Source of the DNA: Candidatus Uhrbacteria bacterium
GTDB taxonomy: Bacteria; Patescibacteriota; Patescibacteriia; UBA9934; GWF2-40-263
Direction of reading: 5' to 3'
NCBI GenBank assembly: GCA_026395055.1
Contig: JAPLZK010000002.1
Span: 192,154 to 256,153, forward strand
Length of the DNA: 64,000 nucleotides
Shown here: positions 1 through 64,000 of the stretch, piece after piece
Position numbering within the stretch: position 1 is the stretch's first letter
Layout: every line of letters begins with the position of its first letter
The notes under the pieces: generated by a model
What the model was told of the DNA's origin: nothing
Databases searched by the model: none
Seen by the model: only the letters and a program-made list of their open reading frames with translations
Program-made: the position numbers and the translations under genes

Positions 1-433
1 AGAATTCGATCAAAAAATTCTCGACCTCGCGCGTGTTACGCGTGTGACTGCCGGTGGAAAGCGCATGTCTTTTCGTTGTGCACTTGTTATTGGTGACCGA
101 AAAGGACGCGTTGGATTCGGAGTTGCAAAAGGTGCAGACGTTCAAATCGCCGTCGATAAAGCTTATCGTCAAGCAAAAAAGAATTTGGTAACCGTGCCAA
201 TGATTCAAGAAACATTGCCACATGCAGTAACTGTAAAGCTTGGTTCTGCAATGGTCATGTTGAAACCAGCTCCAAAAGGTTCAGGACTTAAAGCTGGTGG
301 AGCCATTCGTGTCATTTTGGAGTACGCGGGAGTTCCAAACGCTGTTTCAAAAATTTTGAACTCGAATAATAAAATCAACATCGCTCACGCAACGTTTCTT
401 GCTATCCGAACATTGAGTGATTCCAAAAAATAA
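1..433 (+). CDS. rpsE: 30S ribosomal protein S5, C-terminal part (5' end lies upstream of window)
   Basis: Translation ...GDRKGRVGFGVAKGADVQIAVDKAYRQAKKNL...GAIRVILEYAGVPN matches the S5 C-terminal domain. Position directly before L15 and SecY is canonical. Confidence 0.9.
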   Translation, partial: EFDQKILDLARVTRVTAGGKRMSFRCALVIGDRKGRVGFGVAKGADVQIAVDKAYRQAKKNLVTVPMIQETLPHAVTVKLGSAMVMLKPAPKGSGLKAGGAIRVILEYAGVPNAVSKILNSNNKINIAHATFLAIRTLSDSKK

Positions 434-437
434 TTGT

Positions 438-872
438 ATGTCACTTTCACTTCACACATTGCAACCAAGCAAGCACTCAAAAAAGGACCGAAAATACATC
501 GGTCGTGGTTTGGGTTCTAAAGGAACCTACTCTGGTCGTGGAGTTAAGGGACAAGGTGCACGTTCTGGTGTTTCTGGATTGAAGTTGAAAGGAATGCGCA
601 AAATTATTCTTTCTACACCAAAGTTGCGCGGATTTAAGGCAAAGAATCCAAAGGCTCAAGTTTTGAACCTTGGAGATCTTACAAAATTATTTGTTGGTGG
701 TGGAAGAATTACGCCAAAGCAATTGTTTGCTAAAAAGCTGATTACAGACCCAACAGCTGTTGTTAAAGTTCTTGGAAAGGGAACGGTTACAGAAAAGTTC
801 ACAATCCAAGGATGTCTCGTTTCCGCATCTGCAAAGGAAAAGATCGAAAAAGCTGGCGGATCTGTTGTCTAG
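438..872 (+). CDS. rplO: 50S ribosomal protein L15
   Basis: MSLSLHTLQPSKHSKKDRKYIGRGLGSKGTYSGRGVKGQ... is a Gly/Arg-rich L15 signature. Start taken at the ATG at 438, inside the longer ORF-track frame. Confidence 0.9.
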   Translation: MSLSLHTLQPSKHSKKDRKYIGRGLGSKGTYSGRGVKGQGARSGVSGLKLKGMRKIILSTPKLRGFKAKNPKAQVLNLGDLTKLFVGGGRITPKQLFAKKLITDPTAVVKVLGKGTVTEKFTIQGCLVSASAKEKIEKAGGSVV

Positions 873-890
873 TCTTTCAAAATTTTCTCT

Positions 891-2153
891 ATGAACACTC
901 TTCTTCGTATCTGGAAAACAAAGGAGCTTCGCTATAACCTGCTCTTTGTTCTCCTTATGCTCGTGGTTTTTCGTATTGCGGCGCATATTCCCGCTCCGGG
1001 AATTGATGCGGCAGCGCTTGCGCAAGTGTTCACAAAAAACCAATTCCTTGGGCTTTTGAACGTTTTTTCTGGTGGAACATTGAAAAACTTTTCGATTGTT
1101 GCCATGGGGGTGATGCCATACATCACGGCTTCCATCATTTTTCAGTTGCTTGGAATGATCGTTCCTCATTTTGAGGAAATGCAAAAAGAAGAATCTGGAA
1201 GACAAAAAATCAATCAATGGACACGTTGGCTCACTGTTCCACTCAGTTTGATTCAGTCTTACAGCTTGATCCTTCTTCTTTCGCGCCAAGGTCAATTTTT
1301 CATTGGGGTACAAAGTACAACAATCTTGCTTGCCATGGTCAGCATGACAGCTGGAACAGTGTTTCTTATGTGGCTCGGTGAATTGATTTCTGAAAAGAAT
1401 ATTGGAAACGGTGTGTCCATCATCATTCTTTCTGGAATCGTCGCCGGTCTTCCAACATCGCTCAGTCAATCTCTCGCTGTATATGATCAGAGTCAACTCG
1501 TGACTCTCATCCTCTTTATTGCAGTTGTTGTTGTGACGGTGATCGGAATCGTTGTCATGAATGAAGCGCAACGCAACATTCCTGTGCAATATGCTCGTCA
1601 TATTCAAGGCTCACGCCTTGCCGGAGGATCCAGTTCACACATTCCTGTTCGTTTGAACATGGGTGGGGTGATTCCAATCATTTTCGCTATTTCTATTATC
1701 TTGTTTCCAACGGTTCTCGCGCAATTCTTCTTGAATGCAAAAACGGCATTCCTTCGAACGACTGCAACGCATGTTCTCCAGCTCTTCCAAAATCAACTCT
1801 TCTACGGAATTGCTTACTTCGTCCTTGTCTTCTTGTTTGCCTACTTCTACACAGCAGTGATTTTTCACCCAGAACAAGTCGCAGAAAATATTCAAAAGCA
1901 AGGCGGATTTATTCCAGGAATTCGACCAGGAAAGCATACGGCGGATTATCTCAACTTTGTCACCAACCGTTTGTTGCTCCTTGGAGCAACATTCCTCGCA
2001 GTGATCGCTGTGTTGCCACTCATTGTCCAGCACTTCACAGGTTCACAGAGTCTCGTCATTGGAGGAACATCTGTCCTCATTATCGTCGCGGTTGTGATCG
2101 ATAGCGTGAAGCAGATCGAAGCCCAGTTGACCATGCGAGAGTACGACCTATAA
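891..2153 (+). CDS. secY: Preprotein translocase subunit SecY
   Basis: 420 aa with ~10 TM helices. Order L15-SecY-Adk-Map is conserved. Confidence 0.95.
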   Translation: MNTLLRIWKTKELRYNLLFVLLMLVVFRIAAHIPAPGIDAAALAQVFTKNQFLGLLNVFSGGTLKNFSIVAMGVMPYITASIIFQLLGMIVPHFEEMQKEESGRQKINQWTRWLTVPLSLIQSYSLILLLSRQGQFFIGVQSTTILLAMVSMTAGTVFLMWLGELISEKNIGNGVSIIILSGIVAGLPTSLSQSLAVYDQSQLVTLILFIAVVVVTVIGIVVMNEAQRNIPVQYARHIQGSRLAGGSSSHIPVRLNMGGVIPIIFAISIILFPTVLAQFFLNAKTAFLRTTATHVLQLFQNQLFYGIAYFVLVFLFAYFYTAVIFHPEQVAENIQKQGGFIPGIRPGKHTADYLNFVTNRLLLLGATFLAVIAVLPLIVQHFTGSQSLVIGGTSVLIIVAVVIDSVKQIEAQLTMREYDL

Positions 2154-2162
2154 ATAAAAGAA

Positions 2163-2188
2163 AACAGCCTTTCGAGGCTGTTTTTTTG
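2163..2188 (+). terminator. Rho-independent terminator after secY
   Basis: Hairpin cagcct-ttcg-aggctg followed by tttttttg. Confidence 0.7.
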
Positions 2189-2199
2189 ATGGGACAGCA

Positions 2200-2631
2200 T
2201 TGACACAACGTCGTTTCCTTGCTAAGTTTCATTGGCGTTTCTCAACAGAAGAATGGGGGAAGTTTCACATGGGATCAATCGACCTGGTTCGTAGATTTTG
2301 GCAGGAGCAAGCGACCGTTACAACGCTTTTGTCTCAACAAATCGGGATTGTTGTTTCTGTAACAGATGAAGGTTTTGTCTTTCGAACGCTCTTTCGAAGA
2401 AGAGAGGAAAAGAAATTCGTTGTCGAAAAGATAGATCCTCAGGATGCATCGGGAGACGAATTGTTCCCATGGACCTGGTTTTCAGAGAAAAATCGTCCTC
2501 TTGTTACGCCTGGTGTCACGCTTCATCTCGAGTCTCGTTACGAAGATTCTGTTCGGTACAGAGGTGGTGTGAAGGAGTTCGGAAGGAATCGTCGTAAGAA
2601 ATGCACCTCTTTTAGGATCCTTAAGCCCTGA
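2200..2631 (+). CDS. Hypothetical Arg-rich protein (TTG start in track; first in-frame ATG near 2269)
   Basis: 143-codon ORF inserted between secY and adk and bounded by hairpin terminators on both sides. No recognisable motif, so coding status uncertain. Confidence 0.3.
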   Translation: MTQRRFLAKFHWRFSTEEWGKFHMGSIDLVRRFWQEQATVTTLLSQQIGIVVSVTDEGFVFRTLFRRREEKKFVVEKIDPQDASGDELFPWTWFSEKNRPLVTPGVTLHLESRYEDSVRYRGGVKEFGRNRRKKCTSFRILKP

Positions 2632-2652
2632 TTTGTCATCGGGGCTTTTTTC
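2624..2652 (+). terminator. Rho-independent terminator
   Basis: agccc-tgatttgtcatc-ggggc followed by ttttttct. Confidence 0.6.
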
Positions 2653-2748
2653 TCGCCAAAAATCCGATATTTGCTATACTACCCCTGCATTCATTCCCGT
2701 CCGTCGAGACGGGATGATGGGCTTACTCTTCACATTCAATACAGTATG

Positions 2749-3420
2749 CATCAACTCCAAAACAAGCCCTACAAGGTCATTTTATTTGGACCTCAAGGAA
2801 GCGGAAAAGGAACCCAGGCCCACTTGCTCTCAGAAGAATTCGGAATCCCAACGTTTAGTATGGGGCAGCTTATTCGTGATGAAATCGCGACTGGTTCGGA
2901 TATGGGAAAGCGTTTTGCTCCCATCGTAGAGGAGGGGAAGTTGATTGCGGACATGGACGCTGCTGATTTGTTGAAGCACCGCCTCGCGAATCCGGATGCG
3001 AAGGATGGATACATCCTCGATGGATTTCCACGCGATCGCGCACAGGCGAAGGCGTTTGACTTTGATCGTCCAACACACCTGATCATTATTCACATTCCAC
3101 ATGACGTCTCACTCGAGCGTTTGAAAGGACGATTAACAGACGACAAGACCGGAAAAATTTATAGTACAAAAGATGGACACGTTGCTGGTGAAAAAACACC
3201 GGAAGGCGGAACACTGTTCGTTCGTAAAGACGATGTATCGGAAGCGATTGAAAAACGATTACAAATTTATCAAACGGAAACTTTCGCCGTGATCGATGAA
3301 TACGTGCAAACGGGAATCCCGATTCACCACGTAGACGGTCTCGGTTCTGTCGATGAAGTCCAGAAGCGACTTGTCGGTGCGATCGAAGAGGTTTGTCGTA
3401 TTCCCGCACACTCAGATTAG
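2749..3420 (+). CDS. adk: Adenylate kinase
   Basis: P-loop VILFGPQGSGKGTQA, NMP-binding GQLIRDEI and LID region (long form without Cys4). Start trimmed to MHQLQNKPYKV within the longer track ORF. Confidence 0.9.
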   Translation, partial: HQLQNKPYKVILFGPQGSGKGTQAHLLSEEFGIPTFSMGQLIRDEIATGSDMGKRFAPIVEEGKLIADMDAADLLKHRLANPDAKDGYILDGFPRDRAQAKAFDFDRPTHLIIIHIPHDVSLERLKGRLTDDKTGKIYSTKDGHVAGEKTPEGGTLFVRKDDVSEAIEKRLQIYQTETFAVIDEYVQTGIPIHHVDGLGSVDEVQKRLVGAIEEVCRIPAHSD

Positions 3421-3425
3421 AAATT

Positions 3426-4208
3426 ATGTCTCTCATCAAAACATCCGAAGAAATAAACGCCATGCGCGAAGGTGGCCACATTCTTTCACGCGCGCTTAAA
3501 GCCGCGGTTGATTCAGTTCGTCCTGGCATCACGCTTCGAGAAGTTGATGCAATTGGTGAGGCGAGCATGCGCGCCGAGGGTGCGACGCCATCCTTCTTGC
3601 ATTACAAAACATCGCCGTCAGATACACCGTTTCCAAGTACAATTTGTCTCTCGGTCAATGAAGAGATTGTGCACGGACTCGGAAATCGCGATCGCGTACT
3701 TCTCGAGGGCGATATTCTTGGGCTCGATATTGGATGTTGGTACAAAGGATTGTGTACGGACATGGCCGTCTCTGTGTATGTAGGCGAAAAGCCACCTGAG
3801 AAGATTGTTAAACTTCTTGCTGTTACAAAAGAAGCATTGCTTGCCGGAGTTGCGGCCGCACATGTTGGTGGGGATATTAAAGATATTAGCGCCGCAATCG
3901 AGGCTGTGGTTAAACCACACAAGTACGGAAACGTTCGTGCACTTGTTGGACACGGTGTTGGACATGCGGTGCATGAAAATCCACACGTCCCAAATTTTCT
4001 TTCCCCACAATATCCTTCCATTAAAATCAAAGACGGCATGACGCTTGCTCTTGAGCCTATGTTTGGAATGGGAGGGGATTATCGTGTAGACACAGCAGAT
4101 GACGGTTGGGCTGTTATTATGGCAGATGGATCTATTGGATCGCATTTCGAGGTGACGATTGCCATTACAAAAGAGGGAACAGAAATTTTAACACCATTGC
4201 CCGTTTAA
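3426..4208 (+). CDS. map: Methionine aminopeptidase type I
   Basis: Pita-bread fold motifs and metal ligands in DILGLDIGCWYKGLCTDMA...HGVGHAVHE...ALEPMFG. ATG at 3426. Confidence 0.9.
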   Translation: MSLIKTSEEINAMREGGHILSRALKAAVDSVRPGITLREVDAIGEASMRAEGATPSFLHYKTSPSDTPFPSTICLSVNEEIVHGLGNRDRVLLEGDILGLDIGCWYKGLCTDMAVSVYVGEKPPEKIVKLLAVTKEALLAGVAAAHVGGDIKDISAAIEAVVKPHKYGNVRALVGHGVGHAVHENPHVPNFLSPQYPSIKIKDGMTLALEPMFGMGGDYRVDTADDGWAVIMADGSIGSHFEVTIAITKEGTEILTPLPV

Positions 4209-4217
4209 TAAATATAT

Positions 4218-4574
4218 ATGGAACGAGCGCCGCAAGGAGAACGAAGAGATCAAAAAGAACGCCGTGAGGTCGTTTTTACACCAGCTGTTTTAAATGTTGA
4301 GGAGCCGGATGGTATTCATAATTCGTTTGGAATCATGTTTGATGCCGTAGATGAACCACAGTGTCGATCATATAGATTGGCTATTCGAAAAATTGCCGAT
4401 GCGGAAAAATTACTCCCTTTTCATCAAGGTGGATCGAATGAGAAAATGGGTTGGCAGTATTTTGAATTTTTTGCACAAACAAGTAAGGACGCTGTGCTGG
4501 CTTTGTTTCCAAAAATTCACGAGAAAGCAAAAGAAGAGTTTGATACATTAAAGCGAATGGGATTTTTTGAATAA
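4218..4574 (+). CDS. Hypothetical protein
   Basis: 118-aa ORF tightly packed after map; no motif recognised. Confidence 0.4.
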   Translation: MERAPQGERRDQKERREVVFTPAVLNVEEPDGIHNSFGIMFDAVDEPQCRSYRLAIRKIADAEKLLPFHQGGSNEKMGWQYFEFFAQTSKDAVLALFPKIHEKAKEEFDTLKRMGFFE

Positions 4575-4899
4575 TCGCATGTCTTCTAAATCCAAATTCC
4601 AATCAGACAAATTCAAAAAAGCACGCGGAGGATTTTCGCGCTGGCTTTCGGTGTTTTGCGAGTCGTGTAAAGAACCGATCGTGACATACCAAAAAGATGG
4701 TCCGGGAATTCTGAAGCGCATGTATCTCGACCGGATGGTGAATGTCGACACGCGCAAGTGGCTCAAGTCGAATCTCGAATGTCCCGCTTGCAAAACACTT
4801 CTCGGTGTTCCAATCATGTATAAAAAAGAAGACCGTCCCGCGATTCGATTGTTTGCAGGTGCGGTGGGGAAGAAGATTATTTCGGCGAAAGAACTTTAA
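4567..4899 (+). CDS. Hypothetical zinc-ribbon protein
   Basis: Two CxxC pairs (CESCKEP ... CPACKTL), basic N-terminus. Overlaps the upstream ORF by 8 nt, suggesting translational coupling. Confidence 0.4.
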   Translation: MNNRMSSKSKFQSDKFKKARGGFSRWLSVFCESCKEPIVTYQKDGPGILKRMYLDRMVNVDTRKWLKSNLECPACKTLLGVPIMYKKEDRPAIRLFAGAVGKKIISAKEL

Positions 4900-4901
4900 G
4901 T

Positions 4902-5294
4902 ATGCGCTTACTTGGTATCGACTACGGTCGAAAGAAAATTGGCCTCGCCTTCGGTGATACAGAAACAAAAATTGCTGTTCCTCTTGAAGTTATTTGGAAA
5001 CAAGGAGACGAAGCGATTCGGGATATTGTTTCGATTCTGAAAAAAGAAGATATGGAAGGAATGGTTATTGGAATTCCAAGCGCGGTTGCATCACATCCAA
5101 ACGAGAAGCAGATTGCCATCGTTCGTGCGTTTATTGAGAAGCTCAAAAAACAAACAAGTCTTCCTATTGAAGAAGAAGACGAATCGTTTACGACCGCCGA
5201 GAGTCGAAGACTTATGCACGAGGAAGGAGCAGAAGCTGAAGAAGATGCGCTTGCGGCCATGATCATTCTTCAGTCGTACTTGAATCGTATTTAA
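4902..5294 (+). CDS. ruvX: Putative pre-16S rRNA nuclease / Holliday-junction resolvase-like YqgF
   Basis: MRLLGIDYGRKKIGLAFGD is the hallmark N-terminal YqgF/RuvX motif. Confidence 0.85.
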   Translation: MRLLGIDYGRKKIGLAFGDTETKIAVPLEVIWKQGDEAIRDIVSILKKEDMEGMVIGIPSAVASHPNEKQIAIVRAFIEKLKKQTSLPIEEEDESFTTAESRRLMHEEGAEAEEDALAAMIILQSYLNRI

Positions 5295-5295
5295 T

Positions 5296-6072
5296 ATGTC
5301 TGTGTTGTTCGAGACAACGGCGCTCGTGCTTTCTTGGCGACCGTATCGCGAACATGATCGGTCGTATTCGGCGTTTACGCGGGATCATGGAAAGATCGAA
5401 TTTGTCGCGCGAGGTGGATCGAAACCGCTCGCGAAGTTGACTCCACATCTCGAGACTATGGCGGAAGTTCGACTGCTCCTCGTCGATGGCCGGCAATATT
5501 TCACTGTCGCGGGAACAGATCGAATACGTGCTTTTCGCTCGGTATACGAGAATTTAACGAAGACCACGCTCGTTCAAAATGCCTTCGCCTTCGTGGATCT
5601 TGGAACGAGAACTCACGAACTCGACGAAGATCTCTATGATTTTTTGATGAATTGGCTTGAATTTATTGAAAAAATCCCTGAAATTACGGCCGAACGCGCC
5701 GGATTCCTGCTCGCGACATTTGCCTTGAAATTTCTGTCCCATCTCGGGTATCATCCAGAACTGAGCCATTGTCTTGTGTGTCGCCTTGCGATTCGCGAAG
5801 GGAACTATCGATGGCATGCGCTCAAGGGAGGAGTCGTGTGCGCAACGTGTTTCGACAAAGATCGCGAGCAATGGTTTGCTGCGCGACTCATCGATGACGT
5901 CACGCTCAAGTTGCTGCGCTTCGCCCTTACACAAGAATTCACAGAACAACTTCGTCCACATTTATCTGGAAACACGCTCGCTTCATTTCATGAAACAATC
6001 GAGTCTCTTATCATCGCTCACTTCCCAGTCATTCCCGCTGTCTCCATGCGAGAAGCTTGTAAACATTTGTAA
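5296..6072 (+). CDS. recO: DNA repair protein RecO
   Basis: N-terminal OB fold followed by a C4 zinc motif (CLVC...CATC), ~258 aa. Adjacent to ruvX. Confidence 0.85.
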   Translation: MSVLFETTALVLSWRPYREHDRSYSAFTRDHGKIEFVARGGSKPLAKLTPHLETMAEVRLLLVDGRQYFTVAGTDRIRAFRSVYENLTKTTLVQNAFAFVDLGTRTHELDEDLYDFLMNWLEFIEKIPEITAERAGFLLATFALKFLSHLGYHPELSHCLVCRLAIREGNYRWHALKGGVVCATCFDKDREQWFAARLIDDVTLKLLRFALTQEFTEQLRPHLSGNTLASFHETIESLIIAHFPVIPAVSMREACKHL

Positions 6073-6165
6073 GAAGTAGTCAAGAAGTCGAGGGGTCAAG
6101 TAGTCAAGTCTACTAACTCGTTCGAAAACTCGACTACTCGACTTCTTAACTACTCGACTACTCTT
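6073..6165. repeat. Long imperfect palindrome built from 8-mer repeats, centred on TTCGAA (6121-6126)
   Basis: Left arm has 3-4 copies of (T)AGTCAAG; right arm has 4 copies of the inverse CTCGACTA. Confidence 0.7.
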
Positions 6166-6166
6166 T

Positions 6167-7501
6167 ATGACTTCCACTCTCATCAAATCCATCGGCCAAT
6201 ATGTTGGTCAAGAAGTTCAACTCCAAGGTTGGGCATACAACTTTCGTTCAAGCGGAAAAATTTTCTTTTTGCAATTGCGTGACGGTTCGGCTCGTGTGCA
6301 GATTGTGTATTCGAAAGCGGATGTATCTGAGGAAACATGGAGCGCGCTCGAATCACTTCGTCTCGAGTCGTCTGTTCGTGTATTCGGTCGCGTAAAAGAA
6401 GACGCGCGCGCACCGTCCGGATTCGAACTCGATGGGTTGAGTCTCGAAATCGTCTCGCTCGCCATGGATGAATATCCGATCGGAAAAAAAGATCACGGTC
6501 CAGACTTCTTGCTCGACAATCGTCACTTGTGGTTGCGTTCTGACAAACAGTGGGCAATTCAGCGTGTGCGTGACACGATCATCACCGCAACATACAACTA
6601 CTTTCACGAAAATGATTTCGTAAAATTTGATACACCAATTCTTACACCAACCTCTTGTGAGGGAACAACCGAGCTCTTCGAAATGGATTACTTCGATATG
6701 GGCAAGGGTGAACCAGAGGCCGTGAATACGGGGACTGGTAAAGCATATCTTTCACAGTCAGGACAGTTGTATCTCGAAGCAGGAATTATGTCTCTTGGTC
6801 GCGCGTTCGACTTTGGTCCCGTATTTCGTGCGGAAAAATCAAAAACACGCCGACATCTCACAGAATTTTGGATGATGGATGCCGAAGCGGCGTTCGTTGA
6901 ACATCAGGGTAACATGCAGATTCAAGAAGGATTGATCTGCCGCATCGTTCACGATGTCCTCGCGAATTGCCAACATGAACTCAAGGTTCTCGAACGCGAC
7001 ACAAAGCCGCTCGAAGCGATTCAAGCACCGTTCGTTCACATGACTCACCAAGAAGCGATCGCGAAACTTCGCGAGCTTGGTTCGGACATCGGTGACATGG
7101 ATGATCTCGGTGCCGACGATGAAACGATTCTCACACAACAATTCGATCGTCCAATTTTTATCGAAAAATATCCCGCAGCGGTCAAAGCCTTTTACATGAA
7201 GCGTGATCCATCCAATCCAGAATTCGTTTTGAACAACGACATGCTCGCACCGGAAGGGTACGGCGAAATTATCGGCGGTTCACAACGTGAGGATGATTAC
7301 GAAACACTTCTTGAACGCATGCGAGAGCACAATCTCGCGATCGAACCATTTCAATGGTATCTCGATCTGCGAAAATACGGATCTGTACCACATTCAGGAT
7401 TCGGTTATGGCCTCGAGCGCATCACGGCTTGGATGTGCGGCCTCCAACATATTCGCGAGACAATTCCATTTCCACGTTTGATCAATCGACTGACGCCATA
7501 A
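6167..7501 (+). CDS. asnS: Asparaginyl-tRNA synthetase
   Basis: Class IIb aaRS with N-terminal OB anticodon-binding domain, motifs 1-3 (FRAEKSKTRRHLTEFWMMDAE ... GGSQRE ... GFGYGLERI) and AsnRS-typical KAFYMK. Confidence 0.85.
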   Translation: MTSTLIKSIGQYVGQEVQLQGWAYNFRSSGKIFFLQLRDGSARVQIVYSKADVSEETWSALESLRLESSVRVFGRVKEDARAPSGFELDGLSLEIVSLAMDEYPIGKKDHGPDFLLDNRHLWLRSDKQWAIQRVRDTIITATYNYFHENDFVKFDTPILTPTSCEGTTELFEMDYFDMGKGEPEAVNTGTGKAYLSQSGQLYLEAGIMSLGRAFDFGPVFRAEKSKTRRHLTEFWMMDAEAAFVEHQGNMQIQEGLICRIVHDVLANCQHELKVLERDTKPLEAIQAPFVHMTHQEAIAKLRELGSDIGDMDDLGADDETILTQQFDRPIFIEKYPAAVKAFYMKRDPSNPEFVLNNDMLAPEGYGEIIGGSQREDDYETLLERMREHNLAIEPFQWYLDLRKYGSVPHSGFGYGLERITAWMCGLQHIRETIPFPRLINRLTP

Positions 7502-7600
7502 AAAATAAATTATCCACAAACAGACCCTTGATTTTTGTTTTAAAATGTGTTAGATTCGAATAAAGAGTGTCGATGACTTCATTCAATAACGAATTTATCT

Positions 7601-7867
7601 ATGTTAACAAAAGAAGATTTGGGTCAAATTCGTGAAGTTGTCAGCGATGTAGTTGAGGCTTCCGAAAAACGTGTCACAAAGACAATAATTTTAGCCGTTG
7701 GTGAAATGATTGATCAAAATATCTTGCCACAGTTTGATGAGCTTCATGAAGAGATTAAGGAAATTAAACAAGAAATGCGCGGCATGAATGCAAAAATGGT
7801 CACAAAAGGTGCGCTCGAAGATCGATTAACAGATTTTCGTTTATCGATTGTTGGATCTGCGGTATAG
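7601..7867 (+). CDS. Hypothetical small coiled-coil protein
   Basis: 88-aa ORF with its own terminator downstream. A perfect DnaA-box-like TTATCCACA lies upstream at 7511-7519. Confidence 0.35.
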   Translation: MLTKEDLGQIREVVSDVVEASEKRVTKTIILAVGEMIDQNILPQFDELHEEIKEIKQEMRGMNAKMVTKGALEDRLTDFRLSIVGSAV

Positions 7868-7874
7868 AAGAAGA

Positions 7875-7905
7875 AAACACACCTGTCGGGTGTGTTTTCT
7901 GTTTG
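7875..7905 (+). terminator. Rho-independent terminator
   Basis: acacacc-tgtc-gggtgtgt followed by tttctgtttg. Confidence 0.65.
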
Positions 7906-8071
7906 ACAACCCTTCTCCCCTTTGTCACAATGGTTCCACGTATGCACCGCATTTCTCTTGCAAATAACAATGATGATAACAGCTAATTAAGCTGGTCTTC
8001 TTTGCGCAAGAAAAAACGCCAATGAAACCAGCCAAAGAGCTGGATTTTTTTACGCCTAAGCTCTCCTTTTT

Positions 8072-9385
8072 ATGCAAAATCGAACTCTCGTCAGAGACTT
8101 AAATGACAAACTCGGTCAGACCGTCATTGTTGCGGGTTGGCTTCACCGTTTGCGCGATATGGCCAAATTCGGATTCGCCATCGTGCGCGATCGAAGCGGG
8201 TTGGTTCAGGTTGTTTTGACTGCGGAGCAATTGGAGCAACTGAAAGGTCTACAGGTTGAAACAGTGCTAAAAGTGACGGGTATTGTTGTGGAAAAACGCA
8301 CGAAAGATCCAAATGCACACGAGGTTGAAATTCAGGCAACAACGCTCGAAATTTTGTCTCCTGTTACAGACGTCACGCCCGTTGAAATCAATAATCATGA
8401 TCTTGATGCGCGACTTGAAACCCTTTTGGACAATCGTGTTGTAACTCTGCGTCATCCAAAACAGCGTGCGATTTTCCGCGTGCAAGCGGCATTGGTGCAC
8501 GGATACCGTGCCTATATGGAAAAGCAAGGGTTCACAGAAATCTTTTTTCCTGTGCTTGCGGGGGCGGCATCAGAAGGTGGATCAGAATTTTTTCGCGTGG
8601 ATTATTACGGACGTGATGCGGCGCTCACACAATCAGCGCAGTTGTATAAACAAATCACCATGGGGGTGTATGAAGGTGTGTACGGGGTTTCTTATTCGTT
8701 CCGCGCAGAAAAATTTTCCACTTCGCGCCATTTGACCGAGTTTAACCAATTGGAGTTTGAAGTCGGATTCATTGATAGTATGGAGGAGGTTATGGAGTAT
8801 GTAGAGGGTTCCACACGCGGAATGTTTGCGGCTATTCAGGAAGAGTGTAAAGAAGAGCTGGCATTGCTTAACGTTGTCCTCCCTCCACTTGGAGAAAAAT
8901 TTCCGCGCATTAAATTGATAGATGCACTGCACGTGTATAAGGCGGAAACGGGCATTGATGAAACACACGAGCCAGATTTGTCTCCCGCAGCGGAACGATG
9001 GTTATCAACGGTATGGGCTCCAAAGGTTCATGGGTCCGGATTCGTTTTTGTTACGCATTATCCAGAAACAAAGCGTCCGTTCTATACAAAGCTTGATCCA
9101 GAAGATCCAACATCAACACTCAGTTTTGACTTGATCGGATTTGGAAGTGAAATTGTTTCCGGAGGAATGCGCGTGAATCGTTATGATGAACAGCTTGCAC
9201 GTATTCAGTCAAAAGGTTTGCGTGTAGAAGATTTTGAGGATTATCTCATGATGCATAAATACGGCATCCCACCAGAAGGTGGATTCGGAATGGGATTGCA
9301 ACGTCTGACACAAAATATCTTGGGATTAGCAAATATCAAGGAGGCAACAATTTTTCCTCGCGATGTTCAACGTCTCAGACCATAA
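8072..9385 (+). CDS. aspS: Aspartyl-tRNA synthetase, archaeal/eukaryotic type (short, ~437 aa)
   Basis: Class IIb architecture without the bacterial GAD insertion domain: FRAEKFSTSRHLTEFNQLEFE, GSEIVSGGMR, GGFGMGLQRL. Length and motifs match type-2 AspRS. Confidence 0.8.
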   Translation: MQNRTLVRDLNDKLGQTVIVAGWLHRLRDMAKFGFAIVRDRSGLVQVVLTAEQLEQLKGLQVETVLKVTGIVVEKRTKDPNAHEVEIQATTLEILSPVTDVTPVEINNHDLDARLETLLDNRVVTLRHPKQRAIFRVQAALVHGYRAYMEKQGFTEIFFPVLAGAASEGGSEFFRVDYYGRDAALTQSAQLYKQITMGVYEGVYGVSYSFRAEKFSTSRHLTEFNQLEFEVGFIDSMEEVMEYVEGSTRGMFAAIQEECKEELALLNVVLPPLGEKFPRIKLIDALHVYKAETGIDETHEPDLSPAAERWLSTVWAPKVHGSGFVFVTHYPETKRPFYTKLDPEDPTSTLSFDLIGFGSEIVSGGMRVNRYDEQLARIQSKGLRVEDFEDYLMMHKYGIPPEGGFGMGLQRLTQNILGLANIKEATIFPRDVQRLRP

Positions 9386-9394
9386 ACAGATAAA

Positions 9395-9421
9395 AACCTG
9401 GGGAAAACCCAGGTTTTTTGT
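9395..9421 (+). terminator. Rho-independent terminator after aspS
   Basis: cctggg-gaaaa-cccagg followed by ttttttg. Confidence 0.75.
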
Positions 9422-9504
9422 TTTGCGTGTTCGAGGTGGTTCAGGTAAAATACGCACATAATTCGCGGGGGAGATCCTTCCTTCGTCAGGATGACGCAAA
9501 AAGC

Positions 9505-10197
9505 ATGTTCGAGATAGAATCAGAACAATTCACGGGTCCGCTGGAACTTCTTCTCGAGCTTATCGAAGCGGAATCTTTGTCGATCTCGGAAGTCTCACTT
9601 GCACATGTGACCGAGTCGTATCTTGCGCACATTGAAAAGAACGAACCCCCTGCAGACGAGCTCGCAGATTTTTTGATTGTCGCGACTCGACTTCTTCTTC
9701 TAAAATCCAGACTCCTCCTGCCAGACCCGGTTCTCGAGGAAGAAGATACCTCCGACCTTGCGGCACAGCTCAAAATGTACAAACAGTTCGTGGATCTTTC
9801 CGCACACCTCGAAAAACAATTCAACGCAAAGATCGAATTATTCCCGCGCGAGAAAGCAGATGTCATCAAGATTCTCGAACTCGTGATTCCAGACGGTGTC
9901 TCAACAACTTCGCTTCACGAATCATTCGCCAAGCTCCTCAAGAACTTGGAACCATTTTTCAATCTGAAACAAGTTGCCCTTGAGCGTGTCGTCTCCGTCA
10001 AAGAGCGGTTCGATGAAATTCGCAATGCGATTATGGAACGAGCCCGATTCACATTCAGAGATATTGTGGGAACAGGGAAGTCGAGAGTTGATACCGTTAT
10101 TAGCTTCCTCGCCCTTCTTGAACTCGTAAAGCAGCGCGTCGTTCATGTTGTCCAAGGTGAGTCATTTGAGGATATTGAGATTAAACGCATTGACTAA
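9505..10197 (+). CDS. scpA: Segregation and condensation protein A
   Basis: MFEIESEQFTGPLELLLELIE... is typical of ScpA; followed directly by scpB. Start trimmed to the ATG at 9505. Confidence 0.8.
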   Translation: MFEIESEQFTGPLELLLELIEAESLSISEVSLAHVTESYLAHIEKNEPPADELADFLIVATRLLLLKSRLLLPDPVLEEEDTSDLAAQLKMYKQFVDLSAHLEKQFNAKIELFPREKADVIKILELVIPDGVSTTSLHESFAKLLKNLEPFFNLKQVALERVVSVKERFDEIRNAIMERARFTFRDIVGTGKSRVDTVISFLALLELVKQRVVHVVQGESFEDIEIKRID

Positions 10198-10200
10198 TCT

Positions 10201-10752
10201 ATGCTCACAACAAATATTGAATCCATCCTCTTTGCTGCCGCGAAACCCATTTCTCTTGATCAGCTCAAGAAATATTTTGATGTCTCAAGTGAAGTGATTG
10301 TGGAAGCGGTTGAAGATATTCGTACACGTTATAATCGCGAGACATCCGGTATTCATCTTCTTGAACAAGAAGGGAAGGTTCAGTTTGTAACGAACCCAGA
10401 TGCATCAGAGGATGTCGCGAGCTTTTTGAAAAAAGATGCAACAAGTCCTCTCACCAAACCATCACTTGAGACGCTTACGGTTATTGCGTATCGTGGGCCA
10501 GTGACTCGACCCGAGCTCGAACAAATTCGTGGTGTGAACTGTGGAGTGATCCTTCGAAACTTGATGATTCGAGGATTCATCGAGGAGACGCAGGATCGGA
10601 CGCGGCTGCAACCGGTCTATTCCGTTTCGATGGACTTTATGCGCAAGCTTGGTCTCACGCATCTCGAAGAGTTACCCGAGTACGAATCATTTCATACAAA
10701 TGAATCTATTGACGAATTGCTTAAGACAACCCCAGAAGAACCGGTTGTATGA
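10201..10752 (+). CDS. scpB: Segregation and condensation protein B
   Basis: Tandem winged-helix ScpB signature (ESILFAAAKPISLDQL ... LETLTVIAYRGPVTRPELEQIRGV). Confidence 0.85.
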   Translation: MLTTNIESILFAAAKPISLDQLKKYFDVSSEVIVEAVEDIRTRYNRETSGIHLLEQEGKVQFVTNPDASEDVASFLKKDATSPLTKPSLETLTVIAYRGPVTRPELEQIRGVNCGVILRNLMIRGFIEETQDRTRLQPVYSVSMDFMRKLGLTHLEELPEYESFHTNESIDELLKTTPEEPVV

Positions 10753-11762
10753 TTTTAAAGTTCTTCACGCAAATTATTCTCGCCTCCACGTTATTGCAAT
10801 TGTTTCCTGTTGACGTCAGTGACGTTCAACGTCTTGCAACGCACCCGAGTGAACAAGCGCCATCGCTTTATAATTTTTTTACGCTGCCAAACGCACACTT
10901 ACCTCAGTCGGCTGATGCAGCTCCAACCAAGATTCATCCAAACAGTCTTGGGGTCGTGACCTCTGCGGAGAGTGCGATTGTCGTGGATAGAAAAACAAAA
11001 CAGATTTTATTTCAAAAAAATATAGACACACCGCGTTCCATTGGTTCCATCACAAAGCTTATGACCGCATTTGTCTTCTTGAGCACCAACCCTGATTTAA
11101 ATGCCCCCGCAAAATTACAAGCAGAAGACTTTCGTGCGGGGGGCGTACAGCATGTGGGATTTGGCGACGACGCAACCGTAAAAGATATTTTATATGCAAG
11201 CCTGATTAGTTCTGATAATTCCGCAACGGCATCGCTCGCGCGATTATCCGGCATGAGCATTCAGGATTTTGTAGTGAAGATGAATAAGACCGCCATTTCA
11301 ATGGGAATGGAACGCACACATTTTGAGGATCCAACAGGGTTGTCTCCTCGGAATGAATCGGTCGTTTCTGATCTCGTAAAGATGCTCGATGTTGTCGCAC
11401 AAAATGATATTATCCGAGACGCAACAGAACATGACACCTTTGCCATTACGACCGTGTCCGGGAAAACGTATAATCTAAAAAGCACGGATCAACTTCTTTC
11501 CAGTTTCGTGAATCAACAACCGTATCGTATTGTCGCGGGGAAAACAGGATATCTCCCTGAGGCCGGCTATTGTCTCGGAACCGTTTTGAACCACGACGGC
11601 GCGGGTGACATCATTGTTGTTGTGCTTGGATCAGAGACGAATGCGGATCGTTTTCAGGATATTAAGTCTCTTGCCGTTTGGTCTTATCAAACGTTTAAAT
11701 GGCCAGGTCAACTTTCTTATGTTGCAAAAACTCATGGCGCTGATCCACTTTTTACCGAGTGA
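10749..11762 (+). CDS. dacA: D-alanyl-D-alanine carboxypeptidase (S11, PBP5-like), secreted
   Basis: Signal peptide and the active-site triad SITK (SxxK), SDN (SxN), KTG. ATGA overlap with the scpB stop. Confidence 0.8.
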   Translation: MILKFFTQIILASTLLQLFPVDVSDVQRLATHPSEQAPSLYNFFTLPNAHLPQSADAAPTKIHPNSLGVVTSAESAIVVDRKTKQILFQKNIDTPRSIGSITKLMTAFVFLSTNPDLNAPAKLQAEDFRAGGVQHVGFGDDATVKDILYASLISSDNSATASLARLSGMSIQDFVVKMNKTAISMGMERTHFEDPTGLSPRNESVVSDLVKMLDVVAQNDIIRDATEHDTFAITTVSGKTYNLKSTDQLLSSFVNQQPYRIVAGKTGYLPEAGYCLGTVLNHDGAGDIIVVVLGSETNADRFQDIKSLAVWSYQTFKWPGQLSYVAKTHGADPLFTE

Positions 11763-12210
11763 GCTTGTCATTGCGCTCCTTGCGGCAATGCCTATCGTTG
11801 AATTGCGTGCGGCAATTCCTGTTGGGGTTGGTGTTTACCATATGTCTTCTGTGTCGGCTTATGGTTGGTCCGTTCTTGGGAATTTGATCCCGCTTGTTTT
11901 GCTTTTTCTCTATTTACCAAGACTTATTTCTGCTCTTTCATTTTATTCTCCAAAGATCCATGGGATCTTCGAACGCTATTTTTTTCGATTGTCAAAAAAA
12001 CATGCAGAGGCACTGAATCGTTATGGCTCTTTGTTTCTTTTGGTCTTTGTTGGGATTCCGCACCCAGGAGGGGGAGTATGGACCGCAAGTTTGCTTGCGA
12101 TTTTATTTCGCCTGCATCCAAAGTTTGCGATTCCTGCAATTGCGGGCGGAGTTCTTATCTCAGGTCTGGTCGTTCTTTTTTTGACGGAAGCATCGATAAA
12201 ATTATTTTGA
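11719..12210 (+). CDS. Putative small multidrug export membrane protein (COG2426 / Sm_multidrug_ex-like)
   Basis: Polytopic membrane protein with conserved VGIPHPGGGVWTASLLA. Start uncertain (ATGs at 11605, 11641, 11719, 11734); 5' region overlaps the dacA end. Confidence 0.55.
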   Translation: MLQKLMALIHFLPSELVIALLAAMPIVELRAAIPVGVGVYHMSSVSAYGWSVLGNLIPLVLLFLYLPRLISALSFYSPKIHGIFERYFFRLSKKHAEALNRYGSLFLLVFVGIPHPGGGVWTASLLAILFRLHPKFAIPAIAGGVLISGLVVLFLTEASIKLF

Positions 12211-12212
12211 GT

Positions 12213-13385
12213 ATGCGAATCGCGATCGATGGAGAAACACTGTGTGATGCCGCGGGAGGTGTTGGTGCGGGAATCGAACACTATACATGGGAATTCCTTT
12301 CTGCCCTTGTGCGACAAAAAACGTCGCACGTGTTTCTGATTTCTGTTCCGAATCAACTCACAGAACAACGTGTCCGCACGCTCCTCGAGGGGGCGCAAAG
12401 TGAAGTTGTGATTTTGCGATCTCTTTTGCCACGCGTTTCATTTTTTTCGCACCATCTCTTTCTTCCGCTGCGCTTTAAGCTGAAGGGAGCCGATTTGCTT
12501 TTCAGTCCAAGCGGACAAATTCCTCTTGGATGGTTCGGAAAATCTGTGACGACCATTCACGATGTTGCTATTTATGAACATCCGGAATGGTTTGCTTCTT
12601 TGGGGAATCAACGATTTTCTACGCGTATGGTTGTGCCACGTTCCATTGAACGCGCAGATCGTTTGCTTGCCGTCTCGCAAACAACGGCAGAACGTCTCGT
12701 GCAACTCTTTCCGTCCGTTGCAAGTAAAACAGCGGTTGTCTATGAAGGTGTTTCCGTTCCGGGAGATTTCTCTTACGACATTTCTTCAAAACGTTTTCCA
12801 TTCGATCGAGATGTTGTGTTATTTTTAGGAACCATTGAACCACGCAAAAATCTTCCGTTCGCAATTGAAGCGTTCGATACATTTCTTCGACAACATCCTG
12901 AATGTGTGACAACTGTTCGATTTATTCTTGCGGGAAAAAAAGGATGGGGAACAGAAGAGGTGACGAGACTGGTGGAAGATGTAAATCGCGTGTGGTCCGA
13001 TTTAGAACCAGAGGGCGTGATTCAATTTTTAGGAATGGTGACCGAAGAAGAAAAATGGACACTCCTTGCGCGCGCATCTGTGTTCCTTTTTCCATCGTTC
13101 GACGAAGGGTTCGGATTACCTATTCTTGAAGCGATGGCCGTTGGAACACCTGTTATTGCCTCGAAGGCCGAAGCCCTTGTGGAGATTGGTGGAGATGCGG
13201 TCATGAGTGTAGACGACGTTGAATCGTTCGCCCTTGCGATGGCGCAATGTCTCTTGCTTCCAGAAGGAGTAAAGATGTTGCGACAAGATGGGCTCGACAG
13301 GGCAAAACAATTTACTTGGGAGAAGACGGCAAAGGAAACAGTAAGAATCATAGAATCTCTAGAAAACAAAAAGTCACTGGAATAA
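12213..13385 (+). CDS. Glycosyltransferase family 4 (GT-B fold)
   Basis: MRIAIDGETL... N-terminal domain and the C-terminal EGFGLPILEAMAVGTPVIAS GT1/GT4 signature. ATG at 12213 follows the upstream stop at 12210. Confidence 0.85.
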   Translation: MRIAIDGETLCDAAGGVGAGIEHYTWEFLSALVRQKTSHVFLISVPNQLTEQRVRTLLEGAQSEVVILRSLLPRVSFFSHHLFLPLRFKLKGADLLFSPSGQIPLGWFGKSVTTIHDVAIYEHPEWFASLGNQRFSTRMVVPRSIERADRLLAVSQTTAERLVQLFPSVASKTAVVYEGVSVPGDFSYDISSKRFPFDRDVVLFLGTIEPRKNLPFAIEAFDTFLRQHPECVTTVRFILAGKKGWGTEEVTRLVEDVNRVWSDLEPEGVIQFLGMVTEEEKWTLLARASVFLFPSFDEGFGLPILEAMAVGTPVIASKAEALVEIGGDAVMSVDDVESFALAMAQCLLLPEGVKMLRQDGLDRAKQFTWEKTAKETVRIIESLENKKSLE

Positions 13386-13404
13386 CCCAGTGACTTTTTT
13401 TATA
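13370..13404. terminator. Bidirectional terminator between convergent genes
   Basis: agtcactgg-aataaccc-agtgact flanked by an A-run upstream and a T-run downstream. Confidence 0.7.
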
Positions 13405-13861
13405 ATTTTGTTTGAAGATAGGCGATCAAGACAACCTGTGCCATGAGGGCGTAATACAATGGAACTTCGCCTTTTCGTTTCACAAAGTAATCATGAAAGA
13501 AGAAGTGCATTTTGAAGAACCATTTCAGGAGTGGGGACTTCGTAAGATCGTAAAGACCAACAAGAAGATCAGGTAATACTCCTCCGATGATTCCCCAAGT
13601 GAAGTTGCGAACAGAGATAATGTCTCTTGTGTTTGCAAGCATGAGGACAAAGAAGATGGCGATGATCGCGTCAACAGCAACATAGGCCACGGCCTGTTTA
13701 CGGCGACGTTTGTGTACGCGAAAGTTGTCAGACAAGCCCGTGTCTCCGTGTGGAATCATGTCCACAAGAAAATGTGAAATGAACCCAAAGACAAAAGCCA
13801 TGAGTGGATTACCGGCTGCTTTTGCAAGAACAGCGCCTAACGTCGCGTGAGTGGTCAGTGT
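13400..13861 (-). CDS. Hypothetical membrane protein, possibly YdjM/DUF457-like membrane-bound metal-dependent hydrolase
   Basis: Several TM helices and an SHFLVDMIPHGD His/Asp motif. Start ambiguous (the track ORF runs to 13939). Confidence 0.4.
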   Translation of the reverse strand, partial: TLTTHATLGAVLAKAAGNPLMAFVFGFISHFLVDMIPHGDTGLSDNFRVHKRRRKQAVAYVAVDAIIAIFFVLMLANTRDIISVRNFTWGIIGGVLPDLLVGLYDLTKSPLLKWFFKMHFFFHDYFVKRKGEVPLYYALMAQVVLIAYLQTKL

Positions 13862-14014
13862 CATAGATGGGAGGAGTATAGCATGGATTCGAGGGGACGG
13901 GAAGGGCTGGCGGGTTTCGAAAGCTTTTGAATAAAGCATTTTTATGGGACATTCCTTGACAAAACTCGTTTTCCATGGTAGTTTTTTTCGTTCTCAATCA
14001 CATGGAGGGGACTC

Positions 14015-14515
14015 GTGGCAAACAAATCTGTTCTGTGTTTTGTCTCAGGTGATCGTGCTTACTTCACGACATGTAATCTTGAAGAACAGGCCGGTGATGA
14101 ATGGCGTAAACCTATCACACCTAACTGCAACGATGCAGATGTACCTTACTACCCAAGAAATAAAGATGATTTCCGTGAAGATGGTTTCCCGAAATGGGAA
14201 GTGTCTGTTCTGAAATGGGTGTGTCGAGCGGTACAACTCGAAACGCCGGATGCGCATTGGGGCCCATTCATTTCGATTCACGACATCAATAACGGAATTG
14301 CTCCATGGTTGACCAGCGGTAATTACTGGCAGGACGAGGATGGAAATCCGATCGAGGAAAGTCACCTGGCGAGCCCTGTCGTGATTCATCCTTGGGACTG
14401 GCAGTTATCGACTGAAGTCGTGTCGATCATGGCCGGAACCACGAAGGAAGAATTTCGATACGTGATCGAATCGCTGGGCGGACGTGTTGAGGAGATAGGA
14501 AAACTCGGTGAATAG
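14015..14515 (+). CDS. Hypothetical protein
   Basis: 166-aa ORF, Trp/Asp-rich, no recognised motif. A GGAGGGG sequence lies upstream. Confidence 0.4.
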   Translation: MANKSVLCFVSGDRAYFTTCNLEEQAGDEWRKPITPNCNDADVPYYPRNKDDFREDGFPKWEVSVLKWVCRAVQLETPDAHWGPFISIHDINNGIAPWLTSGNYWQDEDGNPIEESHLASPVVIHPWDWQLSTEVVSIMAGTTKEEFRYVIESLGGRVEEIGKLGE

Positions 14516-14587
14516 AATCGGCTTAACTTGCGCATTGTGTGTGGTGGAACGTTCCATCATCATGATGCGCTCTTTTATTTGGAAAGG

Positions 14588-14616
14588 AGAAACAAAAAAC
14601 CACCACATGCGTGATG
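14588..14616 (-). terminator. Rho-independent terminator (minus strand) of the CCAUCAC/GUGGUGG family
   Basis: On the minus-strand RNA: ccaucac-gcaug-uggugg followed by uuuuuuguuuc. Confidence 0.65.
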
Positions 14617-14617
14617 G

Positions 14618-15073
14618 CTAGCGGGTCGAAGGGGCCTGAGGCAGAGAGTACGCGCCCGTGATGGGGCTGTAACGCAGAGCCTGGATTTGCGTGCAGGAAT
14701 CCGGTGAAAGACCGAGTTCCGAGAAGCCGCGTTTCCAATCGCCGTTCTCGACCTGAACACGGTTGTAGTGTCCGGAAAGGTGCATGAGGTTGCCGCCTTG
14801 CGGATCCTTCCAATAAATTCCGTCCGAGTGCGGTTCGTTGTCGATGGAAGCGCCATGGAGTTCCCAACAGCGATACGGCTTGCCGTTCATATCCATCTGA
14901 ATGACGACCCAATCGGCGCCGAAGCTTTCAGCGTTGCAAGAAGCACAGGAGCGTCCCATGCCAGCACAGCCGACCATGACGAGCATGAGGGAAATCCACG
15001 AACGATTCAATAGATGTCTGAACACGAGAACCTCACGTTCTCGAAGCGTCTGTTGCTTCGATCGAGGAAACAA
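14618..15073 (-). CDS. Hypothetical secreted Cys-containing protein
   Basis: N-terminal signal-peptide-like segment LMLVMVGCAGMG, 151 aa. Confidence 0.4.
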   Translation of the reverse strand: MFPRSKQQTLREREVLVFRHLLNRSWISLMLVMVGCAGMGRSCASCNAESFGADWVVIQMDMNGKPYRCWELHGASIDNEPHSDGIYWKDPQGGNLMHLSGHYNRVQVENGDWKRGFSELGLSPDSCTQIQALRYSPITGAYSLPQAPSTR

Positions 15074-15111
15074 TAGGTGAATGTGTGCATTTTGTCAATA
15101 GATTCCCGCAA

Positions 15112-15146
15112 ACAAAAAACCACCACGTGACGTGATGGATTTTTTG
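15112..15146. terminator. Bidirectional terminator, same hairpin family
   Basis: aaacaaaaaa-ccaccacg-tga-cgtgatgg-attttttgg. Better paired on the minus-strand RNA and follows the minus-strand tRNA. Confidence 0.65.
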
Positions 15147-15221
15147 GTAGCTGGAGAGGGGGTCGAACCCTCGACCTCGGGCTTATGAGTCCCGCGCTCT
15201 AACCAACTGAGCTACCCAGCC
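15145..15221 (-). tRNA. tRNA with CAT anticodon (elongator tRNA-Met or lysidine tRNA-Ile2)
   Basis: Reverse complement folds as a cloverleaf: acceptor GGCTGGG / TCCAGCT, D-arm GCTC-AGTTGGTTA-GAGC, anticodon loop CTCATAA, T-arm GAGGG-TTCGACC-CCCTC, 3' ACCA encoded. C11:G24 is elongator-like. Confidence 0.8.
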
Positions 15222-15348
15222 GTAAAAACTTTCTAAATTGGCGATCTTTCGGCTTGCGCTCCGCGTGCTTCATCGAAGGACGTCTATGTCCATCTCCGTC
15301 GCATGCTCGCGCTGCACCGAAATCTCATCCAATTTAGAAAGTTTTTAC
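15222..15348. repeat. Perfect 20-bp inverted repeat (GTAAAAACTTTCTAAATTGG / CCAATTTAGAAAGTTTTTAC) enclosing an 87-nt GC-rich spacer
   Basis: Arms at 15222-15241 and 15329-15348 are exact reverse complements. The element lies between the two minus-strand tRNAs and abuts the 5' end of the tRNA-CAT gene. Confidence 0.85.
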
Positions 15349-15374
15349 ACTCGCTTTGATTGGATGATTTTCCT

Positions 15375-15459
15375 TGGTGCCGACAGTGGGACTTGAACCC
15401 ACATGAGTTTCCCCACACGATTTTGAGTCGTGCGCGTATACCAGTTCCGCCATGTCGGC
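15375..15459 (-). tRNA. tRNA-Leu (CAA), type II with long variable arm
   Basis: Reverse complement GCCGACA...CACGA-CTCAAAA-TCGTG...GTGGG-TTCAAGT-CCCAC-TGTCGGC-ACCA; anticodon CAA; 85 nt. Confidence 0.85.
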
Positions 15460-15558
15460 CTGTTAAGGTAGCGATAAGATATCAAAATAACGAAAAACTG
15501 TCCAGCTCAGAATCTAAGGTATTGTTGACAGTTCGACCATGATCAGGCATACTTTCGC

Positions 15559-15635
15559 TGCGGGGTAGAGCAGCCTGGCAGCTCGTCGGGCTCATAACCC
15601 GAAGGTCATTGGTTCAAATCCAATCCCCGCAACCA
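15559..15635 (+). tRNA. Initiator tRNA-fMet (CAT)
   Basis: Near-identical to the canonical bacterial initiator. Three consecutive G:C pairs 29-31:39-41 (TCGGG-CTCATAA-CCCGA), A11:U24 in the D-stem, GGTTCAAATCC T-arm, weak U1:A72 end pair, CCA encoded. Confidence 0.85.
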
Positions 15636-15639
15636 AAAA

Positions 15640-15670
15640 TCCATCACCTTGTGTGGTGGTTTTTTGTTTC
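15640..15670 (+). terminator. Rho-independent terminator after tRNA-fMet, same hairpin family
   Basis: ccatcac-cttgt-gtggtgg followed by ttttttgtttc. Confidence 0.7.
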
Positions 15671-15751
15671 TGGTCATGATTGACATAGAATCAAATCCTT
15701 GTTAATCTTCGTTCTTCTTTGATATGAGGGTGGTGTCTTGTCTGGCATAAA

Positions 15752-16657
15752 ATGCTTGATAAAGCATTGGTCTCATTTCTGATGATCAATCGTGTTTTCC
15801 GAGCGATTCGGATGCATAAACAAGGGGTTGTGAGAATGCTGATCACGATCAGTGTGGGGATTGTTTGTCTTGCAGCATGTGTGCTGCTTGATTACGTCAC
15901 GAGTCCTACATACAAGCGATTCAAAGATGAAGAAGTGCCGAGCTCGGTCGGATATCCGGCGGGCTGGAAACTGAAATCACTTTCCGAACAAGTGAAAATT
16001 CTCAAGCGACATTTTCCGCTGCTTGACGTCTCGCATGCGGAAGAACTTGCGATGGCATATCAGCACAACGGAGCATTGGTTCTTCCAGATGGAATGGATG
16101 GACTCGTCGTGATTCCAAAGTACATGGCGGTTGCAAAAGAAGTTGGTTCGGCGGATTGGCCGGCGTATAATCGTGCAATGGCGCTGTTGATCTCTGTCAT
16201 TAAAAAGACACGTACGGATTTTGTTCTGTATGCAGATGGTCTTGGTCCAAACAATGAGCGTCTCTCGAAGAGTGCTCGCCGATTTTACGAGGCACAGAAG
16301 GATGTTCCTGGTGATGTACTCGTCATTCCGGTTCAGACAGGACTTTTCCATCGTGGAAGGTCGTTCCGACGCGCTCGCGCACTATTTGCGCCAAATGAAT
16401 TCGATCTGGATGCGTTCGCGATTGGATGCGTCATTCTCACACACCCGGAACGATTGCGGAATGCAGATGCTCTCTGGATCGATTGCGCCGGAACGGAAAC
16501 GCAAGATCTTGGAAAGATTCTGAGCATGTTCGGTATGGGTTTTTCGAACACCTCCGGTTGGGGTTTTGAGAACAACGAGCTTCGATACGTTTCCTACAAG
16601 TTGCGCGTCGACTTTGCTCACCCGGGATTTGGTCCTGGATCAACGGTTCTGTTTTAG
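15752..16657 (+). CDS. Hypothetical membrane-anchored protein
   Basis: 301-aa ORF with an N-terminal TM helix (MLITISVGIVCLAACVLL); no recognised catalytic motif. Confidence 0.45.
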   Translation: MLDKALVSFLMINRVFRAIRMHKQGVVRMLITISVGIVCLAACVLLDYVTSPTYKRFKDEEVPSSVGYPAGWKLKSLSEQVKILKRHFPLLDVSHAEELAMAYQHNGALVLPDGMDGLVVIPKYMAVAKEVGSADWPAYNRAMALLISVIKKTRTDFVLYADGLGPNNERLSKSARRFYEAQKDVPGDVLVIPVQTGLFHRGRSFRRARALFAPNEFDLDAFAIGCVILTHPERLRNADALWIDCAGTETQDLGKILSMFGMGFSNTSGWGFENNELRYVSYKLRVDFAHPGFGPGSTVLF

Positions 16658-16662
16658 ATCTC

Positions 16663-16702
16663 CTCTTCACCGATCACTTCCCATTGGGAATGATCGGTTT
16701 TT
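16663..16702 (+). terminator. Rho-independent terminator (long hairpin)
   Basis: ccgatca-cttcccattgggaa-tgatcgg followed by ttttttg. Confidence 0.7.
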
Positions 16703-16774
16703 TGTTTGTGTTTATTATTTGTGCAGGAGGGTCTCGACCCTCCCCTACGATCTCTGCTATAATTCCTCCAGCTT

Positions 16775-17548
16775 ATGGCACATATTATTTCGGTCGTAAA
16801 TCAAAAGGGGGGAGTGGGAAAGACAACAACCACTCTGAACCTTGCTGCGTATCTTGCGGAAGCGGGGAAGTTTGTTTTACTCGTAGATCTTGATCCGCAG
16901 GCAAACGCAACGTCCGGAGCAGGTATTGATCATCGCGCGTTGAATGCGGGAGTGTATGAAGCACTTGTTGGATCACATTCTGTAAAGTCTTTGATTCTTC
17001 CAACAGCTCATGAGGGGCTCAAAGTTCTTCCTGCAACAGAGGCACTCGCCGGTGCATCGGTCGAGCTTGTAAATGTGGAAGAGCGTGAACATTATTTGCG
17101 CAAAGCGCTGCTCTCCGTTCGTAATGATTACGATTACATCTTGATCGACAATCCACCATCTCTTGGAATGCTTACATTGAATGGACTTGTTGCATCCGAT
17201 TCGATTCTTATTCCAGTTCAAGCTGAATTCTACGCACTCGAAGGTCTGCGAGATTTGATGAACACGGTGAACTTGGTTCGTGCAAACCTCAAACCAAATT
17301 TGGAAATCATGGGGGCGGTCATTACCATGTACGACTCTCGCACAAAACTTTCAAAAGAAGTTTTGCAAGAATTATATCGTCACTTTCCCGATAAGATTTT
17401 TCGTTCCGTTATTCCGCGAAGCATTCGTCTTGCGGAAGCACCGTCTTTTGGAAAAACGATTCTCGGATATGATCCGCTTAGTAAAGCGGCAAAGTCGTAC
17501 GAACGACTCGCTCATGAATTTATCTTACGTGCCGAAGGCGCTCTTTAA
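16775..17548 (+). CDS. parA: Chromosome partitioning ATPase ParA/Soj
   Basis: Deviant Walker A KGGVGKTTTT plus Walker A' and B; 257 aa. Confidence 0.9.
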   Translation: MAHIISVVNQKGGVGKTTTTLNLAAYLAEAGKFVLLVDLDPQANATSGAGIDHRALNAGVYEALVGSHSVKSLILPTAHEGLKVLPATEALAGASVELVNVEEREHYLRKALLSVRNDYDYILIDNPPSLGMLTLNGLVASDSILIPVQAEFYALEGLRDLMNTVNLVRANLKPNLEIMGAVITMYDSRTKLSKEVLQELYRHFPDKIFRSVIPRSIRLAEAPSFGKTILGYDPLSKAAKSYERLAHEFILRAEGAL

Positions 17549-17557
17549 CCGTCCGTT

Positions 17558-18418
17558 ATGAATCATCCATCTGCTCTTGGAAAAGGACTCGGGTCTTTGA
17601 TCCCACAAAAACAATCCTTAACAGAACGCATTATTCCGTCCGCACGGAAAGAGATTTTAGAGATCCCGCCGAATGATATTAAGGCGAATCCACGTCAGCC
17701 CAGATCACATTTTTCCCAAAGCGAACTCGAAGACTTGATCGCCAGCATCAAAGAACACGGAATCATGCAGCCGCTCGTTGTTACGCGATCGAACGGCGAA
17801 TACGAATTGATTGCCGGTGAACGCCGGCTCCGATCGGCAAGAGCTCTTGGACTCGAGACGGTGCCGGTGATTGTTCGAGAAGCAAACGAGCAACAGAAGC
17901 TCGAACTCGCTCTCATCGAAAACATTCAGCGCCAAGATTTGAATGCGGTGGAAGAAGCGATTGCCTACAAGGCACTCATCGATGAATTTAATTTGAAGCA
18001 AGATGAAGTCGCGCTCAGAGTCGGAAAATCCAGATCGAACGTGGCAAACATTATTCGTCTCCTCGATCTCCCGTCCGATATTCTCGACGCACTCAAAGAA
18101 GGACGTATCTCGAAGTCTCACGCGCGCACATTGCTCGCGGAGACGGACTCAAAGAAACAACATGACCTCTTCGAGCAAATGTTGAATGGGGGAGTGACGG
18201 TGAGACAAACAGAAGCGCGCGTCACAGGAATTACCACGAAGCGTTCTGTGTCTATTGGAAAAGATCCGAATATTGCCGCGCATGAAAAGAAGCTCCGCGA
18301 GATTCTTGGAACCAAAGTTGATATCACGGAGTCGAATGGAAAAGGAAAGATTGAAATTACCTTTTACTCAAGACCGGAACTCATGGACTTACTCGAATTA
18401 TTATCCGAAAAAAAATAG
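17558..18418 (+). CDS. parB: Chromosome partitioning protein ParB/Spo0J
   Basis: ParB box GERRLRSARALG and HTH region; 286 aa directly after parA. Confidence 0.9.
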   Translation: MNHPSALGKGLGSLIPQKQSLTERIIPSARKEILEIPPNDIKANPRQPRSHFSQSELEDLIASIKEHGIMQPLVVTRSNGEYELIAGERRLRSARALGLETVPVIVREANEQQKLELALIENIQRQDLNAVEEAIAYKALIDEFNLKQDEVALRVGKSRSNVANIIRLLDLPSDILDALKEGRISKSHARTLLAETDSKKQHDLFEQMLNGGVTVRQTEARVTGITTKRSVSIGKDPNIAAHEKKLREILGTKVDITESNGKGKIEITFYSRPELMDLLELLSEKK

Positions 18419-18436
18419 CCCTTGGGCTATTTTTTC
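18408..18436. terminator. Bidirectional terminator shared by parB (+) and rel (-)
   Basis: aaaaaaaat-agccc-ttg-ggcta-ttttttc. The rel stop codon lies inside the stem. Confidence 0.6.
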
Positions 18437-19947
18437 TTTTTCGATTCTTTGTCTTTTGGTTTCAACATTCCGCTCAACCAAACGCGTACTCCCGAGTTTG
18501 TGGCGTCTCGGATCTTGCTCTTTGCATGACGCGTCTTCACAAACTTGAGCCAGTCCGGATTTGGGCCTTTGCGATTTTTGTCCGTGATGATATCCACGAT
18601 ATCGCCGGAGTGTAAGGTGATGTCTAGGTTGCGCACAACGTCATTCACTTTTGCCGAGGTGCATTTGTTTCCAATCTGCGAGTGAATGGCATAAGCAAAA
18701 TCGATAGGCGTTGCTCCTTCTGGTAAATCGATCACGTCGCCCTTTGGAGTAAACACGAAGATGCGATCTTTAAACACATCGATCTTCATGATCTCGAGTT
18801 GCTCCATGAAATCTTTCTTGCTCTCCAATTCTTTTTGAATGATCATGAGTTCTTCCATCCAGCGCATGTTTTGAACGTCACGAGAACCGTCTTCTTTGTA
18901 TCTCCAGTGAGCCGCGACTCCATATTCGGAGAGTTCGTGCATTTCGCGCGTTCGGATCTGGAACTCGACGATGGTTTTATCATCCGCAAAGATGGTGGTG
19001 TGGAGCGATTGATAACCGTTTGGTTTTGGTTGGGCGATGTAATCTTTAATGCGCCCCGGAAGCGGACGCCAACGTTGGTGGATCATGCCGAGCACGGCGT
19101 AACATTCTTCTACACTTGAAACAATTACACGAATGGCGATCAGGTCGTAAATTTTTTCAATGTCATCGCCATAGCGCAACATTTTTTTATACAAGCTGTA
19201 TAAACGTTTGACGCGACCATACACTTGAAAGTTCAGAATGCGACTTTGCGCGATCAACTTTTCCGTTTGGTCAATAATACGACTCACCTGTGCTCCGCGC
19301 TCACGAACTTTCACGTCCATGATTTCTTTGACGCGTTCGAATTCTTTTGGAAGGATGTACGCGAACGCACCGTCTTCAAGTTCTCCTTTGATCTCACTCA
19401 TGCCGAGACGTCCCGCGATTGGGGCATAAATTTCGAGTGATTCGCGTGCGATGCGGAGTTGTTTATGCTTTGGTTGTCCGTAGAGCGTTTGAAGATTGTG
19501 TAGTCGATCCGCAAATTTCATGAAGACCACACGAACGTCTGAGGCCATCGCAAGAAACATTTTGCGCATGTTCTCTGCGTAGCGTTCTTCTCCGCGGTAA
19601 TTCACCGCGTGTTTGAGCTTGGTGACGCTTTCTACAAGGGTGGTGATGTCATCGCCAAATTCTGTGCGCATTTCTTCTGAGGTGATACTGGAGTCTTCTA
19701 AGACATCATGAAGCAAGCCGGCAGCGACCACATTTAAGTGCAAACCCATTTCTGCGAGTCGGTAGGCGACCGCGAGTGGATGTGAAATGTAGGGCTGGCC
19801 AGTGAGGCGAACGACCTTTGCATGCGCTTCATTTGCGCGATCAAATGCTTTACGCAACAGGGCGAGATCCGGATTTTGATAATGAGTTTTGACGAGGGTT
19901 TCAAGATCCTCGTACGTGCGTACAGTATCCATAGAGTGCCTTTCCAA
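18427..19947 (-). CDS. rel: Bifunctional (p)ppGpp synthetase/hydrolase, RelA/SpoT family (short form, 506 aa)
   Basis: HD hydrolase motif (HPLAVAYRLAEMGL...LLHDVLEDS), synthetase domain (YIAQPKPNGYQSLHTTI) and TGS domain. Confidence 0.9.
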   Translation of the reverse strand: MERHSMDTVRTYEDLETLVKTHYQNPDLALLRKAFDRANEAHAKVVRLTGQPYISHPLAVAYRLAEMGLHLNVVAAGLLHDVLEDSSITSEEMRTEFGDDITTLVESVTKLKHAVNYRGEERYAENMRKMFLAMASDVRVVFMKFADRLHNLQTLYGQPKHKQLRIARESLEIYAPIAGRLGMSEIKGELEDGAFAYILPKEFERVKEIMDVKVRERGAQVSRIIDQTEKLIAQSRILNFQVYGRVKRLYSLYKKMLRYGDDIEKIYDLIAIRVIVSSVEECYAVLGMIHQRWRPLPGRIKDYIAQPKPNGYQSLHTTIFADDKTIVEFQIRTREMHELSEYGVAAHWRYKEDGSRDVQNMRWMEELMIIQKELESKKDFMEQLEIMKIDVFKDRIFVFTPKGDVIDLPEGATPIDFAYAIHSQIGNKCTSAKVNDVVRNLDITLHSGDIVDIITDKNRKGPNPDWLKFVKTRHAKSKIRDATNSGVRVWLSGMLKPKDKESKKKK

Positions 19948-19982
19948 GATACCCCGTGAATGTATTCATGTAAAGATTTTTT

Positions 19983-21185
19983 TTGGACAAAAGGGATTCT
20001 CTGTGCCAAAATAAAGGAACATTTTACGTATCAACTATGTCCGAACCATTTGATGACGAAAGACCACGTTATGAACGGGGAAAAAAAGCTCCAGACGTTG
20101 TTGTGGTTGAACGAGATATCACTCCTGATGATGAATTAGAAGACGATTTAGATGTGGAAGATGAATACACCTTAGAAAAAAAAGCCGAGATCCTGCGTAA
20201 TGATGAAGAGGCAAGAAGACTTCGTCGTCATGCGGAAATGATCGAAGAAGATCGAGATGCATCGGATGCGCTCCGAGAAGAAATGGATACCCTGTACCCA
20301 TCCGTCCCCCCAGAAGTAGATCAAGGGATCGGTGGGCCCGTTGAGCGTAATACTTGGTGGGCCGCACGAACGTTTGGTGCCATGCGAACAGAAGCGGGAA
20401 TCGTTTCTATTCCAAAATGGTTGGGATACAAAGGAAGCAGCATCTTAACAAGCATAGAAACGTGGGGAAAAGATGCAATGAAAAAAAATTCTCCCTGGAT
20501 CGGAAAGGTTCCTGTTGTTGGGACCTGGCTTTTAAGCGATGTAAAAAAGTCTTGGGAAGAGCGTGACAAAGAAGACAAGAAAAAGAAAGAGGGAGACGAA
20601 AAGAAAAATAAGGGTGATAAAGAAAAAGCAAAGAAGGCGGATGAGAAGAAGAAGAAAGATTCTGAAGCGGCATTGAAAAAGTCTCAAGATGTGGCAGGAA
20701 AAAAAACGCAGGCGCAAGATAAGATTGATGACGGGGTGCGTCAGCGTCATGAATTAGAACTCTCAAACTTCATCATGTCGCCAAAAGAGAAATATGATTT
20801 TCTGAATGGAGATGATGATACAAAAAAAGCGATCTTAGAAAAAGCAGAAGCAGAATATCCCGCCTATCAAGAAAGACAAAAAGAACGTGTACGAGAGGAG
20901 ATGCTTACATATTACATGAGCGTTGAAGAGAAGGATTTCATGAGTAAGCCCGTTGCGTACGATGGGGATTTAAAAACACTTCCGGATGACGAACGGGAGG
21001 TGGTTTTAAAGGAGTTGGCTAAATGGAGAGCAGATCGAGTGGCACTTTTGAATGATGTGGAAAACCAAACACATCTTCCGTGGCGTCAGCAGCTTGCAGA
21101 GGAAAGAAGAACATTTCAAAAACCAAAGGCGCCAGGAGGTGGAGGAAAAGGAAAGGGAAAAGGAAAGGGGGGTGGTCGGTCGTAA
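19983..21185 (+). CDS. Hypothetical highly charged (Lys/Glu-rich) protein with C-terminal Gly-Lys repeat tail
   Basis: 400 aa with KKKKEGDEKKNKGDKEKAKKADEKKKK and C-terminus PKAPGGGGKGKGKGKGGGRS. Start ambiguous (ATG at 19983 or 20036). Confidence 0.5.
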   Translation: MDKRDSLCQNKGTFYVSTMSEPFDDERPRYERGKKAPDVVVVERDITPDDELEDDLDVEDEYTLEKKAEILRNDEEARRLRRHAEMIEEDRDASDALREEMDTLYPSVPPEVDQGIGGPVERNTWWAARTFGAMRTEAGIVSIPKWLGYKGSSILTSIETWGKDAMKKNSPWIGKVPVVGTWLLSDVKKSWEERDKEDKKKKEGDEKKNKGDKEKAKKADEKKKKDSEAALKKSQDVAGKKTQAQDKIDDGVRQRHELELSNFIMSPKEKYDFLNGDDDTKKAILEKAEAEYPAYQERQKERVREEMLTYYMSVEEKDFMSKPVAYDGDLKTLPDDEREVVLKELAKWRADRVALLNDVENQTHLPWRQQLAEERRTFQKPKAPGGGGKGKGKGKGGGRS

Positions 21186-21222
21186 ACAAAAACTCAGGCT
21201 ATTCAGCCTGAGTTTTTTTTGG
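21186..21222. terminator. Bidirectional terminator between the convergent hypothetical gene and topA
   Basis: aaaaactcaggct-attc-agcctgagtttttttt. Confidence 0.75.
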
Positions 21223-23508
21223 CGCGCGTTTGCCAAACTTTTTGACAGGTGCGGCGCGTTTCTTTATGAGAATGTCTACTGCCTCATCGTGCGTAAGTGT
21301 GAGTGGATCTACAAGCTTCCCAAGAGAAGCGTTTGTTTTTCCGTCTGTCACATACGCGCCGAATCTTCCGGTGCGGACGATGATGGGGGTTTTTGTTGTT
21401 GGGTCTTCTCCCAGTTCTGCGAGCGGACGTGCGGAGATTTCTTTGAGAGCAATCAATTCTTCTGCTTGATCGAACGTAATTGACAAAGGATCAAAAGGTT
21501 CTTTCAACGAAGCATACAATTTTCCATCTGTCACGTAGGGGCCAAATCGTCCGACAGCCGCTTTGAGGGTTTTACCTTCTTTGTTCACACCGAGTGTTCT
21601 TGGAAGTTCAAGACACTTGAGTGCTTCTTCAAGCGTAAGCGACTCAATGTTCATCCCCTTTAGAATCGAGGCGCTCTTTGGCTTGTTCACTTTCGCCTTT
21701 TGATCTTCCTTGCTCCAAGGACCGATCTGAACGAACGCGCCGTAGCGGCCGGTCTTTGCAATAATGTCCTGTCCAGAGACAGGATCCTTTCCGAGGATGC
21801 GGTCTGGCATCACGTCATCGCGCGTGAGGGTTTTGTTTTTATCGACAAGGTTTTGATGGAACGGTTTGTAGAATTGCGCGAGCATTGGACCGAATTCCAG
21901 TTTGCCATCCGCAACGTCGTCGAGTTCTCCTTCAAGTTTTGCTGTGAAGGTGTAGTCGACGATTTGCGGGAAGTGCGCGACGAGAAGATCGGATACGATC
22001 ATGGCAATGTCCGTCGGCGCAAGTTTTTTGTTGTCATCTCTTTCGACATAGCCGCGATCGATAATCGTGCTGATCGTCGGTGCGTATGTGGATGGTCGAC
22101 CGATTCCGTATTCTTCGAGAACCTTAACGAGTGTCGCGTCAGAATATCGTGCTGGTGGCTCGGTAAAGTGCTGGATTGGTTCGATGGATTTCGATGCGAC
22201 CGTGTCACCCTGTTTCACATCCGGTAGAAACTTTTCTTTTGTCGCCTGATAGATTTTGGTGTATCCGTCAAAAACGATGCTTGATCCGTTCGCACGGAAA
22301 ATATGCTTCTCAACATCCATATCCACACGCACTTGGTTTACACGTGCGTTCGGCATCTGAGAGGCAATCGTGCGTCGCCAGATGAGATCGTAGAGTTTCC
22401 AGAGGCGTGGTTCGAGGTCTGCTCGAATAGATTCTGGAGTTGTTGCTGGGTCTGTTGGACGAATCGCTTCGTGAGCTTCCTGTGCGCCTTTCTTGTTTGT
22501 TTTATATTTTTTGGATCCAGTTGCGTATTCCTTTCCAAATTCTGATGCGAGGAATAGTTGTGTTTCATCCAGAAATTTATCTGCCAAGTTTACGGAGTCT
22601 GTACGCATGTAGGTAATGCGACCCGTTTCATAGAGTTGCTGCGCGAGCGTCATCGTTTGCTTTGCGCTCATGCCGAGTTTGTTGTTGGCATCAATCTGTA
22701 AGCTTGAAGTGGTAAACGGTTGTGGTGGTGCTTTTGAAACTTCTTTCTTTACAACGTCTACAACCGTGAGTGGTTTGCCTGTGACAGCGTCTACGATTGC
22801 GCGTGCTTGTTTCTCGTTTCTGATTTCGAGTTTGTCACCTGCATCCTCTGAACCTCCGACGGCAATCTTTTGTCCGTTCACTTCGACGAGCTTTGCAGGA
22901 AAATCCATTCCGAGTTTTTCACACACTGCCTCGATCGACCAATACTCTTCGATCTTAAACGCCATGCGTTCGCGTTCGCGCTCTACAACAAGGCGCATCG
23001 CGACGGATTGCACACGACCTGCGGAGAGTCCTCGACGAACTTTGTTCCAAAGAAATGGAGAGAGTTCGTAACCAACCAAACGGTCGAGGATACGGCGAGC
23101 TTGCTGTGCGTCTACGAGGTTCTGGTCGATTGAGCGTGGATTCTCGAGAGCTTTCTCAATGGCAGTCTTTGTAATTTCGTGAAAGGTAATGCGCTTTGCT
23201 TTTGCTGGATCAATCCCGAGAACCTCGGCGACGTGCCAAGAAATCGCTTCTCCTTCTCTATCTTCATCGGACGCGAAGAGGACTTCACTTGCGTCTTTTG
23301 CCGCCTTCTTTAATTCCGTTACATGCGGTTTGCTGTTTGGGGGGACGATGTAGGTTGGCTTGAAATTGTTTTCAACATCAACACCAATTTCTTTTGTCGG
23401 CAAATCACGAACATGACCAAACGAAGAAAGAACGCGATACTCGCGCCCTAAAAATTTGGTGATCGTTTTTGCTTTCGTTGGAGACTCAACAATGATGAGT
23501 TTGTGCAT
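21199..23508 (-). CDS. topA: DNA topoisomerase I
   Basis: TOPRIM MHKLIIVESPTKAKTI, active-site Tyr region, 769 aa, C-terminal basic repeats. Confidence 0.95.
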   Translation of the reverse strand: MHKLIIVESPTKAKTITKFLGREYRVLSSFGHVRDLPTKEIGVDVENNFKPTYIVPPNSKPHVTELKKAAKDASEVLFASDEDREGEAISWHVAEVLGIDPAKAKRITFHEITKTAIEKALENPRSIDQNLVDAQQARRILDRLVGYELSPFLWNKVRRGLSAGRVQSVAMRLVVERERERMAFKIEEYWSIEAVCEKLGMDFPAKLVEVNGQKIAVGGSEDAGDKLEIRNEKQARAIVDAVTGKPLTVVDVVKKEVSKAPPQPFTTSSLQIDANNKLGMSAKQTMTLAQQLYETGRITYMRTDSVNLADKFLDETQLFLASEFGKEYATGSKKYKTNKKGAQEAHEAIRPTDPATTPESIRADLEPRLWKLYDLIWRRTIASQMPNARVNQVRVDMDVEKHIFRANGSSIVFDGYTKIYQATKEKFLPDVKQGDTVASKSIEPIQHFTEPPARYSDATLVKVLEEYGIGRPSTYAPTISTIIDRGYVERDDNKKLAPTDIAMIVSDLLVAHFPQIVDYTFTAKLEGELDDVADGKLEFGPMLAQFYKPFHQNLVDKNKTLTRDDVMPDRILGKDPVSGQDIIAKTGRYGAFVQIGPWSKEDQKAKVNKPKSASILKGMNIESLTLEEALKCLELPRTLGVNKEGKTLKAAVGRFGPYVTDGKLYASLKEPFDPLSITFDQAEELIALKEISARPLAELGEDPTTKTPIIVRTGRFGAYVTDGKTNASLGKLVDPLTLTHDEAVDILIKKRAAPVKKFGKRAPKKTQAE

Positions 23509-23512
23509 GCAT

Positions 23513-23598
23513 TTTTGTCATTGCGAGGAGTTCGACGACGAAGCAATCTTTAGACATATCCTGTTTAGAAAAGATTGCTTCGCTTCCCTCGCAATGAC
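23513..23598. other. 86-bp bipartite imperfect hairpin in the topA-dprA intergenic region
   Basis: cattgcgagg...gaagcaatcttt-(19-nt loop)-aaagattgcttc...cctcgcaatg: a ~10-bp stem plus a 12-bp stem. Confidence 0.6.
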
Positions 23599-23657
23599 AA
23601 TTAGTATTCAATAATGAATTGAAAATACGTGAATCGAACCGTTTCGTCAACTTGTCG

Positions 23658-24812
23658 CTATTTTTGCCGCGTATAATAACGTCCGCCTTCGTGTTTGATA
23701 ATTCCTTTCATCTCAAGCAACGTGAGTGTGCTTCCAAGCGTGTCGATGGGAAGGAGTGTTGCGTGCGCAACTTCGTCTACGTGCACTGGGTCACGTGCGA
23801 GTTGTTCAAGAATGAGACGTTCCGTTTCAGAACGAGGTTGGTATGCAAACACAACCCCTCCCAACCTCCCCTTTGCAGGGGAGGAGTTTGTGCGTGCTTC
23901 TCGAGAAGCCCCTCCTGCAAAGGAGGGGTTGGGGGAGGTTTCGGGCCCAAGCATATCTTCCGTACACGTAACAGGAATCGCGCCCATCTTAATGAGATTA
24001 TTCGGCCCCTCACTCATTTCAGAGTCAATGTCGCCCGGTATTGCGTAAACGTCTCGGCCTCCTTCTAGTGCAGCGCGTGCGGTGATGAGTGAACCAGATT
24101 TTTGTGCGGCCTCGATGACAAGTGTTCCGTGCGCGAGTCCGGCAATGATTCTGTTTCTGAGAGGGAAGTGAAATGGCATAGGGAGAGTGCCCACCGGAAA
24201 TTCTGAAACAATGGCTCCACCATGCGCAAGAATTTGTGAAGCAATGTGCCTGTTGCCTGCAGGATAAATGGATGCAGTATCTACCCCTGAACCCAAAACG
24301 GCAATCGTAGTTCCGCCGTGCGTGAGCGTTGATTCATGCGCGAGCGCATCAATGCCGTACGCAAGTCCGCTCACAATGACGACACCAGATTCTGCAAGAG
24401 ATCCAACAATGCGTCCACCAACACGTAATCCGTATTTACTTGGGTTACGCGTTCCGACAACAGAGATGTGTTTACGAGATGGATCTGGAAGTGTTCCACG
24501 AAAAAACAGAATGGGTGGGGGATCGTAAATTTTTGAAAGGAGTGGGGGGTATTCTGGATCGCGACGCGTAACAGCGGATACATCCGCTTCAAGAAGTTTT
24601 TCTAGTTCTTGGTCTGGACTGATGTGTAAACGCGTTTGTAAAAAATGATTCGCAAGGTTTGCATCAAAGCCGGCTTCCAGTAAATCCATGACCGATGCCG
24701 AAAACGCGCGTTCCATGTTTGGAAACGCGCGGTATAATTTTCCGATACGTGCAGATCCAAAGTTTGGAACGCGCGCAAGAGCTAACCAATATTTTAAATC
24801 TGCTTGTGGCAT
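23658..24812 (-). CDS. dprA: DNA processing protein DprA/Smf (contains an in-frame ~30-aa insertion in the linker)
   Basis: Rossmann-like DprA core (GTRNPSKYG...VSGLAYGIDA...GSGVD) and C-terminal winged-helix-like tail. The linker TSPNPSFAGGASREARTNSSPAKGRLGG is encoded by the palindromic element at 23853-23940. Confidence 0.85.
   Translation of the reverse strand: MPQADLKYWLALARVPNFGSARIGKLYRAFPNMERAFSASVMDLLEAGFDANLANHFLQTRLHISPDQELEKLLEADVSAVTRRDPEYPPLLSKIYDPPPILFFRGTLPDPSRKHISVVGTRNPSKYGLRVGGRIVGSLAESGVVIVSGLAYGIDALAHESTLTHGGTTIAVLGSGVDTASIYPAGNRHIASQILAHGGAIVSEFPVGTLPMPFHFPLRNRIIAGLAHGTLVIEAAQKSGSLITARAALEGGRDVYAIPGDIDSEMSEGPNNLIKMGAIPVTCTEDMLGPETSPNPSFAGGASREARTNSSPAKGRLGGVVFAYQPRSETERLILEQLARDPVHVDEVAHATLLPIDTLGSTLTLLEMKGIIKHEGGRYYTRQK
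23853..23940. repeat. GC-rich palindromic element: two 32-nt inverted arms around a spacer carrying CTTCTCGAGAAG
   Basis: Arm consensus CCCCTCC-TGCAAAGG-AGGGG-TTGG-GGGAGG-TT. Each arm can form its own CCCC/GGGG hairpin. Lies in-frame inside dprA. Confidence 0.8.
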
Positions 24813-24817
24813 GCGTG

Positions 24818-25360
24818 TTAGGACAATGGGTTTGGGGTGGATGTTATTTTTTCGTGAACTTTGACAATTGTTTGGCTTATCATTTCTGGTAATTTCTTCG
24901 CTTCTTCACTTGTCCATTTTTGTAAGACGAACACATCAAGCGGAACATCTGCGTGCGCAGGGCGACCGATTCCAATACGAATGCGTGCGATGGCCGTTCC
25001 TTTTGGAAATGCATCAATGATGGATTGCATGCCGTTGTGTCCGGCTGAAGATCCGCCTTGTTTAAATTTCACATCTCCAAATGGAATGTCTGCGTCATCA
25101 TAAATCACCAAAATATCTGAAGCGTTGCATTTGTGTTTTGCAAGAAATGCTTTGACGGATCTTCCGCTTACATTCATGAACGTTTGTGGTTTCATGAGTG
25201 CGATGTTATCCATCTCTGCAACCTCTGCTTCAAAGGAGGTTTTATTTTTAAACGTCGCGTTTAATTGACGTGCGAGTTCGTCGACAACCAAAAACCCCAC
25301 GTTGTGGCGCGTCTGTTCATATTTCTTTCCAGGATTTCCAAGACCAACAATGAGATGCAT
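24818..25360 (-). CDS. pth: Peptidyl-tRNA hydrolase
   Basis: MHLIVGLGNPGKKYEQTRHNVGF is the canonical Pth N-terminus; 180 aa. Confidence 0.9.
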   Translation of the reverse strand: MHLIVGLGNPGKKYEQTRHNVGFLVVDELARQLNATFKNKTSFEAEVAEMDNIALMKPQTFMNVSGRSVKAFLAKHKCNASDILVIYDDADIPFGDVKFKQGGSSAGHNGMQSIIDAFPKGTAIARIRIGIGRPAHADVPLDVFVLQKWTSEEAKKLPEMISQTIVKVHEKITSTPNPLS

Positions 25361-25495
25361 ATGGGAGGATTATGCCACAGAAGGTCGAAGGATTCAAAAA
25401 TCCAGTGCGTTTGCACTGGATTTTGAAGATCCTTCCTCCTCGATGACTCGTTGTCAGGATAACGTGGCGGAGAGAAAAAATTGTTGATTGCCACG

Positions 25496-26863
25496 TTACT
25501 TTGAAACCGCCGTTGCGATTCTGACTTTGATGTTGATCGGAGTTCCTTTGAAGTCGTGGAGTTCACGCAAGCGGTTCTCGATGAATCGGAGATAACTTGG
25601 GTGAAGAGCGTCTGTGCGCTGAGCTTTGAGCGTAAGATCGAACTTCGGTGGTTTTGTAGAGACTTGTTTGAGCCCCATAACCTTTGGTGGATTTTTTCCT
25701 TTTCCAAGAGAAGGAAGGTGAGTGCGAAGGGCTTCGCGCAAGAAGCCGTCGAGTTCTTTCATGTCGAGTTCGATGCTGCGATTGTGACCAACATCATCAA
25801 TCATTTTGAAGATGGTATTTGTGCGTTGCTTTGTTTTTGCACTCACGAACATGACGGGAGCCCATGTAATGAACGGCAATTCTCCCAAGAGATATTTGCG
25901 ATACTCATTCATGGTTCGAACATCTTTGTCGGGCACGAGATCCCATTTGTTTACGATGATGATGACACCCGCTCCAGAGTCTCCCAAAATTCCGGCAAGA
26001 TGTTTTTCCTGTGACCCGATTGGCTCTGTTGCGTCCAAGACGAGAAGGGAGACGTCCGACTGACGGATCACCCATTCGTTTTTATCGACAGCCATTTTTT
26101 CGAGACCGCCAGATTGATTGATTCTTGCGTGTTTGCGCATTCCGGCTGTGTCGTAGATCAAATAGTTTTTGTCACCAATGTGGAGTAGGACATCGTTTGG
26201 TTCGCGTGTTGTGTGCGCGATTGAGCTTGTAATGAATCGGTCTGTCCCAAGAAGGGCGTTCAACAACGTGGACTTTCCTACGTTTGGTTTTCCGATGACG
26301 GCAACACGTGTCGCATTGAGTTCCTTATAATCAACCGGATGCTTTCCAATTTCATTTAATTTTTCGTATACGAGGTCGAGCAGATCTCCGACTCCAGAAC
26401 CTTGCGTAGCCGATACAGCGATTGGGGCAGGGAGTCCGCGGAGTCTCCAGTCTGGTTGGTGCGCTCGTCTGCGTTCAATGGCTTTTTCTGCTTTATTTCC
26501 GACAACGATAATGGGAGTTTTTGTTTTCCAAAGTTTGCTTGCAAGTTCAAGGTCTGAAGGAAGTGGGGGATTTTTTAAATCAACAACGAACAAAATAATG
26601 TCCGCTTCTTTCATGGCAAGTTCAGACTGAAGCAAAATGTTTTTTTCGATTTCGTCACGTTTGTTTACGTCTAATCCTCCGGTGTCTACAACGCGAATGG
26701 TTTTTCCACGCCACAAACACTCGCCATCATTACGATCACGCGTGGTACCAGCGGTTGCAGATACAAGGGCTTTAGATTGTTCAATCATGCGATTGAACAA
26801 AGTGGATTTACCAACGTTTGTGCGACCAATGAGCGCGACGGTTGGAAGATTATTGGAGGTCAT
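25496..26863 (-). CDS. der: GTPase Der (EngA), double GTP-binding domain
   Basis: Two G-domains (GRTNVGKST...DTGG and GKPNVGKSTLLN...DTAG) plus a KH-like C-terminus. Confidence 0.9.
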   Translation of the reverse strand: MTSNNLPTVALIGRTNVGKSTLFNRMIEQSKALVSATAGTTRDRNDGECLWRGKTIRVVDTGGLDVNKRDEIEKNILLQSELAMKEADIILFVVDLKNPPLPSDLELASKLWKTKTPIIVVGNKAEKAIERRRAHQPDWRLRGLPAPIAVSATQGSGVGDLLDLVYEKLNEIGKHPVDYKELNATRVAVIGKPNVGKSTLLNALLGTDRFITSSIAHTTREPNDVLLHIGDKNYLIYDTAGMRKHARINQSGGLEKMAVDKNEWVIRQSDVSLLVLDATEPIGSQEKHLAGILGDSGAGVIIIVNKWDLVPDKDVRTMNEYRKYLLGELPFITWAPVMFVSAKTKQRTNTIFKMIDDVGHNRSIELDMKELDGFLREALRTHLPSLGKGKNPPKVMGLKQVSTKPPKFDLTLKAQRTDALHPSYLRFIENRLRELHDFKGTPINIKVRIATAVSK

Positions 26864-26884
26864 AGGACTTTGCCTTTGTGTGAT

Positions 26885-28501
26885 TTATTTCATCACGACA
26901 TCCCGGGCACTCTGCCCTAGAATGACCAAAAAGTCAACCTTTGACCCTGTTGGAAGGGGTTTTGGTTCGTCTGGGGTAACCGCGACTTGTTCTGGGATAA
27001 CCTGGTCGTTTTTCATCCAGCCAGAGGCGGAGGCGATATCTGCTTGAAAAAAGGTTTTGAGGGCTTGGAGTTCGTCTGCTTTTGCCCCGTTTGTGAGGTC
27101 ATAAATGACCGTATGGGTATAATCGCGGGTAACTGCGTTACCGACCTTGATGACATTGAATTCTTCATGGGTGATTAAAAGTTGGGATGCTCGCACACCA
27201 AGACCGGTGACCGTTGTTCCGTTTTGGATTTCGACACGAACGACAGGGGCTGTAGGTTTTTGTGTGTGGGTTGGGGCTTCTGCAAGTTTTGTTTGTTCCA
27301 CACCCTTTGGTTCTGATGTGTAAATGTACTGTGCCATTTGTTGAAGGGTGGTCCAGTCGTCGTTTTTTGGGAGAAGCACGTAGGCACCATTCAGCATGGT
27401 GGCGTAAAGCGGAGAGTTGGGAGAATCGTCAATAACATGACTGACAACTTCGTCTGATTTCAAATCTTTAAATTCTTTTGCAAGACGCATGAGTTGCGAG
27501 ACAGAAAGATTGGTGGAAATATTTTTTTGGAGTGTGTCAAAAATACCGGTGATGCGAACGGGGTTTAAAAATGTGGACGCGGAAAAGACTTTGTCTTTTA
27601 CCGCGAGCATAATTTTTTGTTGACGATGAGAGCGTGCAAAGTCTGATCCTTCTCCGTTGTTTCCGTGACGTGATCGAACGAAGGCGAGCGCTGTTTTTCC
27701 GTCCATGTGTGTAACGCCTTCTTTGAAGGTGAGAACCTCAAAACGACAGGCGTAGTCTGGGGGCGGAATGGCTGGACCAGAAGATGTATTTAAAAGATCC
27801 GCGGCCGTTGCGTTCATGGAGGCTTTGCTGTTTCCGCATGTGTCATTTTCTTTTCCAATGATTGGATACGCTGCGTCTGTAAACGCATGGTCAACCGTTA
27901 CATCTACGCCACCAACAGTGTCGATGAGTTCTTGAAATCCACCAAAGTCTACACGCATGTAATATTGGACCGGTTGCTTGATGGTGTTTCCAATAAATTG
28001 TGCGGTGACTTCACCACCCGAACCTGTTTTTTCTGCTTCCGCATAAGCGTTTACATGGTTTACTTTTTGGTATCCATGACCCGGAATAGGAACGGTCATG
28101 TCACGTGGTAACGAAAGAAACGCCAATTTTTTTGTGGAGGGGCGATAACTTGCAAACAAGATTGTGTCCGTGAGCTGTGCGCCTTCGTGTCCCGTTCCAC
28201 CAACACCGGTTAAGAGGAAATTCACACGGTCATCGCTTTCGCCATCCAATGCATCGTCTCCGGGAAGAATGAAATTTCTGATGATGGAAAAAAGAGAAAG
28301 TTCTGTTGCTCCACCATGGCCGTCAGAGGTTGCGCGTACGTGAAAAGAAAAAGCTGCACCAGCGATGGCGAGAATTAAAAAAGAGGCAATAAGTGTTTTG
28401 CGGAAAAAAAGAAACGGTTTTTCGTCCGGTTTCACGAGCTCGTATTTTTCTTTGAGAAAATCGATTTTTGGATGGTCCATATCTAGACACGAGTGTACCA
28501 A
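26885..28501 (-). CDS. LytR-CpsA-Psr (LCP) family cell-envelope phosphotransferase, membrane anchored
   Basis: N-terminal TM helix, LCP core (LLTGVGGTGHEGAQLTDTILFAS...LSLPRD...RVDFGGFQELIDTVGGVDV) and a C-terminal LytR_C-like extension. Confidence 0.8.
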   Translation of the reverse strand: MVHSCLDMDHPKIDFLKEKYELVKPDEKPFLFFRKTLIASFLILAIAGAAFSFHVRATSDGHGGATELSLFSIIRNFILPGDDALDGESDDRVNFLLTGVGGTGHEGAQLTDTILFASYRPSTKKLAFLSLPRDMTVPIPGHGYQKVNHVNAYAEAEKTGSGGEVTAQFIGNTIKQPVQYYMRVDFGGFQELIDTVGGVDVTVDHAFTDAAYPIIGKENDTCGNSKASMNATAADLLNTSSGPAIPPPDYACRFEVLTFKEGVTHMDGKTALAFVRSRHGNNGEGSDFARSHRQQKIMLAVKDKVFSASTFLNPVRITGIFDTLQKNISTNLSVSQLMRLAKEFKDLKSDEVVSHVIDDSPNSPLYATMLNGAYVLLPKNDDWTTLQQMAQYIYTSEPKGVEQTKLAEAPTHTQKPTAPVVRVEIQNGTTVTGLGVRASQLLITHEEFNVIKVGNAVTRDYTHTVIYDLTNGAKADELQALKTFFQADIASASGWMKNDQVIPEQVAVTPDEPKPLPTGSKVDFLVILGQSARDVVMK

Positions 28502-28606
28502 TTTTGTGTTCGATATTCAAGGGCTTGAAATGCAACGATTCTTGTGTTAGTGTCTCACAAAATGTATTGCTTTTGCGCAATGTATTTTCGATGGAGGAGG
28601 TGTCTC

Positions 28607-29296
28607 ATGCTCACATTTCCAGAATTGCGTGGTGCGCAGTTTGGTCACATGAATCTTGATTTGCTTGCACAAGAGTATCGACTCTTACAGGATGAGAATC
28701 TTTTTCCGCGTTTAACAAAGCAGGGGGTTACAACAAATCCGCTTCTTGATCCCCAAACGTGTTTGAGAATGGTTCAAGACGCGCATGCACGGCTCGGAAT
28801 CGATCATTCGTACGGCGGATGGTTTGAGGATCGACGTGTTCTTTGGAAGGATAGCTATTTGGAGAAAGGACAGCATTGGATTCACCTTGGGGTGGATTTT
28901 ACGGTTCCGACCGGAACGTCTGTTGCGGCAACATGGAAGGGGACGGTCGAACATGTCGACGATGACACACCAGAACCTGGTGGATGGGGTCCGCGCGTGA
29001 TCGTTCGCCTGAAAGACGCATCAGACATGATTCTGATCTTCGCTCATCTCGGAAAGATCATCTGCAAAAAAGGAGATCGTCTGAAACCGGGAGATGTTTT
29101 TGCTGAGATTGGTGCGCCGCCAAACAATGGGATGTGGTTTCCGCATCTGCATGTGCAAGCGGTCGATCTGCGTCACTACAAGCGCAATTGGAATGCGCTC
29201 GTTCAAGAATTGGACGGGTATGCAAATCCCTTTGAAGCTTCTCGGGCTGCCACGATCTTTCCGGACCCCATGCGCTACGTGCGCTTGTGGAATTAA
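28607..29296 (+). CDS. M23 family peptidase (LytM-like)
   Basis: HLGVDF...G..V.A and PHLHVQ zinc-ligand motifs. AGGAGG-like RBS before the ATG at 28607. Confidence 0.75.
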   Translation: MLTFPELRGAQFGHMNLDLLAQEYRLLQDENLFPRLTKQGVTTNPLLDPQTCLRMVQDAHARLGIDHSYGGWFEDRRVLWKDSYLEKGQHWIHLGVDFTVPTGTSVAATWKGTVEHVDDDTPEPGGWGPRVIVRLKDASDMILIFAHLGKIICKKGDRLKPGDVFAEIGAPPNNGMWFPHLHVQAVDLRHYKRNWNALVQELDGYANPFEASRAATIFPDPMRYVRLWN

Positions 29297-29298
29297 TC

Positions 29299-29330
29299 TG
29301 ATCGATGCACTCTGCGTCGATTTTTTTTGT
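29299..29330 (+). terminator. Rho-independent terminator
   Basis: atcgatgca-ctc-tgcgtcgat (one G-U pair) followed by ttttttttg. Confidence 0.6.
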
Positions 29331-29398
29331 ATCCATCTCATGCGCATTGACGTCATTCGCCGTTTCTTATAGATTACGCTCTTGCTCTTTTACGTGAG

Positions 29399-29749
29399 GT
29401 GTTCATGGAACTCGACGAACTTGAATTTAATCCACGTCTTGTGGACGAGCTCTTTGATCGAAGATCCAATCAAGAAATCACCGATACGTTTGCCGGCATG
29501 GGGCGATCGGTCGACGGTTCCTTTGATCGATCACGGTTTTCAAACACCGCGATCGCGATTGAGCGTTTGATTGGGCATAAAGATTATCGACGCCCGTCTG
29601 TGTCGGATCTTTCTGCGCCATACGGACGGTTTCGCGGTCGACACATTATTGGAACCGGAACACGAGTTCTCGGTGGAGTGTATCTTGGACACAGACCACG
29701 CGAAGCAATCACGTTGAACGCGGTCGTTGCTACAAGGCTTTATCGATGA
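29399..29749 (+). CDS. Hypothetical protein
   Basis: 116-aa ORF; no motif recognised. Confidence 0.35.
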   Translation: MFMELDELEFNPRLVDELFDRRSNQEITDTFAGMGRSVDGSFDRSRFSNTAIAIERLIGHKDYRRPSVSDLSAPYGRFRGRHIIGTGTRVLGGVYLGHRPREAITLNAVVATRLYR

Positions 29750-30239
29750 TCGATTAAGTCTCATGCGTACAAAACTTCTAAACGGTAAGATGCGGTTTGC
29801 AACGAATCGTGAAGGAGTCATGCATGCCTTTGCGATCGATCTCCCTCAAGCCCTCTTTGACTTCACAAAAGAATGTCTGCCTTACAATGAACTTAGTACG
29901 GCCGAGATCTTTCGTCGTACAAAGATGTTGGCTGACTCTGAACTTGCGCTCGATGTTTACCTTGAGGCAAAGACGGGTGTGTGTCGTCACATGGTTCTGT
30001 TTCTCGTCGGTCTGTTCGAGCTCCTTTCAAAATTGGGCTTGACACAAGGTTCCATGTCTGTGTGTCGGTGCTATATTCCGAACCTGTTTAGTCATGCTTG
30101 GGCACGATTTGAGCAAGAAGGAAGCGAGGCGCTCATCTTGGATCCTGCACAAAACTTCATTGGTTCACTCGAAAACGGGGGAGAAATGGGCAAATTCGTT
30201 TATGATCACGAACTTGCTAAATTTCTTTCCGCACAATAA
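29727..30239 (+). CDS. Transglutaminase-like cysteine protease domain protein
   Basis: Putative Cys-His-Asp core (TGVCRHMVLFL ... SHAWARFE ... ILDPAQN). Start uncertain. Confidence 0.5.
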   Translation: MLQGFIDDRLSLMRTKLLNGKMRFATNREGVMHAFAIDLPQALFDFTKECLPYNELSTAEIFRRTKMLADSELALDVYLEAKTGVCRHMVLFLVGLFELLSKLGLTQGSMSVCRCYIPNLFSHAWARFEQEGSEALILDPAQNFIGSLENGGEMGKFVYDHELAKFLSAQ

Positions 30240-30262
30240 GACCTGTCTGCAACGCATCTCAT

Positions 30263-30290
30263 TTGACCCTTGCTCAGGGTCTTTTTTTGT
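30263..30290 (+). terminator. Rho-independent terminator
   Basis: gaccct-tgctc-agggtc followed by tttttttg. Confidence 0.75.
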
Positions 30291-30361
30291 GATATCCTGA
30301 AGAGGATTTACTGTCCTCTAACATATCAAACCAAGGCGGATGCTTTGGACTGCAAACTATT

Positions 30362-30970
30362 ATGTCAAAAACGTTTCAGAAACTAGAACCGTTCCTTCTC
30401 AAAAAATTTGGACCTGTCGGAGCGTCTGTTGCACTGTTTCTTGTTGAGGTCATTCAGATCATCTTGATCTCATGTGCCATCATCATTCCTATCCGTTATT
30501 TTCTCATCCAACCGTTTTACGTGAAGGGTGCGAGCATGGAACCAAACTTCTATGACTCGGAGTACCTTATTATCGACGAGCTCTCGTATCGTATGCGTGC
30601 GCCGGAACGTGGAGAAATCGTCGTGTTCCGTTATCCGCGTGATCCAAGTGAGTTTTTCATTAAGCGTGTTATTGGACTTCCAGGTGAAACGGTAGAAGTA
30701 AGTGGGGGGCACGTCACCATTTATAATACAGATCATCCAAACGGTGTTCTTCTGACAGAGTCGTACTTAACGGACGTCTCGACAGATGGCATGAAAAAGA
30801 CGACGCTCGGCGCAAAAGAATACTGGGTTATGGGAGACAATCGTCCAGAGAGTATGGATTCAAGAAGTTTTGGGCCTGTGACCATTGACCATTTTATTGG
30901 TCGCGTCTGGGTAAGAGGATTACCACTCACGCGCGTGTCTACATTTCCGGAACCAAAATTTAATTTGTAA
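30362..30970 (+). CDS. lepB: Signal peptidase I
   Basis: Catalytic Ser box VKGASMEPNF, Lys box FIKRVIGLPGE, and GDNRPESMDSR. Confidence 0.85.
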   Translation: MSKTFQKLEPFLLKKFGPVGASVALFLVEVIQIILISCAIIIPIRYFLIQPFYVKGASMEPNFYDSEYLIIDELSYRMRAPERGEIVVFRYPRDPSEFFIKRVIGLPGETVEVSGGHVTIYNTDHPNGVLLTESYLTDVSTDGMKKTTLGAKEYWVMGDNRPESMDSRSFGPVTIDHFIGRVWVRGLPLTRVSTFPEPKFNL

Positions 30971-30992
30971 GATGGTACGCTGAATAACATTT

Positions 30993-32423
30993 ATGCCATT
31001 CAATAAAAAGAAAGAAGCCCCAAAGGCCGCTCCTGCTCCCGCTCCAAAGAAAGTGGAGAAAGCGGTTGATGGAGAAGAAAAAGAAAAGAAAGGTGGAGCA
31101 AAAGCACCACCAGAATTGTTACGCGGATTTCGTGACATTTTGCCAGAGGAACAAGGAAAGTGGAACTTTGTTCGTGACTCTGTTCGTAACCTTGCAGAAG
31201 CTTATAGCTTTGATCGCATTGATCTTCCAATCCTTGAGCGCGCAGATTTATTTCAACGCACCGTTGGAAAACAAACAGATATCATTGAAAAAGAAATGTA
31301 CGCCTTCGTAGATCCATCTGATCGCATGGTTGCGCTTAGACCAGAAGCAACGGCTTCTTGTGCACGTGCGTACATCAACCACGGAATGTTAGACCGCCCT
31401 CAACCGGTAAAGCTTTGGTATGAAGGAGCGATGTTCCGTCATGATCGCCCACAAGCGGGACGTTATCGACAGTTCTACCAAGCGGGGTTTGAGGTGTTTG
31501 GAACACATGAGCCAATCATGGACGCACAACTCATTGTGCTTGGATATCAAATCTTTAAAGATCTTGGATTGAACGTAAAAGTTCAAGTGAACTCCATTGG
31601 AACACCAGAATCTCGCCAAGCGTATTTGGCCGAGCTTACAAGTTACTTCCGCCCACATCGCAACAAATTATCTGAAGACGACAAACGCCGTTTGCAAAAA
31701 AGCCCCCTTCGTTTACTTGATAGTAAAGAAGAAGGCATGAAAGAGTTGCTTGCAGAAGCGCCACAAATTCTGGATTGGTTAGATGATGCTTCAAAAGAGC
31801 ACTTCACAAAGGTTCTCGAGTTTCTTGAGGAGATTCAAGTTCCTTACGTCTTGAACCCGCACCTTGTTCGTGGACTCGAGTATTACACGCACACCGTGTT
31901 TGAGTTCGTTCTTGACAATGACGAACCAGAACGTGCGCAAAATGCGCTCGGAGGAGGTGGTCGTTATAATGGACTCGTTGAACTTATCGGTGGCCGTCCA
32001 ACACCAGCGTGTGGATTCGCGATTGGGATGGATCGTGTGGCAAAGGCGCTTGGAGAAATGGGAATCAACCCACCACAACGTCCTGACCCACAAGTCTTCT
32101 TTGCACAACTCGGAGACGCTGCGCGACGTGTTGGTCTTAAGTTGTATGAAGATTTCCGCATGGCGCAAATTCCCGTTGCGGAGGCATTTGGAAAGAATGC
32201 GCTGAAAGCGCAACTTGAAGCAGCAAATAAACTTGCGGTACAGTACACAATCATCCTTGGACAAAAAGAAGTTTTGGACGGAACCATCATTATTCGTGAT
32301 ATGGAATCCGGTGCCCAAGAAATTGTGGACATCAACAAAATTGTCGCGGTTGTAAAAAAGAAATTGAGTTCTGAAAAAGAAGCACGTGTGGTTGTTCATC
32401 AATCACCGGTTGCGCGAGAATAG
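30993..32423 (+). CDS. hisS: Histidyl-tRNA synthetase with a ~40-aa Lys/Ala/Pro-rich N-terminal extension
   Basis: Class IIa motifs (GFRDILPEE, MFRHDRPQAGRYRQFYQ, GGGRYNGL) plus a C-terminal anticodon-binding domain. Extension is MPFNKKKEAPKAAPAPAPKKVEKAVDGEEKEKKGGAKAPP. Confidence 0.9.
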   Translation: MPFNKKKEAPKAAPAPAPKKVEKAVDGEEKEKKGGAKAPPELLRGFRDILPEEQGKWNFVRDSVRNLAEAYSFDRIDLPILERADLFQRTVGKQTDIIEKEMYAFVDPSDRMVALRPEATASCARAYINHGMLDRPQPVKLWYEGAMFRHDRPQAGRYRQFYQAGFEVFGTHEPIMDAQLIVLGYQIFKDLGLNVKVQVNSIGTPESRQAYLAELTSYFRPHRNKLSEDDKRRLQKSPLRLLDSKEEGMKELLAEAPQILDWLDDASKEHFTKVLEFLEEIQVPYVLNPHLVRGLEYYTHTVFEFVLDNDEPERAQNALGGGGRYNGLVELIGGRPTPACGFAIGMDRVAKALGEMGINPPQRPDPQVFFAQLGDAARRVGLKLYEDFRMAQIPVAEAFGKNALKAQLEAANKLAVQYTIILGQKEVLDGTIIIRDMESGAQEIVDINKIVAVVKKKLSSEKEARVVVHQSPVARE

Positions 32424-32454
32424 GAAGGATCAGCTTTGTGCTTGTTTCTCAATA

Positions 32455-32492
32455 AGCCACAAAACCCACCGTTAATTTGGTGGGTTTTGTGT
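32455..32492 (+). terminator. Rho-independent terminator after hisS
   Basis: aaaacccacc-gttaatt-tggtgggtttt followed by gtgtatc. Confidence 0.7.
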
Positions 32493-32565
32493 ATCTTGAC
32501 TCTTTTCCCATATTCCTGCATAATCTCACCATTATTCGTAAACACTGAAAGGGTGTGAAAAATTT

Positions 32566-32808
32566 GTGGTAGATGTTAAACGTCGCAAAGGTGAAAGTTT
32601 CGAAAGTTTGCTCCGTCGCTACTCTCGCCGTCTCCAACAGTCTGGAAACGCGCTTGAAGCACGTAAACTCCGTTACTACGCGCCGAGCCCAACCAAAAAC
32701 AAGCAAAAAGTTAGTGCGATCCGTCGTCTTGAAATTCGCGATAAGCGTGATTACTTGGCTCGTATCGGACAACTCGTTGACGAACCTCGCACGCAAAAGC
32801 GTCGATAG
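32566..32808 (+). CDS. rpsU: 30S ribosomal protein S21 (GTG start)
   Basis: Basic 80-aa protein VDVKRRKGESFESLLRRYSRRLQQSG...RRLEIRDKRDY resembling S21. Confidence 0.75.
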   Translation: MVDVKRRKGESFESLLRRYSRRLQQSGNALEARKLRYYAPSPTKNKQKVSAIRRLEIRDKRDYLARIGQLVDEPRTQKRR

Positions 32809-32863
32809 TGTAAAATGAGGAGTGGATTTATCCATTCCTCTTTTTCGTTTATAATCATTGTAT

Positions 32864-33631
32864 ATGACACTCCTTGAACAAATCGGCTCCGACGTGAAAG
32901 ATGCTATGCGCGCAAAAGAAGAATCTACGCTCTCAACGCTTCGCATGCTTAAGTCTGCGCTTAAAAATAAAGAGATCGATCTTATTCGTCCACTTACAGA
33001 GGTGGAGGTTTTAGATGTGATTAAATCACAGGCAAAACAATTGAAGGAGGCCATTGATCAATTCGAAGCAGGAGGTCGATCAGACCTGGCGGAATCAAAC
33101 AAGATTGAACTTGAGGTGCTGAAAAAATATATGCCAGCCGAATTGTCGGATGCGGATCTTGAGGCTGTTGTGAAAGACACACTCGCACAATCAGGTGTAA
33201 GCTCGAAAGCGGACATGGGGAAGGCGATGGGCTTTGTCATGAAAGCAGTTGCGGGGCGTGCAGACGGAACACGTGTGAAATCTCTTGTTGAAAAAATGCT
33301 GAGCATGTTTATCTTTGCCGTCCTTGTAAATACCATGGTCGTTTCTTCTGCACATGCAGAAATCGGTACGGTAACGCTTCCCGAATTTGGAACGTATTCG
33401 TACTTGCCTTACCTAGAAATGGGAATTCGTCTTGTGCGTGTCATGTTTTTGTTCGCTGGCTTATTTTCCATTATGGAAATTTTGCGTGGGGGAGTGGAAA
33501 TGACCGTTGGTTCTGTACGTGATGCTGTAAGAGACAAAGCAGAGCATAAAATTATTACAGGATTCATGAATATAGGAGTTGTTGTCGCACTCTTTTGTGT
33601 AACGACTGTTGTGCTTAAACAGTTGGGCTAG
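32864..33631 (+). CDS. yqeY: GatB/YqeY-domain protein read in-frame into a C-terminal pilin-like module (possible fusion or internal start at 33296/33305)
   Basis: Residues 1-147 are a complete YqeY domain. Then comes a signal-peptide-like MFIFAVLVNTMVVSSAHA and a two-helix module GIRLVRVMFLFAGLFSIMEILRGG...HKIITGFMNIGVVVALFCVTTVVL homologous to the N-termini of the next two genes. A TATAAT box sits 10 nt upstream of the ATG. Confidence 0.6.
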   Translation: MTLLEQIGSDVKDAMRAKEESTLSTLRMLKSALKNKEIDLIRPLTEVEVLDVIKSQAKQLKEAIDQFEAGGRSDLAESNKIELEVLKKYMPAELSDADLEAVVKDTLAQSGVSSKADMGKAMGFVMKAVAGRADGTRVKSLVEKMLSMFIFAVLVNTMVVSSAHAEIGTVTLPEFGTYSYLPYLEMGIRLVRVMFLFAGLFSIMEILRGGVEMTVGSVRDAVRDKAEHKIITGFMNIGVVVALFCVTTVVLKQLG

Positions 33632-33655
33632 ACTATCCACATCTTTTCTATTCGA

Positions 33656-33700
33656 TTGATCAAAAATACGATACAATGTTTGTGTCGTATTTTTGATATC
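33656..33700 (+). promoter_or_regulatory. Inverted repeat (TTGATCAAAAATACGA / TCGTATTTTTGATATC) whose loop contains TACAAT, immediately upstream of the surface-protein operon
   Basis: 14-16 bp arms around a 13-nt loop, 3 nt before the ATG at 33703. Operator-like geometry overlapping a -10-like hexamer. Confidence 0.45.
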
Positions 33701-33702
33701 AC

Positions 33703-35613
33703 ATGAAGCGTTTCTTTGACCCAAGAAACAAATCTTTTTCACACGTGACAGCCATACTTGGTATGCTGTTTCTTTGCGTTATTGGACTGTTCGTTGCGCA
33801 ACATGGTGTTCTTGCAGCAACACCATCACCGCTAGACGCTGTTGGAGCAGGGGCGGGTCTTCCACAAACAAGTTTGCCGATCTTGATTGCAAAAATTATC
33901 CGCGCCGTTCTTGGTGTGCTTGGAATCATTACAGTGATTCTTGTGATCTATGCGGGTTGGCTTTACATGAGTGCACAAGGTGATCCCACAAAGGTAGCAA
34001 AATCAAAAAAGATCATCACAAACGCCGTCATTGGTCTTGTCATTATTTTTTCTTCTTATTCCATTGCTTCGTGGATTCTCGGTAAGCTGCTTGATGCGGC
34101 GAATGGTCCGGGCACAATCGTAAGCATTGCCAAAAAATACTCAGAACCACTTGCGGGTTCACTTGGAGCGGGAATTATTGAAAGTCATTACCCAATGCGT
34201 GGCGCAACAGGTGTTCCTCGCAACACAAAAGTATTCGTCACGTTTAAAGAAGCCATTAAGCCACAAACCATCATTGATGGGTATGTATCACCCTGTACGT
34301 ATGTTGTGGCAAATCCACAAACACCCGCACTTTGTTCTACAAAATTAAAGACAGATGCGGTCGCCATGTTTGAAACAGCCAAAGGAGAAACAACCAAACT
34401 CGCAACAGACAAGGTGGTTGTAACGGTGAGTGATGATAAAAAGACCTTCGTCTTCAAACCTGTTTCGTATCTTGGAAATGCCGAAAAGGATACAAATTTT
34501 ACAGTCGCTTTGAAACCAAGTATTCAAAAAGCGGACGGAAGTGCTGCGTTTGCAGGAGTAAACTCGGCTGGATACGGATGGAACTTTACTGTATCAACCA
34601 CGGTTGATTTAACTCCACCAACCATTGTTTCCATCATCCCATCGGTTTCAGAACTTCAACCTCCAGGCGGAACGGTTGTAAATACGCTCAAGAAAAATAT
34701 TTCCGTTGAAATTACGTTCAATGAAGCCATGGATCCAATTGCTACAACGGGAACCTATCAAAAAAACGGAGGAGCAACAAAAAGTTTTCAACGCATTACA
34801 GTGGGTGATGGGAGCCCAGATCCTGTGAACGGATCGTATGATATTAGTAACTCGTATAAAACTGTTGGGTTTACAACAGTAGATGCGTGCGGAAAAGATC
34901 CGTGCGGCGGAACCATTTACTGTTTGCCAGGAGGAAAAACCATTACAGTGACAGCAAAAGCGGCCAGCATTGATGACAGTAATCCGCCACAAGGAATTTT
35001 AACGGGGGTGAATTATGATGGTGTTGTAGATGCTGCAGGAAATTCTCTAGACGGAAATGGAGACAATAAAGCGTGTGGAAGTTCAACAGATAAGGTCGCG
35101 TGTCCTGGTGCGCAAACAAATGACGACTATACATGGAATTTTCATACTTCAAATGACACAGATGATACAGTCCCAAAAATTCAATCGTTGGCACCGGATA
35201 TAAATGAGGGAAGTATTGATGTGTCGAACGATATCACCCTCACATTCAACACATTATTAAAAGCGTCAACCATTAGTTCCAGTAACATTACGCTCACTCC
35301 AGATCCAGCAACGTATATTATGTGGTTCAGTCCATCAAAGACAGACATACCAAATACACTTCCAACGGATATTGCTACTCAATCTGTCATTCACATTTCA
35401 CATCCACCATTTATTTCAAACGCAGAAGGCGGTTCTGGGTATTGGCCACGTGTCACGCAAGAAGTGAAAAGTGCGTATCAAATTTGTATGTTTCCATCTA
35501 TGGGGGACGTTACGAGTTCTGCAAAAGACTGTAATGGAGCAGATCCAGCCAAACCGTATTGTTGTAGCGGATCTCCGTCAGCTTCCGCGTGTGCCGTTCC
35601 ACTTCCAAAGTAA
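33703..35613 (+). CDS. Large surface protein (636 aa) with pilin-like N-terminal membrane module and Big/Ig-like domains
   Basis: N-terminus is signal/TM, then AATPSPLDAVGAG, then two hydrophobic helices separated by GDPTKVAKSKK. Downstream are Big-like signatures (PPTIVSIIPSVSE...ISVEITFNEAMDP) and a Cys-rich C-terminus. Confidence 0.8.
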   Translation: MKRFFDPRNKSFSHVTAILGMLFLCVIGLFVAQHGVLAATPSPLDAVGAGAGLPQTSLPILIAKIIRAVLGVLGIITVILVIYAGWLYMSAQGDPTKVAKSKKIITNAVIGLVIIFSSYSIASWILGKLLDAANGPGTIVSIAKKYSEPLAGSLGAGIIESHYPMRGATGVPRNTKVFVTFKEAIKPQTIIDGYVSPCTYVVANPQTPALCSTKLKTDAVAMFETAKGETTKLATDKVVVTVSDDKKTFVFKPVSYLGNAEKDTNFTVALKPSIQKADGSAAFAGVNSAGYGWNFTVSTTVDLTPPTIVSIIPSVSELQPPGGTVVNTLKKNISVEITFNEAMDPIATTGTYQKNGGATKSFQRITVGDGSPDPVNGSYDISNSYKTVGFTTVDACGKDPCGGTIYCLPGGKTITVTAKAASIDDSNPPQGILTGVNYDGVVDAAGNSLDGNGDNKACGSSTDKVACPGAQTNDDYTWNFHTSNDTDDTVPKIQSLAPDINEGSIDVSNDITLTFNTLLKASTISSSNITLTPDPATYIMWFSPSKTDIPNTLPTDIATQSVIHISHPPFISNAEGGSGYWPRVTQEVKSAYQICMFPSMGDVTSSAKDCNGADPAKPYCCSGSPSASACAVPLPK

Positions 35614-35622
35614 ATTTTTTAC

Positions 35623-38600
35623 ATGAACCTGTATAGATTGTTCAAATCGATTTCCATTCTAGCCGTCCTTGTTTGTACGGGAATCTTTTTTGTCCACCCA
35701 GTCTTTGCAGTAAGTCCCACAGACTCCAATGCATTTTCTTCCTTTGCGGCTAGTGCGGGGTTTGCAGCGGGCCCTTCGGTGATTGTGATCATTGCACGAT
35801 TGATTCGTACATTCATTTCATTTCTGGGAGTGATTGCGGTTATCATCGTCCTTTACGGTGGGTTCATGTACATGACCGCCGGAGGAAATGACGAACGCGT
35901 CAAAAAAGCAAAAAAGATCATTCTGAATGGAATTATTGGTCTTGTTATTGTTCTTTTGTCATTTACGATCGCTCAGTTCATTGTGGGTAAGTTGGTGGCA
36001 GCAACGTCAGAGGCAGATATTTCTGCCTACTGTTTACAAAATCCAACAGATCCAACGTGTAAAAAATCACCTCCGTTTCCACCAGCGGTTCCACCGTTCA
36101 CATTGAATCCACCAACCTCTCTTATTCAATGCGCGGCAGGGATTCGTAATTTGAAATTGGTATTTGTTTTTTCAAAATCTGTAAAAGATGAAAAGGGGAT
36201 TACCGTAAAACAAAATGGCGCAGATGTTCCAGGGACGTTTTCGTTCTCCGGATCTAAAATCATGTTTGTTCCAGACGCAAAATGTGATGCCCCTAATGAC
36301 ACGCTTCATTGTTTTGCAAAAGACTCCACGTTTCATGTAGAGGTTGATTCCACAAAAGTAAAATCCTCAAATGACATCGCACTCACCTGTAAAGTTGTTG
36401 GGGGAGTAAATCCTTGTTCGTTTAATTTTACAACAGGCTCTTCTGTGGACGTGAAACCTCCACAAGAAGTTTCGTTCGTAGATCCAAAAGACGGTGCAAA
36501 AGCCATTTTGGGTTTAAGTAAAGCGCTTCAAGTAAAGACCGTTGATGATTCAGGAGTCGCAAGTGTTGATTTTTTTGCGATTGATGGAAGTGTTCCGATC
36601 AATATATCTTCTACTCCTGTAAATCCAACGGTCGCGAATGGACTCACAACCGCGAACTTCAATGGTGTTTGGGTTCCGGTAGGTCTTGAAACAAACGCAC
36701 CCTATTCCGTTTGGGCAACGGCCACAGACTGTGCAGGGAACACAAAAACTTCTAGCAAAGTTTCTCTCATGTTACGTGCACCAAACTGTGATAACAGTGC
36801 GCAAGATGCCGCGGCTCCGTATGGTGAAACAGGAAGCTGTAAGCCTGGAGAAGCGTGTGATTGTGGTGGATCATCTACAAGTCCATTTTACTGCGGACTT
36901 TGTAAACCTTCTGCATGTACAAACAGTGCGGAATGTTCATCTGGATATTGTATTGCGGGAAAATGTCAGGATGTCGCCGTGATCCAATCGGTTTCTCCAG
37001 ATAACGGTGCAGTAAACAACTTAGTAACCATTACAGGTTCTGGATTCGGAACAGTGCCGGGTACAATTGATTTTCTTGGAACAGAAAAAGAGAATACAAC
37101 AAAGTCGGCCAATGCATATCAGTGTGGAGCAAGCGTTTCGTGGTCACCAAAAGAAATTGTTGTACAGATTCCAGCCGGATCCATCGATGGTCCGTTGAAA
37201 GTAAATATTCCTGCAGTTGGAGCAGATCCCGCACAGTCTGACAGAACAGATGATGCTGTAGGTCCTGCCATGTCTTTGTTTGATGTAAACGCGATTAAGC
37301 GTCCTGGTTTGTGTTCTGTTGCTCCTGTAGCCGCAGAAGTAAATACTCCTATTACCCTTACGGGATTATCGTTTGGATCCACACAAGGTTCTTCTTCTAT
37401 TTATCTTTCGAGTTTTGAAGCAAAAGCAACCAATTGGACTGGAACAGTTCTTGGTGCAACGGTTCCTGGAGTAGAAAGTGGTAAGTATGATGCACAAGTT
37501 TTTACCGGTGATTATTTCTGTTTGAATGCAAGTGGGGTAAAGGTAAACCCAGCTGTCACCTGTTTTTCTAATGATGATTGTACAAAAGTTGATCCTGCAT
37601 ACACGTGTGGAACGTCTTGGTGTTCAGAATCACTAAAGTTTTGTCAGAATAATAGTGCGTGTGGTGTAGGAGAAGGGAAATGTGTGGATGTGCGCGTTGG
37701 ATCAAACACAAAATCTTTCGTTGCCACCAATACACCTTCTGCCTCTAAGCCGGTTATTAAATCCATCGATCCTTCCAGAAAATTGTGTTATTGGTCTGCG
37801 GATCAACTTAAACCTTTGCAAACAAAGCAGGGGCTTTCAGACACAAACTTTAATAGTTTTGTAGATTCATTGAATGGAACAACGATGGGTATTGGATCCT
37901 TGTGTTCTGCAGATACAGATTGTTCAAAAAAGATTTCAGGCGATACGTACAACGGTGTCTGTAAAGAGTATCCAAACACAGGTGGTCCCGGTCAATACAT
38001 TACGATTTACGGGTTAGGGTTTGGAACAGCGAAAGGAACGGTAAAGTTTACAGATGCAAACGAGTATTACGCTCTCGGAGACGTTTCATTTCCAGATGCT
38101 TGTGGAAAAGATTATTGGCATGATGACCACATCATTGTAAAGGTTCCAAAAAGTTACAGCAGTCAAGCGGGGGATCTCACAAATACAAATTACAACGTAA
38201 CTGTATCGACCCAAGGAAATGTTGCTTCTGATCCGGTCGCGTTTCACGTTTATCCGCAGGTTGTTCCGGGACCAAGTATTTGTTCTATTGTTCCAAGTTC
38301 GGGGCCTATTGGAACATCTGTTTCACTCATTGGAGAAAATTTTGGGTTACCTGTAACAAACACGGGGTACAATCTTCAGGCTGTTTTTACAGATAATCAG
38401 CAATCAAAACCTGGAAGTTGGGCAAATACACTTGTTTCAAATATTTTAGTTCCGGCTACGGCAAAGTCTGGTCCGGTTCATCTTGAATTTGGTTCCAACT
38501 CTCTTAATTTTACGGTGGGAAACTGTAAAACAGATTCAAAAATTGTTTGTTCAGCTGGACAAACCTGTTGCGCAAACGGAACGTGCTCGCTGTCGTGTGA

Positions 38601-41600
38601 TGACACGCCAAAAATTTCACACTTTGCTTACAAAGTTTCCACAAGTCCTTTTCCGGTCGCGCCAACGGTGGTGGTGAACTGTTCTGATCCAAAATTTGCA
38701 AAACCTTCTCCATCTCCTTCTCCGCTTTGGAGTAAGCAAGACAATATTTGTGTTACGTCTGCTGTTACGGCTTCCTTTAGTGTTGCCATGGATCCAAATA
38801 CACTCACTGCAACAAACATCAAAATCCAGAAATGTACTTCAGAAGCAAATGGGGTCTGTGCCAATTCGGGATGGCAAGATGTTGTGGGAGCATTTCAGGT
38901 CCCAAGTGCGGTTGCATTTCAATGGGCACCAACACCTCCGGCTGTGCTTGATGCGAATACGTTATATCAGGTCACCATCAAGGGTGCATCCGCTCCAGGT
39001 GGTGGCGTAAAATCAAAGGGAAGTGGATTAACCCTGGGTGTATCCATGGCCCAAGATTTTTCTTGGCAATTCCGTACATCTGCTTCAAATAAAGATTGTG
39101 GCATCGGAAGTGTGGCTGTTTCACCAGCAAATTATCTTGCGACCAATGCGAGTGAAACCATTGGGTATTTATCTCAACTCCTTTCGAATCAAGATAGCTG
39201 TATTGTCTTGTCGTGTAATCCGTACAAGGTTCGTTGGAATTCTGATACATGGAATGCAACATTTGCGCCAAGTCATACACTCACCGTTCCAGATGCTGCG
39301 GCAGATCCAGCACTCGGCTCTTGTTCTGCCTCTGTTTTTCCAGACGCAAACACCATTCCAGGATTCCCAGCACATATTTCTTCTGTCGTTATCAATGATG
39401 GGAAAAACCCGCATGCAACCGGTACAGGAAATTTGAACATTGCTCTCACAAATCCAAAGGTAAGTGATTATTTTCCAAATTGTTCTTCTGCCTGTGGAAA
39501 TGCCATGCCGTGGGTTACGTTTAACGTTGCCATGAATCCTTGGTATTTCAGCAATGCAGGAGCGATTCGTATTTTCAAATGCCAAAATAGTTTATGTGAT
39601 CAAAGTCAGGAAACGTTTCAAAATATTATTTCAGGAATCACGTACGATGCCGCAACTTATAAAGCGAAAATTGGATTAAACACATCACTCACACAAAATA
39701 CGTGGTACCGCATTGTCGTTTCTGGAACAATCAAATCTGGAACGCAGGCACCTCTTTCCAATTCCGGATCCAATTTTGGTACGTCAGAAAATAAATTCTT
39801 CTCCGGAGATTTTTCTTGGAGATTTAAAACAAAAGATTCCGCCATCTCTTGTGTGGTAGACCGTGTTGGGGTTTCTCCAAAAACAGCAACGCTTAACTAT
39901 GTTGGACAACGACAAGAATACAGCGCCACAGCTTTTGGGGCGCCAGATGATTGTTCTGTGACAGGCCAAGCTCTTCAATCAACAGGATGGGGTACATGGG
40001 GAGCAACAGATACTCCAAACAAAATCGGAGCCGCTTCTTATGTTTTGGGGGTGGATCATAAATTGAATGAAATTACAACGTTCATGTTGAATGAAGGTTC
40101 GCTCGCGCTTGCTTCTACGCTTCCAAAAACATGTGCAGCAAATTGTTTGTTTACCGGAAATCCAATCAACGTTGGACAAGCGGTCTGTGGAAACTCGTCT
40201 ATAGAAAACGGTGAATCCTGTGATGATGGCAACACAACAGACGGAGATGGCTGCTCGAGCATCTGTCTTAAAGAAGGAACGGTTGCGCCAACATGTGGAA
40301 ACGGTGCGATGAATACAGGAGAACAGTGTGATGACGGAAATACAATAGACGGCGATGGTTGTTCTTCAAAATGTTTATTTGAAGGAGCAACATCTATCAA
40401 ATCTGTTTGTGGAGATGGTGTTTGGGATCACACGGATAAGAATGGCGGAGAAGCATGTGATGATGGAAATACGAAAAATGGCGACGGTTGTAATTCAAAT
40501 TGTTTGCTTGAAGGTGGGGTCGCTGCCTACTCAAGCGCACGTTGTGGCGATGGTTCCGTTGGTGTTGGAGAAACGTGTGATGACGGAAACACTGTGGACG
40601 GTGATGGTTGTTCCTCTATTTGTCTGAATGAAGGAACCGTAAAGGGAACAGATGCCACAAAAGCTCAGTGTGGAAATGGTGTTACAAACGTTGGAGAAGA
40701 TTCCGGATGTGATCTTGGCGTTGGATCTGTTGCTCCAGGCTGTTCCACAAAATGTTTGAAACTGGGTTCAAGTCCAAGTTATCCTTCGCCATCTATCTGT
40801 GGAAACGGAGGGGCTTTGGAAACAGGGGAACAATGTGAAGCTGCGGCAGGTGCATCTTATGTAGCGGGTCCTTACGGAGTTGCAGAAGTTTCTCCTGGTG
40901 CTTCAGTTGAGGTGGAAAAGGATATCACAAAAGCAACATTCGGTTATGCGATTTCAAATGTTTCTGCAACAGTAGGTGGAAAAACAGGAGTGGGTGAATT
41001 TAAGTTGCTTTGTTCTTGTGAGGCAGACAACCAGTGCGGAACAAAATCTGGAGATCCAACAAAGACGCTTGGTTGCGGTGCTTCAAAGTGCTGTTATGAA
41101 CGTCCGGCTATTACCGCATCCGCACCGGGGGATAATGCAACAGGCGTTTGTCGTAATACCGCGATCTCGTTTACGTTTGATCAAGAAATGGATGCGAATA
41201 GTTTTGGGTCCGTTGATTTGGATGGAGATGGAAAAATCTCTACCGCAGAGACAGATCCAAATTTGCAGCTCGAGTTGATTACCATGAAATCCGCATTGGG
41301 AGTTGATGAAAATGTAACAGCGGCAAATTGTCCGTATTATGCTCAACCGGTCGGATTCTTACATGCAAAGAATTTGCTTGTATCTGCTTGGAATTGGATT
41401 AAGGGCTTGTTTGGTCAACCCGCGATGGCAAACGCCACAACACAATGTTACGTTCCAACAACGTATGAACAAGATCCAGCAACGCACCAAGTGTATCTCA
41501 GATATACAGAGCGTTTGTTGCCACTCGCGAAATATAAATTAACCGTGAAAACAAAAAACGGAAATGCAAAAGGAATCTTGAGTAAAAATCAGGTCAGTAT

Positions 41601-44600
41601 TTGTCTCGGAGACAATGGAACGGCTTGTCAGTCTGTTTCACAAACAAATACGTTTACGACCGGATCGGATATTTGTTTGCTGGATGTTGCGCAGACAACA
41701 GATGAGGGAATCACACCAGCACCACCTTCATATCTTTCAACAAGTCCTGGGTATTATTCAAAAACAAACGAAACGCACAATTTTAGTGTGAAGCCTCTTT
41801 CGTATCGAAAAAATACAGGTTTGTTGGAAGAAATTACATCCATTCCGAATGTGTATTCCTGGACATGGAGTTGGGGGGCTCCTGTGAAAGATACGGGAAC
41901 AAATGTTGATATTTTGGGAACGATTGCAGTAAGCACAACAAGCAACTCGCAATATAAAGCGCTTGGAAAAAATGGTTCTGGCGATGTTATTGCAACAGCA
42001 ACCATTACATCAGATGCGGTAAGCAAGGTTTCTACAACCGGATCCGGAGTTTCCGGTCATGTCTCAGAAGTTGCCTTCTTGTGTGAAAACCCATGGCCAG
42101 ATTTGGCACACGGTGTTCCGTTTGTGGAAACGGGGGCTAACACAAACTTCTCTCTCTTTTATTGTCGCGACATTGGAAAACCCGGAGAAGGAAAAATGCT
42201 TCCTGTACTTGCGCTTCCTCCAACAGACGCAACACCAGATCAAAAGATTATTAACACAAACGTGTTGAAGGAGTTAGTGTTCCATGTTGAAGGAACGAAA
42301 GACTCTATTGGGGTGCGCGTGCTCTCGAATCCAAAATATTTGTCTCCATTGGCATGGTTTCAATCTCAAGGATTTACGGGAACGCCAAAAACAACAACAC
42401 TTGATGGGTACGAAGCTGTTCAGACAGGTACAACCATTTATGCGGCCGCGGCAAATAGAAATGGTTCAAATCTCTACTCAAACATTTACGTTGTTTCATT
42501 TAACTCAGATGCAGGAAAAGATGCACAAGATATTTTTGATCTCGTGCTCAAAAATTTCCACTTGAATGCGAATGACACAGGTGCTACGGGTGTTTCACAT
42601 GTTGGTTTGTGTATGAGTGGAAACGCCTATACGCCAATTGCAGGCCCATTCGTCGCGTGTTCATGGGACGGAGATTGTTTGAATCAATGTAAACCAGAAG
42701 GAAAATGTTCTGTAACAGGAACCGTCTGTGATCCTAAACTAGGAAATACAGAATGTGCCGCAGATCCAAATGCGTTCTGTGATGCGGATAAACAAAAATT
42801 GATTCGTGACACCAAGCGTTTGACGGATATGACAAGCATGGTCGCTACGTTTGAAAAATATGGATCTTCACACGGTCATTGTTCCGTTACAAAAAATCAA
42901 ACATGTTCCACGAATGCACAGTGTTCCGGAACAGAAACGTGTGTTCCAGGTTATCCAACGGTGCAATCCGGTACATTTATTCCATCCATGAGTAACAGTA
43001 TTTGGCCTTCATGGAACAGTACGCTCGGAAATGCGGTGGGTGGAGCACTTCCAACAGATCCGCTTAACCAATACTGGGCACAATGTAAAAACGTAGGAGC
43101 AGGTTATGACTCTGCAACGTGTTGGAACAGTACACAAGGAAAATTTGTGTGTCCGGATGGTTCGCATGTGTACGGATATCAAAACCAGGGCGGAGAAGAT
43201 TACACATTATCTACAGAACTTGAATACGGTGCAGTTGCTTGGGTGAATAAGATTGATCAATCCGCATCAGACCATGCAACCATTCAAGCGTCGTATGGCT
43301 TAAACAAATCGCCAGCTGGATTGTTAGATGGATTTACGATCGCTCCACAATATTGCAACGCAACCACGTTTGGAAGTTCAACCATTTGTGGAGATGGTGT
43401 GAAGGGGGTTGGAGAAGCGTGTGAAAAAGGAGAAGTTAAATCTATTGCGTGCGCGGCAGGCGCTGGGTTTATTAACGTGACATGTAAGAGTGATTGTTCG
43501 GATTTCCAAGATGAAGCTGCGGCAAAAGCTGCGGGAGCAACCTGTAAACCATTCGCTTGTGGAAATGGAGTAAAAGATCCAGGAGAAACGTGTGATGACG
43601 GTGCATTAAACGGTACGTACGGACACTGTGGGGCAAACTGTACCCTTGCAAACGCATTTTCTTGTGGTGACGGTTACCTTGCCGGAAACGAACAGTGTGA
43701 TTGTGGAACGCCAACAAACTTCTCAACGCTTGCCGGAGCAAGCTGGGCAAAATCGAATAATCACTGCGATACCTATAATGGTGGATATTCCGCGACCGGA
43801 AAAAACTGTACGGTTGACTGCAAGCTTCCAGGACCAATGTGTAGCGACGCGATTGTGAACGACTCTTCTGAAGTTTGCGATAAGAGTACAGAAACGTATG
43901 CGGGAGCATTGAATGCGGATGGAACAAAGTGTAACGCATCATCTGGATGTGCAGTTGCCGCGTGTACAAAATCTAAAATTTGTACAGCGGGAACAAATAT
44001 TGGATCGACCTGTACAACTGACCTAAATTGTCCGACAGATGCAGCGGATGTTTGCGCATCAGATACTTGTGTGGCAAAAAAATGTTCCGCAAGTGGGAAG
44101 GCATGCGGAACAAATGCAGACTGTGTGGGTAAATGTTCCGTTAGCGGAAAGCTTTGTGGAACGACAGCAGATTGTGCGGGGAAATGTTCTGCTGAGCTAT
44201 ACGATCTAACCAGAACGCGCACGTGTCAGAATTATGGCACTTCACCCGTCTCTCAAGCGTGCTCATGGATAACGAATGCAAATAGTGGATGGGGAGACTG
44301 TGCAGGTGGTCCACAACAATGTGGAAATGGGAAAAAGGAAGGAGCAGAAGAGTGTGATGATGGAAATAGTTCAGATAATGATTCTTGTACAAACGCTTGT
44401 AAGTTGAATGTTTGCGGTGACAACAAAGTAAACGTCGGAATCGAATCCTGTGATAGTGGTGGAGCAAACGGAACCGTTTGTAACGCAGCATACGGTGCAA
44501 GCTGTAACTTCTGTAATAAATTCTGTCAGTACAAAACACAATCTGGTCCGTATTGTGGAGATGGAGTGATAAATGGAAATGAGTATTGTGATGGAAATGA

Positions 44601-45633
44601 TATTCCACGTCAGTGCTTCAAAGCGGATTCGGCAAAGTGTGCGGGTGGAACAAATGCGGCAGGTAAGGCGAGCAACGGAAAAGTTTGTGATCAATCGAAT
44701 CCATGTGGAGGTGATGCAAAGTGTGGTGATCAATCAAACCCGCAAGTTGCGGGAACCTGTTCAAAACAAGATGAAGGGAAAGTTGGTGGTCAATTAGGAT
44801 TTGAATGTTCCATCAGTCACACCTATTGCCGACCAAAAGGAACGTGTTGGGACGGAACGAATCCGGATGTTGCGAACGTTTGTACATCGAGTGCAGATTG
44901 TCCAAACGGCGGATCATGCGTGAATGATTCTGGATGTTATGGTGGGTACGGTGATTGTGTTCCAGCTCCAAAAGCATTTACTGGTTGTGATGCGGGGTAT
45001 ACGTGCCGTTTGGTTGGATCTTGTAATGGCGGAGACTCAAACGGGGAAAATGGAAAATTATGTACGACAGGAGGGCTTGGTTGGGAGTATTATCCAGATA
45101 ATAATAAAAATTATTGCGATCACACGTACACAAATGGAGTTGATACTGGTTCTGGAACCTGTCAGGTTCCGGTCTGTGGACCAAATTGCGGAAGCACCTG
45201 TCCAACCGCCTTCCAAAAAGTTTCTCTGCAAGTCCAAGGAAATGTAGCTGAGTCACAACCATCAAGTAATATTAATTTATATAGTTTCCAAAACGCTGCC
45301 GGTCAATCGCCAGATAGAGCAAGTATTCTTTTGCCTGCATGTCGCGTTGGGTCTAGTATCACAGCCGATATTGCAACCGGAAGTGCGCTTCTGAATACGG
45401 GGAATAACGCACAAATAATCGCGGCAACAAAAATAGATGCCAATGGAAAATATGTAAATGCTCAAACACAGACAGATATATTTGGTATCGGAAACGGAAT
45501 TAAACTGCCACTCCCAACCAAGTTTATCTGTCATGATGTTCCATTCTCTCTTCCGTTCAATGTAACACTCAATCCTCCGGCAGCATCGTCCGTTTCAATG
45601 AAGAACTTCGAGTTTACCTATTGTCCGCTTTAA
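35623..45633 (+). CDS. Giant surface protein (3336 aa): pilin-like N-module, Big/Ig-like and IPT/TIG domains, Myxococcus-type Cys-rich repeats
   Basis: Uninterrupted 10 kb ORF starting 9 nt after the previous stop. N-module matches the upstream paralog. IPT/TIG-like segments (IQSVSPDNGAVNNLVTITGSGFG; PSICSIVPSSGPIGTSVSLIGENFG) and more than 12 repeats of CG(N/D)Gx4-6GExCDDGNxxDGDGCSxxC. Confidence 0.85.
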   Translation: MNLYRLFKSISILAVLVCTGIFFVHPVFAVSPTDSNAFSSFAASAGFAAGPSVIVIIARLIRTFISFLGVIAVIIVLYGGFMYMTAGGNDERVKKAKKIILNGIIGLVIVLLSFTIAQFIVGKLVAATSEADISAYCLQNPTDPTCKKSPPFPPAVPPFTLNPPTSLIQCAAGIRNLKLVFVFSKSVKDEKGITVKQNGADVPGTFSFSGSKIMFVPDAKCDAPNDTLHCFAKDSTFHVEVDSTKVKSSNDIALTCKVVGGVNPCSFNFTTGSSVDVKPPQEVSFVDPKDGAKAILGLSKALQVKTVDDSGVASVDFFAIDGSVPINISSTPVNPTVANGLTTANFNGVWVPVGLETNAPYSVWATATDCAGNTKTSSKVSLMLRAPNCDNSAQDAAAPYGETGSCKPGEACDCGGSSTSPFYCGLCKPSACTNSAECSSGYCIAGKCQDVAVIQSVSPDNGAVNNLVTITGSGFGTVPGTIDFLGTEKENTTKSANAYQCGASVSWSPKEIVVQIPAGSIDGPLKVNIPAVGADPAQSDRTDDAVGPAMSLFDVNAIKRPGLCSVAPVAAEVNTPITLTGLSFGSTQGSSSIYLSSFEAKATNWTGTVLGATVPGVESGKYDAQVFTGDYFCLNASGVKVNPAVTCFSNDDCTKVDPAYTCGTSWCSESLKFCQNNSACGVGEGKCVDVRVGSNTKSFVATNTPSASKPVIKSIDPSRKLCYWSADQLKPLQTKQGLSDTNFNSFVDSLNGTTMGIGSLCSADTDCSKKISGDTYNGVCKEYPNTGGPGQYITIYGLGFGTAKGTVKFTDANEYYALGDVSFPDACGKDYWHDDHIIVKVPKSYSSQAGDLTNTNYNVTVSTQGNVASDPVAFHVYPQVVPGPSICSIVPSSGPIGTSVSLIGENFGLPVTNTGYNLQAVFTDNQQSKPGSWANTLVSNILVPATAKSGPVHLEFGSNSLNFTVGNCKTDSKIVCSAGQTCCANGTCSLSCDDTPKISHFAYKVSTSPFPVAPTVVVNCSDPKFAKPSPSPSPLWSKQDNICVTSAVTASFSVAMDPNTLTATNIKIQKCTSEANGVCANSGWQDVVGAFQVPSAVAFQWAPTPPAVLDANTLYQVTIKGASAPGGGVKSKGSGLTLGVSMAQDFSWQFRTSASNKDCGIGSVAVSPANYLATNASETIGYLSQLLSNQDSCIVLSCNPYKVRWNSDTWNATFAPSHTLTVPDAAADPALGSCSASVFPDANTIPGFPAHISSVVINDGKNPHATGTGNLNIALTNPKVSDYFPNCSSACGNAMPWVTFNVAMNPWYFSNAGAIRIFKCQNSLCDQSQETFQNIISGITYDAATYKAKIGLNTSLTQNTWYRIVVSGTIKSGTQAPLSNSGSNFGTSENKFFSGDFSWRFKTKDSAISCVVDRVGVSPKTATLNYVGQRQEYSATAFGAPDDCSVTGQALQSTGWGTWGATDTPNKIGAASYVLGVDHKLNEITTFMLNEGSLALASTLPKTCAANCLFTGNPINVGQAVCGNSSIENGESCDDGNTTDGDGCSSICLKEGTVAPTCGNGAMNTGEQCDDGNTIDGDGCSSKCLFEGATSIKSVCGDGVWDHTDKNGGEACDDGNTKNGDGCNSNCLLEGGVAAYSSARCGDGSVGVGETCDDGNTVDGDGCSSICLNEGTVKGTDATKAQCGNGVTNVGEDSGCDLGVGSVAPGCSTKCLKLGSSPSYPSPSICGNGGALETGEQCEAAAGASYVAGPYGVAEVSPGASVEVEKDITKATFGYAISNVSATVGGKTGVGEFKLLCSCEADNQCGTKSGDPTKTLGCGASKCCYERPAITASAPGDNATGVCRNTAISFTFDQEMDANSFGSVDLDGDGKISTAETDPNLQLELITMKSALGVDENVTAANCPYYAQPVGFLHAKNLLVSAWNWIKGLFGQPAMANATTQCYVPTTYEQDPATHQVYLRYTERLLPLAKYKLTVKTKNGNAKGILSKNQVSICLGDNGTACQSVSQTNTFTTGSDICLLDVAQTTDEGITPAPPSYLSTSPGYYSKTNETHNFSVKPLSYRKNTGLLEEITSIPNVYSWTWSWGAPVKDTGTNVDILGTIAVSTTSNSQYKALGKNGSGDVIATATITSDAVSKVSTTGSGVSGHVSEVAFLCENPWPDLAHGVPFVETGANTNFSLFYCRDIGKPGEGKMLPVLALPPTDATPDQKIINTNVLKELVFHVEGTKDSIGVRVLSNPKYLSPLAWFQSQGFTGTPKTTTLDGYEAVQTGTTIYAAAANRNGSNLYSNIYVVSFNSDAGKDAQDIFDLVLKNFHLNANDTGATGVSHVGLCMSGNAYTPIAGPFVACSWDGDCLNQCKPEGKCSVTGTVCDPKLGNTECAADPNAFCDADKQKLIRDTKRLTDMTSMVATFEKYGSSHGHCSVTKNQTCSTNAQCSGTETCVPGYPTVQSGTFIPSMSNSIWPSWNSTLGNAVGGALPTDPLNQYWAQCKNVGAGYDSATCWNSTQGKFVCPDGSHVYGYQNQGGEDYTLSTELEYGAVAWVNKIDQSASDHATIQASYGLNKSPAGLLDGFTIAPQYCNATTFGSSTICGDGVKGVGEACEKGEVKSIACAAGAGFINVTCKSDCSDFQDEAAAKAAGATCKPFACGNGVKDPGETCDDGALNGTYGHCGANCTLANAFSCGDGYLAGNEQCDCGTPTNFSTLAGASWAKSNNHCDTYNGGYSATGKNCTVDCKLPGPMCSDAIVNDSSEVCDKSTETYAGALNADGTKCNASSGCAVAACTKSKICTAGTNIGSTCTTDLNCPTDAADVCASDTCVAKKCSASGKACGTNADCVGKCSVSGKLCGTTADCAGKCSAELYDLTRTRTCQNYGTSPVSQACSWITNANSGWGDCAGGPQQCGNGKKEGAEECDDGNSSDNDSCTNACKLNVCGDNKVNVGIESCDSGGANGTVCNAAYGASCNFCNKFCQYKTQSGPYCGDGVINGNEYCDGNDIPRQCFKADSAKCAGGTNAAGKASNGKVCDQSNPCGGDAKCGDQSNPQVAGTCSKQDEGKVGGQLGFECSISHTYCRPKGTCWDGTNPDVANVCTSSADCPNGGSCVNDSGCYGGYGDCVPAPKAFTGCDAGYTCRLVGSCNGGDSNGENGKLCTTGGLGWEYYPDNNKNYCDHTYTNGVDTGSGTCQVPVCGPNCGSTCPTAFQKVSLQVQGNVAESQPSSNINLYSFQNAAGQSPDRASILLPACRVGSSITADIATGSALLNTGNNAQIIAATKIDANGKYVNAQTQTDIFGIGNGIKLPLPTKFICHDVPFSLPFNVTLNPPAASSVSMKNFEFTYCPL
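40180..40860 (+). repeat. Tandem array of ~6 degenerate ~110-120-bp coding repeats (Cys-rich CGNG...CDDGN...DGCS modules)
   Basis: Repeated tgtgga(a/g)a(c/t)gg...tgtgatga(t/c)gg(a/c)aa...ga(c/t)gg(t/c)tg(t/c)tc units read in the sequence. Confidence 0.75.
43380..44620 (+). repeat. Second, more dispersed array of the same Cys-rich module (at least 6 copies)
   Basis: CGDGVKGVGEACEKGE, CGNGVKDPGETCDDG, CGDGYLAGNEQCDCG, CGNGKKEGAEECDDGNSSDNDSC, CGDNKVNVGIESCDSG, CGDGVINGNEYCDGND. Confidence 0.7.
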
Positions 45634-45642
45634 ACGAATCGT

Positions 45643-46428
45643 ATGGATTTCGGTGATCATCCCGCACAGCCAAGACGCATCTCAAGAAAACTCGTCCTCA
45701 TTATTCTTGGGGGAATTGTTTTGGCTGGTGGGATCTTCTGGGGAGTTTTTTCCCTGATCCATCAGAATGCTCCGTTGACGACTTCAAGTTCTTCTTTATC
45801 AAACGTCTTTGGGAACTCTGCGCAAACTTCATCTGATCCGTGTGTGCAAACTTCGGACGCAAGTGTCTGTAAGATTACAAAAGCAAAAGATCTTGCAATC
45901 TCTTCCAAAAAACCTGATGCTTGTGACGTTCTCAAAGATGCAGATAAAAATGATTGTTACTGGAGTGTTGCGCGCGTAGCAAATGACGCCTCGATATGTG
46001 GAAAAATAGCTGATAAAGATATTTCCGCGCGTTGCTCGACGGAATTAAGTGCATCCGCGGCTTTTTCCGCGTCAGATGGAACGTTGTGTGATAAAATAGG
46101 GGACGTAAATGTGAAATCAAACTGTCAGAAGGTAATCACTTCAACAAAGGATCTCGTTTGCGCAAGCACAGATACAGATTGTCTGTTTACACGAGTGCTC
46201 GCAGCGGCAAATCAGGCACAAGATTCAGATGTCTGTAATGTTCTTGACCCAAAGCGTGAAGCGGATTGTAGAGCGCAGGTTCTTGTGAACGACCCAGATC
46301 ATGATGGTCTTGATTCCACCCAAGAAATCGTCTTGTATCACACAGATCCGCATAATGCAGATACGGATGGTGATGGGTACTCCGATGGTTCGGAAGTGAA
46401 TTCGGGACACGATCCTTTGAAAAAGTAA
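45643..46428 (+). CDS. Membrane-anchored Cys-rich protein with C-terminal TSP3/dockerin-like Ca-binding repeat pair
   Basis: N-terminal TM (LVLIILGGIVLAGGIFWGVF), 16 Cys in the ectodomain, C-terminus DPDHDGLDSTQEIVLYHTDPHNADTDGDGYSDGSEVNSGHDP. Confidence 0.7.
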   Translation: MDFGDHPAQPRRISRKLVLIILGGIVLAGGIFWGVFSLIHQNAPLTTSSSSLSNVFGNSAQTSSDPCVQTSDASVCKITKAKDLAISSKKPDACDVLKDADKNDCYWSVARVANDASICGKIADKDISARCSTELSASAAFSASDGTLCDKIGDVNVKSNCQKVITSTKDLVCASTDTDCLFTRVLAAANQAQDSDVCNVLDPKREADCRAQVLVNDPDHDGLDSTQEIVLYHTDPHNADTDGDGYSDGSEVNSGHDPLKK

Positions 46429-46476
46429 TTATTCTACACGCCTTGCCTTTCGGCAGGCAGGTAATCGCCATTCAAT

Positions 46477-47112
46477 ATGTTTGATGAAATTTCAAAAGAA
46501 CCAGAGGATGTGTTCGCACAAACGGACGCTGCAGCGCCGCAAATGACGCCACCAACCATGAACGCACCTCAACCTACCGTTGCGCCAGCGCCTGCAATGG
46601 CCGCCGCGTCTGCTCCGGTTATCGTGTCAGCATCTGAAAAAAGACCGTTTCCATGGAAACTTGTCGTTCTTTTTGTGGCGATTGTTGTTGTTGTTGGACT
46701 CGCGTTTTTCCTTAGCATGAAAATTCTCAACTCTCGTACGCCTGTTACGCCATCCGCACCTGTTGAAACTGCACAGCCTGCGACACAGGTTCCAACTCCA
46801 GAAGTTCCCGCTGTTGCACCCACAACAACACCTGTTGATCAAACTGCGCCAGCCCCAACTCCTGTTGTCGATCAAACACTCGATTCAGATAAAGATGGTC
46901 TGACGGATGTTCGCGAAGCACAACTCGGAACCAATCCAAATAATCCAGATACAGATGGAGACGGCTTGTTTGATAAGGAAGAGGTGGATGTTTACCACAC
47001 AAATCCATTAAATCCAGATACAGACGGAGATGGATTCAAAGATGGTGATGAAGTTAAGAAAGGATATAATCCAAATGGCCCAGGAAAACTTCTTCAAATT
47101 CCTCAAAAATAA
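46477..47112 (+). CDS. Single-pass membrane protein with Pro/Thr-rich linker and two DxDxDG Ca-binding repeat pairs
   Basis: TM LVVLFVAIVVVVGLAFFL, linker PVTPSAPVETAQPATQVPTPEVPAVAPTTTP, then DSDKDGLTDVREAQLGTNPNNPDTDGDGLFDKEEVDVYHTNPLNPDTDGDGFKDGDEV. Confidence 0.7.
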   Translation: MFDEISKEPEDVFAQTDAAAPQMTPPTMNAPQPTVAPAPAMAAASAPVIVSASEKRPFPWKLVVLFVAIVVVVGLAFFLSMKILNSRTPVTPSAPVETAQPATQVPTPEVPAVAPTTTPVDQTAPAPTPVVDQTLDSDKDGLTDVREAQLGTNPNNPDTDGDGLFDKEEVDVYHTNPLNPDTDGDGFKDGDEVKKGYNPNGPGKLLQIPQK

Positions 47113-47114
47113 GT

Positions 47115-48113
47115 ATGGCGGACCAGATGCTCCAACAACCCGTGACGCAAACGTCAACGCAAAACACACCTGATCAAGTGCGTGTGTTTGCGATGCCAGC
47201 ACGTTATCGTCACGGTGCGGTTGTGAATATGGTTGAACCCGTAAAAGCATCTGCCCCAACAGCCATTGTTCAGCCACCCGTTCCGCCAAAAGTTCTCGCG
47301 CCCATTCCGTCTGCACTTCCACAAAAACAACAGCCTTCACAGACAAAAAAAGGGTTATTGGTTGCTGGAGTCATTGTTCTTATTGCTCTTGGAATTGGCG
47401 GTTATCTTTTGTGGCGTAGTGTACAAAAAAATAAAGAAGCGATTCCTGTGGAACAACCTTCGCAAACGCAAACAACTTCTGAGACTCCGGCAATAACCCC
47501 AGCCACACCCGTTACAACACCTGTGACAACAGGAACGGTTCCATCAACAAATCCATTCCCGTCCGCGGTAACGCCTGGAGTAGATACGGATTCAGACGGT
47601 CTGACGGATATTGAAGAAACAATTGTCTACGGAACCAATCCAAATTTACCCGACACAGATGGTGACGGGTTCCTAGACGGAAATGAAGTTTTTCACGGAT
47701 ATAATCCAAACGGAACAGCTCCTGGGACACTTGAACTTGCCGGACTCGCACAAATGCTGAAGATCGACGGAATTCAGATGTTGTACCCAATGAAATGGAC
47801 CGTTCTCCCCGCATCTTCAGGAACAGGATCTGTTGTTTCAACAACAACAGGTGAAAGTGTTACGGTGAGTATTCTTGCAAAAGATGCATCGCTTTCTCTT
47901 TCCGATTGGTATCAACAATCCGGAAAAGCAGGAGCTCCCTCTAGCTCGAAGAGCAGAAAAGGGTACCCAATGCTCGTGGATAAAAACCAGTTGGGTGTGT
48001 ATTTAGATCTTGGAACACAGGTGGTGAGTCTGATTTATGACACGTCCACAAAAGCAACCATAGATTATCTTCAGACATTTCAAATGATGGTGAATAGTGT
48101 AGAAAAAATATGA
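47115..48113 (+). CDS. Single-pass membrane protein with Pro/Thr-rich linker, DxDxDG repeat pair and C-terminal beta-rich domain
   Basis: TM LLVAGVIVLIALGIGGYLLW, then DTDSDGLTDIEETIVYGTNPNLPDTDGDGFLDGNEVFHGYNPNG. Paralogous to the two preceding genes. Confidence 0.7.
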   Translation: MADQMLQQPVTQTSTQNTPDQVRVFAMPARYRHGAVVNMVEPVKASAPTAIVQPPVPPKVLAPIPSALPQKQQPSQTKKGLLVAGVIVLIALGIGGYLLWRSVQKNKEAIPVEQPSQTQTTSETPAITPATPVTTPVTTGTVPSTNPFPSAVTPGVDTDSDGLTDIEETIVYGTNPNLPDTDGDGFLDGNEVFHGYNPNGTAPGTLELAGLAQMLKIDGIQMLYPMKWTVLPASSGTGSVVSTTTGESVTVSILAKDASLSLSDWYQQSGKAGAPSSSKSRKGYPMLVDKNQLGVYLDLGTQVVSLIYDTSTKATIDYLQTFQMMVNSVEKI

Positions 48114-48547
48114 TTCAAATTGAACTGAATCAAGAGCTGTTGAAAGGGGGAATGCGGTTTCCGGAAGCGCGCTTGATTCAGATTGCAAAAGAAGTCTCAA
48201 GTGCCTTGAAGTTAAAGCGCAAGCACAATATTTCCGCCGCGTTTGTGTCGGAAAAGGAGATGAAGAAGCTCAACTTGCATCACAGAGGAAAGAATTCTGT
48301 GACGGATGTTTTATCATTCACACTCAATAACGAAGATTATTTTGGCGAGATCTTGTTCAGTTACGAACAGGCAAAGCGTCAGGCAAAAGAAATGAAGCAT
48401 TCGGTTCGTGATGAGATCACGTTCCTTACGGTTCATGGGCTGCTTCATGTGTTCGGGTTTGATCATGAAAAACCGCTCGATGCAAAAAAGATGTTTCCCT
48501 TGCAGACAAAAATTTTACTCAAGCTTGGTGTGGATCCCCGAATATGA
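48110..48547 (+). CDS. ybeY: Endoribonuclease YbeY (rRNA maturation factor)
   Basis: Zinc motif HGLLHVFGFDHE. ATGA overlap with the upstream gene. Confidence 0.85.
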   Translation: MIQIELNQELLKGGMRFPEARLIQIAKEVSSALKLKRKHNISAAFVSEKEMKKLNLHHRGKNSVTDVLSFTLNNEDYFGEILFSYEQAKRQAKEMKHSVRDEITFLTVHGLLHVFGFDHEKPLDAKKMFPLQTKILLKLGVDPRI

Positions 48548-48912
48548 TTGCTTGGAAGCAGCTGCAAAAAAGTTTTGGGTATGCAACAAACGGCCTCTCG
48601 ACCGTTTTTCGATCTGAGCAAAGCTTCCGTTTGCAATCAATTGTTGCGCTGTGTGTTGTCGTACTCGCCATGTATTTTCGTATTCCACATCTTGAATTCA
48701 TCATTCTGTTGCTCTTGATTGCGGCTGTATTGATTCTCGAACTCGTGAACAGTATCTTTGAACGCATGCTTGACGCCTTTAAACCAAGACTTCACCCAAT
48801 CGTAAAGGAAGCCAAAGACATGATGGCCGCAGCGGTTCTTCTCATGTCGTTGTTTGCCTTCGTTATTGGGATCTTGATTTTTCTGCCATACGTTCGTTTG
48901 CTGTTTTTGTAA
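48544..48912 (+). CDS. dgkA: Diacylglycerol/undecaprenol kinase
   Basis: Three-TM 122-aa protein with ELVNSIFE (ELxNSAIE motif). ATGA overlap with ybeY. Confidence 0.75.
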   Translation: MIAWKQLQKSFGYATNGLSTVFRSEQSFRLQSIVALCVVVLAMYFRIPHLEFIILLLLIAAVLILELVNSIFERMLDAFKPRLHPIVKEAKDMMAAAVLLMSLFAFVIGILIFLPYVRLLFL

Positions 48913-48982
48913 GTTCCGAGCTATAATTTTGGTATTCAAATCGCTCGCCACGCACTATTTACTACTCGCTACTCTTTCCCTT

Positions 48983-50242
48983 ATGTCCGAAGAAGTATTC
49001 ACTGGTCTCGATATTGGCTCTTGCGCTGTGCGTGTTGCTGTTGGAAAACTCGTTCCATCAGCGGACGGCAAAGAACAAATTCATATCGTGGGCGCAGTGG
49101 AAGTTCCCTCATCTGGTATCAATAAAGGAACCGTCACCAATCTGGAAGACGCGGTTTCTTCTGTTTCAAGAGCGCTTGAACAAGCGGAACGCATCACGGG
49201 ACTCCCTTTGAATAAAGCTTGGGTAGGGATCAGCGGAAGTCACATCATCTCCCAAGAATCTCGAGGAGTCATTGGGGTTGGACGTTCGGATGGAGAGATT
49301 CGTGAAGAAGATGTCGAGCGCTCCATTGAAGCAGCTCGAACCGTTGCAACGCCAACTAACTACGAAATCATTCACGTCATCCCAAAAAGTTTTATTGTGG
49401 ACGGTCAACGGGGAATTAAAGATCCCGTTGGAATGAATGGAATTCGGCTGGAGGTCGACGCGCTCATCATTCAGGGGCTCGGCTCACAAATTAAAAATAT
49501 TACAAAGGCCGTTTATAGAACAGGATTAGATATCGAAGACTTAGTGTTCTCGATACTTGCCACAGCAGAAGCGGTCATCTCGGAGCGTCAGAAAGAGCTC
49601 GGGGTTTGTGTTGTAAACATCGGCGCTTCGACGACGAGTCTCGTTGTGTTCGAAGAAGGGGATATCCTTCACACTGCTGTGTTGCCGATTGGGTCGGATC
49701 ATATTACGTCGGATATTGCCATTGGACTTCGAACATCTATCGATGTTGCGGAGCAGATGAAGTTGCGACATGCAACCTGTTTGCCCGAGGAGGTCGGAAA
49801 GAAAGACGAGATCAACCTTGCGGAACTCGGTGCGCCAGAGGAAGAATGGGTTGGTCGAAGATTTGTGGCCGACATTACAGAGGCGCGCGTTTCCGAGATT
49901 TTCGAACTTGTAGATCGTGAACTTCAGAAGGTGGATCGCTCAGGAATGCTTCCTGCCGGAGTTGTTCTTACGGGGTCTGGCGCGAAGCTTGTCGGAATGC
50001 TGGAGGCGGGGAAGGCAACGCTTCGTTTGCCAATCTCTCTTGGAACACCAATCGGCGTATCGTCTGTGATTGATCGGATCAATGATCCTGGAATGAGCAC
50101 CGCAATTGGACTTGTTCTCTGGGGAAAACATATCAGAGGAGCTCATCAAGACAAAGGGTTTGGACAGATTATGTCGAAGATCGGAGGACTGGAGAAGGTT
50201 GGAAGTGGATTCATGAAGATGTTGAAGCAATTGAAGCCATAA
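48983..50242 (+). CDS. ftsA: Cell division protein FtsA
   Basis: Actin-like ATPase (GLDIGSCAVRVAV ... VVNIGASTTSLVVF ... GSDHITSDIA). Start trimmed to MSEEVFTGLDIG. Confidence 0.85.
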   Translation: MSEEVFTGLDIGSCAVRVAVGKLVPSADGKEQIHIVGAVEVPSSGINKGTVTNLEDAVSSVSRALEQAERITGLPLNKAWVGISGSHIISQESRGVIGVGRSDGEIREEDVERSIEAARTVATPTNYEIIHVIPKSFIVDGQRGIKDPVGMNGIRLEVDALIIQGLGSQIKNITKAVYRTGLDIEDLVFSILATAEAVISERQKELGVCVVNIGASTTSLVVFEEGDILHTAVLPIGSDHITSDIAIGLRTSIDVAEQMKLRHATCLPEEVGKKDEINLAELGAPEEEWVGRRFVADITEARVSEIFELVDRELQKVDRSGMLPAGVVLTGSGAKLVGMLEAGKATLRLPISLGTPIGVSSVIDRINDPGMSTAIGLVLWGKHIRGAHQDKGFGQIMSKIGGLEKVGSGFMKMLKQLKP

Positions 50243-50454
50243 GTGCAAATAATTTGAGTGAAACAAAACATGTCTCTTCGGCATGTTTTTCTTTTTTTGG
50301 CCAGTTTATCTATCCACAGTTGCGATTTTGTTTTCTTGACTTCCCCTTTGACGATGTTACAGTGTCATTACAATTTTTGTGCGCAAACAAAGGAAAAGTG
50401 AACAATAATAGTGTTCATCTTCGCACAAAACTTATTCGATTGAATACGAAATAT

Positions 50455-51789
50455 ATGGCACAAGTGAAACCTGACATCGAAACGTTTGCTAAGATTAAAG
50501 TTGTGGGAATTGGTGGGGGCGGAAGCGCTGCTATTAATCGCATGATCTCTGACAACATCAAGGGTGTTGAATTTATTGTTATCAATACAGACGTTCAAGC
50601 ATTGAACCAAAACTTGGCAGCAACAAAAATCGCAATTGGAAAAACCATTACACGCGGTCTTGGTGCGGGAATGAATCCAGAAGTTGGAGCACGCGCCGCG
50701 GAAGAAACACAAAATGAAATCCGTGAAGCGCTCATGGGTTCTGATATGGTGTTCCTTACGTGTGGACTCGGAGGCGGAACCGGAACGGGTGCAATCCCAG
50801 AAGTTGCAAAACTTGCAAAGGACATTGGTGCACTTACAGTTGCAGTTGTCACAAAGCCGTTTACGTTCGAAGGTGCACAACGTCGTCGCATTGCAGATGA
50901 AGGTTTTGAGAAGGTTATGAAGTATGTTGATGCGATCATCACCATTCCAAACGATCGAGTTCTCCAGATTATCGACAAAAAGACTTCTCTCATGGATGCG
51001 TTTAAAGTTGTTGACGATGTTCTTCGTCAGGGTGTGCAGGGAATTGCCGAACTTATTACCGTTCCTGGACTCATCAACGTTGACTATGCCGATGTAAAGG
51101 CCATCATGGAATCAAGCGGTTCAGCCCTCATGGGAATCGGTCGAGCGAGCGGTGAGAACCGAGCGGTGGAAGCGGCAAAGCAAGCAATTGCAAGTCCTTT
51201 GCTTGAACTCTCCATCGATGGTGCACGCGGAATCTTGTTTACCATTACGGGTGGAAGCGATCTTGGAATGCATGAGGTTGCAGAGGCGGCCAAGATCATT
51301 ACAAGCTCAGCAGATGAAGACGCGAAAGTGATCTTTGGAGCAAACATCGACGATTCTCTTGGAGACGAAATTCGTATCGCCGTCGTTGCCACAGGATTTG
51401 ATTCTCGTGAACGCCGCACAACGTCACCAGGTGTTGTAGAGGTACAAGCACAGGGAACTTGGGCGCCAAACACCTTCTTGCGTGTGCGTGAAGAAGAAAG
51501 CCTTCCGCGTCCAGCTCCACGTCCAAAAGTAAATTTTCAATCTCCCGCAAAACCAATGATGGAAACTCCGCGTCCTCAAATGGAGATGCGTAGAGAAACA
51601 TATAATCCGCCAACACCCATCATGGCGCCTTCCCCCGCTCCAGCACCAGCTCCCATGCCCATGATGATGCAACAGCAGGAAGCTCCGGTGCGCATTGCGC
51701 CAAGACCGATGCCTGTTATGCAATCACCGCAGCAGTCTCAAGAAGACGAGATTGAGATTCCTGCATTTATCAGAAAGAAAATGATCTAA
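50455..51789 (+). CDS. ftsZ: Cell division protein FtsZ
   Basis: Tubulin signature GGGTGTG, VKIKVVGIGGGGSAAINRM, and a Pro-rich C-terminal tail with conserved C-terminal peptide IEIPAFIRKK. ATG at 50455. Confidence 0.95.
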   Translation: MAQVKPDIETFAKIKVVGIGGGGSAAINRMISDNIKGVEFIVINTDVQALNQNLAATKIAIGKTITRGLGAGMNPEVGARAAEETQNEIREALMGSDMVFLTCGLGGGTGTGAIPEVAKLAKDIGALTVAVVTKPFTFEGAQRRRIADEGFEKVMKYVDAIITIPNDRVLQIIDKKTSLMDAFKVVDDVLRQGVQGIAELITVPGLINVDYADVKAIMESSGSALMGIGRASGENRAVEAAKQAIASPLLELSIDGARGILFTITGGSDLGMHEVAEAAKIITSSADEDAKVIFGANIDDSLGDEIRIAVVATGFDSRERRTTSPGVVEVQAQGTWAPNTFLRVREEESLPRPAPRPKVNFQSPAKPMMETPRPQMEMRRETYNPPTPIMAPSPAPAPAPMPMMMQQQEAPVRIAPRPMPVMQSPQQSQEDEIEIPAFIRKKMI

Positions 51790-51849
51790 TCAAAAAACAC
51801 TCGTACATTCGTGCGGGTGTTTTCGTTTTCGGGTATACTATTGTTCGCT

Positions 51850-52329
51850 ATGTACTGTCCCGTTTGTAACCACAAAGACTCAAAAGTCATCGATTCTCGC
51901 ATGTCTACGGATGGCGCAAGTGTGCGCAGACGCAGAGAATGCGAAAAATGCGGATTCCGATTTTCCACCCTAGAAGAGTTGGAGCTTTTAGATTTAACGG
52001 TTGTGAAACGTGATGGTCGAAGAGAGACGTATTCTCGAGAAAAGATGATTCGCGGACTAGAACGCGCGCTCCAGAAACGTCCATATACAGACCAAGCCTT
52101 TCAAAGTCTTGTGCACAGAATTGAGCGTAACATTCAAAAAAAGACACACGGACAAATCACCACCGCCGAGCTTGGAGATATTGTCATGAACCAACTCAAG
52201 TCGTTTGATAAGGTTGCTTACATCCGATTCGCGTCTGTCTACAGATCTTTTGAAGATGTAAAAACATTCGAGCGAGAATTAAATAAACTCATCGGCACCA
52301 AGAAAACGCCTTCAAAGAAAAAACGCTAA
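51850..52329 (+). CDS. nrdR: Transcriptional repressor NrdR
   Basis: MYCPVCNHKDSKVIDSR...CEKCGFRFST zinc ribbon plus an ATP-cone. Confidence 0.9.
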   Translation: MYCPVCNHKDSKVIDSRMSTDGASVRRRRECEKCGFRFSTLEELELLDLTVVKRDGRRETYSREKMIRGLERALQKRPYTDQAFQSLVHRIERNIQKKTHGQITTAELGDIVMNQLKSFDKVAYIRFASVYRSFEDVKTFERELNKLIGTKKTPSKKKR

Positions 52330-52330
52330 T

Positions 52331-53530
52331 ATGAAAACCACTCGCCTTGTCGTCGTGTGTATTGTCCTCAGTCTTTTGTGTGGAGGAATTGGTGCGTGGG
52401 TTGTTGGAAGTGTGTATCCAAACATTCTTGCGCAATCAAAGGTTGGAGATAAAGTGGATCCAAAAAGCGCAACCAAGATCGTGAACTTAATCGAAGAAGA
52501 ACGCGCGACCATTCATGTTGTGGATGAAGTTACGCCAGCGGTCGTCAGCGTCATTGCTCGAAAATCACGTGCAGATGTTGTGAAGTTGTATCAGGATCAA
52601 TCATCACCATCTGATTTGGTTTTTTCAGACCCATCACTGAGTGAAGTAGAAGCAAAACAAATGGTTGACGTTTCAAGCGGCACCGGATTTTTTGTGGCGC
52701 AAGACGGATTAATTCTCACAAATCGCCACGTGATTGATGTTCCGGGTGCTTTGTTGTTTGTGGTAACGAATGAAGGAAAAGAACTGCCGGCAAAACTTAT
52801 TGATACGGATGCCGTTCTCGATATTGCTCTGTTGCGAGTTGAGGGAACAGGTTATCCTGTTGCAACGCTTGCGGACTCTGAACAGATTCGTATTGGGCAA
52901 ACGGTTATTGCCATCGGAAATACGCTTTCCGAATTTCGTAACACGGTTACAAAAGGAGTTGTGTCTGGAATTAACAGACGTGTCACAGCGGGATTTGCGG
53001 TAAGTGGATCGGAAGTTATTGAAAAAGCGATTCAAACAGATGCGGCGATTAATCCAGGAAACTCTGGTGGTCCACTCATCAATTTGGTCGGAGAAGTTAT
53101 TGGGGTGAATACGGCCGTGAGCTTTGATGGCCAAGCGGTCGCGTTTGCGATCCCGATCAATCAAGTGAAGCGCGCGATTGAAGACGTCAAATCCATTGGA
53201 CACATTGCGCGACCATGGCTTGGTGTTCATTACGTCCTTGTGACCGGAGAAACAGCAACGCCAAAATTTGCGTTCGGTACAAAATTAGTAAAAGGGGATG
53301 CTGTTGCAGACGCGGCAGTCTCGAAAGGTGGCCCTGCAGATGTGGCTGGTTTGAAAGCGGGAGATGTTCTCATTGCCGTTGATGGAACGGCGTTTGCCCA
53401 AGGAAAGGCATTGGCCGAATTGGTCACTCCTCATCGCGCAGGAGATAAAATAAAGATCCAATACATTCGAGACGGAAATCTTTTTGATACAATAGTCACG
53501 CTCGGCGACGCAGAACAAATTCAAAAATAA
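52331..53530 (+). CDS. htrA: HtrA/DegP-family serine protease with PDZ domain
   Basis: Trypsin-like catalytic triad context (LTNRHVID ... DIALLRV ... GNSGGPLIN) plus a C-terminal PDZ domain. Confidence 0.85.
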   Translation: MKTTRLVVVCIVLSLLCGGIGAWVVGSVYPNILAQSKVGDKVDPKSATKIVNLIEEERATIHVVDEVTPAVVSVIARKSRADVVKLYQDQSSPSDLVFSDPSLSEVEAKQMVDVSSGTGFFVAQDGLILTNRHVIDVPGALLFVVTNEGKELPAKLIDTDAVLDIALLRVEGTGYPVATLADSEQIRIGQTVIAIGNTLSEFRNTVTKGVVSGINRRVTAGFAVSGSEVIEKAIQTDAAINPGNSGGPLINLVGEVIGVNTAVSFDGQAVAFAIPINQVKRAIEDVKSIGHIARPWLGVHYVLVTGETATPKFAFGTKLVKGDAVADAAVSKGGPADVAGLKAGDVLIAVDGTAFAQGKALAELVTPHRAGDKIKIQYIRDGNLFDTIVTLGDAEQIQK

Positions 53531-53538
53531 GTACATGT

Positions 53539-54936
53539 ATGAAACGCACAAAAATTGTTTGCACCATTGGTCCAGCCTCTGACAAAGAATCCACACTCAC
53601 CTCCATGATGAAAGCAGGAATGGATGTTGCTCGTTTGAATTTTTCACACGGGACACACGCCGGTCATGCAAAGCTGTTACGTCTGGTTCGAAAGACCGCA
53701 AAGAAATTGAATAAGCCAATTGCCGTGATCGGGGATCTTCAAGGTCCAAAAATTCGTTTAGGTGTTTTGCCGGATGCAGGTGTTTCCGTTCCGACAGGAT
53801 CCATGGTCGTTCTTTCTACAGCATCCACAACGTATAAAGCAGGATTCATTCCTGTCACCTACACAAATCTCCACAAGGATGTAAAAGTCGGAAATCGTAT
53901 TTTGATTGATGATGGTCTTCTTGAAGGAGAGGTGACACAGGTTTCCGGAAAGAATATTCACATGAAAATGAAAAATGGCGGAACGGTAACGTCTCATAAA
54001 GGAATGAACTTTCCCGATTCAACGCTCAAGGTTTCGTCTCTTACAGAGAAAGACCGAGACGATGTGAAGTTTGGTGTTCTACAAGAAGTAGATTGGATGG
54101 CACTTTCGTTTGTGACGTCCGCGGCCGACGTAAGGCTTCTTCGAAAACTCATCAAAGCTGCCGCAAAGCCAGGACAGGTTCTTCCTCGCATTATCGTGAA
54201 GATTGAAAAACATGAGGCGATCGAGAATTTTGATGAGATCATGAAGGCGACAGATGCGGTCATGGTTGCACGTGGTGATCTTGGTGTCGAGATTCCCGCA
54301 GAAGAAGTTCCAGTTCGTCAAAAAGAAATGATTGAGAAATGTCGCAACGCAGGAAAGCCTGTTGTCGTTGCAACACAAATGCTTGACTCCATGATTCGCA
54401 ATCCTCGCCCAACACGTGCGGAAGTTTCGGACGTAGCAAACGCGGTGTTTGATCACGCAGATGGTGTTATGCTTTCGGGTGAGTCTGCGTCGGGGAAGTA
54501 CCCACTCGCTGCGGTAAAAATGATGGCACAAATTGTGGTAGAAGCAGAAGGATCAAAGTTTGATGATGTTCCGTTGTCTGTAGAGCCACCAGCAGATCAA
54601 CCAGCATCGGTTGCACATGCAATCAAATTACTTGCGATGCAAGGCTCTATCGACGGCGTGCTCGTCTCACAAGAACTCGCACCATGGTCGGAAACCGTTT
54701 TGCGATCTCATCCAGAGATTCCATTGTTTCTTGCCGTGCCAAATAAACAACTTGAACAACAAACAGTCTTGCGTTGGAGTGCGATGCCGTTTGTCCTTAA
54801 GCACGCGAATGAGAAAACATTTTTGAAGCGAGCGCTCCTTGAACTCAAGAAAAAGAAATGGACCAAGAAGGGAATGAAGCTTGCGGTGATTATGGGTGGA
54901 TCCCACGGAGAAGGATTTGACCATGTGGTCGTTTAA
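53539..54936 (+). CDS. pyk: Pyruvate kinase
   Basis: MKRTKIVCTIGPAS...ARLNFSHG...MVARGDLGVEIP...; 465 aa. Confidence 0.9.
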   Translation: MKRTKIVCTIGPASDKESTLTSMMKAGMDVARLNFSHGTHAGHAKLLRLVRKTAKKLNKPIAVIGDLQGPKIRLGVLPDAGVSVPTGSMVVLSTASTTYKAGFIPVTYTNLHKDVKVGNRILIDDGLLEGEVTQVSGKNIHMKMKNGGTVTSHKGMNFPDSTLKVSSLTEKDRDDVKFGVLQEVDWMALSFVTSAADVRLLRKLIKAAAKPGQVLPRIIVKIEKHEAIENFDEIMKATDAVMVARGDLGVEIPAEEVPVRQKEMIEKCRNAGKPVVVATQMLDSMIRNPRPTRAEVSDVANAVFDHADGVMLSGESASGKYPLAAVKMMAQIVVEAEGSKFDDVPLSVEPPADQPASVAHAIKLLAMQGSIDGVLVSQELAPWSETVLRSHPEIPLFLAVPNKQLEQQTVLRWSAMPFVLKHANEKTFLKRALLELKKKKWTKKGMKLAVIMGGSHGEGFDHVVV

Positions 54937-54945
54937 CGGTAAGAC

Positions 54946-54977
54946 AAAGAGGAAGCGTCATGCTTCCTCTTTTTTGT
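54946..54977 (+). terminator. Rho-independent terminator after pyk
   Basis: agaggaagc-gtcat-gcttcctct followed by tttttg. Confidence 0.75.
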
Positions 54978-54985
54978 TTCCAAGC

Positions 54986-55018
54986 TCTCCCCCTGCAAAG
55001 GGGGAGTTGGAGGGGGTT
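54986..55018 (+). repeat. Second copy of the GC-rich hairpin element found in dprA (CTCCCCC-TGCAAAGG-GGGAG-TTGG-AGGGGG-TT)
   Basis: Aligns position by position with the right arm of the dprA palindrome (23909-23940), with compensatory changes that preserve the CCCC/GGGG stem. It ends 3 nt before the ATG at 55022 and supplies the GGAGGGGG Shine-Dalgarno. Confidence 0.7.
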
Positions 55019-55021
55019 CCC

Positions 55022-55291
55022 ATGTATCGCATACATTCGCTCATTCTTCTTCTGCTCGCATCTTGCGCGGCAAACGTGATTCAGACACGTGATCGATCGG
55101 TCGTGTGTAAACGAGATGGGCGTATTGAGCTTAGCTCTGTGATTGACCCACAGGTCTACATCTTGGTTTTTACACGCGAGCATTATGAGTTGCGGCTCGT
55201 GGATTCGCACCGTGCGGTTGCAAAATATGACCAATGTTACATGGAAATTTTTCCACCACCTACGTTTGTGGAACACCCTGACACTCGATAA
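55022..55291 (+). CDS. Small putative lipoprotein
   Basis: MYRIHSLILLLLASCAAN has a lipobox-like LASC; 89 aa. Confidence 0.45.
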   Translation: MYRIHSLILLLLASCAANVIQTRDRSVVCKRDGRIELSSVIDPQVYILVFTREHYELRLVDSHRAVAKYDQCYMEIFPPPTFVEHPDTR

Positions 55292-55394
55292 CATCGAGTG
55301 TTTTTCATTGACAATCTTTCGAAAATCGACTAGGATCATCAATCCTCAGCGTTGGGGATACAGGCGCACAATTCCAACAATTGGAGGTGAATTC

Positions 55395-55916
55395 ATGCGT
55401 ACGTTCCTTTTGATCCTTTCTCTTTGCTGCCTCGCGGCGTGCGAGCAAACCATAAATGCGGACGGATCACCGCTTCCGCCTCTTGTAAAGTGCAAACCCA
55501 CGTGGGATCAGCGCGCGCTCACAAATTGGCGTCAGCGTGAGTGTACGAGTGGACCAAACAAAGACCAGTGTGTGCCCATGGGGCGCACGACAATCCTGGT
55601 CGAGTTTGTTCATGACGGCTGCCGTTCCTTCAAAGAGACGATTGACTATCAAGCTTCGCTCATTCAGGGGTATTCTCCGAATCATGCGTTCGTCTTGGTG
55701 ACCGCATCGTCAGACGCGCTCACGCGCAGTTTGTTCGATCATGGAATGTACATTGGCGCTCCGTGTCGTGCGTTCTTTTTCGACGATACTATGAAGCCAG
55801 ATCGCAAGCTTCCAAACGAAGATCAATGGTTCGTTGAGTTGTGCAAAGACGCAACGTCCGTATCTCAATTCGAGTGCGGAAGTCAGTTGGCAGACAAACG
55901 GTTGTACACGCCATGA
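55395..55916 (+). CDS. Putative lipoprotein, paralog A of a tandem pair
   Basis: MRTFLLILSLCCLAACEQ lipobox. Shares KPTW...C.PMGRTTILVEFVH(D/N)GCR...LIQGY...SDALTR.L(F/Y)D...PCR.FF..D...PNEDQ.FVELCKD.TSV..EC.SQL..K.LY.P with the next gene. AGGTG RBS. Confidence 0.6.
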   Translation: MRTFLLILSLCCLAACEQTINADGSPLPPLVKCKPTWDQRALTNWRQRECTSGPNKDQCVPMGRTTILVEFVHDGCRSFKETIDYQASLIQGYSPNHAFVLVTASSDALTRSLFDHGMYIGAPCRAFFFDDTMKPDRKLPNEDQWFVELCKDATSVSQFECGSQLADKRLYTP

Positions 55917-55936
55917 TGCGTGTAAGGGGGATGTAC

Positions 55937-56512
55937 ATGTTTCTGCGATGCGCACTCATGTTGTTCTTGCTCATTCCGTGTGCGTGCAGGCGTCCTGTTC
56001 AGGGATTGCTCTCTCATGCGCACGCGTGTGAATCGAATACGTGCCTTCCAACACCCGAGCCGCAACCTCCCCCACCGCCCGCAACGATCAAAAGCAAACC
56101 TACGTGGGCAACGCGTACGTTTAATAGTTGGTTACAGGTGACGTGTCCGCGTGACGGGAGTAAATGTTTGCCGATGGGGCGTACGACAATCCTTGTGGAG
56201 TTTGTTCACAACGGGTGTCGTGAGTTCCAACATCAGATCGACAACCAATCCGAACTGATTCAGGGATACGCCGCAGAACACAATTTCCTGATTGTCACTG
56301 CCGCTTCGGACGCACTCACACGAGCGCTGTATGATTCCGATCGTGTCTTTGAACCGCCTTGTCGTGTTTTTTTCTACAACGACCTGCCAAAAGCGGATCA
56401 GCAGATTCCAAACGAAGATCAGCAGTTCGTTGAACTGTGTAAGGACGATACGTCTGTCACAGATGGCGAATGTCGCTCGCAGCTGAACGCGAAGAAACTT
56501 TACGCACCCTAG
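55937..56512 (+). CDS. Putative lipoprotein, paralog B (tandem duplicate)
   Basis: MFLRCALMLFLLIPCAC signal, then a Pro-rich PEPQPPPPPA stretch. About 55% identical to paralog A over ~140 aa by eye. Start at 55931 or 55937. Confidence 0.6.
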   Translation: MFLRCALMLFLLIPCACRRPVQGLLSHAHACESNTCLPTPEPQPPPPPATIKSKPTWATRTFNSWLQVTCPRDGSKCLPMGRTTILVEFVHNGCREFQHQIDNQSELIQGYAAEHNFLIVTAASDALTRALYDSDRVFEPPCRVFFYNDLPKADQQIPNEDQQFVELCKDDTSVTDGECRSQLNAKKLYAP

Positions 56513-56542
56513 CCGCCTTTACAAAGAGGCGGTTTTTTTGTT
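56513..56542 (+). terminator. Rho-independent terminator
   Basis: gccgcc-tttacaaaga-ggcggt followed by ttttttg. Confidence 0.75.
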
Positions 56543-56590
56543 ACCGTCTACGTAGACTCTCATGACGATCTACAAAGAGGGGAGGGTGTC

Positions 56591-57232
56591 ATGGCGACGA
56601 TCATTCAGCTCTTTGTAAAGCAGCTGATTCCACCACGCATCAAGTTGTTTGATGTGCGTGATGCAACTTCGGCCGCATGGGGCAAGCATCTCGGTCAAAA
56701 ACTTCCGTTGGTTCATGTCTATCATGGAGAGTTCGGAGATTTGGCGCGAGACATGGACGCAATTGTTGTTCCAACGAACAGTGTTGGTTCTCTTGCAAAA
56801 GAATTTGTTGATTACTTCGGTGATCCAATTCTTGAACGGCGTCTTCGTTCCATTGTACGTAGTCGGTATTCTGGCAAGCTGCTCATGGGGCAGGCGGTAC
56901 TGATTGCAACCAACAGTCCGCAATTTCCGTATCTGATCTGCACGCCGTTCGTGCGTTCAGATGGCATTTGTGGCAACGAGCCTACGAATGCGTATGTCAT
57001 CATGCGTGCAATCCTGGAACTTTGGCGATACGGTCGATACAAACGTCGAGTCGTCCGTCGTCTTGTGAAATCCATTGCTGTTCCGTTTCTGGCTCCAGAG
57101 ACGGGAATGTTTCCATTCGACATGATTGCAAAGGAACAGCTGAGGGCTCTTTCAGAATTTTACACAACCTGCTCAGAGTCACAGCGCAGACACGCACACC
57201 TTTCCCTCGTGCCAGATCTTGGCAAAGCCTGA
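56591..57232 (+). CDS. Macro-domain (ADP-ribose binding/processing) protein, paralog A
   Basis: LVHVYHGEFGDLARDMDAIVVPTNSVGSLAKEF resembles the macro-domain N-terminal motif (GDIT...[11 protein letters not shown]). GGGGAGGG RBS before the ATG. Confidence 0.55.
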   Translation: MATIIQLFVKQLIPPRIKLFDVRDATSAAWGKHLGQKLPLVHVYHGEFGDLARDMDAIVVPTNSVGSLAKEFVDYFGDPILERRLRSIVRSRYSGKLLMGQAVLIATNSPQFPYLICTPFVRSDGICGNEPTNAYVIMRAILELWRYGRYKRRVVRRLVKSIAVPFLAPETGMFPFDMIAKEQLRALSEFYTTCSESQRRHAHLSLVPDLGKA

Positions 57233-57256
57233 CCCGATCTTCTCGGGTTTTTTTAT
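57233..57256 (+). terminator. Rho-independent terminator (CCCGA-TCTTCT-TCGGG + T-run)
   Basis: Hairpin immediately after the stop. Near-identical copy after paralog B. Confidence 0.75.
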
Positions 57257-57338
57257 TTTGTTCAGTACGGGTACCCTTTACGCAAAGACAACTTTTTGTT
57301 ACTGTCTTCTCGCGTTTATTCGCAACAAAGGAGATCTT

Positions 57339-58001
57339 ATGCTTCGCTCTGCTTCTGGTGTGCCAGGTTTCCCAACAATTGTTTTCTTCGATCTTCAACC
57401 GAGTCTGTGTGCCGCTTGGAGTAAGCTCCTTGCGACCGAGCAGATAGAAAACGTACGTATTCATTGTGGAAGATTTCTGGATCTTTCCGCCGATGCAATT
57501 GTGAGTCCTGCGAACAGTTATGGATTCATGGACGGCGGCATTGATCGTTCGTACTCAGATTTTTTTGGATGGGATCTTCAAAAGATTCTGCAAAAAGAAA
57601 TTGAACTGAAACATCATGGAGAGCTCCTTGTTGGGCAGGCGGAGATGATTGCTACATCAAATGCATCGTTTCCATATCTGATTGCGGCACCGACCATGCG
57701 TGTCCCAATGGTTCTGGGTCCCATAACCGTGAATCCATACCTTGCTATGCGCGCCGTGCTTCTGCTTTGGAAACACGGAATGCACAACGGAAGGAGAGTT
57801 TGCGAGTTCGTTCAATCGATCGCGGTTCCTGGGTTTGCAACCGGAATTGGTCGCGTTCCTCCGGACGTTTGCGCGCGTCAGCAATTCCAGGCTGTGCGTG
57901 AGATGCGTATCTCGCCTTCGTACCCAAACTCCTGGCATGATGCACAGACCAAGCATCAACTTCTCTACACGGATCTTACGTACGATCTTCAGCAGGACTA
58001 G
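57339..58001 (+). CDS. Macro-domain protein, paralog B (tandem duplicate)
   Basis: IHCGRFLDLSADAIVSPANSYGFMDGGIDRSYSDFFG fits the macro-domain motif better than paralog A ([22 protein letters not shown]). AAGGAG RBS 7 nt before the ATG at 57339. Confidence 0.65.
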   Translation: MLRSASGVPGFPTIVFFDLQPSLCAAWSKLLATEQIENVRIHCGRFLDLSADAIVSPANSYGFMDGGIDRSYSDFFGWDLQKILQKEIELKHHGELLVGQAEMIATSNASFPYLIAAPTMRVPMVLGPITVNPYLAMRAVLLLWKHGMHNGRRVCEFVQSIAVPGFATGIGRVPPDVCARQQFQAVREMRISPSYPNSWHDAQTKHQLLYTDLTYDLQQD

Positions 58002-58025
58002 CCCGATCTCTTCGGGTTTTTTGTT
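58002..58025 (+). terminator. Rho-independent terminator (CCCGA-TCTCT-TCGGG + T-run), duplicate of 57233-57256
   Basis: Same stem as the terminator after paralog A. Confidence 0.75.
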
Positions 58026-58083
58026 TGCAACGATTCGTTTAAGTCTGCGATATACCTCTGTTAAGTATTCTAATTTTTGTTTT

Positions 58084-58626
58084 ATGAACAAAACACAAGT
58101 ATTTCGTACGGCGGTCGGTATTGCGGCAACAGCGTCCATGCTCATGACAGGAACAGCGTTTGCTGCTCCAAAGGACATGAAGGTTCCGGGTCGCCCAGTT
58201 ATGCATGTACAAACAAAGGGAGTATCTGAAGATCATCTCGTTGGAAAAATTGCTGCTGTAAATGGTTCGGGCTTTACGGTCACTCGTTTAGCCATGAAGA
58301 AAGATGCACCTACGACAGCTTCCTCTGTTCATACAACGGATTCCACAAAATTCATGAAAGACGGAAAAGCAGCAACACTCGCAGATGTTGCAACGGGTCA
58401 AATGGTTGTCGTCTCAGGAACAATTGATAAAGCGACGTCCGTCATGGCGGCAACAAGTGTAAAAATCACATCAGGAAAACCTATGTCAGATGTTATACTT
58501 AAGAAAGACACACTTAAGAATCCTGTCTTGAAGACAAAAATGAAACCTGGTGTCATGAAGGCAAAAGGGGATGACGTGAAAGGAAAGGGAGTAAACAAAG
58601 AAAAGACCGCTCCTGTTCAGAAGTAA
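58084..58626 (+). CDS. Hypothetical secreted protein
   Basis: Signal peptide MNKTQVFRTAVGIAATASMLMTGTAFAAP; Lys-rich; 180 aa. Confidence 0.5.
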   Translation: MNKTQVFRTAVGIAATASMLMTGTAFAAPKDMKVPGRPVMHVQTKGVSEDHLVGKIAAVNGSGFTVTRLAMKKDAPTTASSVHTTDSTKFMKDGKAATLADVATGQMVVVSGTIDKATSVMAATSVKITSGKPMSDVILKKDTLKNPVLKTKMKPGVMKAKGDDVKGKGVNKEKTAPVQK

Positions 58627-58630
58627 GATA

Positions 58631-58664
58631 AAAAACACAGCCCTATGAGGCTGTGTTTTTTTTG
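58631..58664 (+). terminator. Rho-independent terminator
   Basis: acacagcc-ctatga-ggctgtgt followed by tttttttg. Confidence 0.75.
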
Positions 58665-58678
58665 AACAAATCTTTGGC

Positions 58679-58756
58679 TGGCGGACCGGACGGGATTCGA
58701 ACCCGCGATCTTCTCCGTGACAGGGAGACGTGTTAACCGGGCTACACCACCAGTCC
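58679..58756 (-). tRNA. tRNA-Asp (GTC)
   Basis: Reverse complement GGACTGG-TG-GTGTAGCC...TCTCC-CTGTCAC-GGAGA...GCGGG-TTCGAAT-CCCGT-CCGGTCC-G-CCA; anticodon GUC. Confidence 0.85.
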
Positions 58757-58789
58757 AACAGCCACAGATTTGTTCCGAAATGTGACGAA

Positions 58790-58818
58790 ATAATAGCATG
58801 GGGCTTGTTCGAATGCAA
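58790..58818 (-). promoter_or_regulatory. Sigma70-like promoter for tRNA-Asp (minus strand): TTGCAT-17 nt-TATTAT
   Basis: Minus-strand reading ttgcat tcgaacaagccccatgc tattat, about 33 nt upstream of the tRNA 5' end. Confidence 0.5.
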
Positions 58819-58832
58819 GGGGTTCCTCTCCC

Positions 58833-58860
58833 CCTAAAACCCTAGGATTGCCTAGGGTTT
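58833..58860. terminator. Bidirectional terminator after the minus-strand pseudouridine synthase gene
   Basis: aaaaccctagg-attgc-ctagggtttatttg. Confidence 0.65.
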
Positions 58861-59647
58861 ATTTGCCGGCTTGTCTATTTCGCGCGAGTTTCTTTTTTTT
58901 GTTTGCTGTCCAGGGTTTTTGTTTTGCGTGGGTTTCTTGGACCGTGATTCCTGCCGCTTTCTTTAATTCATCAATTTCTGATTCCATGAGTGGGCGCCAG
59001 TTGCCAACAGGATAGGTGGAAATCATTTTGAGTGTGAGGATTCGGGAGCGCATGAGTGTTTCAACTTCGTACCCAAGAGCCATACACATACGACGAATCA
59101 AATCTTGTTTTGATTCAGAAAGAATGATGGCGAATCGGCGAGGATCAAGTTGACGTGCTTTTGTTGGTTTGGTCATTCCATCTTTTAGCTGGATGCCGTT
59201 TTGTAATTTAATGATGTCTCCGCGAGGGATTGGCTTGTCTACTTCAACCACAAACTCTTGGTCGAGGGTGTATTTTGGTAATGACAATCGTTTAGAAAAA
59301 AAGGAATCGTTTGTGAGGATGAGGAGACCTTCATCACGCGTACTCATTTCTCCGACGGGAAAAAATGCTTGTTTCAAATCAACAAGGTCGTAAATGTTGT
59401 GTTCCACTTTTTTGTTTAAAGAAATTCCTGCTGGTTTATTCATGAGCAAATAAACGCGACTTGTGCTCTTTTGTCCTCGGTCTCGTCCGTTGACGCGAAC
59501 CGTGTCTTCGTCCCCAACTCTGTCTCCAAGTTTTGCAGGTTTGTTATTCAAAAAAACATTACCAGACGCAATTAAACGGTCCGCTTCACGGCGTGAGCAG
59601 TAATGCTGATCAGCAAGATATTTGTTAATGCGGACTGGTTCGGACAT
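58859..59647 (-). CDS. rluB: RNA pseudouridine synthase, RsuA/RluB family (S4 domain + PseudoU_synth_2)
   Basis: S4 domain RINKYLADQHYCSRREADRLIASGNV and catalytic region LLMNKPAGISLN...RDEGLLILTND. Start trimmed to MSEPVRINKY. Confidence 0.8.
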   Translation of the reverse strand: MSEPVRINKYLADQHYCSRREADRLIASGNVFLNNKPAKLGDRVGDEDTVRVNGRDRGQKSTSRVYLLMNKPAGISLNKKVEHNIYDLVDLKQAFFPVGEMSTRDEGLLILTNDSFFSKRLSLPKYTLDQEFVVEVDKPIPRGDIIKLQNGIQLKDGMTKPTKARQLDPRRFAIILSESKQDLIRRMCMALGYEVETLMRSRILTLKMISTYPVGNWRPLMESEIDELKKAAGITVQETHAKQKPWTANKKKKLARNRQAGK

Positions 59648-59742
59648 ATGCGTGTGAGGATAGTCGATAAAAGGGATTTTGGCAACAGAAAATATCTCAC
59701 AAAAAAAGATGTTCGATTTTGTCGAACATCCGTAAGAGGAGT

Positions 59743-60660
59743 CTAGTCTAGATTTACTTCCCATTGACGCTCGGCACCAGATGGTGCGTGCACTTCGGGC
59801 TGGGGGGGTCTTGGGATGGTCAGTGCTTCCAAAGTTGGTTTCACGGGCGCAATGGGCGCTTGAGGAGCAACCGTGGCTTGTTCTGCGGGAGGAGCAATGA
59901 TCTGTGTTTCCGGAGGGGGAGTCGCGACCTCGGGAGAATTGATTGTATCCGTATTGCTCACAGTGTCCGGTGTATTGTTGGTCACTGGTGCAGAGGGTTG
60001 TGCTTTCGGTTGTGCAGCAACAGCTCGCGGCTTCTTGCTGAAGTGTTGCATACCGCCAAGGATCGCCACAGATGCAAGGACAATCAGTGCGACCAAGCGG
60101 AGCGGATGGCTTTGTTTGGGAGCGCTCGGCGGAATTGGTGGAGGTGTGATGGGTGTGGCTGCGACCGCAGGCGCTTTGCTTGCAGATGCAACGGTTGCGA
60201 TCGGAGTTCCTGCGCCAGCAGCCGGAGTGCTTGGTAGTGGCACAAGACCGGCAGGCTTCACAATCGAAAGGGTTGCGGCGGGTGTGGGGGCGGTAATCGG
60301 AGTCGCCGCAGACTTCGTTTCGACAACAGGTGTCATCGCAGCCACAGTTACCGTTTCTTCTTCTCGGGTCGTGGGATCGTCTCTTTTTTCAACAGCAAGC
60401 GGAAAAGCACCGGCTGCACTGAATCCGTCTCGAGAGGTGAACTTCAGGACCGCGCGATGGTTCGCCTTTTCGTCCACAGACTCGATTTCAAGCAGATGCC
60501 TTTCGAAGATGATCGAGCCCTCAACGAGCGAAATCATCAGGTATTTGTCTCCAACGACCGCAAGAGGTTTCTTTTGGTTGTCCAGCCCTTCAATGACGAA
60601 TTCGGCCTCAAAGGCACGGTTCGGTTTTGGGTCCGGGGAAAAAAAGAATGTCCTTGGCAT
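59743..60660 (-). CDS. Hypothetical membrane protein with Pro/Ala/Thr-rich region
   Basis: ~95-aa N-terminal globular domain, long P/A/T-rich low-complexity linker, and one TM helix (LRLVALIVLASVAILGG). Confidence 0.45.
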   Translation of the reverse strand: MPRTFFFSPDPKPNRAFEAEFVIEGLDNQKKPLAVVGDKYLMISLVEGSIIFERHLLEIESVDEKANHRAVLKFTSRDGFSAAGAFPLAVEKRDDPTTREEETVTVAAMTPVVETKSAATPITAPTPAATLSIVKPAGLVPLPSTPAAGAGTPIATVASASKAPAVAATPITPPPIPPSAPKQSHPLRLVALIVLASVAILGGMQHFSKKPRAVAAQPKAQPSAPVTNNTPDTVSNTDTINSPEVATPPPETQIIAPPAEQATVAPQAPIAPVKPTLEALTIPRPPQPEVHAPSGAERQWEVNLD

Positions 60661-60796
60661 GGAAGCCTCCCTTGTAGCACTGTGTTTCGCGACGCCTTTC
60701 GACGCGAAGTCCGAAATCAGATGGACGCGTTAAACTATCACGAAAACGACGCAAAGTCAAGGTGCGTTGCTTGTGAGAGAGTAAGAAGGGAAAACA

Positions 60797-60830
60797 AAAA
60801 CCACCTGTTTCCAGGTGGTTTATTTTTATT
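60797..60830. terminator. Bidirectional terminator after rplT
   Basis: aaaaaccacctg-tttc-caggtggtttattttt. Confidence 0.7.
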
Positions 60831-61170
60831 TTGCTTTTTCTACAACCTTTGCAAACACGGATGGGTGGTCTTTTGCAAGTGTTGAAAGGATCTTTCGATC
60901 CAATGCAATGTTTGCCTTTTTAACCATGTCCATGAATTTGCTGTAGCTGAGGTCGAATGTTCGTACGCCCGCGTTGATGCGAACTTGGAAAAGACGACGA
61001 AATGCACGCTTCTTGTTGCGACGATCGCGATACGCGTTAACACCTGCCTTCAAAAAAGCAGGGCGCGCAAGCTTAATGCTTGATTTGCGCTTCCACATCA
61101 TCCCTTTAACTTTTTTCAGCAAGTTTTTGCGGCGCTTAACATGCTGGGTTCCACGTTTTACTCGAGGCAT
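60826..61170 (-). CDS. rplT: 50S ribosomal protein L20
   Basis: MPRVKRGTQHVKRRKNLLKKVKG... is a canonical L20. Confidence 0.9.
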   Translation of the reverse strand: MPRVKRGTQHVKRRKNLLKKVKGMMWKRKSSIKLARPAFLKAGVNAYRDRRNKKRAFRRLFQVRINAGVRTFDLSYSKFMDMVKKANIALDRKILSTLAKDHPSVFAKVVEKAK

Positions 61171-61197
61171 AGAATTTTGATAGGTCCAGTTCAGCGA

Positions 61198-61395
61198 TTA
61201 TTTCTGTTTCTGGATTAACATCTTCACGGTTTTTGTATAAGACTCAGAAAGACTGACATCACGGCGTTTTTTACGGGTGATTTTTCCTGGATCGCGGGTA
61301 TTAAAATGATCTTGCCCTGCATAGCGCTTCATCACTTTTCCGGTTTTTGTTACTTTGAGGCGCTTTGCAGTCGCCTGGTGTGTTTTGGTTTTCAT
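61198..61395 (-). CDS. rpmI: 50S ribosomal protein L35
   Basis: MKTKTHQATAKRLKVTKTGKVMKR... is basic, 65 aa, and sits between infC and rplT. Confidence 0.85.
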   Translation of the reverse strand: MKTKTHQATAKRLKVTKTGKVMKRYAGQDHFNTRDPGKITRKKRRDVSLSESYTKTVKMLIQKQK

Positions 61396-61483
61396 AGGAA
61401 AGTCTCCGGAAGTATATAAGAATAGGGGGAAGGCGTCAAGGCTTGTGGGGATGCTCCTTGTGGGTATCCGTCAGGCAGAATTA

Positions 61484-62035
61484 CTAGGCTTTTGTGACAA
61501 TGGCTGTTATTTTTCCACCTTGGTAGGTTACAGCCTGTTCAATACGGAGGTTGTATTTAGCTTTAAGGCTCTCGACAAAACGGGTAATAACCGCTTCCGC
61601 CACGTCTCTGTGGGCTTTTTCACGGCCACGCAAGGGAAGTTCTACGTTTACCTTGTCTCCACGATCAAGAAATTTACCAGCCTGTGCCAAGCGTACATCA
61701 AAGTCGTGGGCTCCAATACGGAATGTAAGGCGAATCCCTTTTGTTTCCACTTCTTTTGATTGGGCCTTCTGTTTACGAGCTTCTTTTTCTTTTTGATATT
61801 TAAATGCTCCGTAATCAAGGATTTTACAAACAGGAGGTTCTGCTTTTGGAGAAACCTCAACTAAATCAAGCTCTTTGGCTCTTGCAATGACAATAGCGTC
61901 CTCGGTTTTGAGGATTCCGAGTGGTTTTCCTTCGTCATCAACAACCCGAACTTCTGGGGCGGTGATTTTTTCATTCATCCGAAATTTTTGGACGTGAAGG
62001 TTAGATTGTCTGGCTCTGTGGCGGTGAATACGCAT
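61484..62035 (-). CDS. infC: Translation initiation factor IF-3
   Basis: ITAPEVRVVDDEGKPLGI...ELDLVEVSPKAEPPVCKILDYGAFKYQ is the IF3 N-domain/linker; IF3-C domain follows. Start set at the in-frame ATG (MRIHRH...) at 62035; the track ORF extends to 62200. Confidence 0.8.
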   Translation of the reverse strand: MRIHRHRARQSNLHVQKFRMNEKITAPEVRVVDDEGKPLGILKTEDAIVIARAKELDLVEVSPKAEPPVCKILDYGAFKYQKEKEARKQKAQSKEVETKGIRLTFRIGAHDFDVRLAQAGKFLDRGDKVNVELPLRGREKAHRDVAEAVITRFVESLKAKYNLRIEQAVTYQGGKITAIVTKA

Positions 62036-62097
62036 AGTTGTCGCTAGTTTAATCGGAATGCTGGAATTAATCAAGCAATCCGCTATACTTCCTGTGT

Positions 62098-62538
62098 ATG
62101 CCGAGTTTAGCCACCAATAAAAAAGCCGGGTTTGACTATGAACTTCAAGAACAATTTGAAGCAGGCTTGGTATTGCTTGGTTGGGAAGTGAAGTCGGCAA
62201 AGGCGGGACATGTCCAATTAAAGGGTTCTTTTTTGCATATTCAGAACGGAGAACTTTGGCTCAAGAACGCGTTTATCAGTCCTTACAAACCAGCAGGGAA
62301 TCAGGAAGTAAAGTCGGATCGTGACAGAAAAGTTTTGGTGCACAAGCGAGAGTTGAAACGGTTGATGGGAAAAAAACTGACAGAAGGGTTAACACTCGTC
62401 CCACTTCGCATCTACACAAAAGGAAATTTGGTAAAGCTTGTGTTTGCCGTTGCAAAAGGAAAAAAGAAATATGAAAAACGTGAAGCAATAAAAAAGCGCG
62501 ATGTAGACAGACAAATGAAAGAACACATGCGAGATTAA
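62098..62538 (+). CDS. smpB: SsrA-binding protein SmpB
   Basis: KKAGFDYELQEQFEAGLVLLGWEVKS...GSFLHIQNGELWLKN is a SmpB signature with a basic C-terminal tail. Confidence 0.9.
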   Translation: MPSLATNKKAGFDYELQEQFEAGLVLLGWEVKSAKAGHVQLKGSFLHIQNGELWLKNAFISPYKPAGNQEVKSDRDRKVLVHKRELKRLMGKKLTEGLTLVPLRIYTKGNLVKLVFAVAKGKKKYEKREAIKKRDVDRQMKEHMRD

Positions 62539-62571
62539 AAAAGCACCCGAGGTTATCGAGTGCAAGGAAAG

Positions 62572-63645
62572 TCAGAGTTTCACAGGCCAGGATCGATCGG
62601 ATCCAGACGGCGCGTGGTAAGTGTCGTCAGGTTCGGTCTTTTTTGTTCTGCCCTTTTTCTCTTCCGTTGAGGGTTTGACGAGGATTGGCTCGTCGGGAAC
62701 GTCTCGACAAGGGCCGTTTGTGATGTCGAAGCAAGAATTCGTTTTGTAGCCGTGTCCAGGGTTGAATGCTGCGACCGCATCTTTGATTGCGGCCCACCCA
62801 CCCTTCTTCGGCTCCATCTCAAGGACGAACAATCCGGCTCCCTTGTAGAACCGTGCTGCCGTTTCTGTGAACTTCTTTACGCTCGCAGCGTCCGTCTGTT
62901 CGCCGTAGGTGCGACCAATTGGAATCAGGCGGCACCGCGATTTTGGATACCGCGCACGAATACTGTCGAATTGGTCTTGGGCGTAGGAAAGAGCGTTCTG
63001 CGGTTGCATGATCACCCTTTTCCCGTTCTCGAACGCTTCGAATTGCATCCAGTACGCCTGAGGCAAGAAGTAATCGGAGTACTGGAAGGCAATGCCCCAC
63101 AGCTTCTTGTTCAGATTCATGAGGTGCGGAAACGTTGACGACATCAGGATTTTGTCTGAGCGCGCGTCCACCTCTTTGCGCAGGAGACGGAAGACCATCT
63201 CCCACTTTTCCGTACTGACTCCAAACAGTCCAAGGTCATCGATGATCATGCCGTCGGCCCCCATGTCGAGGGTGCGTGCGGCGAGTCGAACGGATTCTGT
63301 GATGGACGTATCATTTGTCAGGCGGGCGGTGTAGTAGGAATAGACGCGCATGCCCTCTGCATGAAACGCGTCCACCAAATCCTCTGAAAAGCAGGGAACC
63401 CACTTTCCGTTCACGACCGTGCCCCAACTTCCGCCGTCGTGACTTTTGATCATGACGTACGCGAAGCCTTTGACTTTGATCTCGTTTGCGTACTTGCGTG
63501 CTGCCTCTTTGCTTGCGGCCGGCAGAACCGAGCCTTTGAATGTGAAAATCCCCATTCCCTCCATTTGCGCCGGCAACTGATTTGCAAAAGCGGCCGTCGA
63601 AAGGAAGAGAGAAAACAGACACAGTGTAAAAAGGACATGTTTCAT
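62572..63645 (-). CDS. Hypothetical secreted protein, possible TIM-barrel glycoside-hydrolase-like fold
   Basis: Signal peptide MKHVLFTLCLFSLFLSTAAFA. AGGAGG RBS before the ATG at 63645. The longer track ORF to 63747 lacks an RBS. Confidence 0.5.
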   Translation of the reverse strand: MKHVLFTLCLFSLFLSTAAFANQLPAQMEGMGIFTFKGSVLPAASKEAARKYANEIKVKGFAYVMIKSHDGGSWGTVVNGKWVPCFSEDLVDAFHAEGMRVYSYYTARLTNDTSITESVRLAARTLDMGADGMIIDDLGLFGVSTEKWEMVFRLLRKEVDARSDKILMSSTFPHLMNLNKKLWGIAFQYSDYFLPQAYWMQFEAFENGKRVIMQPQNALSYAQDQFDSIRARYPKSRCRLIPIGRTYGEQTDAASVKKFTETAARFYKGAGLFVLEMEPKKGGWAAIKDAVAAFNPGHGYKTNSCFDITNGPCRDVPDEPILVKPSTEEKKGRTKKTEPDDTYHAPSGSDRSWPVKL

Positions 63646-63765
63646 TGAGCAGTACCTCCTGTTGTTTGTGGTCAAGAAACGTCTAAAGATACCTGGAAAA
63701 ATGCTGTTTGTCAATGGTTTACGCACGGGAAACAAAAAACCGCACAAATGGTGCGGAGAGGGTGC

Positions 63766-64000
63766 TTATCGAAGGGTTTCAAGGACGAGAGGTTCGAGTT
63801 CAGTCCAGGATCGGACGATTTGCTCGCCTTGCATGCGGTCGGCATACGTATGAAGCTCTCGATCCGATGGGTTGAAGACGTAGCGGTGCGTTACGATCCC
63901 TTGCATGGAGACCAGGATTTCTGCCCGGTCATCAATGAAGTGCGTAATTCCAAGCGCCTTGCAGATCCCAGCTTTTTCCGGACGTCGCAGGCAAAACCTG
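63766..64000 (-). CDS. Partial ORF (C-terminal 77 codons; start lies beyond window end), possibly HAD-like hydrolase
   Basis: Minus-strand translation ...GICKALGITHFIDDRAEILVSMQGIVTHRYVFNPSDRELHTYADRMQGEQIVRSWTELEPLVLETLR ends at the TAA at 63766-63768. Confidence 0.3.
   Translation of the reverse strand, partial: RFCLRRPEKAGICKALGITHFIDDRAEILVSMQGIVTHRYVFNPSDRELHTYADRMQGEQIVRSWTELEPLVLETLR

What the first reader, a model, noticed from the sequence alone, without database searches (positions are those of the whole stretch)
15145..15459. Perfect 20-bp inverted repeat enclosing an 87-nt GC-rich element between tRNA-Leu and tRNA(CAT), abutting the tRNA 5' end
GTAAAAACTTTCTAAATTGG (15222-15241) and its exact reverse complement (15329-15348) flank an 87-nt segment with further internal complementarity (gcttgcgctccgcgtgc / gcatgctcgcgctgc). 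On the minus-strand precursor this 127-nt structure sits immediately 5' of the tRNA(CAT) body. A 20-bp perfect stem is far beyond what is needed for termination. It resembles RNase III processing stems, a small structured ncRNA, or a remnant or target site of an inserted element at a tRNA gene.
Basis: seen in the sequence. Interest (0 to 1): 0.55.

Follow-up and report, generated by a model that had tools for sequence, protein, structure and literature searches.

The report
Long hairpin spacer inside tRNA operon
A real, single-copy 127-base hairpin lies in the spacer of a two-tRNA operon of an uncultivated Uhrbacteria (CPR) bacterium; it is most likely a small palindromic insertion that is transcribed and then cut out during tRNA maturation, which makes it unusual in sequence but ordinary in kind.

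Summary
GTAAAAACTTTCTAAATTGG (15222-15241) and its exact reverse complement (15329-15348) enclose 87 nt that are themselves imperfectly self-complementary. The whole 127 nt folds into one rod of 47 bp. It is the most stable 130-nt fold in the 64-kb window.

On the minus strand the order is: promoter-like site, tRNA-Leu(CAA), 26-nt AU-rich spacer, hairpin, tRNA(CAT) with no gap, terminator. No promoter-like or terminator-like site lies between the two tRNAs, so the hairpin is predicted to be part of the precursor.

It matches no Rfam family. No second copy was found in the window, in about 660 kb of Patescibacteria and other fetched loci, in phages, in plasmids, or in exact 20-mer scans of the genome, metagenome and viral collections.

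The architecture is MITE-like: perfect AT-rich terminal repeats, a GC-richer core and a possible TA duplication. Multi-copy status, a clear target duplication and a parent IS were not shown, so it is not filed as a MITE.

Best reading, with the mechanism inferred: a lineage-specific palindromic spacer element removed by a double-strand-specific RNase (RNase III type) plus RNase P.

The spacer of close relatives could not be retrieved. The locus is plastic: the tRNA block is inverted relative to relatives, and one relative carries an IS at its edge.

The parts
15476..15504 (-). Promoter-like site TGGACA-17-TATCTT (with TG before the -10), about 16 nt upstream of tRNA-Leu. Presumed start of the Leu-hairpin-tRNA(CAT) transcript.
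   Evidence: 9 of 12 consensus matches. Four such sites were found in this 1 kb against 0.9 expected.
15375..15459 (-). tRNA-Leu(CAA), first gene of the operon, with CCA encoded.
   Evidence: ARAGORN; Rfam tRNA, 60.3 bits.
15349..15374 (-). 26-nt AU-rich spacer (AGGAAAAUCAUCCAAUCAAAGCGAGU) between the CCA of tRNA-Leu and the hairpin. It is almost entirely unpaired in the predicted fold.
15329..15348 (-). 5' arm of the hairpin in the RNA sense (GUAAAAACUUUCUAAAUUGG); perfect 20-bp terminal repeat.
15242..15328 (-). 87-nt core, 57% GC and imperfectly self-complementary: 27 further base pairs broken by small bulges and internal loops, with a 6-nt apical loop.
15222..15241 (-). 3' arm of the hairpin (CCAAUUUAGAAAGUUUUUAC). 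Its last base is position -1 of tRNA(CAT).
15145..15221 (-). tRNA(CAT), elongator-like (Met versus Ile2 not resolved), with G1-U72 and CCA encoded. Second gene of the operon.
   Evidence: (62.9 bits). The 3' part is identical in relatives L005 and L006 over the bases their contigs hold.
15110..15144 (-). Intrinsic terminator of the operon (stem 15138..15120, then UUUUUUGUUU). It is one arm of the 35-nt, 89% inverted repeat whose partner is 15635-15669.
   Evidence: (I1).
15559..15669 (+). Divergent initiator-type tRNA(CAT) (15559-15635) with its own promoter-like site (15525-15553) and a terminator (15641-15669) that is the inverted partner of 15110-15144. It is context for the inversion and not part of the hairpin.

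Best explanation
The element is a lineage-specific, non-coding palindromic spacer in a tRNA-Leu(CAA)-tRNA(CAT) operon of a Candidatus Uhrbacteria (Patescibacteria/CPR) chromosome. It is transcribed from the promoter upstream of tRNA-Leu as part of one precursor. There it folds into a 127-nt rod of 47 bp, whose basal 20 bp are perfect Watson-Crick and AT-rich, stacked directly on G1 of tRNA(CAT).

Inferred mechanism: a double-strand-specific endonuclease of the RNase III type cuts within the perfect basal helix. This separates the two tRNAs and turns the rigid helix at position -1 into a short single-stranded leader. RNase P then removes that leader. The AU-rich 26-nt spacer and the upstream stump are trimmed from the 3' end of tRNA-Leu.

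Inferred origin: insertion of a small palindromic, MITE/REP-like element at a TA two bases upstream of the tRNA. An anciently selected RNA is less likely because the arms are perfect while the core has decayed, the composition is two-part, and the locus is a rearrangement hotspot.

What is shown: the sequence, the predicted fold, the position, the predicted transcription unit, and the absence of known-family matches or other copies. What is inferred: transcription, the nucleases involved, and the mobile origin.
For: The repeat and the fold are real and extreme. The element is the most stable 130-nt fold of the window on either strand, at -65.3 kcal/mol, 5 SD below the window mean.

The only promoter-like sites are upstream of tRNA-Leu and of the divergent tRNA. 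The only terminator-like sites follow tRNA(CAT) and the divergent tRNA. None lies in the spacer or the hairpin. tRNA(CAT) therefore seems to depend on read-through of the hairpin.

The predicted fold of the whole transcript keeps both acceptor stems, with the hairpin as an independent domain and no gap before G1. The transcribed strand folds better by 9 kcal/mol and has 3 G-U pairs against 1.

The arms are 20 of 20 Watson-Crick pairs with no G-U and 25% GC. The core is 57% GC and has 27 pairs interrupted by bulges and internal loops. The ends read G-TA-AAAAC...GTTTT-TA-C, which is compatible with a TA target duplication.

The locus is plastic. The roughly 560-bp tRNA block between two inverted terminator modules is inverted relative to relatives L005 and L006. 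Independent assemblies of the same strain confirm both junctions. Relative L089 has an IS3-like transposase gene ending inside the terminator module.

Other unrelated long palindromes occur in the window at 23515-23600, 23853-23940 and 6075-6154. The terminal motif (GTCATTGCGAG) of the 23515-23600 palindrome recurs in two other fetched loci.

Co-transcribed MITE hairpins that serve as RNase III substrates, and TA target sites, are documented for Correia elements (PMC2649163).
Against: No second copy of the arms or the core was found anywhere. The searches covered the window, about 600 kb plus about 64 kb of fetched, mostly Patescibacteria loci, phages and plasmids, GTDB species representatives, and viral contigs. 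The JGI metagenome scan gave only two single-arm chance matches in unrelated DNA.

No target duplication longer than the possible TA is present, and no transposase gene lies in the window.

No relative's Leu/Met spacer could be retrieved, so there is neither an empty site nor covariation. No expression data exist. An RNase III gene was not seen in the 64 kb, and the rest of the genome is not available. The 3-to-1 G-U asymmetry is too small to prove selection at the RNA level.
Confidence: 0.45

Rival explanations
1. It is a native, selected processing stalk with no mobile origin. On this reading the hairpin evolved in place as the operon's internal processing signal, like the leader-trailer helices of rRNA operons or the RNase III sites next to tRNAs in the E. 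coli metY-nusA-infB operon and the phage T4 tRNA cluster (those two examples are from my own knowledge).
For: The transcription-unit and fold evidence is the same as for the best explanation. The helix abuts G1 exactly. A second tRNA in the window, tRNA-Asp, has a 15-bp leader-trailer stem (-20.5 kcal/mol, z = -4.9). That is the strongest such duplex among 27 tRNAs compared, most of them from Patescibacteria loci. This hints at a habit of long helices at tRNA ends in this genome.
Against: A helix selected only at the RNA level would be expected to tolerate G-U pairs, yet the arms are 20 of 20 Watson-Crick while the core is decayed. tRNA-Leu and the initiator tRNA in the same locus have no comparable stems. 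No conservation could be shown.
Confidence: 0.2
2. It is a stable small RNA with its own function. RNase P cleavage at G1 of tRNA(CAT) and 3' processing of tRNA-Leu would release a hairpin RNA of about 127-153 nt with a blunt base. Such an RNA would resist 3' exonucleases, would accumulate, and could act for example as a sponge or a protein decoy. tRNA spacer-derived sRNAs in E. coli and the stable RNAs of the T4 tRNA cluster are comparable cases (own knowledge).
For: The fold is very stable, and the 3' end is defined by the RNase P site. The element is the most stable structure in the window.
Against: There is no Rfam match even at E <= 10. No homologue was found anywhere. The structure has no sizeable single-stranded loop or bubble to act as a binding surface: its largest loops are 3-4 nt and a 6-nt apical loop. 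No expression data exist.
Confidence: 0.1
3. It is a transcriptional attenuator or partial terminator that sets the ratio of tRNA-Leu to tRNA(CAT). The A-tract, hairpin and U-tract layout could cause some RNA polymerase to stop before tRNA(CAT).
For: The outer ends are GUAAAAAC...GUUUUUAC, that is, an A-run and a U-run flanking a strong hairpin.
Against: The scan did not call it terminator-like. The stem next to the U-run is AU-rich, and the U-run is followed by AC and then the tRNA. tRNA(CAT) has no promoter of its own, so efficient termination would silence what may be an essential tRNA gene.
Confidence: 0.08
4. It is a DNA-level element: a recombination or inversion site, or a cruciform linked to the local rearrangement, for example a tiny invertible segment bounded by 20-bp inverted repeats.
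For: The inverted repeats are perfect. The surrounding tRNA block has inverted relative to relatives.
Against: The inversion end points are the terminator modules at 15110-15144 and 15635-15669, not the hairpin. No invertase or integrase gene was found in the window. The core is itself palindromic and carries no promoter-like site, so flipping it would change little.
Confidence: 0.05
5. It is an assembly artefact, that is, a fold-back chimera in the MAG contig.
For: Independent Logan assemblies of the same strain stop inside the flanking tRNAs and do not cover the hairpin.
Against: The palindrome is imperfect, with bulges and mismatches in the core. It lies in the interior of a 339-kb contig between two intact tRNA genes. 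Fold-back artefacts are perfect and sit at contig ends (own knowledge).
Confidence: 0.03

Closest known systems
Correia repeat-enclosed elements (CREE) of Neisseria, MITE-like, 70-157 bp
   Same: Both are small and non-coding with terminal inverted repeats that form a hairpin when co-transcribed. In CREE that hairpin is bound or cut by RNase III, and insertion is often at TA (PMC2649163). The element here has AT-rich ends, a possible TA duplication and a position inside a transcription unit.
   Different: CREE occur in about 100-250 copies per genome and have a conserved core. Here only one copy is known, and there is no sequence similarity to CREE. The core here is itself palindromic. The host is a CPR bacterium and the site is a tRNA-tRNA spacer.
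ERIC, REPIN and other palindromic intergenic repeats (own knowledge: ERIC is an imperfect palindrome of about 127 bp; REPINs are REP doublets that form hairpins of about 100 nt)
   Same: The size (127 nt), the whole-length imperfect palindrome, the intergenic position and co-transcription with neighbouring genes.
   Different: Those families are defined by many dispersed copies, and REPINs also by a RAYT transposase. Neither was seen here.
RNase III processing helices: rRNA leader-trailer stalks, the RNase III site downstream of tRNA metY in the E. coli metY-nusA-infB operon, and the RNase III site in the phage T4 tRNA cluster (own knowledge)
   Same: Each is a regular double helix of at least 20 bp inside a stable-RNA precursor, next to a tRNA. 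Cutting it separates the products and leaves short tails for RNase P and exonucleases.
   Different: Those sites are conserved within their lineages and their cleavage has been shown experimentally. Here neither conservation nor cleavage is shown, and the helix is a self-contained hairpin 5' of the tRNA and does not enclose a product.
tRNA spacer-derived small RNAs (3'ETS-leuZ and the metZWV internal spacer in E. coli; own knowledge)
   Same: An RNA released from the transcribed spacer of a tRNA operon as a by-product of maturation.
   Different: Those RNAs are short and largely single-stranded sponges with known targets. This one is a near-continuous duplex with no obvious pairing surface.

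Membership tests
MITE (miniature inverted-repeat transposable element) | Terminal inverted repeats | tested here: met
   20-bp arms, 100% complementary.
MITE (miniature inverted-repeat transposable element) | Small and non-coding | tested here: met
   127 bp. The only ORFs that overlap it (20-52 aa) are not on record as called genes, as tested for the 52-aa one.
MITE (miniature inverted-repeat transposable element) | Flanking target-site duplication | tested here: inconclusive
   Only a possible TA...TA is present, if the true ends are AAAAC...GTTTT. The 8-bp flanks match at 3 of 8 positions, which is no better than chance (read directly).
MITE (miniature inverted-repeat transposable element) | Several dispersed copies in the genome or in relatives | tested here: not met
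   There is one copy in the 64-kb window. None was found in about 660 kb of fetched loci, GTDB representatives or viral contigs. The JGI metagenome scan gave only chance single-arm hits. Caveat: the remaining roughly 275 kb of the contig and the rest of the MAG could not be searched, and the collection scans needed an exact 20-mer.
MITE (miniature inverted-repeat transposable element) | Ends related to those of an autonomous IS | tested here: not met
   There is no transposase gene in the window. The hairpin has no significant similarity to L089, the contig that carries the IS3-like gene and its end.
RNase III processing stem | About two turns (20 bp or more) of regular double-stranded RNA | tested here: met
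   20 consecutive Watson-Crick pairs at the base and 47 bp overall.
RNase III processing stem | Lies inside a transcript | tested here: inconclusive
   Consensus scans place a promoter-like site upstream of tRNA-Leu and a terminator after tRNA(CAT), with nothing between. This is a prediction only; there are no RNA data.
RNase III processing stem | Cleaved by RNase III, and rnc present in the genome | not testable with these tools
   No rnc gene lies in the 64 kb. The rest of the genome and experiments are out of reach.
Any described RNA family (Rfam 15) | Covariance-model match | tested here: not met
   Only the tRNAs match. There is nothing on 15222-15348 at E <= 10 or at gathering score over the whole window.
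Intrinsic (Rho-independent) terminator | Short GC-rich stem followed directly by a U-run | tested here: not met
   The scan did not call it. The stem next to the U-run is AU-rich, and the U-run is base-paired inside the helix.
Invertible DNA segment (inverton) | Inverted repeats around a promoter, with a site-specific recombinase nearby | tested here: not met
   The core has no promoter-like site. No recombinase gene was found in the window.

The most novel reading that the evidence does not exclude
This Uhrbacteria lineage matures tRNAs through rRNA-style double-stranded processing stalks cut by RNase III. On this reading the 127-nt hairpin stacked on tRNA(CAT) and the 15-bp leader-trailer helix enclosing tRNA-Asp (58664-58775) are two instances of one dedicated pathway. 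That pathway would replace the single-strand endonuclease (RNase E type) route used by model bacteria to separate tRNA precursors. The hairpin would then be a selected processing module and not a passenger.
Probability: 0.12. Interest if true: 0.6.

Novelty: new member of a known kind. Interest (0 to 1): 0.3.

Why it matters
If the reading is right, this is a clean example of a small palindromic element tolerated inside an essential tRNA operon because its own double helix supplies the signal for its removal. Such an example would be useful for understanding how reduced CPR genomes process stable RNAs. It has little wider consequence unless the stalk-based tRNA maturation idea holds across the lineage. 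The finding also flags a small recombination hotspot (inversion, IS insertion) around a tRNA cluster next to parAB.

Tried and rejected
1. Rfam at E <= 10 on the locus and at gathering score on the whole window gave only tRNAs.

2. The exact 20-mer was scanned in GTDB representatives (0 hits), viral contigs (0 hits, including a two-arm pattern) and JGI metagenomes. The metagenome scan gave 2 hits, both single-arm and in unrelated AT-rich DNA without tRNAs, so they are chance matches.

3. blastn of the element against phages and plasmids found nothing. blastn-short against all fetched loci found nothing.

4. Synteny through the right-hand gene failed. Eighty GTDB loci carrying homologues have no Leu/Met tRNA cluster. 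Closer relatives are available only as Logan contigs, which stop inside the tRNAs.

5. Synteny through the left-hand gene also failed. The closest relative has an IS3-like transposase gene in place of the tRNA. Magasanikbacteria relatives have smpB there. Another homologue sits in a phage-like contig.

6. I looked up spurious ORFs that overlap the hairpin or the tRNA-Leu antisense strand as handles to reach relatives' contigs. They are not on record and have no homologues.

7. Rejected readings: promoter inside the hairpin, terminator, and inverton.

8. I tested whether leader-trailer stems are general in Patescibacteria tRNAs. They are not: only tRNA-Asp of this window and one doubtful case stand out among 27 tRNAs.

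9. Literature searches for CPR tRNA processing or for MITEs in Patescibacteria returned nothing relevant.

Full report
OBSERVATION. The sequence is as described. GTAAAAACTTTCTAAATTGG at 15222-15241 and its exact reverse complement at 15329-15348 are separated by 87 nt. With up to three mismatches allowed, the 20-mer occurs nowhere else in the window. Shuffles give 0.02 expected matches, and no shuffle gave two. ARAGORN and Rfam agree on three tRNA genes in the locus: tRNA(CAT) at 15145-15221 (minus), tRNA-Leu(CAA) at 15375-15459 (minus), and a divergent initiator-type tRNA(CAT) at 15559-15635 (plus). The 3' arm of the repeat, read on the minus strand, ends at position -1 of tRNA(CAT).

STRUCTURE. 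The 87-nt core is itself imperfectly self-complementary, so the whole 127 nt fold into one rod. On the minus-strand RNA the rod has 47 bp (22 G-C, 22 A-U, 3 G-U) at -63.8 kcal/mol. On the plus strand it has 45 bp with one G-U at -54.8 kcal/mol. The 141-nt stretch scores z = -8.8 (minus) and -7.6 (plus) against dinucleotide shuffles. In a scan of all 130-nt windows on both strands, this is the most stable fold of the 64 kb, at -65.3 kcal/mol, 5 SD below the mean. The element has two parts: perfect arms at 25% GC and a bulged core at 57% GC.

TRANSCRIPTION CONTEXT. On the minus strand a promoter-like site (TGGACA-17-TATCTT, 15504..15476) lies upstream of tRNA-Leu. A terminator (stem 15138..15120 plus a U-run) follows tRNA(CAT). 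No promoter-like or terminator-like site lies in the 26-nt spacer or in the hairpin. The predicted unit is therefore promoter, tRNA-Leu, 26-nt AU-rich spacer, hairpin, tRNA(CAT), terminator. Folding this whole transcript keeps both acceptor stems and leaves the hairpin as an independent domain with no gap before G1. All of this is prediction; there are no RNA data.

IDENTITY OF THE GENOME. The neighbouring 301-aa protein is 100% identical to a hypothetical protein of a Candidatus Uhrbacteria MAG on a 339-kb contig. The window encodes housekeeping chromosome genes: S5, L15, SecY, Adk, RuvX, RecO, ScpAB, ParAB, RelA-like, TopA, DprA, Der, FtsAZ, YbeY and IF3. It contains no transposase, integrase, invertase or RNase III gene.

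SEARCH FOR RELATIVES OF THE ELEMENT. Rfam gives nothing but tRNAs, both at E <= 10 on the locus and at gathering score over the window. The exact 20-mer is absent from GTDB species representatives and from viral contigs, including a two-arm pattern. In JGI metagenomes it gives two single-arm hits in unrelated DNA without tRNAs, which I take as chance matches. blastn finds nothing in phages or plasmids. It also finds nothing in about 660 kb of fetched loci, most of them from Patescibacteria.

SEARCH FOR THE SPACER IN RELATIVES. This failed for a technical reason. The only close relatives are Logan contigs that end inside the tRNAs. More distant genomes have lost the synteny. Looking up spurious ORFs across the hairpin or the tRNA-Leu antisense strand as handles also failed. 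Neither an empty site nor covariation is therefore available, and that is the main gap in this study.

WHAT THE RELATIVES DO SHOW. In L005 (84% identity in the right-hand gene) and L006 (50%), the elongator-type tRNA(CAT) sits on the same strand as the right-hand gene and directly upstream of it. It is identical to the window's gene over the bases those contigs hold. In the window that position is taken by the initiator-type tRNA, and tRNA(CAT) faces the left-hand gene. Both ends of the tRNA block carry the same terminator-plus-TTGACA module in inverted orientation (15110-15144 and 15635-15669, 35 nt, 89%). The roughly 560-bp block has therefore inverted by recombination between these modules. 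Independent assemblies of the same strain confirm both junctions (L001 and L002 on the right, L098 on the left). In L089 (76% identity in the left-hand gene), an IS3-like transposase gene ends inside the same terminator module. The locus is a small rearrangement hotspot.

INTERPRETATION. Two questions have to be kept apart: what the RNA does, and where the DNA came from.

On mechanism, tRNA(CAT) has no promoter of its own, so the hairpin must be transcribed through and then removed. A perfect 20-bp helix meets the length requirement of RNase III-type enzymes. A rigid helix ending at -1 is a poor leader for RNase P unless it frays or is cut. I therefore propose cleavage inside the basal helix by a double-strand-specific RNase, followed by RNase P at G1 and trimming of the tRNA-Leu trailer. 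This is the documented fate of co-transcribed Correia-element hairpins in Neisseria (PMC2649163). From my own knowledge it also resembles the RNase III sites next to tRNAs in the E. coli metY operon and in the T4 tRNA cluster.

On origin, several features favour insertion of a small palindromic element over an anciently selected structure. The arms are 20 of 20 Watson-Crick pairs with no G-U, while the core has many defects. My own rough estimate: if core-like pairing of about 0.67 per position applied to the arms, 20 perfect pairs would have a probability of about 3e-4. The composition is two-part. The ends fit a TA duplication. The locus is plastic. The same window holds other unrelated palindromes at 23515-23600, 23853-23940 and 6075-6154, and the terminal motif of the 23515-23600 palindrome recurs in two other fetched loci.

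Against filing it as a MITE, no second copy, no clear target duplication and no parent IS were found. I therefore describe it as MITE-like in architecture and do not call it a member of that class.

RIVALS. The alternatives are a native selected stalk, a stable small RNA, an attenuator, a DNA-level recombination site and an assembly artefact. The native stalk is supported by the tRNA-Asp leader-trailer stem (15 bp, -20.5 kcal/mol, z = -4.9, the strongest of 27 tRNAs compared). The stable-RNA reading has no homologues and no obvious binding surface. The attenuator reading fails because the element is not terminator-like and would silence the downstream tRNA. The recombination-site reading fails because the inversion end points lie elsewhere and no recombinase gene is present. 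The artefact reading is unlikely because the palindrome is imperfect and lies in the interior of a 339-kb contig. Each rival is scored separately in its own section.

VERDICT. The feature is real and statistically extreme. It is new in sequence, and it is a new member of a known kind: a palindromic intergenic element or processing hairpin co-transcribed with stable RNA genes. Interest is modest (0.3). It would rise if the hairpin and the tRNA-Asp stem prove to be parts of a general stalk-based tRNA maturation route in this CPR lineage.

Noticed in passing
window 15110-15669; L005 1-140; L006 1-125; L098 1-160: The roughly 560-bp block holding the three tRNA genes is bounded by a 35-nt, 89% inverted repeat made of terminator-plus-TTGACA-promoter modules. 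The block is inverted relative to relatives: in L005 and L006 the elongator-type tRNA(CAT) faces the right-hand gene, whereas in the window the initiator-type tRNA does. Independent Logan assemblies of the same strain confirm both junctions.
   Followed up: yes
L089 3-1010 (relative with 76% identity in the left-hand gene): An IS3-like transposase gene ends about 15 bp inside the terminator module upstream of the left-hand gene and replaces the tRNA side. I assigned it by its DDE-integrase-type motifs and did not scan it against Pfam. This marks the edge of the tRNA block as an insertion hotspot.
   Followed up: partly
window 58664-58775 (minus strand): The 5' leader of tRNA-Asp(GTC), GAACAAATCTGTGGC, and its 3' trailer, GCCAAAGATTTGTTC, are complementary (15 bp, one mismatch). 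They form a stem that encloses the tRNA, 4 nt before G1 and directly after CCA, ahead of the gene's own terminator. It is the strongest leader-trailer duplex among 27 tRNAs compared (z = -4.9).
   Followed up: partly
window 23515-23600: An 86-nt near-perfect palindrome (TTGTCATTGCGAGG...CCTCGCAATGACAA) lies in the topA-dprA intergenic region. Its GTCATTGCGAG motif also occurs in fetched loci L029 and L035, so it appears to belong to a dispersed palindromic repeat family.
   Followed up: partly
window 23853-23940: An 88-nt GC-rich palindrome (AACCCCTCCCAACCTCCCCTTTGCAGGGGAGG / CCCCTCCTGCAAAGGAGGGGTTGGGGGAGGTT) lies in frame inside the dprA ORF. It falls in the linker between the DNA_processg_A domain and the winged-helix domain (about residues 291-320). 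It is the second most stable fold in the window.
   Followed up: partly
window 6075-6154: An 80-nt imperfect palindrome (27-nt arms, 85% complementary) lies between recO and the first of two adjacent class II aaRS genes. It has no U-run after it.
   Followed up: no
window 15525-15635: The initiator-type tRNA(CAT) is close to E. coli tRNA-fMet as I recall that sequence, but it has U1 opposite A72 where C1 x A72 is usual. Its promoter-like -10 hexamer ends 5 nt before the tRNA start, so it may be transcribed with almost no leader.
   Followed up: no
window 14618-15025 (minus strand); L095/L096: The left-hand gene appears to encode a small protein with a lipoprotein-type signal (my reading: MFRHLLNRSWISLMLVMVGC) and has no Pfam match. 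A homologue with 64% identity lies inside a phage-like contig of tightly packed small genes with HNH and integrase hits.
   Followed up: partly
window 15752-16657 (plus strand): The right-hand 301-aa protein has no Pfam match but belongs to a large Patescibacteria-wide family (263 hits). Its alignment has invariant residues, including Q195, G197, H200, R201, T230, H231, D244 and C245 within motifs such as LTHPER and LWIDCAG. It may be an uncharacterised enzyme.
   Followed up: no
window 6167-7501 and 8072-9385; 35623-45633: Two paralogous class II Asp/Asn/Lys-type aminoacyl-tRNA synthetase genes lie about 570 bp apart. Separately, there is a giant 3336-aa ORF, which was not examined, followed by three ORFs (45643-48113) with bacterial TSP3 repeats.
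   Followed up: no

Follow-up and report, generated by a model that had tools for sequence, protein, structure and literature searches.

Three-arm repeat units resembling class II intrastrand triplex motifs in a Candidatus Uhrbacteria genome

A 32-nt repeat unit is present exactly three times in the window (the whole 64-kb stretch of a Candidatus Uhrbacteria genome analyzed here), as two inverted copies in dprA and one copy before a lipoprotein gene. Each unit is probably a class II purine-motif intrastrand triplex motif, of the class to which the BoxC/PIT/TMECO repeats of E. coli belong. The units have a three-arm architecture, their arms covary three ways, copies are inserted in frame in coding sequence, and the arms are preferentially conserved.

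Architecture and covariation of the three arms

Read 5′ to 3′, the unit comprises a pyrimidine arm (S1), TGCAAA, the complementary purine arm (S2), TTG, a further purine arm (S3), and TT, and S3 is the exact mirror of S2 in units A, B, and C. The TGCAAA, TTG, and TT segments are identical in the three units; S1/S2/S3 are CCTCCCC/GGGGAGG/GGAGGGG in unit A (A-type), CCCCTCC/GGAGGGG/GGGGAGG in unit B (B-type), and CTCCCCC/GGGGGAG/GAGGGGG in unit C, and on comparison the single A/T position shifts together across all three arms. The predicted triplex-forming strand of unit A (23853..23884) is the minus strand, which is the sense strand of dprA and on which S1 occupies 23884-23878, TGCAAA 23877-23872, S2 23871-23865, TTG 23864-23862, S3 23861-23855, and TT 23854-23853. 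That of unit B (23909..23940) is the plus strand, antisense to dprA (S1 23909-23915, TGCAAA 23916-23921, S2 23922-23928, TTG 23929-23931, S3 23932-23938, TT 23939-23940). Unit C (54987..55018, plus strand) is a single, intergenic copy (S1 54987-54993, TGCAAA 54994-54999, S2 55000-55006, TTG 55007-55009, S3 55010-55016, TT 55017-55018). A degenerate 25-nt pattern matched these three units alone in the window and nothing in 100 shuffles, and a scan of the window for three-stranded units found 8/8 triads at units A, B, and C alone and none in 20 Markov shuffles, a count of eight that takes in the loop-side T-A pair and the first of the two 3′ Ts.

Folding would start when the G-rich strand is single-stranded. 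S1 and S2 would then pair into an 8-bp Watson-Crick hairpin with a GCAA loop, the TTG turn would fold S3 back antiparallel to S2, and S3 would lie in the major groove, making reverse-Hoogsteen triads (G*G-C and A*A-T), with the first T after S3 contributing a T*A-T triad at the T-A pair that tops the stem. The Watson-Crick hairpin part of the unit has a calculated energy of −9.2 kcal/mol as DNA (ViennaRNA, in whose model triads do not figure). Class II ITxF motifs are defined by a pyrimidine arm, a purine arm, and a reverse-Hoogsteen arm following one another 5′ to 3′ on one strand, with a stem of 6–15 triads, in which stems of more than 7 may have at most one mismatch, and with loops of 1–6 nt (PMC4666352). 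Units A, B, and C have their arms in this order on one strand, 8/8 triads, loops of GCAA (4 nt) and TTG (3 nt), and a third strand that is antiparallel and would form G*G-C, A*A-T, or T*A-T triads.

The earlier note on this DNA had observed that the differences between copies are compensatory and keep the hairpin; this is borne out, but the covarying mirror third arm, which is the defining feature of the unit, had been missed. Across ~12 sequence variants from metagenomes and relatives S3 mirrors S2 and the A/T position shifts in step through S1, S2, and S3, a figure that counts sequence types which may not all be independent by descent. An unbiased collection scan, with a pattern that set only the loops and end Gs and left S1 free, recovered G-rich S2/S3 types that are exact mirrors in 6/6 cases (product of chance probabilities 1.6e-5), and the unconstrained S1 is complementary to S2 in nearly all types recovered. 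A pattern scan of a genome contig collection gave two matches, one of them chance. Copies with other loops, found without the loop pattern, also keep the mirror rule (GGGGGGA/AGGGGGG, GGAGGAG/GAGGAGG, and GAGAGGG/GGGAGAG). Among single deviations of S3 from the mirror, the commonest is the replacement of A by T where S3 faces an A-T pair, which accounts for four of the seven deviating types (L024/L028, L029 twice, and L010); the other three break the rule. The A to T change yields the permitted T*A-T triad and is compatible with a purine motif on the G-rich strand, but not with a pyrimidine motif on the complementary one.

Viral contigs provided an independent hairpin-selected set in which S3 was unconstrained. 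Among its 471 non-palindromic hairpin sides, 55 have a mirror-rule third strand of at least 7 triads, mostly spanning the full arm (8–12 triads, with TT opposite AA), whereas the direct-repeat rule alone fits two sides only. These figures come from a full-arm mirror-versus-direct run analysis; a 2×2 table of hairpin type against the downstream 7-mer is distorted by the register of the G-runs and by palindromic stems of greater length. The TGCAAA-type unit had no match in the viral-contig scan.

The same arms might instead form a G-quadruplex (G4) from the two G-rich arms, or H-DNA from S2-TTG-S3 in supercoiled duplex. The G-runs of S2 and S3 could make a two-tetrad G4, and S2-TTG-S3 is a homopurine mirror repeat of the kind that H-DNA requires. 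However, neither structure needs S1, which covaries with S2; G-run lengths vary (5, 1, 2, and 5 in unit C), a G4 predicts neither the mirrored shift of the A nor the A to T swaps, and mirror arms of 7–8 nt are short for H-DNA, so that we regard both structures as very improbable. An antiparallel purine third strand with Mg2+-dependent G*G-C and A*A-T triads is common to H-DNA mirror repeats and to synthetic polypurine reverse-Hoogsteen hairpins. The triplex motif proposed here resembles H-DNA in this respect, but in it a single DNA strand, which carries the pyrimidine partner in cis, would supply all three strands of the triplex, and its arms are much shorter than classical H-DNA tracts.

The dprA doublet and copies in relatives

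The dprA gene (23658..24812, minus strand) encodes a 384-aa product with PF02481 and PF17782. An exact-sequence lookup of this DprA had no match, but a homology search with it gave an NCBI protein at 100% identity. Units A and B lie in frame within the linker separating its two domains, as had been reported, and encode the peptide ETSPNPSFAGGASREARTNSSPAKGRLGGVV. In an AlphaFold2 model of DprA the insert (residues 291–322) has pLDDT values below 50, the whole-model mean being 84. The element may be tolerated in dprA because it adds an in-frame, Pro/Ser/Gly-rich stretch within a disordered interdomain linker.

The doublet had been described as one 88-bp palindromic element with near-perfect arms. 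Its arms (23853-23884 and 23909-23940) are indeed 32 nt each, with a 24-nt spacer between the inverted units (23885..23908) that ends in a perfect 12-nt palindrome, CTTCTCGAGAAG (23897-23908), but the arms are only 81% complementary (26/32). The six mismatches are the positions at which the A-type and B-type variants differ, and the element is therefore better read as two autonomous units. The mismatches represent variant differences rather than decay, and the 88-bp element is two different units, inverted and head to head, and not a single palindromic unit. Folded as DNA, the doublet reaches −25.5 kcal/mol as one long imperfect hairpin versus approximately −18 kcal/mol for two local hairpins. 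The long-hairpin fold counts against the triplex-unit explanation. A single 88-nt hairpin was rejected as a candidate: it folds well, but its mismatches coincide exactly with the variant-defining positions.

Comparison of dprA in the window and in L023 shows the six triplex arms to be identical at 42/42 positions, whereas the loops and spacer agree at 33/46 (72%) and the remaining gene at 76.9%; third codon positions are fully conserved within the arms and 50% conserved elsewhere in the gene. The identity of the arms could reflect gene conversion between copies or recent replacement, as opposed to purifying selection. These values also bear on whether selection for a low-complexity Pro/Ser/Gly linker in DprA could have produced the DNA symmetry as a side effect. 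The insert does encode a disordered linker rich in P, S, G, and R, but such selection does not account for the conserved third positions, for the different frames and orientations in which relatives read the unit (PPGLPFAGEE in L029), or for intergenic copies, which include unit C, a copy in the parA-parB spacer of L029, and many metagenome loci. The intergenic copies already bring this explanation near to refutation, and we find it scarcely credible.

Inverted pairs combine the A-type with the B-type in the window and L023 and the A-type with an E-type in L024. The insert is lineage-restricted, as comparison of DprA orthologs, suggested in the earlier note, revealed: typical DprA proteins of Uhrbacteria and Parcubacteria (358–362 aa) lack it, as does a 91%-identical relative. 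In L030 the dprA unit is decaying, and other relatives (L027 and similar) are without it, indicating that maintenance of the unit is not universal. The proposal that this is a small dispersed repeat able to sit in coding sequence is upheld by further copies in relatives and metagenomes, among them a clean 48-nt (16-aa) insertion in the pth gene of L029 that is absent from six orthologues, and an insert of ~11 aa in a TSP3-repeat protein of L377.

Unit C and orientation relative to transcription

Unit C lies, as previously described, between the pyk terminator and a lipoprotein start codon. A terminator-like hairpin with a T-run (54946..54972, plus strand) is located 3′ of pyk just upstream of the unit, and the small lipoprotein gene (55022..55291, plus strand; product MYRIHSLILLLLASC..., with a lipobox) begins with an ATG at 55022. 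The sole Shine-Dalgarno-like sequence of this gene, GGAGG at 55009-55013, 8 nt before the ATG, is contained in the TTG turn and third arm of unit C, in agreement with the earlier proposal. The orthologous spacer of L378 is without the unit and has a plain GGAGG (GGAGGcaatcATG). The transcribed unit C may supply the ribosome-binding site of the lipoprotein gene.

This arrangement raises the possibility of an RNA cis-regulator, in which a GNRA-capped hairpin with a purine tail would control translation or mRNA stability, e.g. by sequestering or presenting the Shine-Dalgarno sequence. Unit C is directly 5′ of the start codon, a Planctomycetales copy (L002/L009) is likewise just 5′ of an ATG, GCAA is a GNRA tetraloop, and unit C folds as RNA at −25.2 kcal/mol. 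However, units run either with or against transcription, the G-rich strand being antisense in most coding copies: in the window, L023, and L024 the A-type is sense, in L029 it is antisense, and the E-type is antisense. The lack of a consistent orientation argues against a cis-acting mRNA element. The mirror S3 has no Watson-Crick partner, and an S3 competing with S2 for S1 should be a direct repeat, yet a mirror is found. No Rfam family was found at the units at gathering or E-value thresholds; in the window tRNAs alone reach threshold, with only sub-threshold chance miRNA/sRNA matches at the units. Moreover, RNA does not adopt purine-motif triplexes, and neither promoter nor terminator activity was shown for PIT elements (PMC4666352). 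A regulatory RNA is therefore, in our assessment, quite unlikely, and the intrastrand DNA triplex motif remains the preferred reading of unit C as of units A and B.

Relation to known repeats and mobility

The three-arm architecture has already been described, as the class II intrastrand triplex motifs BoxC/PIT/TMECO (PMC4666352), the BoxC repeats of E. coli being the PIT elements (Hoyne/Maher 2000) and TMECO (Holder et al. 2015, PMC4666352). TMECO DNA oligonucleotides form a stable triplex in vitro by CD and NMR, whereas in vivo DMS footprinting in E. coli detected no triplex and the double-stranded form gives duplex signals only (PMC4666352). The units described here resemble TMECO in having a pyrimidine arm, a short loop, a purine arm, a 3-nt turn, and a mirror purine arm on one strand, in following the same triad rules (including T opposite A-T), and in being G/C-rich and dispersed. 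TMECO pairs are inverted and always of two different types, told apart by loop 2 (TTA versus CCG) (PMC4666352), and inverted pairs of two different types are likewise found in the window, L023, and L024. No unit of the window matches the TMECO consensus CCCTCNCCC N3-6 GGGNGAGGG N3 GGGNGAGGG; the window units have a single A, TGCAAA and TTG loops, and 7–8 triads versus 9 in TMECO, and the fold may accordingly be less stable. The dprA unit of Uhrbacteria L025/L026 (CCCTCTCCCTTCGAGGGAGAGGGCTGGGGAGAGGG), in comparison, is an exact match to the TMECO regular expression, which had 106 matches in the viral contigs fetched; the pattern scan matched more than 120 contigs. TMECO are reported to be always intergenic (PMC4666352), whereas of the present units only unit C is intergenic in the window, the others lying within dprA, and relatives carry units within pth and the gene for a TSP3-repeat protein. 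The host also differs, being a bacterium of the Candidate Phyla Radiation (CPR; Uhrbacteria) and not a proteobacterium or cyanobacterium.

New features are thus a CPR host for the intrastrand triplex repeat class, insertions that lie in frame within coding sequence (dprA, pth, and the TSP3-repeat protein), and the 42/42 conservation of the triplex arms next to diverged loops and remaining gene sequence (72–77%). Such repeats reach reduced CPR genomes and can be carried in frame in conserved enzymes, where they add to the variation of protein linkers and loops, a point relevant to annotators. Literature searches for the exact arm sequences gave no match, and those for palindromic in-frame repeats in CPR found nothing relevant. 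The existence of intrastrand triplex repeats has been recognized for 25 years with, to our knowledge, no function shown and no proof of folding in vivo.

The present set offers comparative evidence that was out of reach with the near-identical E. coli copies, namely many diverged variants with three covarying arms, S3 substitutions that follow triplex chemistry, and coding-region arms fixed amid diverging synonymous sites; the natural variants could serve as a ready mutant series for biophysics. The triplex may form in the cell transiently, on single-stranded DNA in replication, repair, or transcription, and the fold may be a target of selection, for propagation or maintenance of the element or for an effect on the host. 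The unit is most likely a selfish or neutral repeat. It is possible, but in our view doubtful, that the triplex fold itself is selected and that the repeats are actively mobile in CPR, entering essential genes (dprA, pth) in frame and being able to replace ribosome-binding sites, perhaps by means of a structure-specific enzyme. If the fold is indeed selected, the covariation and the A to T swaps in S3 would be evolutionary evidence that the triplex forms and matters in vivo, beyond the reach of earlier BoxC/TMECO biochemistry.

The earlier note had likened the repeat to REP/MITE elements, which would make it a REP/REPIN- or MITE-like palindrome, a hairpin doublet moved by a RAYT/IS200-type or other transposase, with an incidental third arm. 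REP/BIME/REPIN sequences are similarly short, GC-rich, dispersed hairpins, often in inverted doublets, and are thought to act as single-stranded DNA structures. The units share the dispersal, the inverted doublets with short spacers, the clean presence or absence of insertions (pth, TSP3-repeat protein), and the hairpins expected on single-stranded DNA. REPs are, however, without a mirror third arm and are extragenic by definition. The 15 nt next to units A, B, and C contain no GTAG/CGTC tag on either strand, and alignment of the pth (L029) and TSP3-repeat protein (L377) insertions to empty orthologous sites revealed no terminal inverted repeats or target-site duplication. No RAYT (Y1) or other transposase, and no mobilizing enzyme, was found among the 30 window ORFs scanned (Pfam). 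The units of the doublet are different variants and not a duplicated arm, and a transposed hairpin would leave the strict mirror rule and the A to T swaps of the third arm unexplained. The comparison with REP/MITE elements consequently does not hold up well, and we regard such an origin as unlikely. A parallel to the in-frame insertions of these triplex-type units is offered by the Rickettsia palindromic elements (RPEs), short palindromic repeats of a bacterium with a small genome that lie in frame in conserved protein-coding genes and, like the in-frame units here, contribute additional surface or linker peptides when translated. RPEs are longer (about 100–150 bp) and belong to a different lineage, and we know of no sequence relationship between them and the present units, nor of a pyrimidine/purine/mirror-purine three-arm design among them. 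Beyond the 30 ORFs scanned against Pfam, most ORFs of the window are housekeeping orthologues.

Architecture of the repeat units

The dprA ORF (384 aa, 23658–24812, minus strand) contains, in frame, two 32-nt arms (23853–23884 and 23909–23940) that are 24 nt apart and 81% complementary, with the perfect palindrome CTTCTCGAGAAG closing the spacer between them. A third copy (unit C, 54987–55018) lies between a terminator-like hairpin 3′ of pyk (54946–54972) and the ATG (at 55022) of a gene for a small lipobox protein. A degenerate 25-nt pattern matches the window at units A and B in dprA and at unit C only, with no match in 100 shuffles; these are not chance matches. The window belongs to a Candidatus Uhrbacteria metagenome-assembled genome: its DprA and Pyk match NCBI entries on a 339-kb contig at 100% identity.

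In the G-rich orientation unit A reads CCTCCCC TGCAAA GGGGAGG TTG GGAGGGG TT, unit B CCCCTCC TGCAAA GGAGGGG TTG GGGGAGG TT, and unit C CTCCCCC TGCAAA GGGGGAG TTG GAGGGGG TT. The loops are constant, and a single T/A shifts position jointly in the 5′ pyrimidine arm (S1), the purine arm (S2) and the second purine arm (S3), such that S1 and S2 are reverse complements and S3 mirrors S2. Behind a hairpin turn, a mirror purine arm lies antiparallel to the stem's own purine arm, as the strands do in a purine-motif triple helix (G*G-C, A*A-T). Counting the stem-top T-A pair and the first T after S3, each window unit has 8/8 allowed triads, and a scan for three-stranded units returned exactly units A, B, and C in the window, with none in 20 Markov shuffles.

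An earlier note on this DNA had described the in-frame arm pair and third copy correctly, and the feature is real, but its interpretation was incomplete. The compensatory hairpin changes that it reported reflect genuine S1/S2 complementarity, although the mirror arm S3 was overlooked. Its 88-bp palindromic element does have inverted arms; however, the six mismatches of this “palindrome” coincide exactly with the positions at which variants A and B differ, and the dprA element is therefore two autonomous head-to-head units, leading us to reject the single-palindrome reading.

Covariation of the three arms

Scanning public collections with TGCAAAGRRRRRGTTGGRRRRRGTT, in which S1 is free and A is allowed at any of five positions in S2 and in S3, yielded 2 genome loci and 20 metagenome loci. 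The A-rich matches look like chance, and all G-rich matches belong to the repeat family: 6/6 of their distinct S2/S3 types are exact mirrors (product of chance probabilities 1.6e-5), and S1 complements S2 in nearly all, sometimes across a 27–32-nt insertion in loop 1. Copies with other loops (TTTTGTAAA, CTCTCAGA, TCG, TTA, CA), not selected by the pattern, occur in the same and in Uhrbacteria loci; these also follow the mirror rule, adding the variants GGGGGGA/AGGGGGG, GGAGGAG/GAGGAGG, and GAGAGGG/GGGAGAG. Where S3 departs from an exact mirror at one position, the change is most often A to T facing an A-T pair (loci L024/L028, L029 at two sites, and L010), which gives T*A-T, the third triad permitted in the antiparallel motif. 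Such swaps would be disallowed in a pyrimidine-motif triplex on the complementary C-rich strand. Three other single S3 changes violate the rule: G to T in L013, A to C in L008, and G to C in L003/L018.

An independent set comprised contigs of a viral collection fetched by the hairpins CCTCCCC..GGGGAGG and CCCCTCC..GGAGGGG alone. Here 55 of 471 non-palindromic hairpin sides continue into a third strand that obeys the mirror rule over 7 or more triads, usually along the whole arm (8–12 triads, TT opposite AA), whereas a direct-repeat rule alone is fitted by only 2 sides.

Unit-bearing contigs range in GC from 44% to 66% and include a Planctomycetales genome (L002). Two units in locus L010 (127–181 and 223–278) carry a 31–32-nt GC-rich hairpin insertion in loop 1, one of these containing a HIP1-like GCGATCGC that hints at a cyanobacterial source; all three arms are intact despite the insertions, so loop 1 tolerates large ones. 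Loci L006, L008, L011, and L014 (Ga0265342 / Ga0265316 contigs, GC ~46%) represent one uncultured organism with many D-type units (CTCCCTC/GAGGGAG/GAGGGAG), mostly arranged as inverted doublets in which an E-like partner lies 11 nt away, an abundance that points to a high copy number in its genome.

Insertions in DprA and at other sites

Comparison of DprA orthologues places the insert in a linker that is variable among close relatives. Typical Uhrbacteria and Parcubacteria DprA proteins (358–362 aa) have no insert between PF02481 and the winged-helix PF17782, and P0002, at 91% identity to the window DprA, has no recognisable unit, as is the case for P0006, P0011, and P0013. The A+B pair of the window recurs in P0003 (locus L023, 84%), an A-type plus an E-type unit (CCCTCTC/GAGAGGG/GGGTGAG) in P0007 (L024, 78%), an E-type unit alone in P0004, P0008, and P0009 (79–81%), a visibly decaying E-type unit at the same site in P0005 (L030, 79%), and an A-type unit in reversed orientation and another reading frame (PPGLPFAGEE) in P0014 (L029, 64%).

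The arms are preferentially conserved. Between the window and L023 dprA genes the six arms are 42/42 identical, compared with 33/46 positions in loops and spacer, 76.9% in the rest of the gene, and 50% at third codon positions; hence the arms are either maintained as nucleic acid or made uniform by gene conversion, and selection on the protein does not account for the pattern. In an AlphaFold2 model, insert residues 291–322 lie in a segment with pLDDT <50, flanked by two confidently folded domains, which accounts for the tolerance of DprA to the insert.

Peptidyl-tRNA hydrolase in L029 has a clean in-frame insertion of 48 nt (16 aa, TSTTTPLSPPCKGGER), absent from six orthologues, the antisense strand of which reads TCCCCTCC tttacaa GGAGGGGA taa AGGGGTGG. 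A TSP3-repeat protein in L377 carries an E-type unit (2997–3030) adding ~11 aa (PSPSKGEG), a peptide identical to that of some DprA linkers; here L378 (about 2860–2885) and L379 carry a small unrelated hairpin, CCCATGAAAAGCATGGG, perhaps the remnant of an older unit or a hairpin already present at the insertion site. Another unit fills the L029 parA-parB spacer. No target-site duplication was seen at the pth and TSP3-protein insertions, no GTAG or CGTC tag at the window units, and no transposase family among 30 window ORFs put through Pfam.

The pyk-lipoprotein spacer orthologous to that of unit C has no unit in L378, only an ordinary GGAGGcaatcATG. The sole Shine-Dalgarno-like sequence of the window lipoprotein gene, GGAGG (55009–55013), falls within unit C, across its turn and third arm, making the earlier proposal of a ribosome-binding site plausible; the third arm would serve this putative role in the transcript, where a purine-motif triplex should not form, as it should not in RNA (PMC4666352). 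Units lie in either direction with respect to transcription, and the G-rich strand is antisense in most coding copies.

Known triplex repeats and genomic setting

No Rfam family matches the window units. “Class II” purine-motif intrastrand triplex motifs run from a pyrimidine arm through a purine arm to a reverse-Hoogsteen arm (Holder et al., 2015; PMC4666352). The window units agree with this structural definition in order, triad rules, and stem and loop sizes, and on these grounds belong to the class. Its E. coli representative, named BoxC, later PIT, and later TMECO, is CCCTCNCCC N3-6 GGGNGAGGG N3 GGGNGAGGG, with 3610 copies in 262 proteobacterial genomes; G/C-rich motifs abound in cyanobacteria (PMC4666352). 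TMECO DNA forms a triplex stable in vitro by CD and NMR, yet in vivo DMS footprinting did not detect it; promoter and terminator activity were absent, and the repeat is associated with local genome variability (PMC4666352). Inverted TMECO pairs always combine two different types, and in E. coli the repeat is strictly intergenic (PMC4666352). The window units fall outside the TMECO consensus, whereas the dprA unit of a relative (L025/L026) fits it exactly, and many TMECO-like units occur in the viral collection. The Uhrbacteria units differ from TMECO in host phylum, sequence variants, and in-frame coding location.

A transiently single-stranded G-rich strand would fold into the hairpin plus third strand, and this triplex fold may be the thing selected. 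Such selection would most likely favour a selfish or neutral repeat by helping it to persist or spread, with a host function possible. The class is already known; new are the natural series of covarying variants and, in a CPR genome, the insertions into coding sequence, which make in vivo triplex folding a more testable question.

Most window ORFs beyond the 30 put through Pfam have housekeeping orthologues annotated in relatives' loci. Downstream of pyk, the window (55143–56512) and L377–L379 contain tandem paralogous small secreted/lipoprotein genes, with a 62-nt direct repeat at 55800/56396 in the window; the first paralogue, which unit C precedes, is present in L378 and absent in L377 and L379. 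A 3336-aa ORF (35623–45633, plus strand) has many ~36-aa Cys-rich repeats (CGNG..E.CDDGN..DGDGCS..C), its orthologues matching T4SS_pilin, Big_5, and DUF4215, and the genes after it (45643–48113) encode small TSP3-repeat (DTDGDG) proteins. Three clustered tRNA genes (15148–15221, 15378–15459, 15559–15632; cluster 15110–15669) are bracketed by a 35-nt inverted repeat (15110–15144 / 15635–15669), with more exact 20-nt inverted repeats nearby. Among relatives, L030 (6549–7036) has two small genes, one of them for a HigB-like toxin, between der and pth, where the window has none, and L029 (GCA_964355525.1), which has three triplex units, carries between relA and parB a gene for a 319-aa reverse transcriptase (RVT_1; 9272–10231).

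Follow-up and report, generated by a model that had tools for sequence, protein, structure and literature searches.

Patescibacteria are known to have arrays of VirB2-like pilin genes, and in one cultivated species these are essential (PMC12102498, PMC10633639, PMC12857230). The survey of Quinonero-Coronel et al. 2025 describes arrays of 2-11 pilin genes with about 25% mean identity, and reports that pilin genes adjoin virB4 and other T4SS genes in 1135 of 1948 assemblies; no adhesins were detected, and neither YqeY nor fusions of the kind described below are mentioned (PMC12102498). The gene cluster described here resembles the PF18895 arrays of that survey and of Ca. Southlakia epibionticum (PMC10633639) in its protein family, in the combination of a signal peptide with a hairpin, and in the presence of divergent consecutive copies. 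However, the known arrays comprise small pilins that usually lie beside virB4, whereas here the 64 kb contain no T4SS gene, one copy is fused to yqeY, and the other two stand at the N-terminus of proteins of 636 and 3336 amino acids.

Classical T4SS propilins such as VirB2, TrbC and TraA (PF04956) carry a long leader that is removed by signal peptidase I, and a membrane pool of processed subunits is an expected intermediate. Their leader, hydrophobic helical hairpin and short polar loop all have counterparts in the modules discussed below. However, the leaders of known propilins are about 36-51 amino acids long, whereas here the ‘leader’ of the fused protein would extend over 165 amino acids and include a folded housekeeping domain. 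A similar hairpin is common to both large proteins and to the pilin-like conjugal transfer protein of Mycoplasma ICEs (Mbov_0395 and MMCAP2_0565; NF045849), which belongs to a monoderm, wall-less lineage. The two large proteins align to 67-70 residues of the 80-position NF045849 model with scores of 33.8 and 34.9 bits, short of its curated cut-off of 40. The NF045849 proteins are small and reside inside mobile elements, whereas the cluster presented here is chromosomal and syntenic across its clade.

Stand-alone YqeY proteins (1NG6, 8XJE) are approximately 147 amino acids long, and the domain found here is a complete and structurally typical example. The upstream gene rpsU is the usual partner of YqeY, as described for Francisella (PMC13374519), and this partnership is kept. 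A fusion of GlnRS to YqeY has been modelled (NCBIfam NF011291) in which, unlike in the pilin fusion described here, the partner of YqeY is a cytoplasmic aminoacyl-tRNA synthetase; when our protein is aligned to that model, YqeY occupies the C-terminal end of the model. In the literature searched, we found no membrane or secreted module at the C-terminus of YqeY, and neither the YqeY fusion nor the pilin-headed giant proteins.

The window, meaning the whole 64,000-nucleotide stretch that was analysed, derives from a Candidatus Uhrbacteria (Patescibacteria) chromosome, and every feature listed below lies on its + strand. The gene rpsU for ribosomal protein bS21 (32566..32808; 80 amino acids, PF01165), which is called in the identical Logan contig L087, is followed by a terminator-like hairpin with a T-run (32817..32840). 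A TATAAT element at 32851-32856, evident from the sequence, ends 7 nucleotides ahead of the yqeY ATG, and the yqeY mRNA may be leaderless. There is then the fused yqeY::small-pilin ORF (32864..33631), whose 255-amino-acid product is 100% identical to one NCBI Uhrbacteria protein. The spacer that precedes the next gene carries the TATCCACA motif (33634..33641), which corresponds to the core of a DnaA box; the exact 8-mer recurs at the matching place in 11 more distinct related loci, or 12 if the near-identical locus L006 is counted. It also carries an AT-rich hairpin (33658..33697) with a stem of 17-18 base pairs, a dG of -22.8 kcal/mol and a z-score of -3.2, which overlaps a -10-like TACAAT box (33672-33677) and ends 5 nucleotides before the ATG of the 636-amino-acid protein. 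A similar hairpin is also present in the related locus L007.

Directly 3' of the fused ORF is the gene for the 636-amino-acid surface protein (33703..35613), and directly 3' of that is the gene for the giant surface protein of 3336 amino acids (35623..45633). Next are three proteins that each span the membrane once and carry bacterial TSP3 (Ca-binding) repeats (45643..48113; PF18884 matches and visible TM segments), and their adjacency alone suggests a possible accessory role at the surface for this cluster. The order lepB-hisS-rpsU-yqeY::pilin, followed by a ~620-amino-acid and then a ~3300-amino-acid pilin gene, is the same in the related loci L001-L004 and L007-L015, and rpsU is likewise kept upstream of yqeY in L002, L003 and L005. 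An Rfam scan of the window returned nothing except tRNAs.

The YqeY domain (aa 5-146; 32876..33301), which is predicted to be cytoplasmic, matches PF09424 with 153 bits from position 2 to position 143 of the 143-position model, and is therefore full length. As the initial annotation had indicated, there is no stop codon between this complete domain and the 109-amino-acid tail. In the AF2 model of the 255-amino-acid protein (mean pLDDT 80), the YqeY fold is intact, the linker is disordered and the hairpin is confident. Foldseek aligns this model to Bacillus subtilis YqeY (1NG6) with an E-value of 1.4e-8, 41% identity and a target TM of 0.78, and confirms the YqeY half alone. The tail adds three predicted hydrophobic helices after YqeY, so the product is not a stand-alone soluble protein of some 147 amino acids. 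The YqeY domain is under strong purifying selection, and in comparisons of close relatives, identity is 72-87% for the hairpin and 72-90% for YqeY, which indicates selection on the tail as well.

The tail begins with a hydrophobic segment resembling a signal peptide (aa 146-165; 33299..33358) that ends in an A-H-A signal-peptidase I site, with cleavage predicted after A165. An A-x-A-type site is present in all 95 fused orthologues, of which 93 have A and 2 have S at position -1, and position -3 is always A, V, T, I or S. Next is a variable linker (aa 166-180; 33359..33403), predicted to be the extracellular beginning of the mature small pilin, where the AF2 model has low pLDDT (residues 160-171) and lacks secondary structure as far as residue 180; its median identity across orthologues, measured over aa 166-186, is 13%. 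The remainder is a two-helix hydrophobic hairpin (aa 181-254; 33404..33625), recognized by hhalign as a diverged T4SS_pilin-type module, with AF2 helices at 181-215 and 220-254 (pLDDT 80-93) and with R192 and G233 invariant among orthologues. The sequence, the conserved A-x-A site and the AF2 model agree on a PF18895-type layout, in which a cleavable signal peptide leads into a pair of hydrophobic helices with a short polar loop between them. In this tail, the loop is only weakly basic, and the positive-inside rule alone therefore does not fix the topology.

The three gene products share one unit, which consists of a Sec-type signal peptide with an A-x-A signal-peptidase I site, a linker that is short and variable, and a hairpin of two hydrophobic helices that carries the family motif GGFxYMTxxGxD..A..KI..G. 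The sequences quoted in the initial annotation, which had pointed to a shared pattern of this type in three consecutive genes, were all found where it had placed them. Its description of the second helix as ending in G-K-L holds for two of the three modules, but the YqeY tail ends in K-Q-L-G. The module of the 636-amino-acid protein spans aa 57-125 (33871..34077; PF18895, 33.8 bits) and that of the 3336-amino-acid protein spans aa 58-120 (35794..35982; PF18895, 40.1 bits). In pairwise comparisons, the N-termini of the two large proteins are 47% identical (E 5e-24) and the YqeY tail matches the module of the 3336-amino-acid protein with an E-value of 2e-5, but the tail does not match the module of the 636-amino-acid protein significantly.

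This last result leaves room for the view that unrelated hydrophobic hairpins merely look alike, and the fold search, which returns many unrelated hairpins, might be read in the same way. When the tail-only AF2 model was compared with the PDB by Foldseek, no hit had an E-value below 0.001 and the top 50 did not include a T4SS pilin; generic helical hairpins are returned because the fold is too simple to discriminate. However, a profile of 95 orthologous tails aligned to a profile of pilins gives 98.8% probability and an E-value of 7.7e-17 over 96 columns (98.6% and 8.4e-16 in a second hhalign run), whereas a reversed template reaches only 0.027 and 20 column-shuffled templates score 0.13 or worse. 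An HMM built only from tails has exactly three matches among the six-frame ORFs of the window, which are itself, the 3336-amino-acid protein (52.9 bits, E 1.6e-15) and the 636-amino-acid protein (28.6 bits, E 5.8e-8). The same profile retrieves 2503 pilin-module proteins from 1.84 billion sequences, among which PF18895 is confirmed by Pfam. Chance similarity is therefore very improbable and was rejected, and at the level of sequence profiles the three modules are shown to be homologous. A missing stop that reflects an assembly error, which the initial annotation had listed as an option, or a sequencing error is more improbable still and finds encouragement only in the unusual architecture. There are about 95 independent sequence clusters from NCBI, JGI, ENA and Logan that share the YqeY-pilin architecture at 242-270 amino acids, with identities down to 37% and the same neighbours. 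The close relatives at 78-87% identity are all 254-256 amino acids long, and a second (Logan) assembly is identical over 2768 base pairs. An artefact was thus rejected, and these comparisons support an unusual fusion, another of the options originally raised, that is real and conserved across the clade.

It is also conceivable that two proteins are made from one ORF, wherein the pilin arises from an internal start and the read-through YqeY-pilin is a minor or incidental product. The candidate start codons are the ATGs at 33296 (M145) and 33305 (M148), to which the initial annotation had drawn attention, and a GTG at 33275 (V138). The junction ATGs do exist, and the A-rich sequence ahead of them is like that at other gene starts in this genome, but methionine is not conserved there, as it occurs at position 145 in only 7 of 95 orthologues and at position 148 in 3 of 95. 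There is no Shine-Dalgarno sequence at the internal ATGs, which is uninformative because no gene in the window has one. Of 14 fused loci, 10 have the GTG, which would yield an ideal signal peptide (MKSLVEK...). However, V138 is a conserved YqeY residue in unfused genes as well, and thus its codon needs no special explanation, and loci L001 and L007 lack any start codon placed to leave a functional signal peptide. Moreover, a stop after yqeY would be free of cost to such an arrangement, yet the frame stays open in all of these clusters. We therefore regard an internal start as unlikely. A somewhat smaller chance is given to the proposal that the tail has lost its pilin role and serves as an uncleaved three-helix membrane anchor that tethers YqeY. 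The conserved fusion and the strong purifying selection on YqeY would fit this proposal, as would the strong divergence of the tail of this genome from typical pilins and the single continuous helix (135-159) by which AF2 joins the last YqeY helix to the hydrophobic segment. A plain anchor, however, needs no A-x-A site, yet no orthologue has lost it; the hairpin family motifs are retained; and split lineages appear to encode the same segment as a separate secreted protein.

These split forms are found in two related lineages (L005/L006 and L018), where there is a stop at the junction and the pilin ORF continues in the same frame. In L018, this ORF begins with an ATG of its own and encodes a classic signal peptide. 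Where YqeY is unfused, in the sister CPR clade and in phyla outside the CPR, it measures 135-163 amino acids. The expectation that yqeY orthologues end near codon 147 holds for the non-CPR genes, which have no pilin gene nearby, but not for the fused clade, in which the extension is shared and has pilin homology. We propose that the short copy was formerly an ordinary small pilin gene located directly 3' of rpsU-yqeY, and that the intervening stop was lost in an Uhrbacteria-related clade.

The initial annotation had assigned the modules to the T4SS pilins (VirB2/TrbC, PF04956). The pilin assignment stands, but the family is PF18895 (T4SS_pilin), which comprises the VirB2-like pilins of Patescibacteria. 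Both large proteins exceed its gathering cut-off of 26.6 bits (33.8 bits for the smaller; 40.1 for an N-terminal fragment and 32.3 for the full length of the larger). For PF04956 (cut-off 27.9 bits), the 636-amino-acid protein reaches only 17.8 bits (E 0.004) and the other two proteins have no match, although P0190, a relative found with the tail profile, passes both models, with 43 bits for PF04956. The YqeY tail of the window has no match in Pfam even at E <= 1, falling short of the PF18895 cut-off, and none in NCBIfam; it is the most diverged member of the family, with 12 bits against the pilin HMM. However, 43 of the 95 orthologous tails are matched by the pilin HMM at E < 1e-4, and 7 of 84 full-length orthologues match PF18895 directly (whole-protein E <= 0.01; best 2e-5). 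Judging by these orthologue matches, the hhalign results and the retrieval by the tail profile, the YqeY tail is a diverged member of the PF18895 family. When the PDB was searched by sequence with the pilin profile, the only matches were spurious ones to designed repeat proteins, and no sequence relative with a solved structure emerged.

The proteins retrieved by the tail profile include stand-alone pilins of 76-150 amino acids and proteins of 2453-3550 amino acids with an N-terminal module. There are also tandem proteins with 4-6 modules per chain and no internal signal peptides, which shows that the module can function without being cut into single subunits. In the 636-amino-acid protein, a signal peptide (aa 1-38) and the pilin module precede Ig-like Big_5 domains (53.7 bits, Pfam), and its orthologues (600-624 amino acids) adjoin the 3' side of yqeY in all related loci. 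In the 3336-amino-acid protein, a signal peptide (aa 1-29) and the module precede TIG, Big_5 and Cys-rich DUF4215 repeats, and orthologues of 3306-3521 amino acids occupy the same position in L001, L003 and L005. We propose that both large proteins are adhesin-like and that the pilin module is their membrane-embedded foot; possibly, the module is the assembly unit of an adhesin.

In the ORFs of the window we found neither VirB4, VirB6 nor VirD4, nor any other T4SS component. In related loci there are no T4SS genes within 10 kb upstream, and the downstream flank that was fetched consists of the two pilin genes. Table S1 of PMC12102498 records no VirB4 for any of the three fusion-carrying assemblies that could be mapped to it, but it divides the Uhrbacteria MAGs into 18 with and 18 without VirB4, so that the three listings weigh only lightly against a T4SS.

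Taken as a whole, we consider it probable that the three genes share a VirB2-like unit, wherein the small pilin is made as the cleaved part of a YqeY fusion and the large copies carry surface repeats. From this we infer the membrane topology, the cleavage itself, the fate of YqeY and any joint assembly of the small and the two adhesin-bearing subunits. The 147-amino-acid cytoplasmic YqeY domain would act as an oversized N-terminal region of the signal sequence of the pilin. YqeY would fold in the cytoplasm, the hydrophobic segment (aa 146-160) would enter the membrane, and LepB would cut after A-H-A165 to leave a mature two-helix pilin of about 90 amino acids in the membrane, while YqeY would remain tethered via one membrane-spanning segment. 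The products are most likely a cleaved pilin and a membrane-tethered YqeY, as the cleavage motif suggests. After removal of the leader from the large proteins, their first helix would pass inwards through the membrane, the polar loop would stay in the cytoplasm and the second helix would return to the outside, which would place the following 500-3200 residues of Ig-like, TIG and Cys-rich repeats on the cell surface. Perhaps the small subunit and the two adhesin-bearing subunits are assembled into a filament by a T4SS whose genes lie elsewhere; alternatively, they may form a membrane complex only.

To our knowledge, how ultrasmall, host-dependent CPR bacteria attach to their hosts is largely unknown. 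The pilin-headed giant proteins with Ig-like and Cys-rich repeats, located in a cluster that is conserved across the clade, offer a concrete candidate for the missing CPR adhesins. One bold and still doubtful possibility is that CPR bacteria of the Uhrbacteria type base host attachment on VirB2-like subunits, such that the YqeY-borne pilin and the ~620- and ~3300-amino-acid adhesins would co-assemble into a fibre or membrane complex without a linked, and perhaps without any, T4SS ATPase, and YqeY would serve as a 165-amino-acid cleavable leader that is then tethered. For annotation, the finding bears on about 100 database entries that are labelled only ‘GatB/YqeY domain-containing protein’. 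The YqeY fusion itself, which joins a cytoplasmic housekeeping domain to a predicted secreted membrane subunit and retains the cleavage site, would provide a test case for internal signal-peptide processing.

There are three consecutive plus-strand genes that carry the module in this chromosomal segment of Candidatus Uhrbacteria bacterium (Patescibacteria / CPR). The first, yqeY::tail (32864-33631), encodes a 255-aa product with 100% identity to an NCBI protein assigned to Candidatus Uhrbacteria bacterium, wherein a Pfam YqeY domain (amino acids 5-146, 153 bits) is followed by a 109-aa tail. The two large pilin genes, encoding proteins of 636 aa (33703-35613) and 3336 aa (35623-45633), each have an N-terminal module of PF18895 (T4SS_pilin, a VirB2-like pilin family of Patescibacteria), and the large proteins also contain TIG, Big_5 and Cys-rich DUF4215 domains (Pfam). 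Three single-pass TSP3-repeat membrane proteins are encoded downstream of the 3336-aa gene. Every sequence quoted for this region in the initial annotation is found in the window, as are the two ATGs (33296 and 33305). Neighbours with a Pfam match are all housekeeping genes (secY, adk, map, two class II aaRS, scpAB, parAB, relA, topA, dprA, pth, der, lytR, lepB, hisS, rpsU, ybeY, dgkA, ftsA, ftsZ, nrdR, htrA and pyk), and some 12 further ORFs in the window lack a Pfam match. Two paralogues encoding class II aminoacyl-tRNA synthetases (tRNA-synt_2 with an OB anticodon domain) form a tandem pair at 6167-7501 and 8072-9385.

The module that had been noticed in all three genes is confirmed by pairwise, HMM and controlled profile-profile comparisons. 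The N-termini of the 636-aa and 3336-aa proteins are 47% identical (E 5e-24) and match PF18895 at 33.8 and 40.1 bits, against a curated Pfam cut-off of 26.6; the NCBIfam Mycoplasma ICE pilin-like conjugal transfer model is a near-match for both. The YqeY tail has diverged much more than these two modules. It has no Pfam or NCBIfam match, and in pairwise comparison it matches the 3336-aa module (E 2e-5) and not the 636-aa module. A profile of tails cut from 95 full-length orthologues was aligned by hhalign with a pilin profile comprising 57 stand-alone PF18895 pilins and both window modules. The resulting match (98.8% probability, E 7.7e-17, 96 columns) spans the A-x-A site and the motif GGFxYMTxxGxD..A..KI..G, and a second run with independently made alignments gave 98.6% and E 8.4e-16. 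Reversed (E 0.027) and twenty column-shuffled templates (E of at least 0.13) fail as matches, and thus hydrophobic composition does not explain the similarity.

Of the 95 tails, 43 match the pilin HMM at E < 1e-4, the window's own tail being among the weakest (12 bits), and PF18895 directly matches 7 of 84 full-length orthologues. When an HMM of tails only is run against the six-frame translation of the window, it finds just three ORFs, namely the fused yqeY ORF and, in both neighbouring genes, the N-terminal region. A search of 1.84 billion representative proteins with the tail profile gives 2503 matches at E <= 1e-3, among them YqeY fusions, stand-alone pilins of 76-150 aa, tandem multi-module proteins, and proteins of 2453-3550 aa with an N-terminal module; Pfam confirmed PF18895 in those that were scanned. 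The initial assignment to pilins is upheld by PF18895 and the profile evidence, but the family proposed, PF04956 (TrbC/VirB2), is not, as the window proteins fall below its cut-off (17.8 bits for the 636-aa protein, against 27.9). One protein from the representative search, P0190, does match PF04956 as well (43 bits, over that cut-off). These comparisons support a single pilin family for the three modules, PF18895 rather than PF04956.

Proteins P0178 (552 aa), P0198 (555 aa), P0217 (501 aa), P0190 (386 aa) and P0188 (352 aa) carry 3-6 tandem T4SS_pilin modules per chain. These 'poly-pilins' have a single N-terminal signal peptide followed by repeated linker-hairpin units without internal signal peptides, and 6-12 predicted membrane helices. 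Their modules are arrayed inside one chain, whereas the published pilin-array survey (PMC12102498) describes tandem genes.

The fused architecture of 242-270 aa is common to about 95 sequence clusters (NCBI, JGI, ENA, Logan), down to 37% identity, and 2768 bp of the window recur without any difference in a Logan assembly. For these reasons, an assembly error as the source of the missing stop, which had been considered at the outset, is excluded, and the suggested fusion is borne out by its retention in these clusters. Gene order lepB-hisS-rpsU-yqeY::tail is constant in the related loci L001-L004 and L007-L015, where it is followed by a 600-623-aa T4SS_pilin+Big_5 gene and then by a 3300-3500-aa pilin-headed gene. 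A scan of GTDB species representatives revealed three states of the locus. In state A, yqeY is fused to the small pilin as in the window. In state B, a stop codon splits the two and the pilin ORF stays in the same frame, as in the near-identical L005/L006 ('...LLEKILS*DVKETLL...') and in L018 ('...AVEHALE*FFMSQQIFKKTFISLLVFGLSFFPTLVLA|RSEAP'), where the pilin, with an ATG of its own, carries a classic signal peptide. The closest relative of L018, L017, is fused. State C lacks the small pilin, and a yqeY of ~147 aa precedes both large pilin genes, which adjoin it in most loci and lie about 2.8 kb farther downstream in L021. Outside the CPR (Nitrospirota, Chlorobiota, Acidobacteriota and others) yqeY likewise encodes ~147 aa and has no pilin nearby.

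A neighbour-joining tree of the YqeY domain, which is without support values and only a rough guide, places A and B in one clade, sister to C, with split forms nested within fused ones. One fusion followed by secondary fission would be the simplest history, and repeated fusion is possible too. Some loci of the sister clade, state C, have a separate pilin ORF of ~120-135 aa between the ~620-aa gene and the giant pilin-headed gene (L024 8388-8789, L037 7083-7439, L041 8496-8843), and therefore the cluster tends toward keeping one small subunit at varying positions. In public TPA assemblies, several contigs bearing the CPR-specific cluster (L008, L017, L022, L025-L027 and others) go under the title 'uncultured Gammaproteobacteria bacterium', and L019 goes under 'Lentisphaerae bacterium'; taxonomic mislabelling or mis-binning of the contigs is the probable cause.

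In the window genome, it is possible that the small pilin is instead translated from an internal start, as the initial annotation had offered. A Shine-Dalgarno-like motif precedes 0 of ~38 gene starts in the window, and thus a ribosome-binding-site test of the internal ATGs is empty. However, few of the 95 orthologues have a junction Met (7 at position 145, 3 at position 148), and no start codon in L001 or L007 would yield a product with a functional signal peptide. Judged from these orthologues, an internal start is not conserved. A TATAAT box ends 7 nucleotides upstream of the yqeY ATG (start region 32851-32866), just downstream of a terminator-like hairpin (32817-32840) that follows rpsU. 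Together with the absent Shine-Dalgarno motifs, this box suggests leaderless or other SD-independent initiation in this organism.

Alternatively, the tail could be a mere membrane anchor that stays uncleaved, and a hydrophobic segment does directly follow the last YqeY helix. However, a mere anchor would not need the signal-peptidase I motif that is kept in all 95 fused orthologues, wherein position -1 is Ala (93) or Ser (2), position -3 is always Ala, Val, Thr, Ile or Ser, position -2 holds bulky residues and position -4 Pro/Ser/Thr. Hairpin identity between close relatives (72-87%) is nearly that of YqeY (72-90%), and the tail is therefore under selection in this frame.

All three proteins share a layout of signal peptide, variable linker and two hydrophobic helices. 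The AF2 model of the fused protein (mean pLDDT 80) has a single helix at 135-159, disorder to 180 and a confident hairpin at 181-215 and 220-254, and its YqeY half matches B. subtilis YqeY 1NG6 (E 1.4e-8, 41% identity). From the conserved motif and this predicted layout we infer that the YqeY domain would remain cytoplasmic, the hydrophobic segment would enter the membrane, and cleavage by LepB after A165 would free a pilin of ~90 aa with E166 (EIGTVTLPEFGTYSYLPYLEMGIR) as its N-terminus. YqeY would then stay tethered via a single membrane span. With the same topology, all residues past the second helix of the large proteins would lie outside the cell, in keeping with their TIG, Big_5 and Cys-rich DUF4215 domains. 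The finding is firm as regards homology, the conserved fusion, the relatives split in frame and conservation of the cleavage motif; it is soft as regards the cleavage itself and the pilus link.

A perfect copy of TATCCACA, which is the core of the DnaA box TTATCCACA, is located on the coding strand (33634-33641) in the spacer that separates the small pilin from the ~620-aa pilin gene. Exact copies occur in the same spacer of 11 further distinct, highly diverged loci (L005 10811, L007 809, L009 6740, L010 7772, L011 6811, L012 6653, L013 6820, L014 6788, L015 6739, L017 4691 and L018 3714), or 12 with L006, and L003 and L008 have one mismatch. The motif usually precedes a TAnAAT -10-like box by 29-31 nucleotides, and an intrinsic terminator is often adjacent. 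This arrangement suggests that the promoter of the adhesin genes has a conserved regulator site at around -45. Another copy (7511-7518) lies 10 nucleotides past the stop codon in the unannotated 570-nucleotide gap (7502-8071) between the aaRS paralogues. An AT-rich hairpin (33658-33697; stem of 17-18 bp, dG -22.8 kcal/mol, z -3.2) overlaps a -10-like TACAAT box, ends 5 nucleotides upstream of the start codon of the 636-aa gene, and could control transcription or translation of the adhesin genes. L007 has a similar hairpin.

There are no T4SS genes in the 64-kb window. Three fusion-bearing assemblies are VirB4-negative in Table S1 of PMC12102498, where the Uhrbacteria MAGs split 18 to 18 for VirB4. 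The modules may polymerise into a VirB2-type filament, or they may form only a membrane-embedded foot. Patescibacteria are known to carry arrays of 2-11 VirB2-like pilin genes, which are essential to Ca. Southlakia epibionticum (PMC12102498, PMC10633639, PMC12857230); the module and its tandem arrangement are thus already known, as is the rpsU-yqeY pairing (PMC13374519). The survey, which is based on PF18895, makes no mention of YqeY or of YqeY-pilin-type fusions and reports no adhesins detected (PMC12102498), and a full-text literature search for YqeY together with pilin returned nothing relevant. Two variants look undescribed: the fusion to YqeY, and the module serving as the head of giant, conserved surface proteins away from a T4SS locus.
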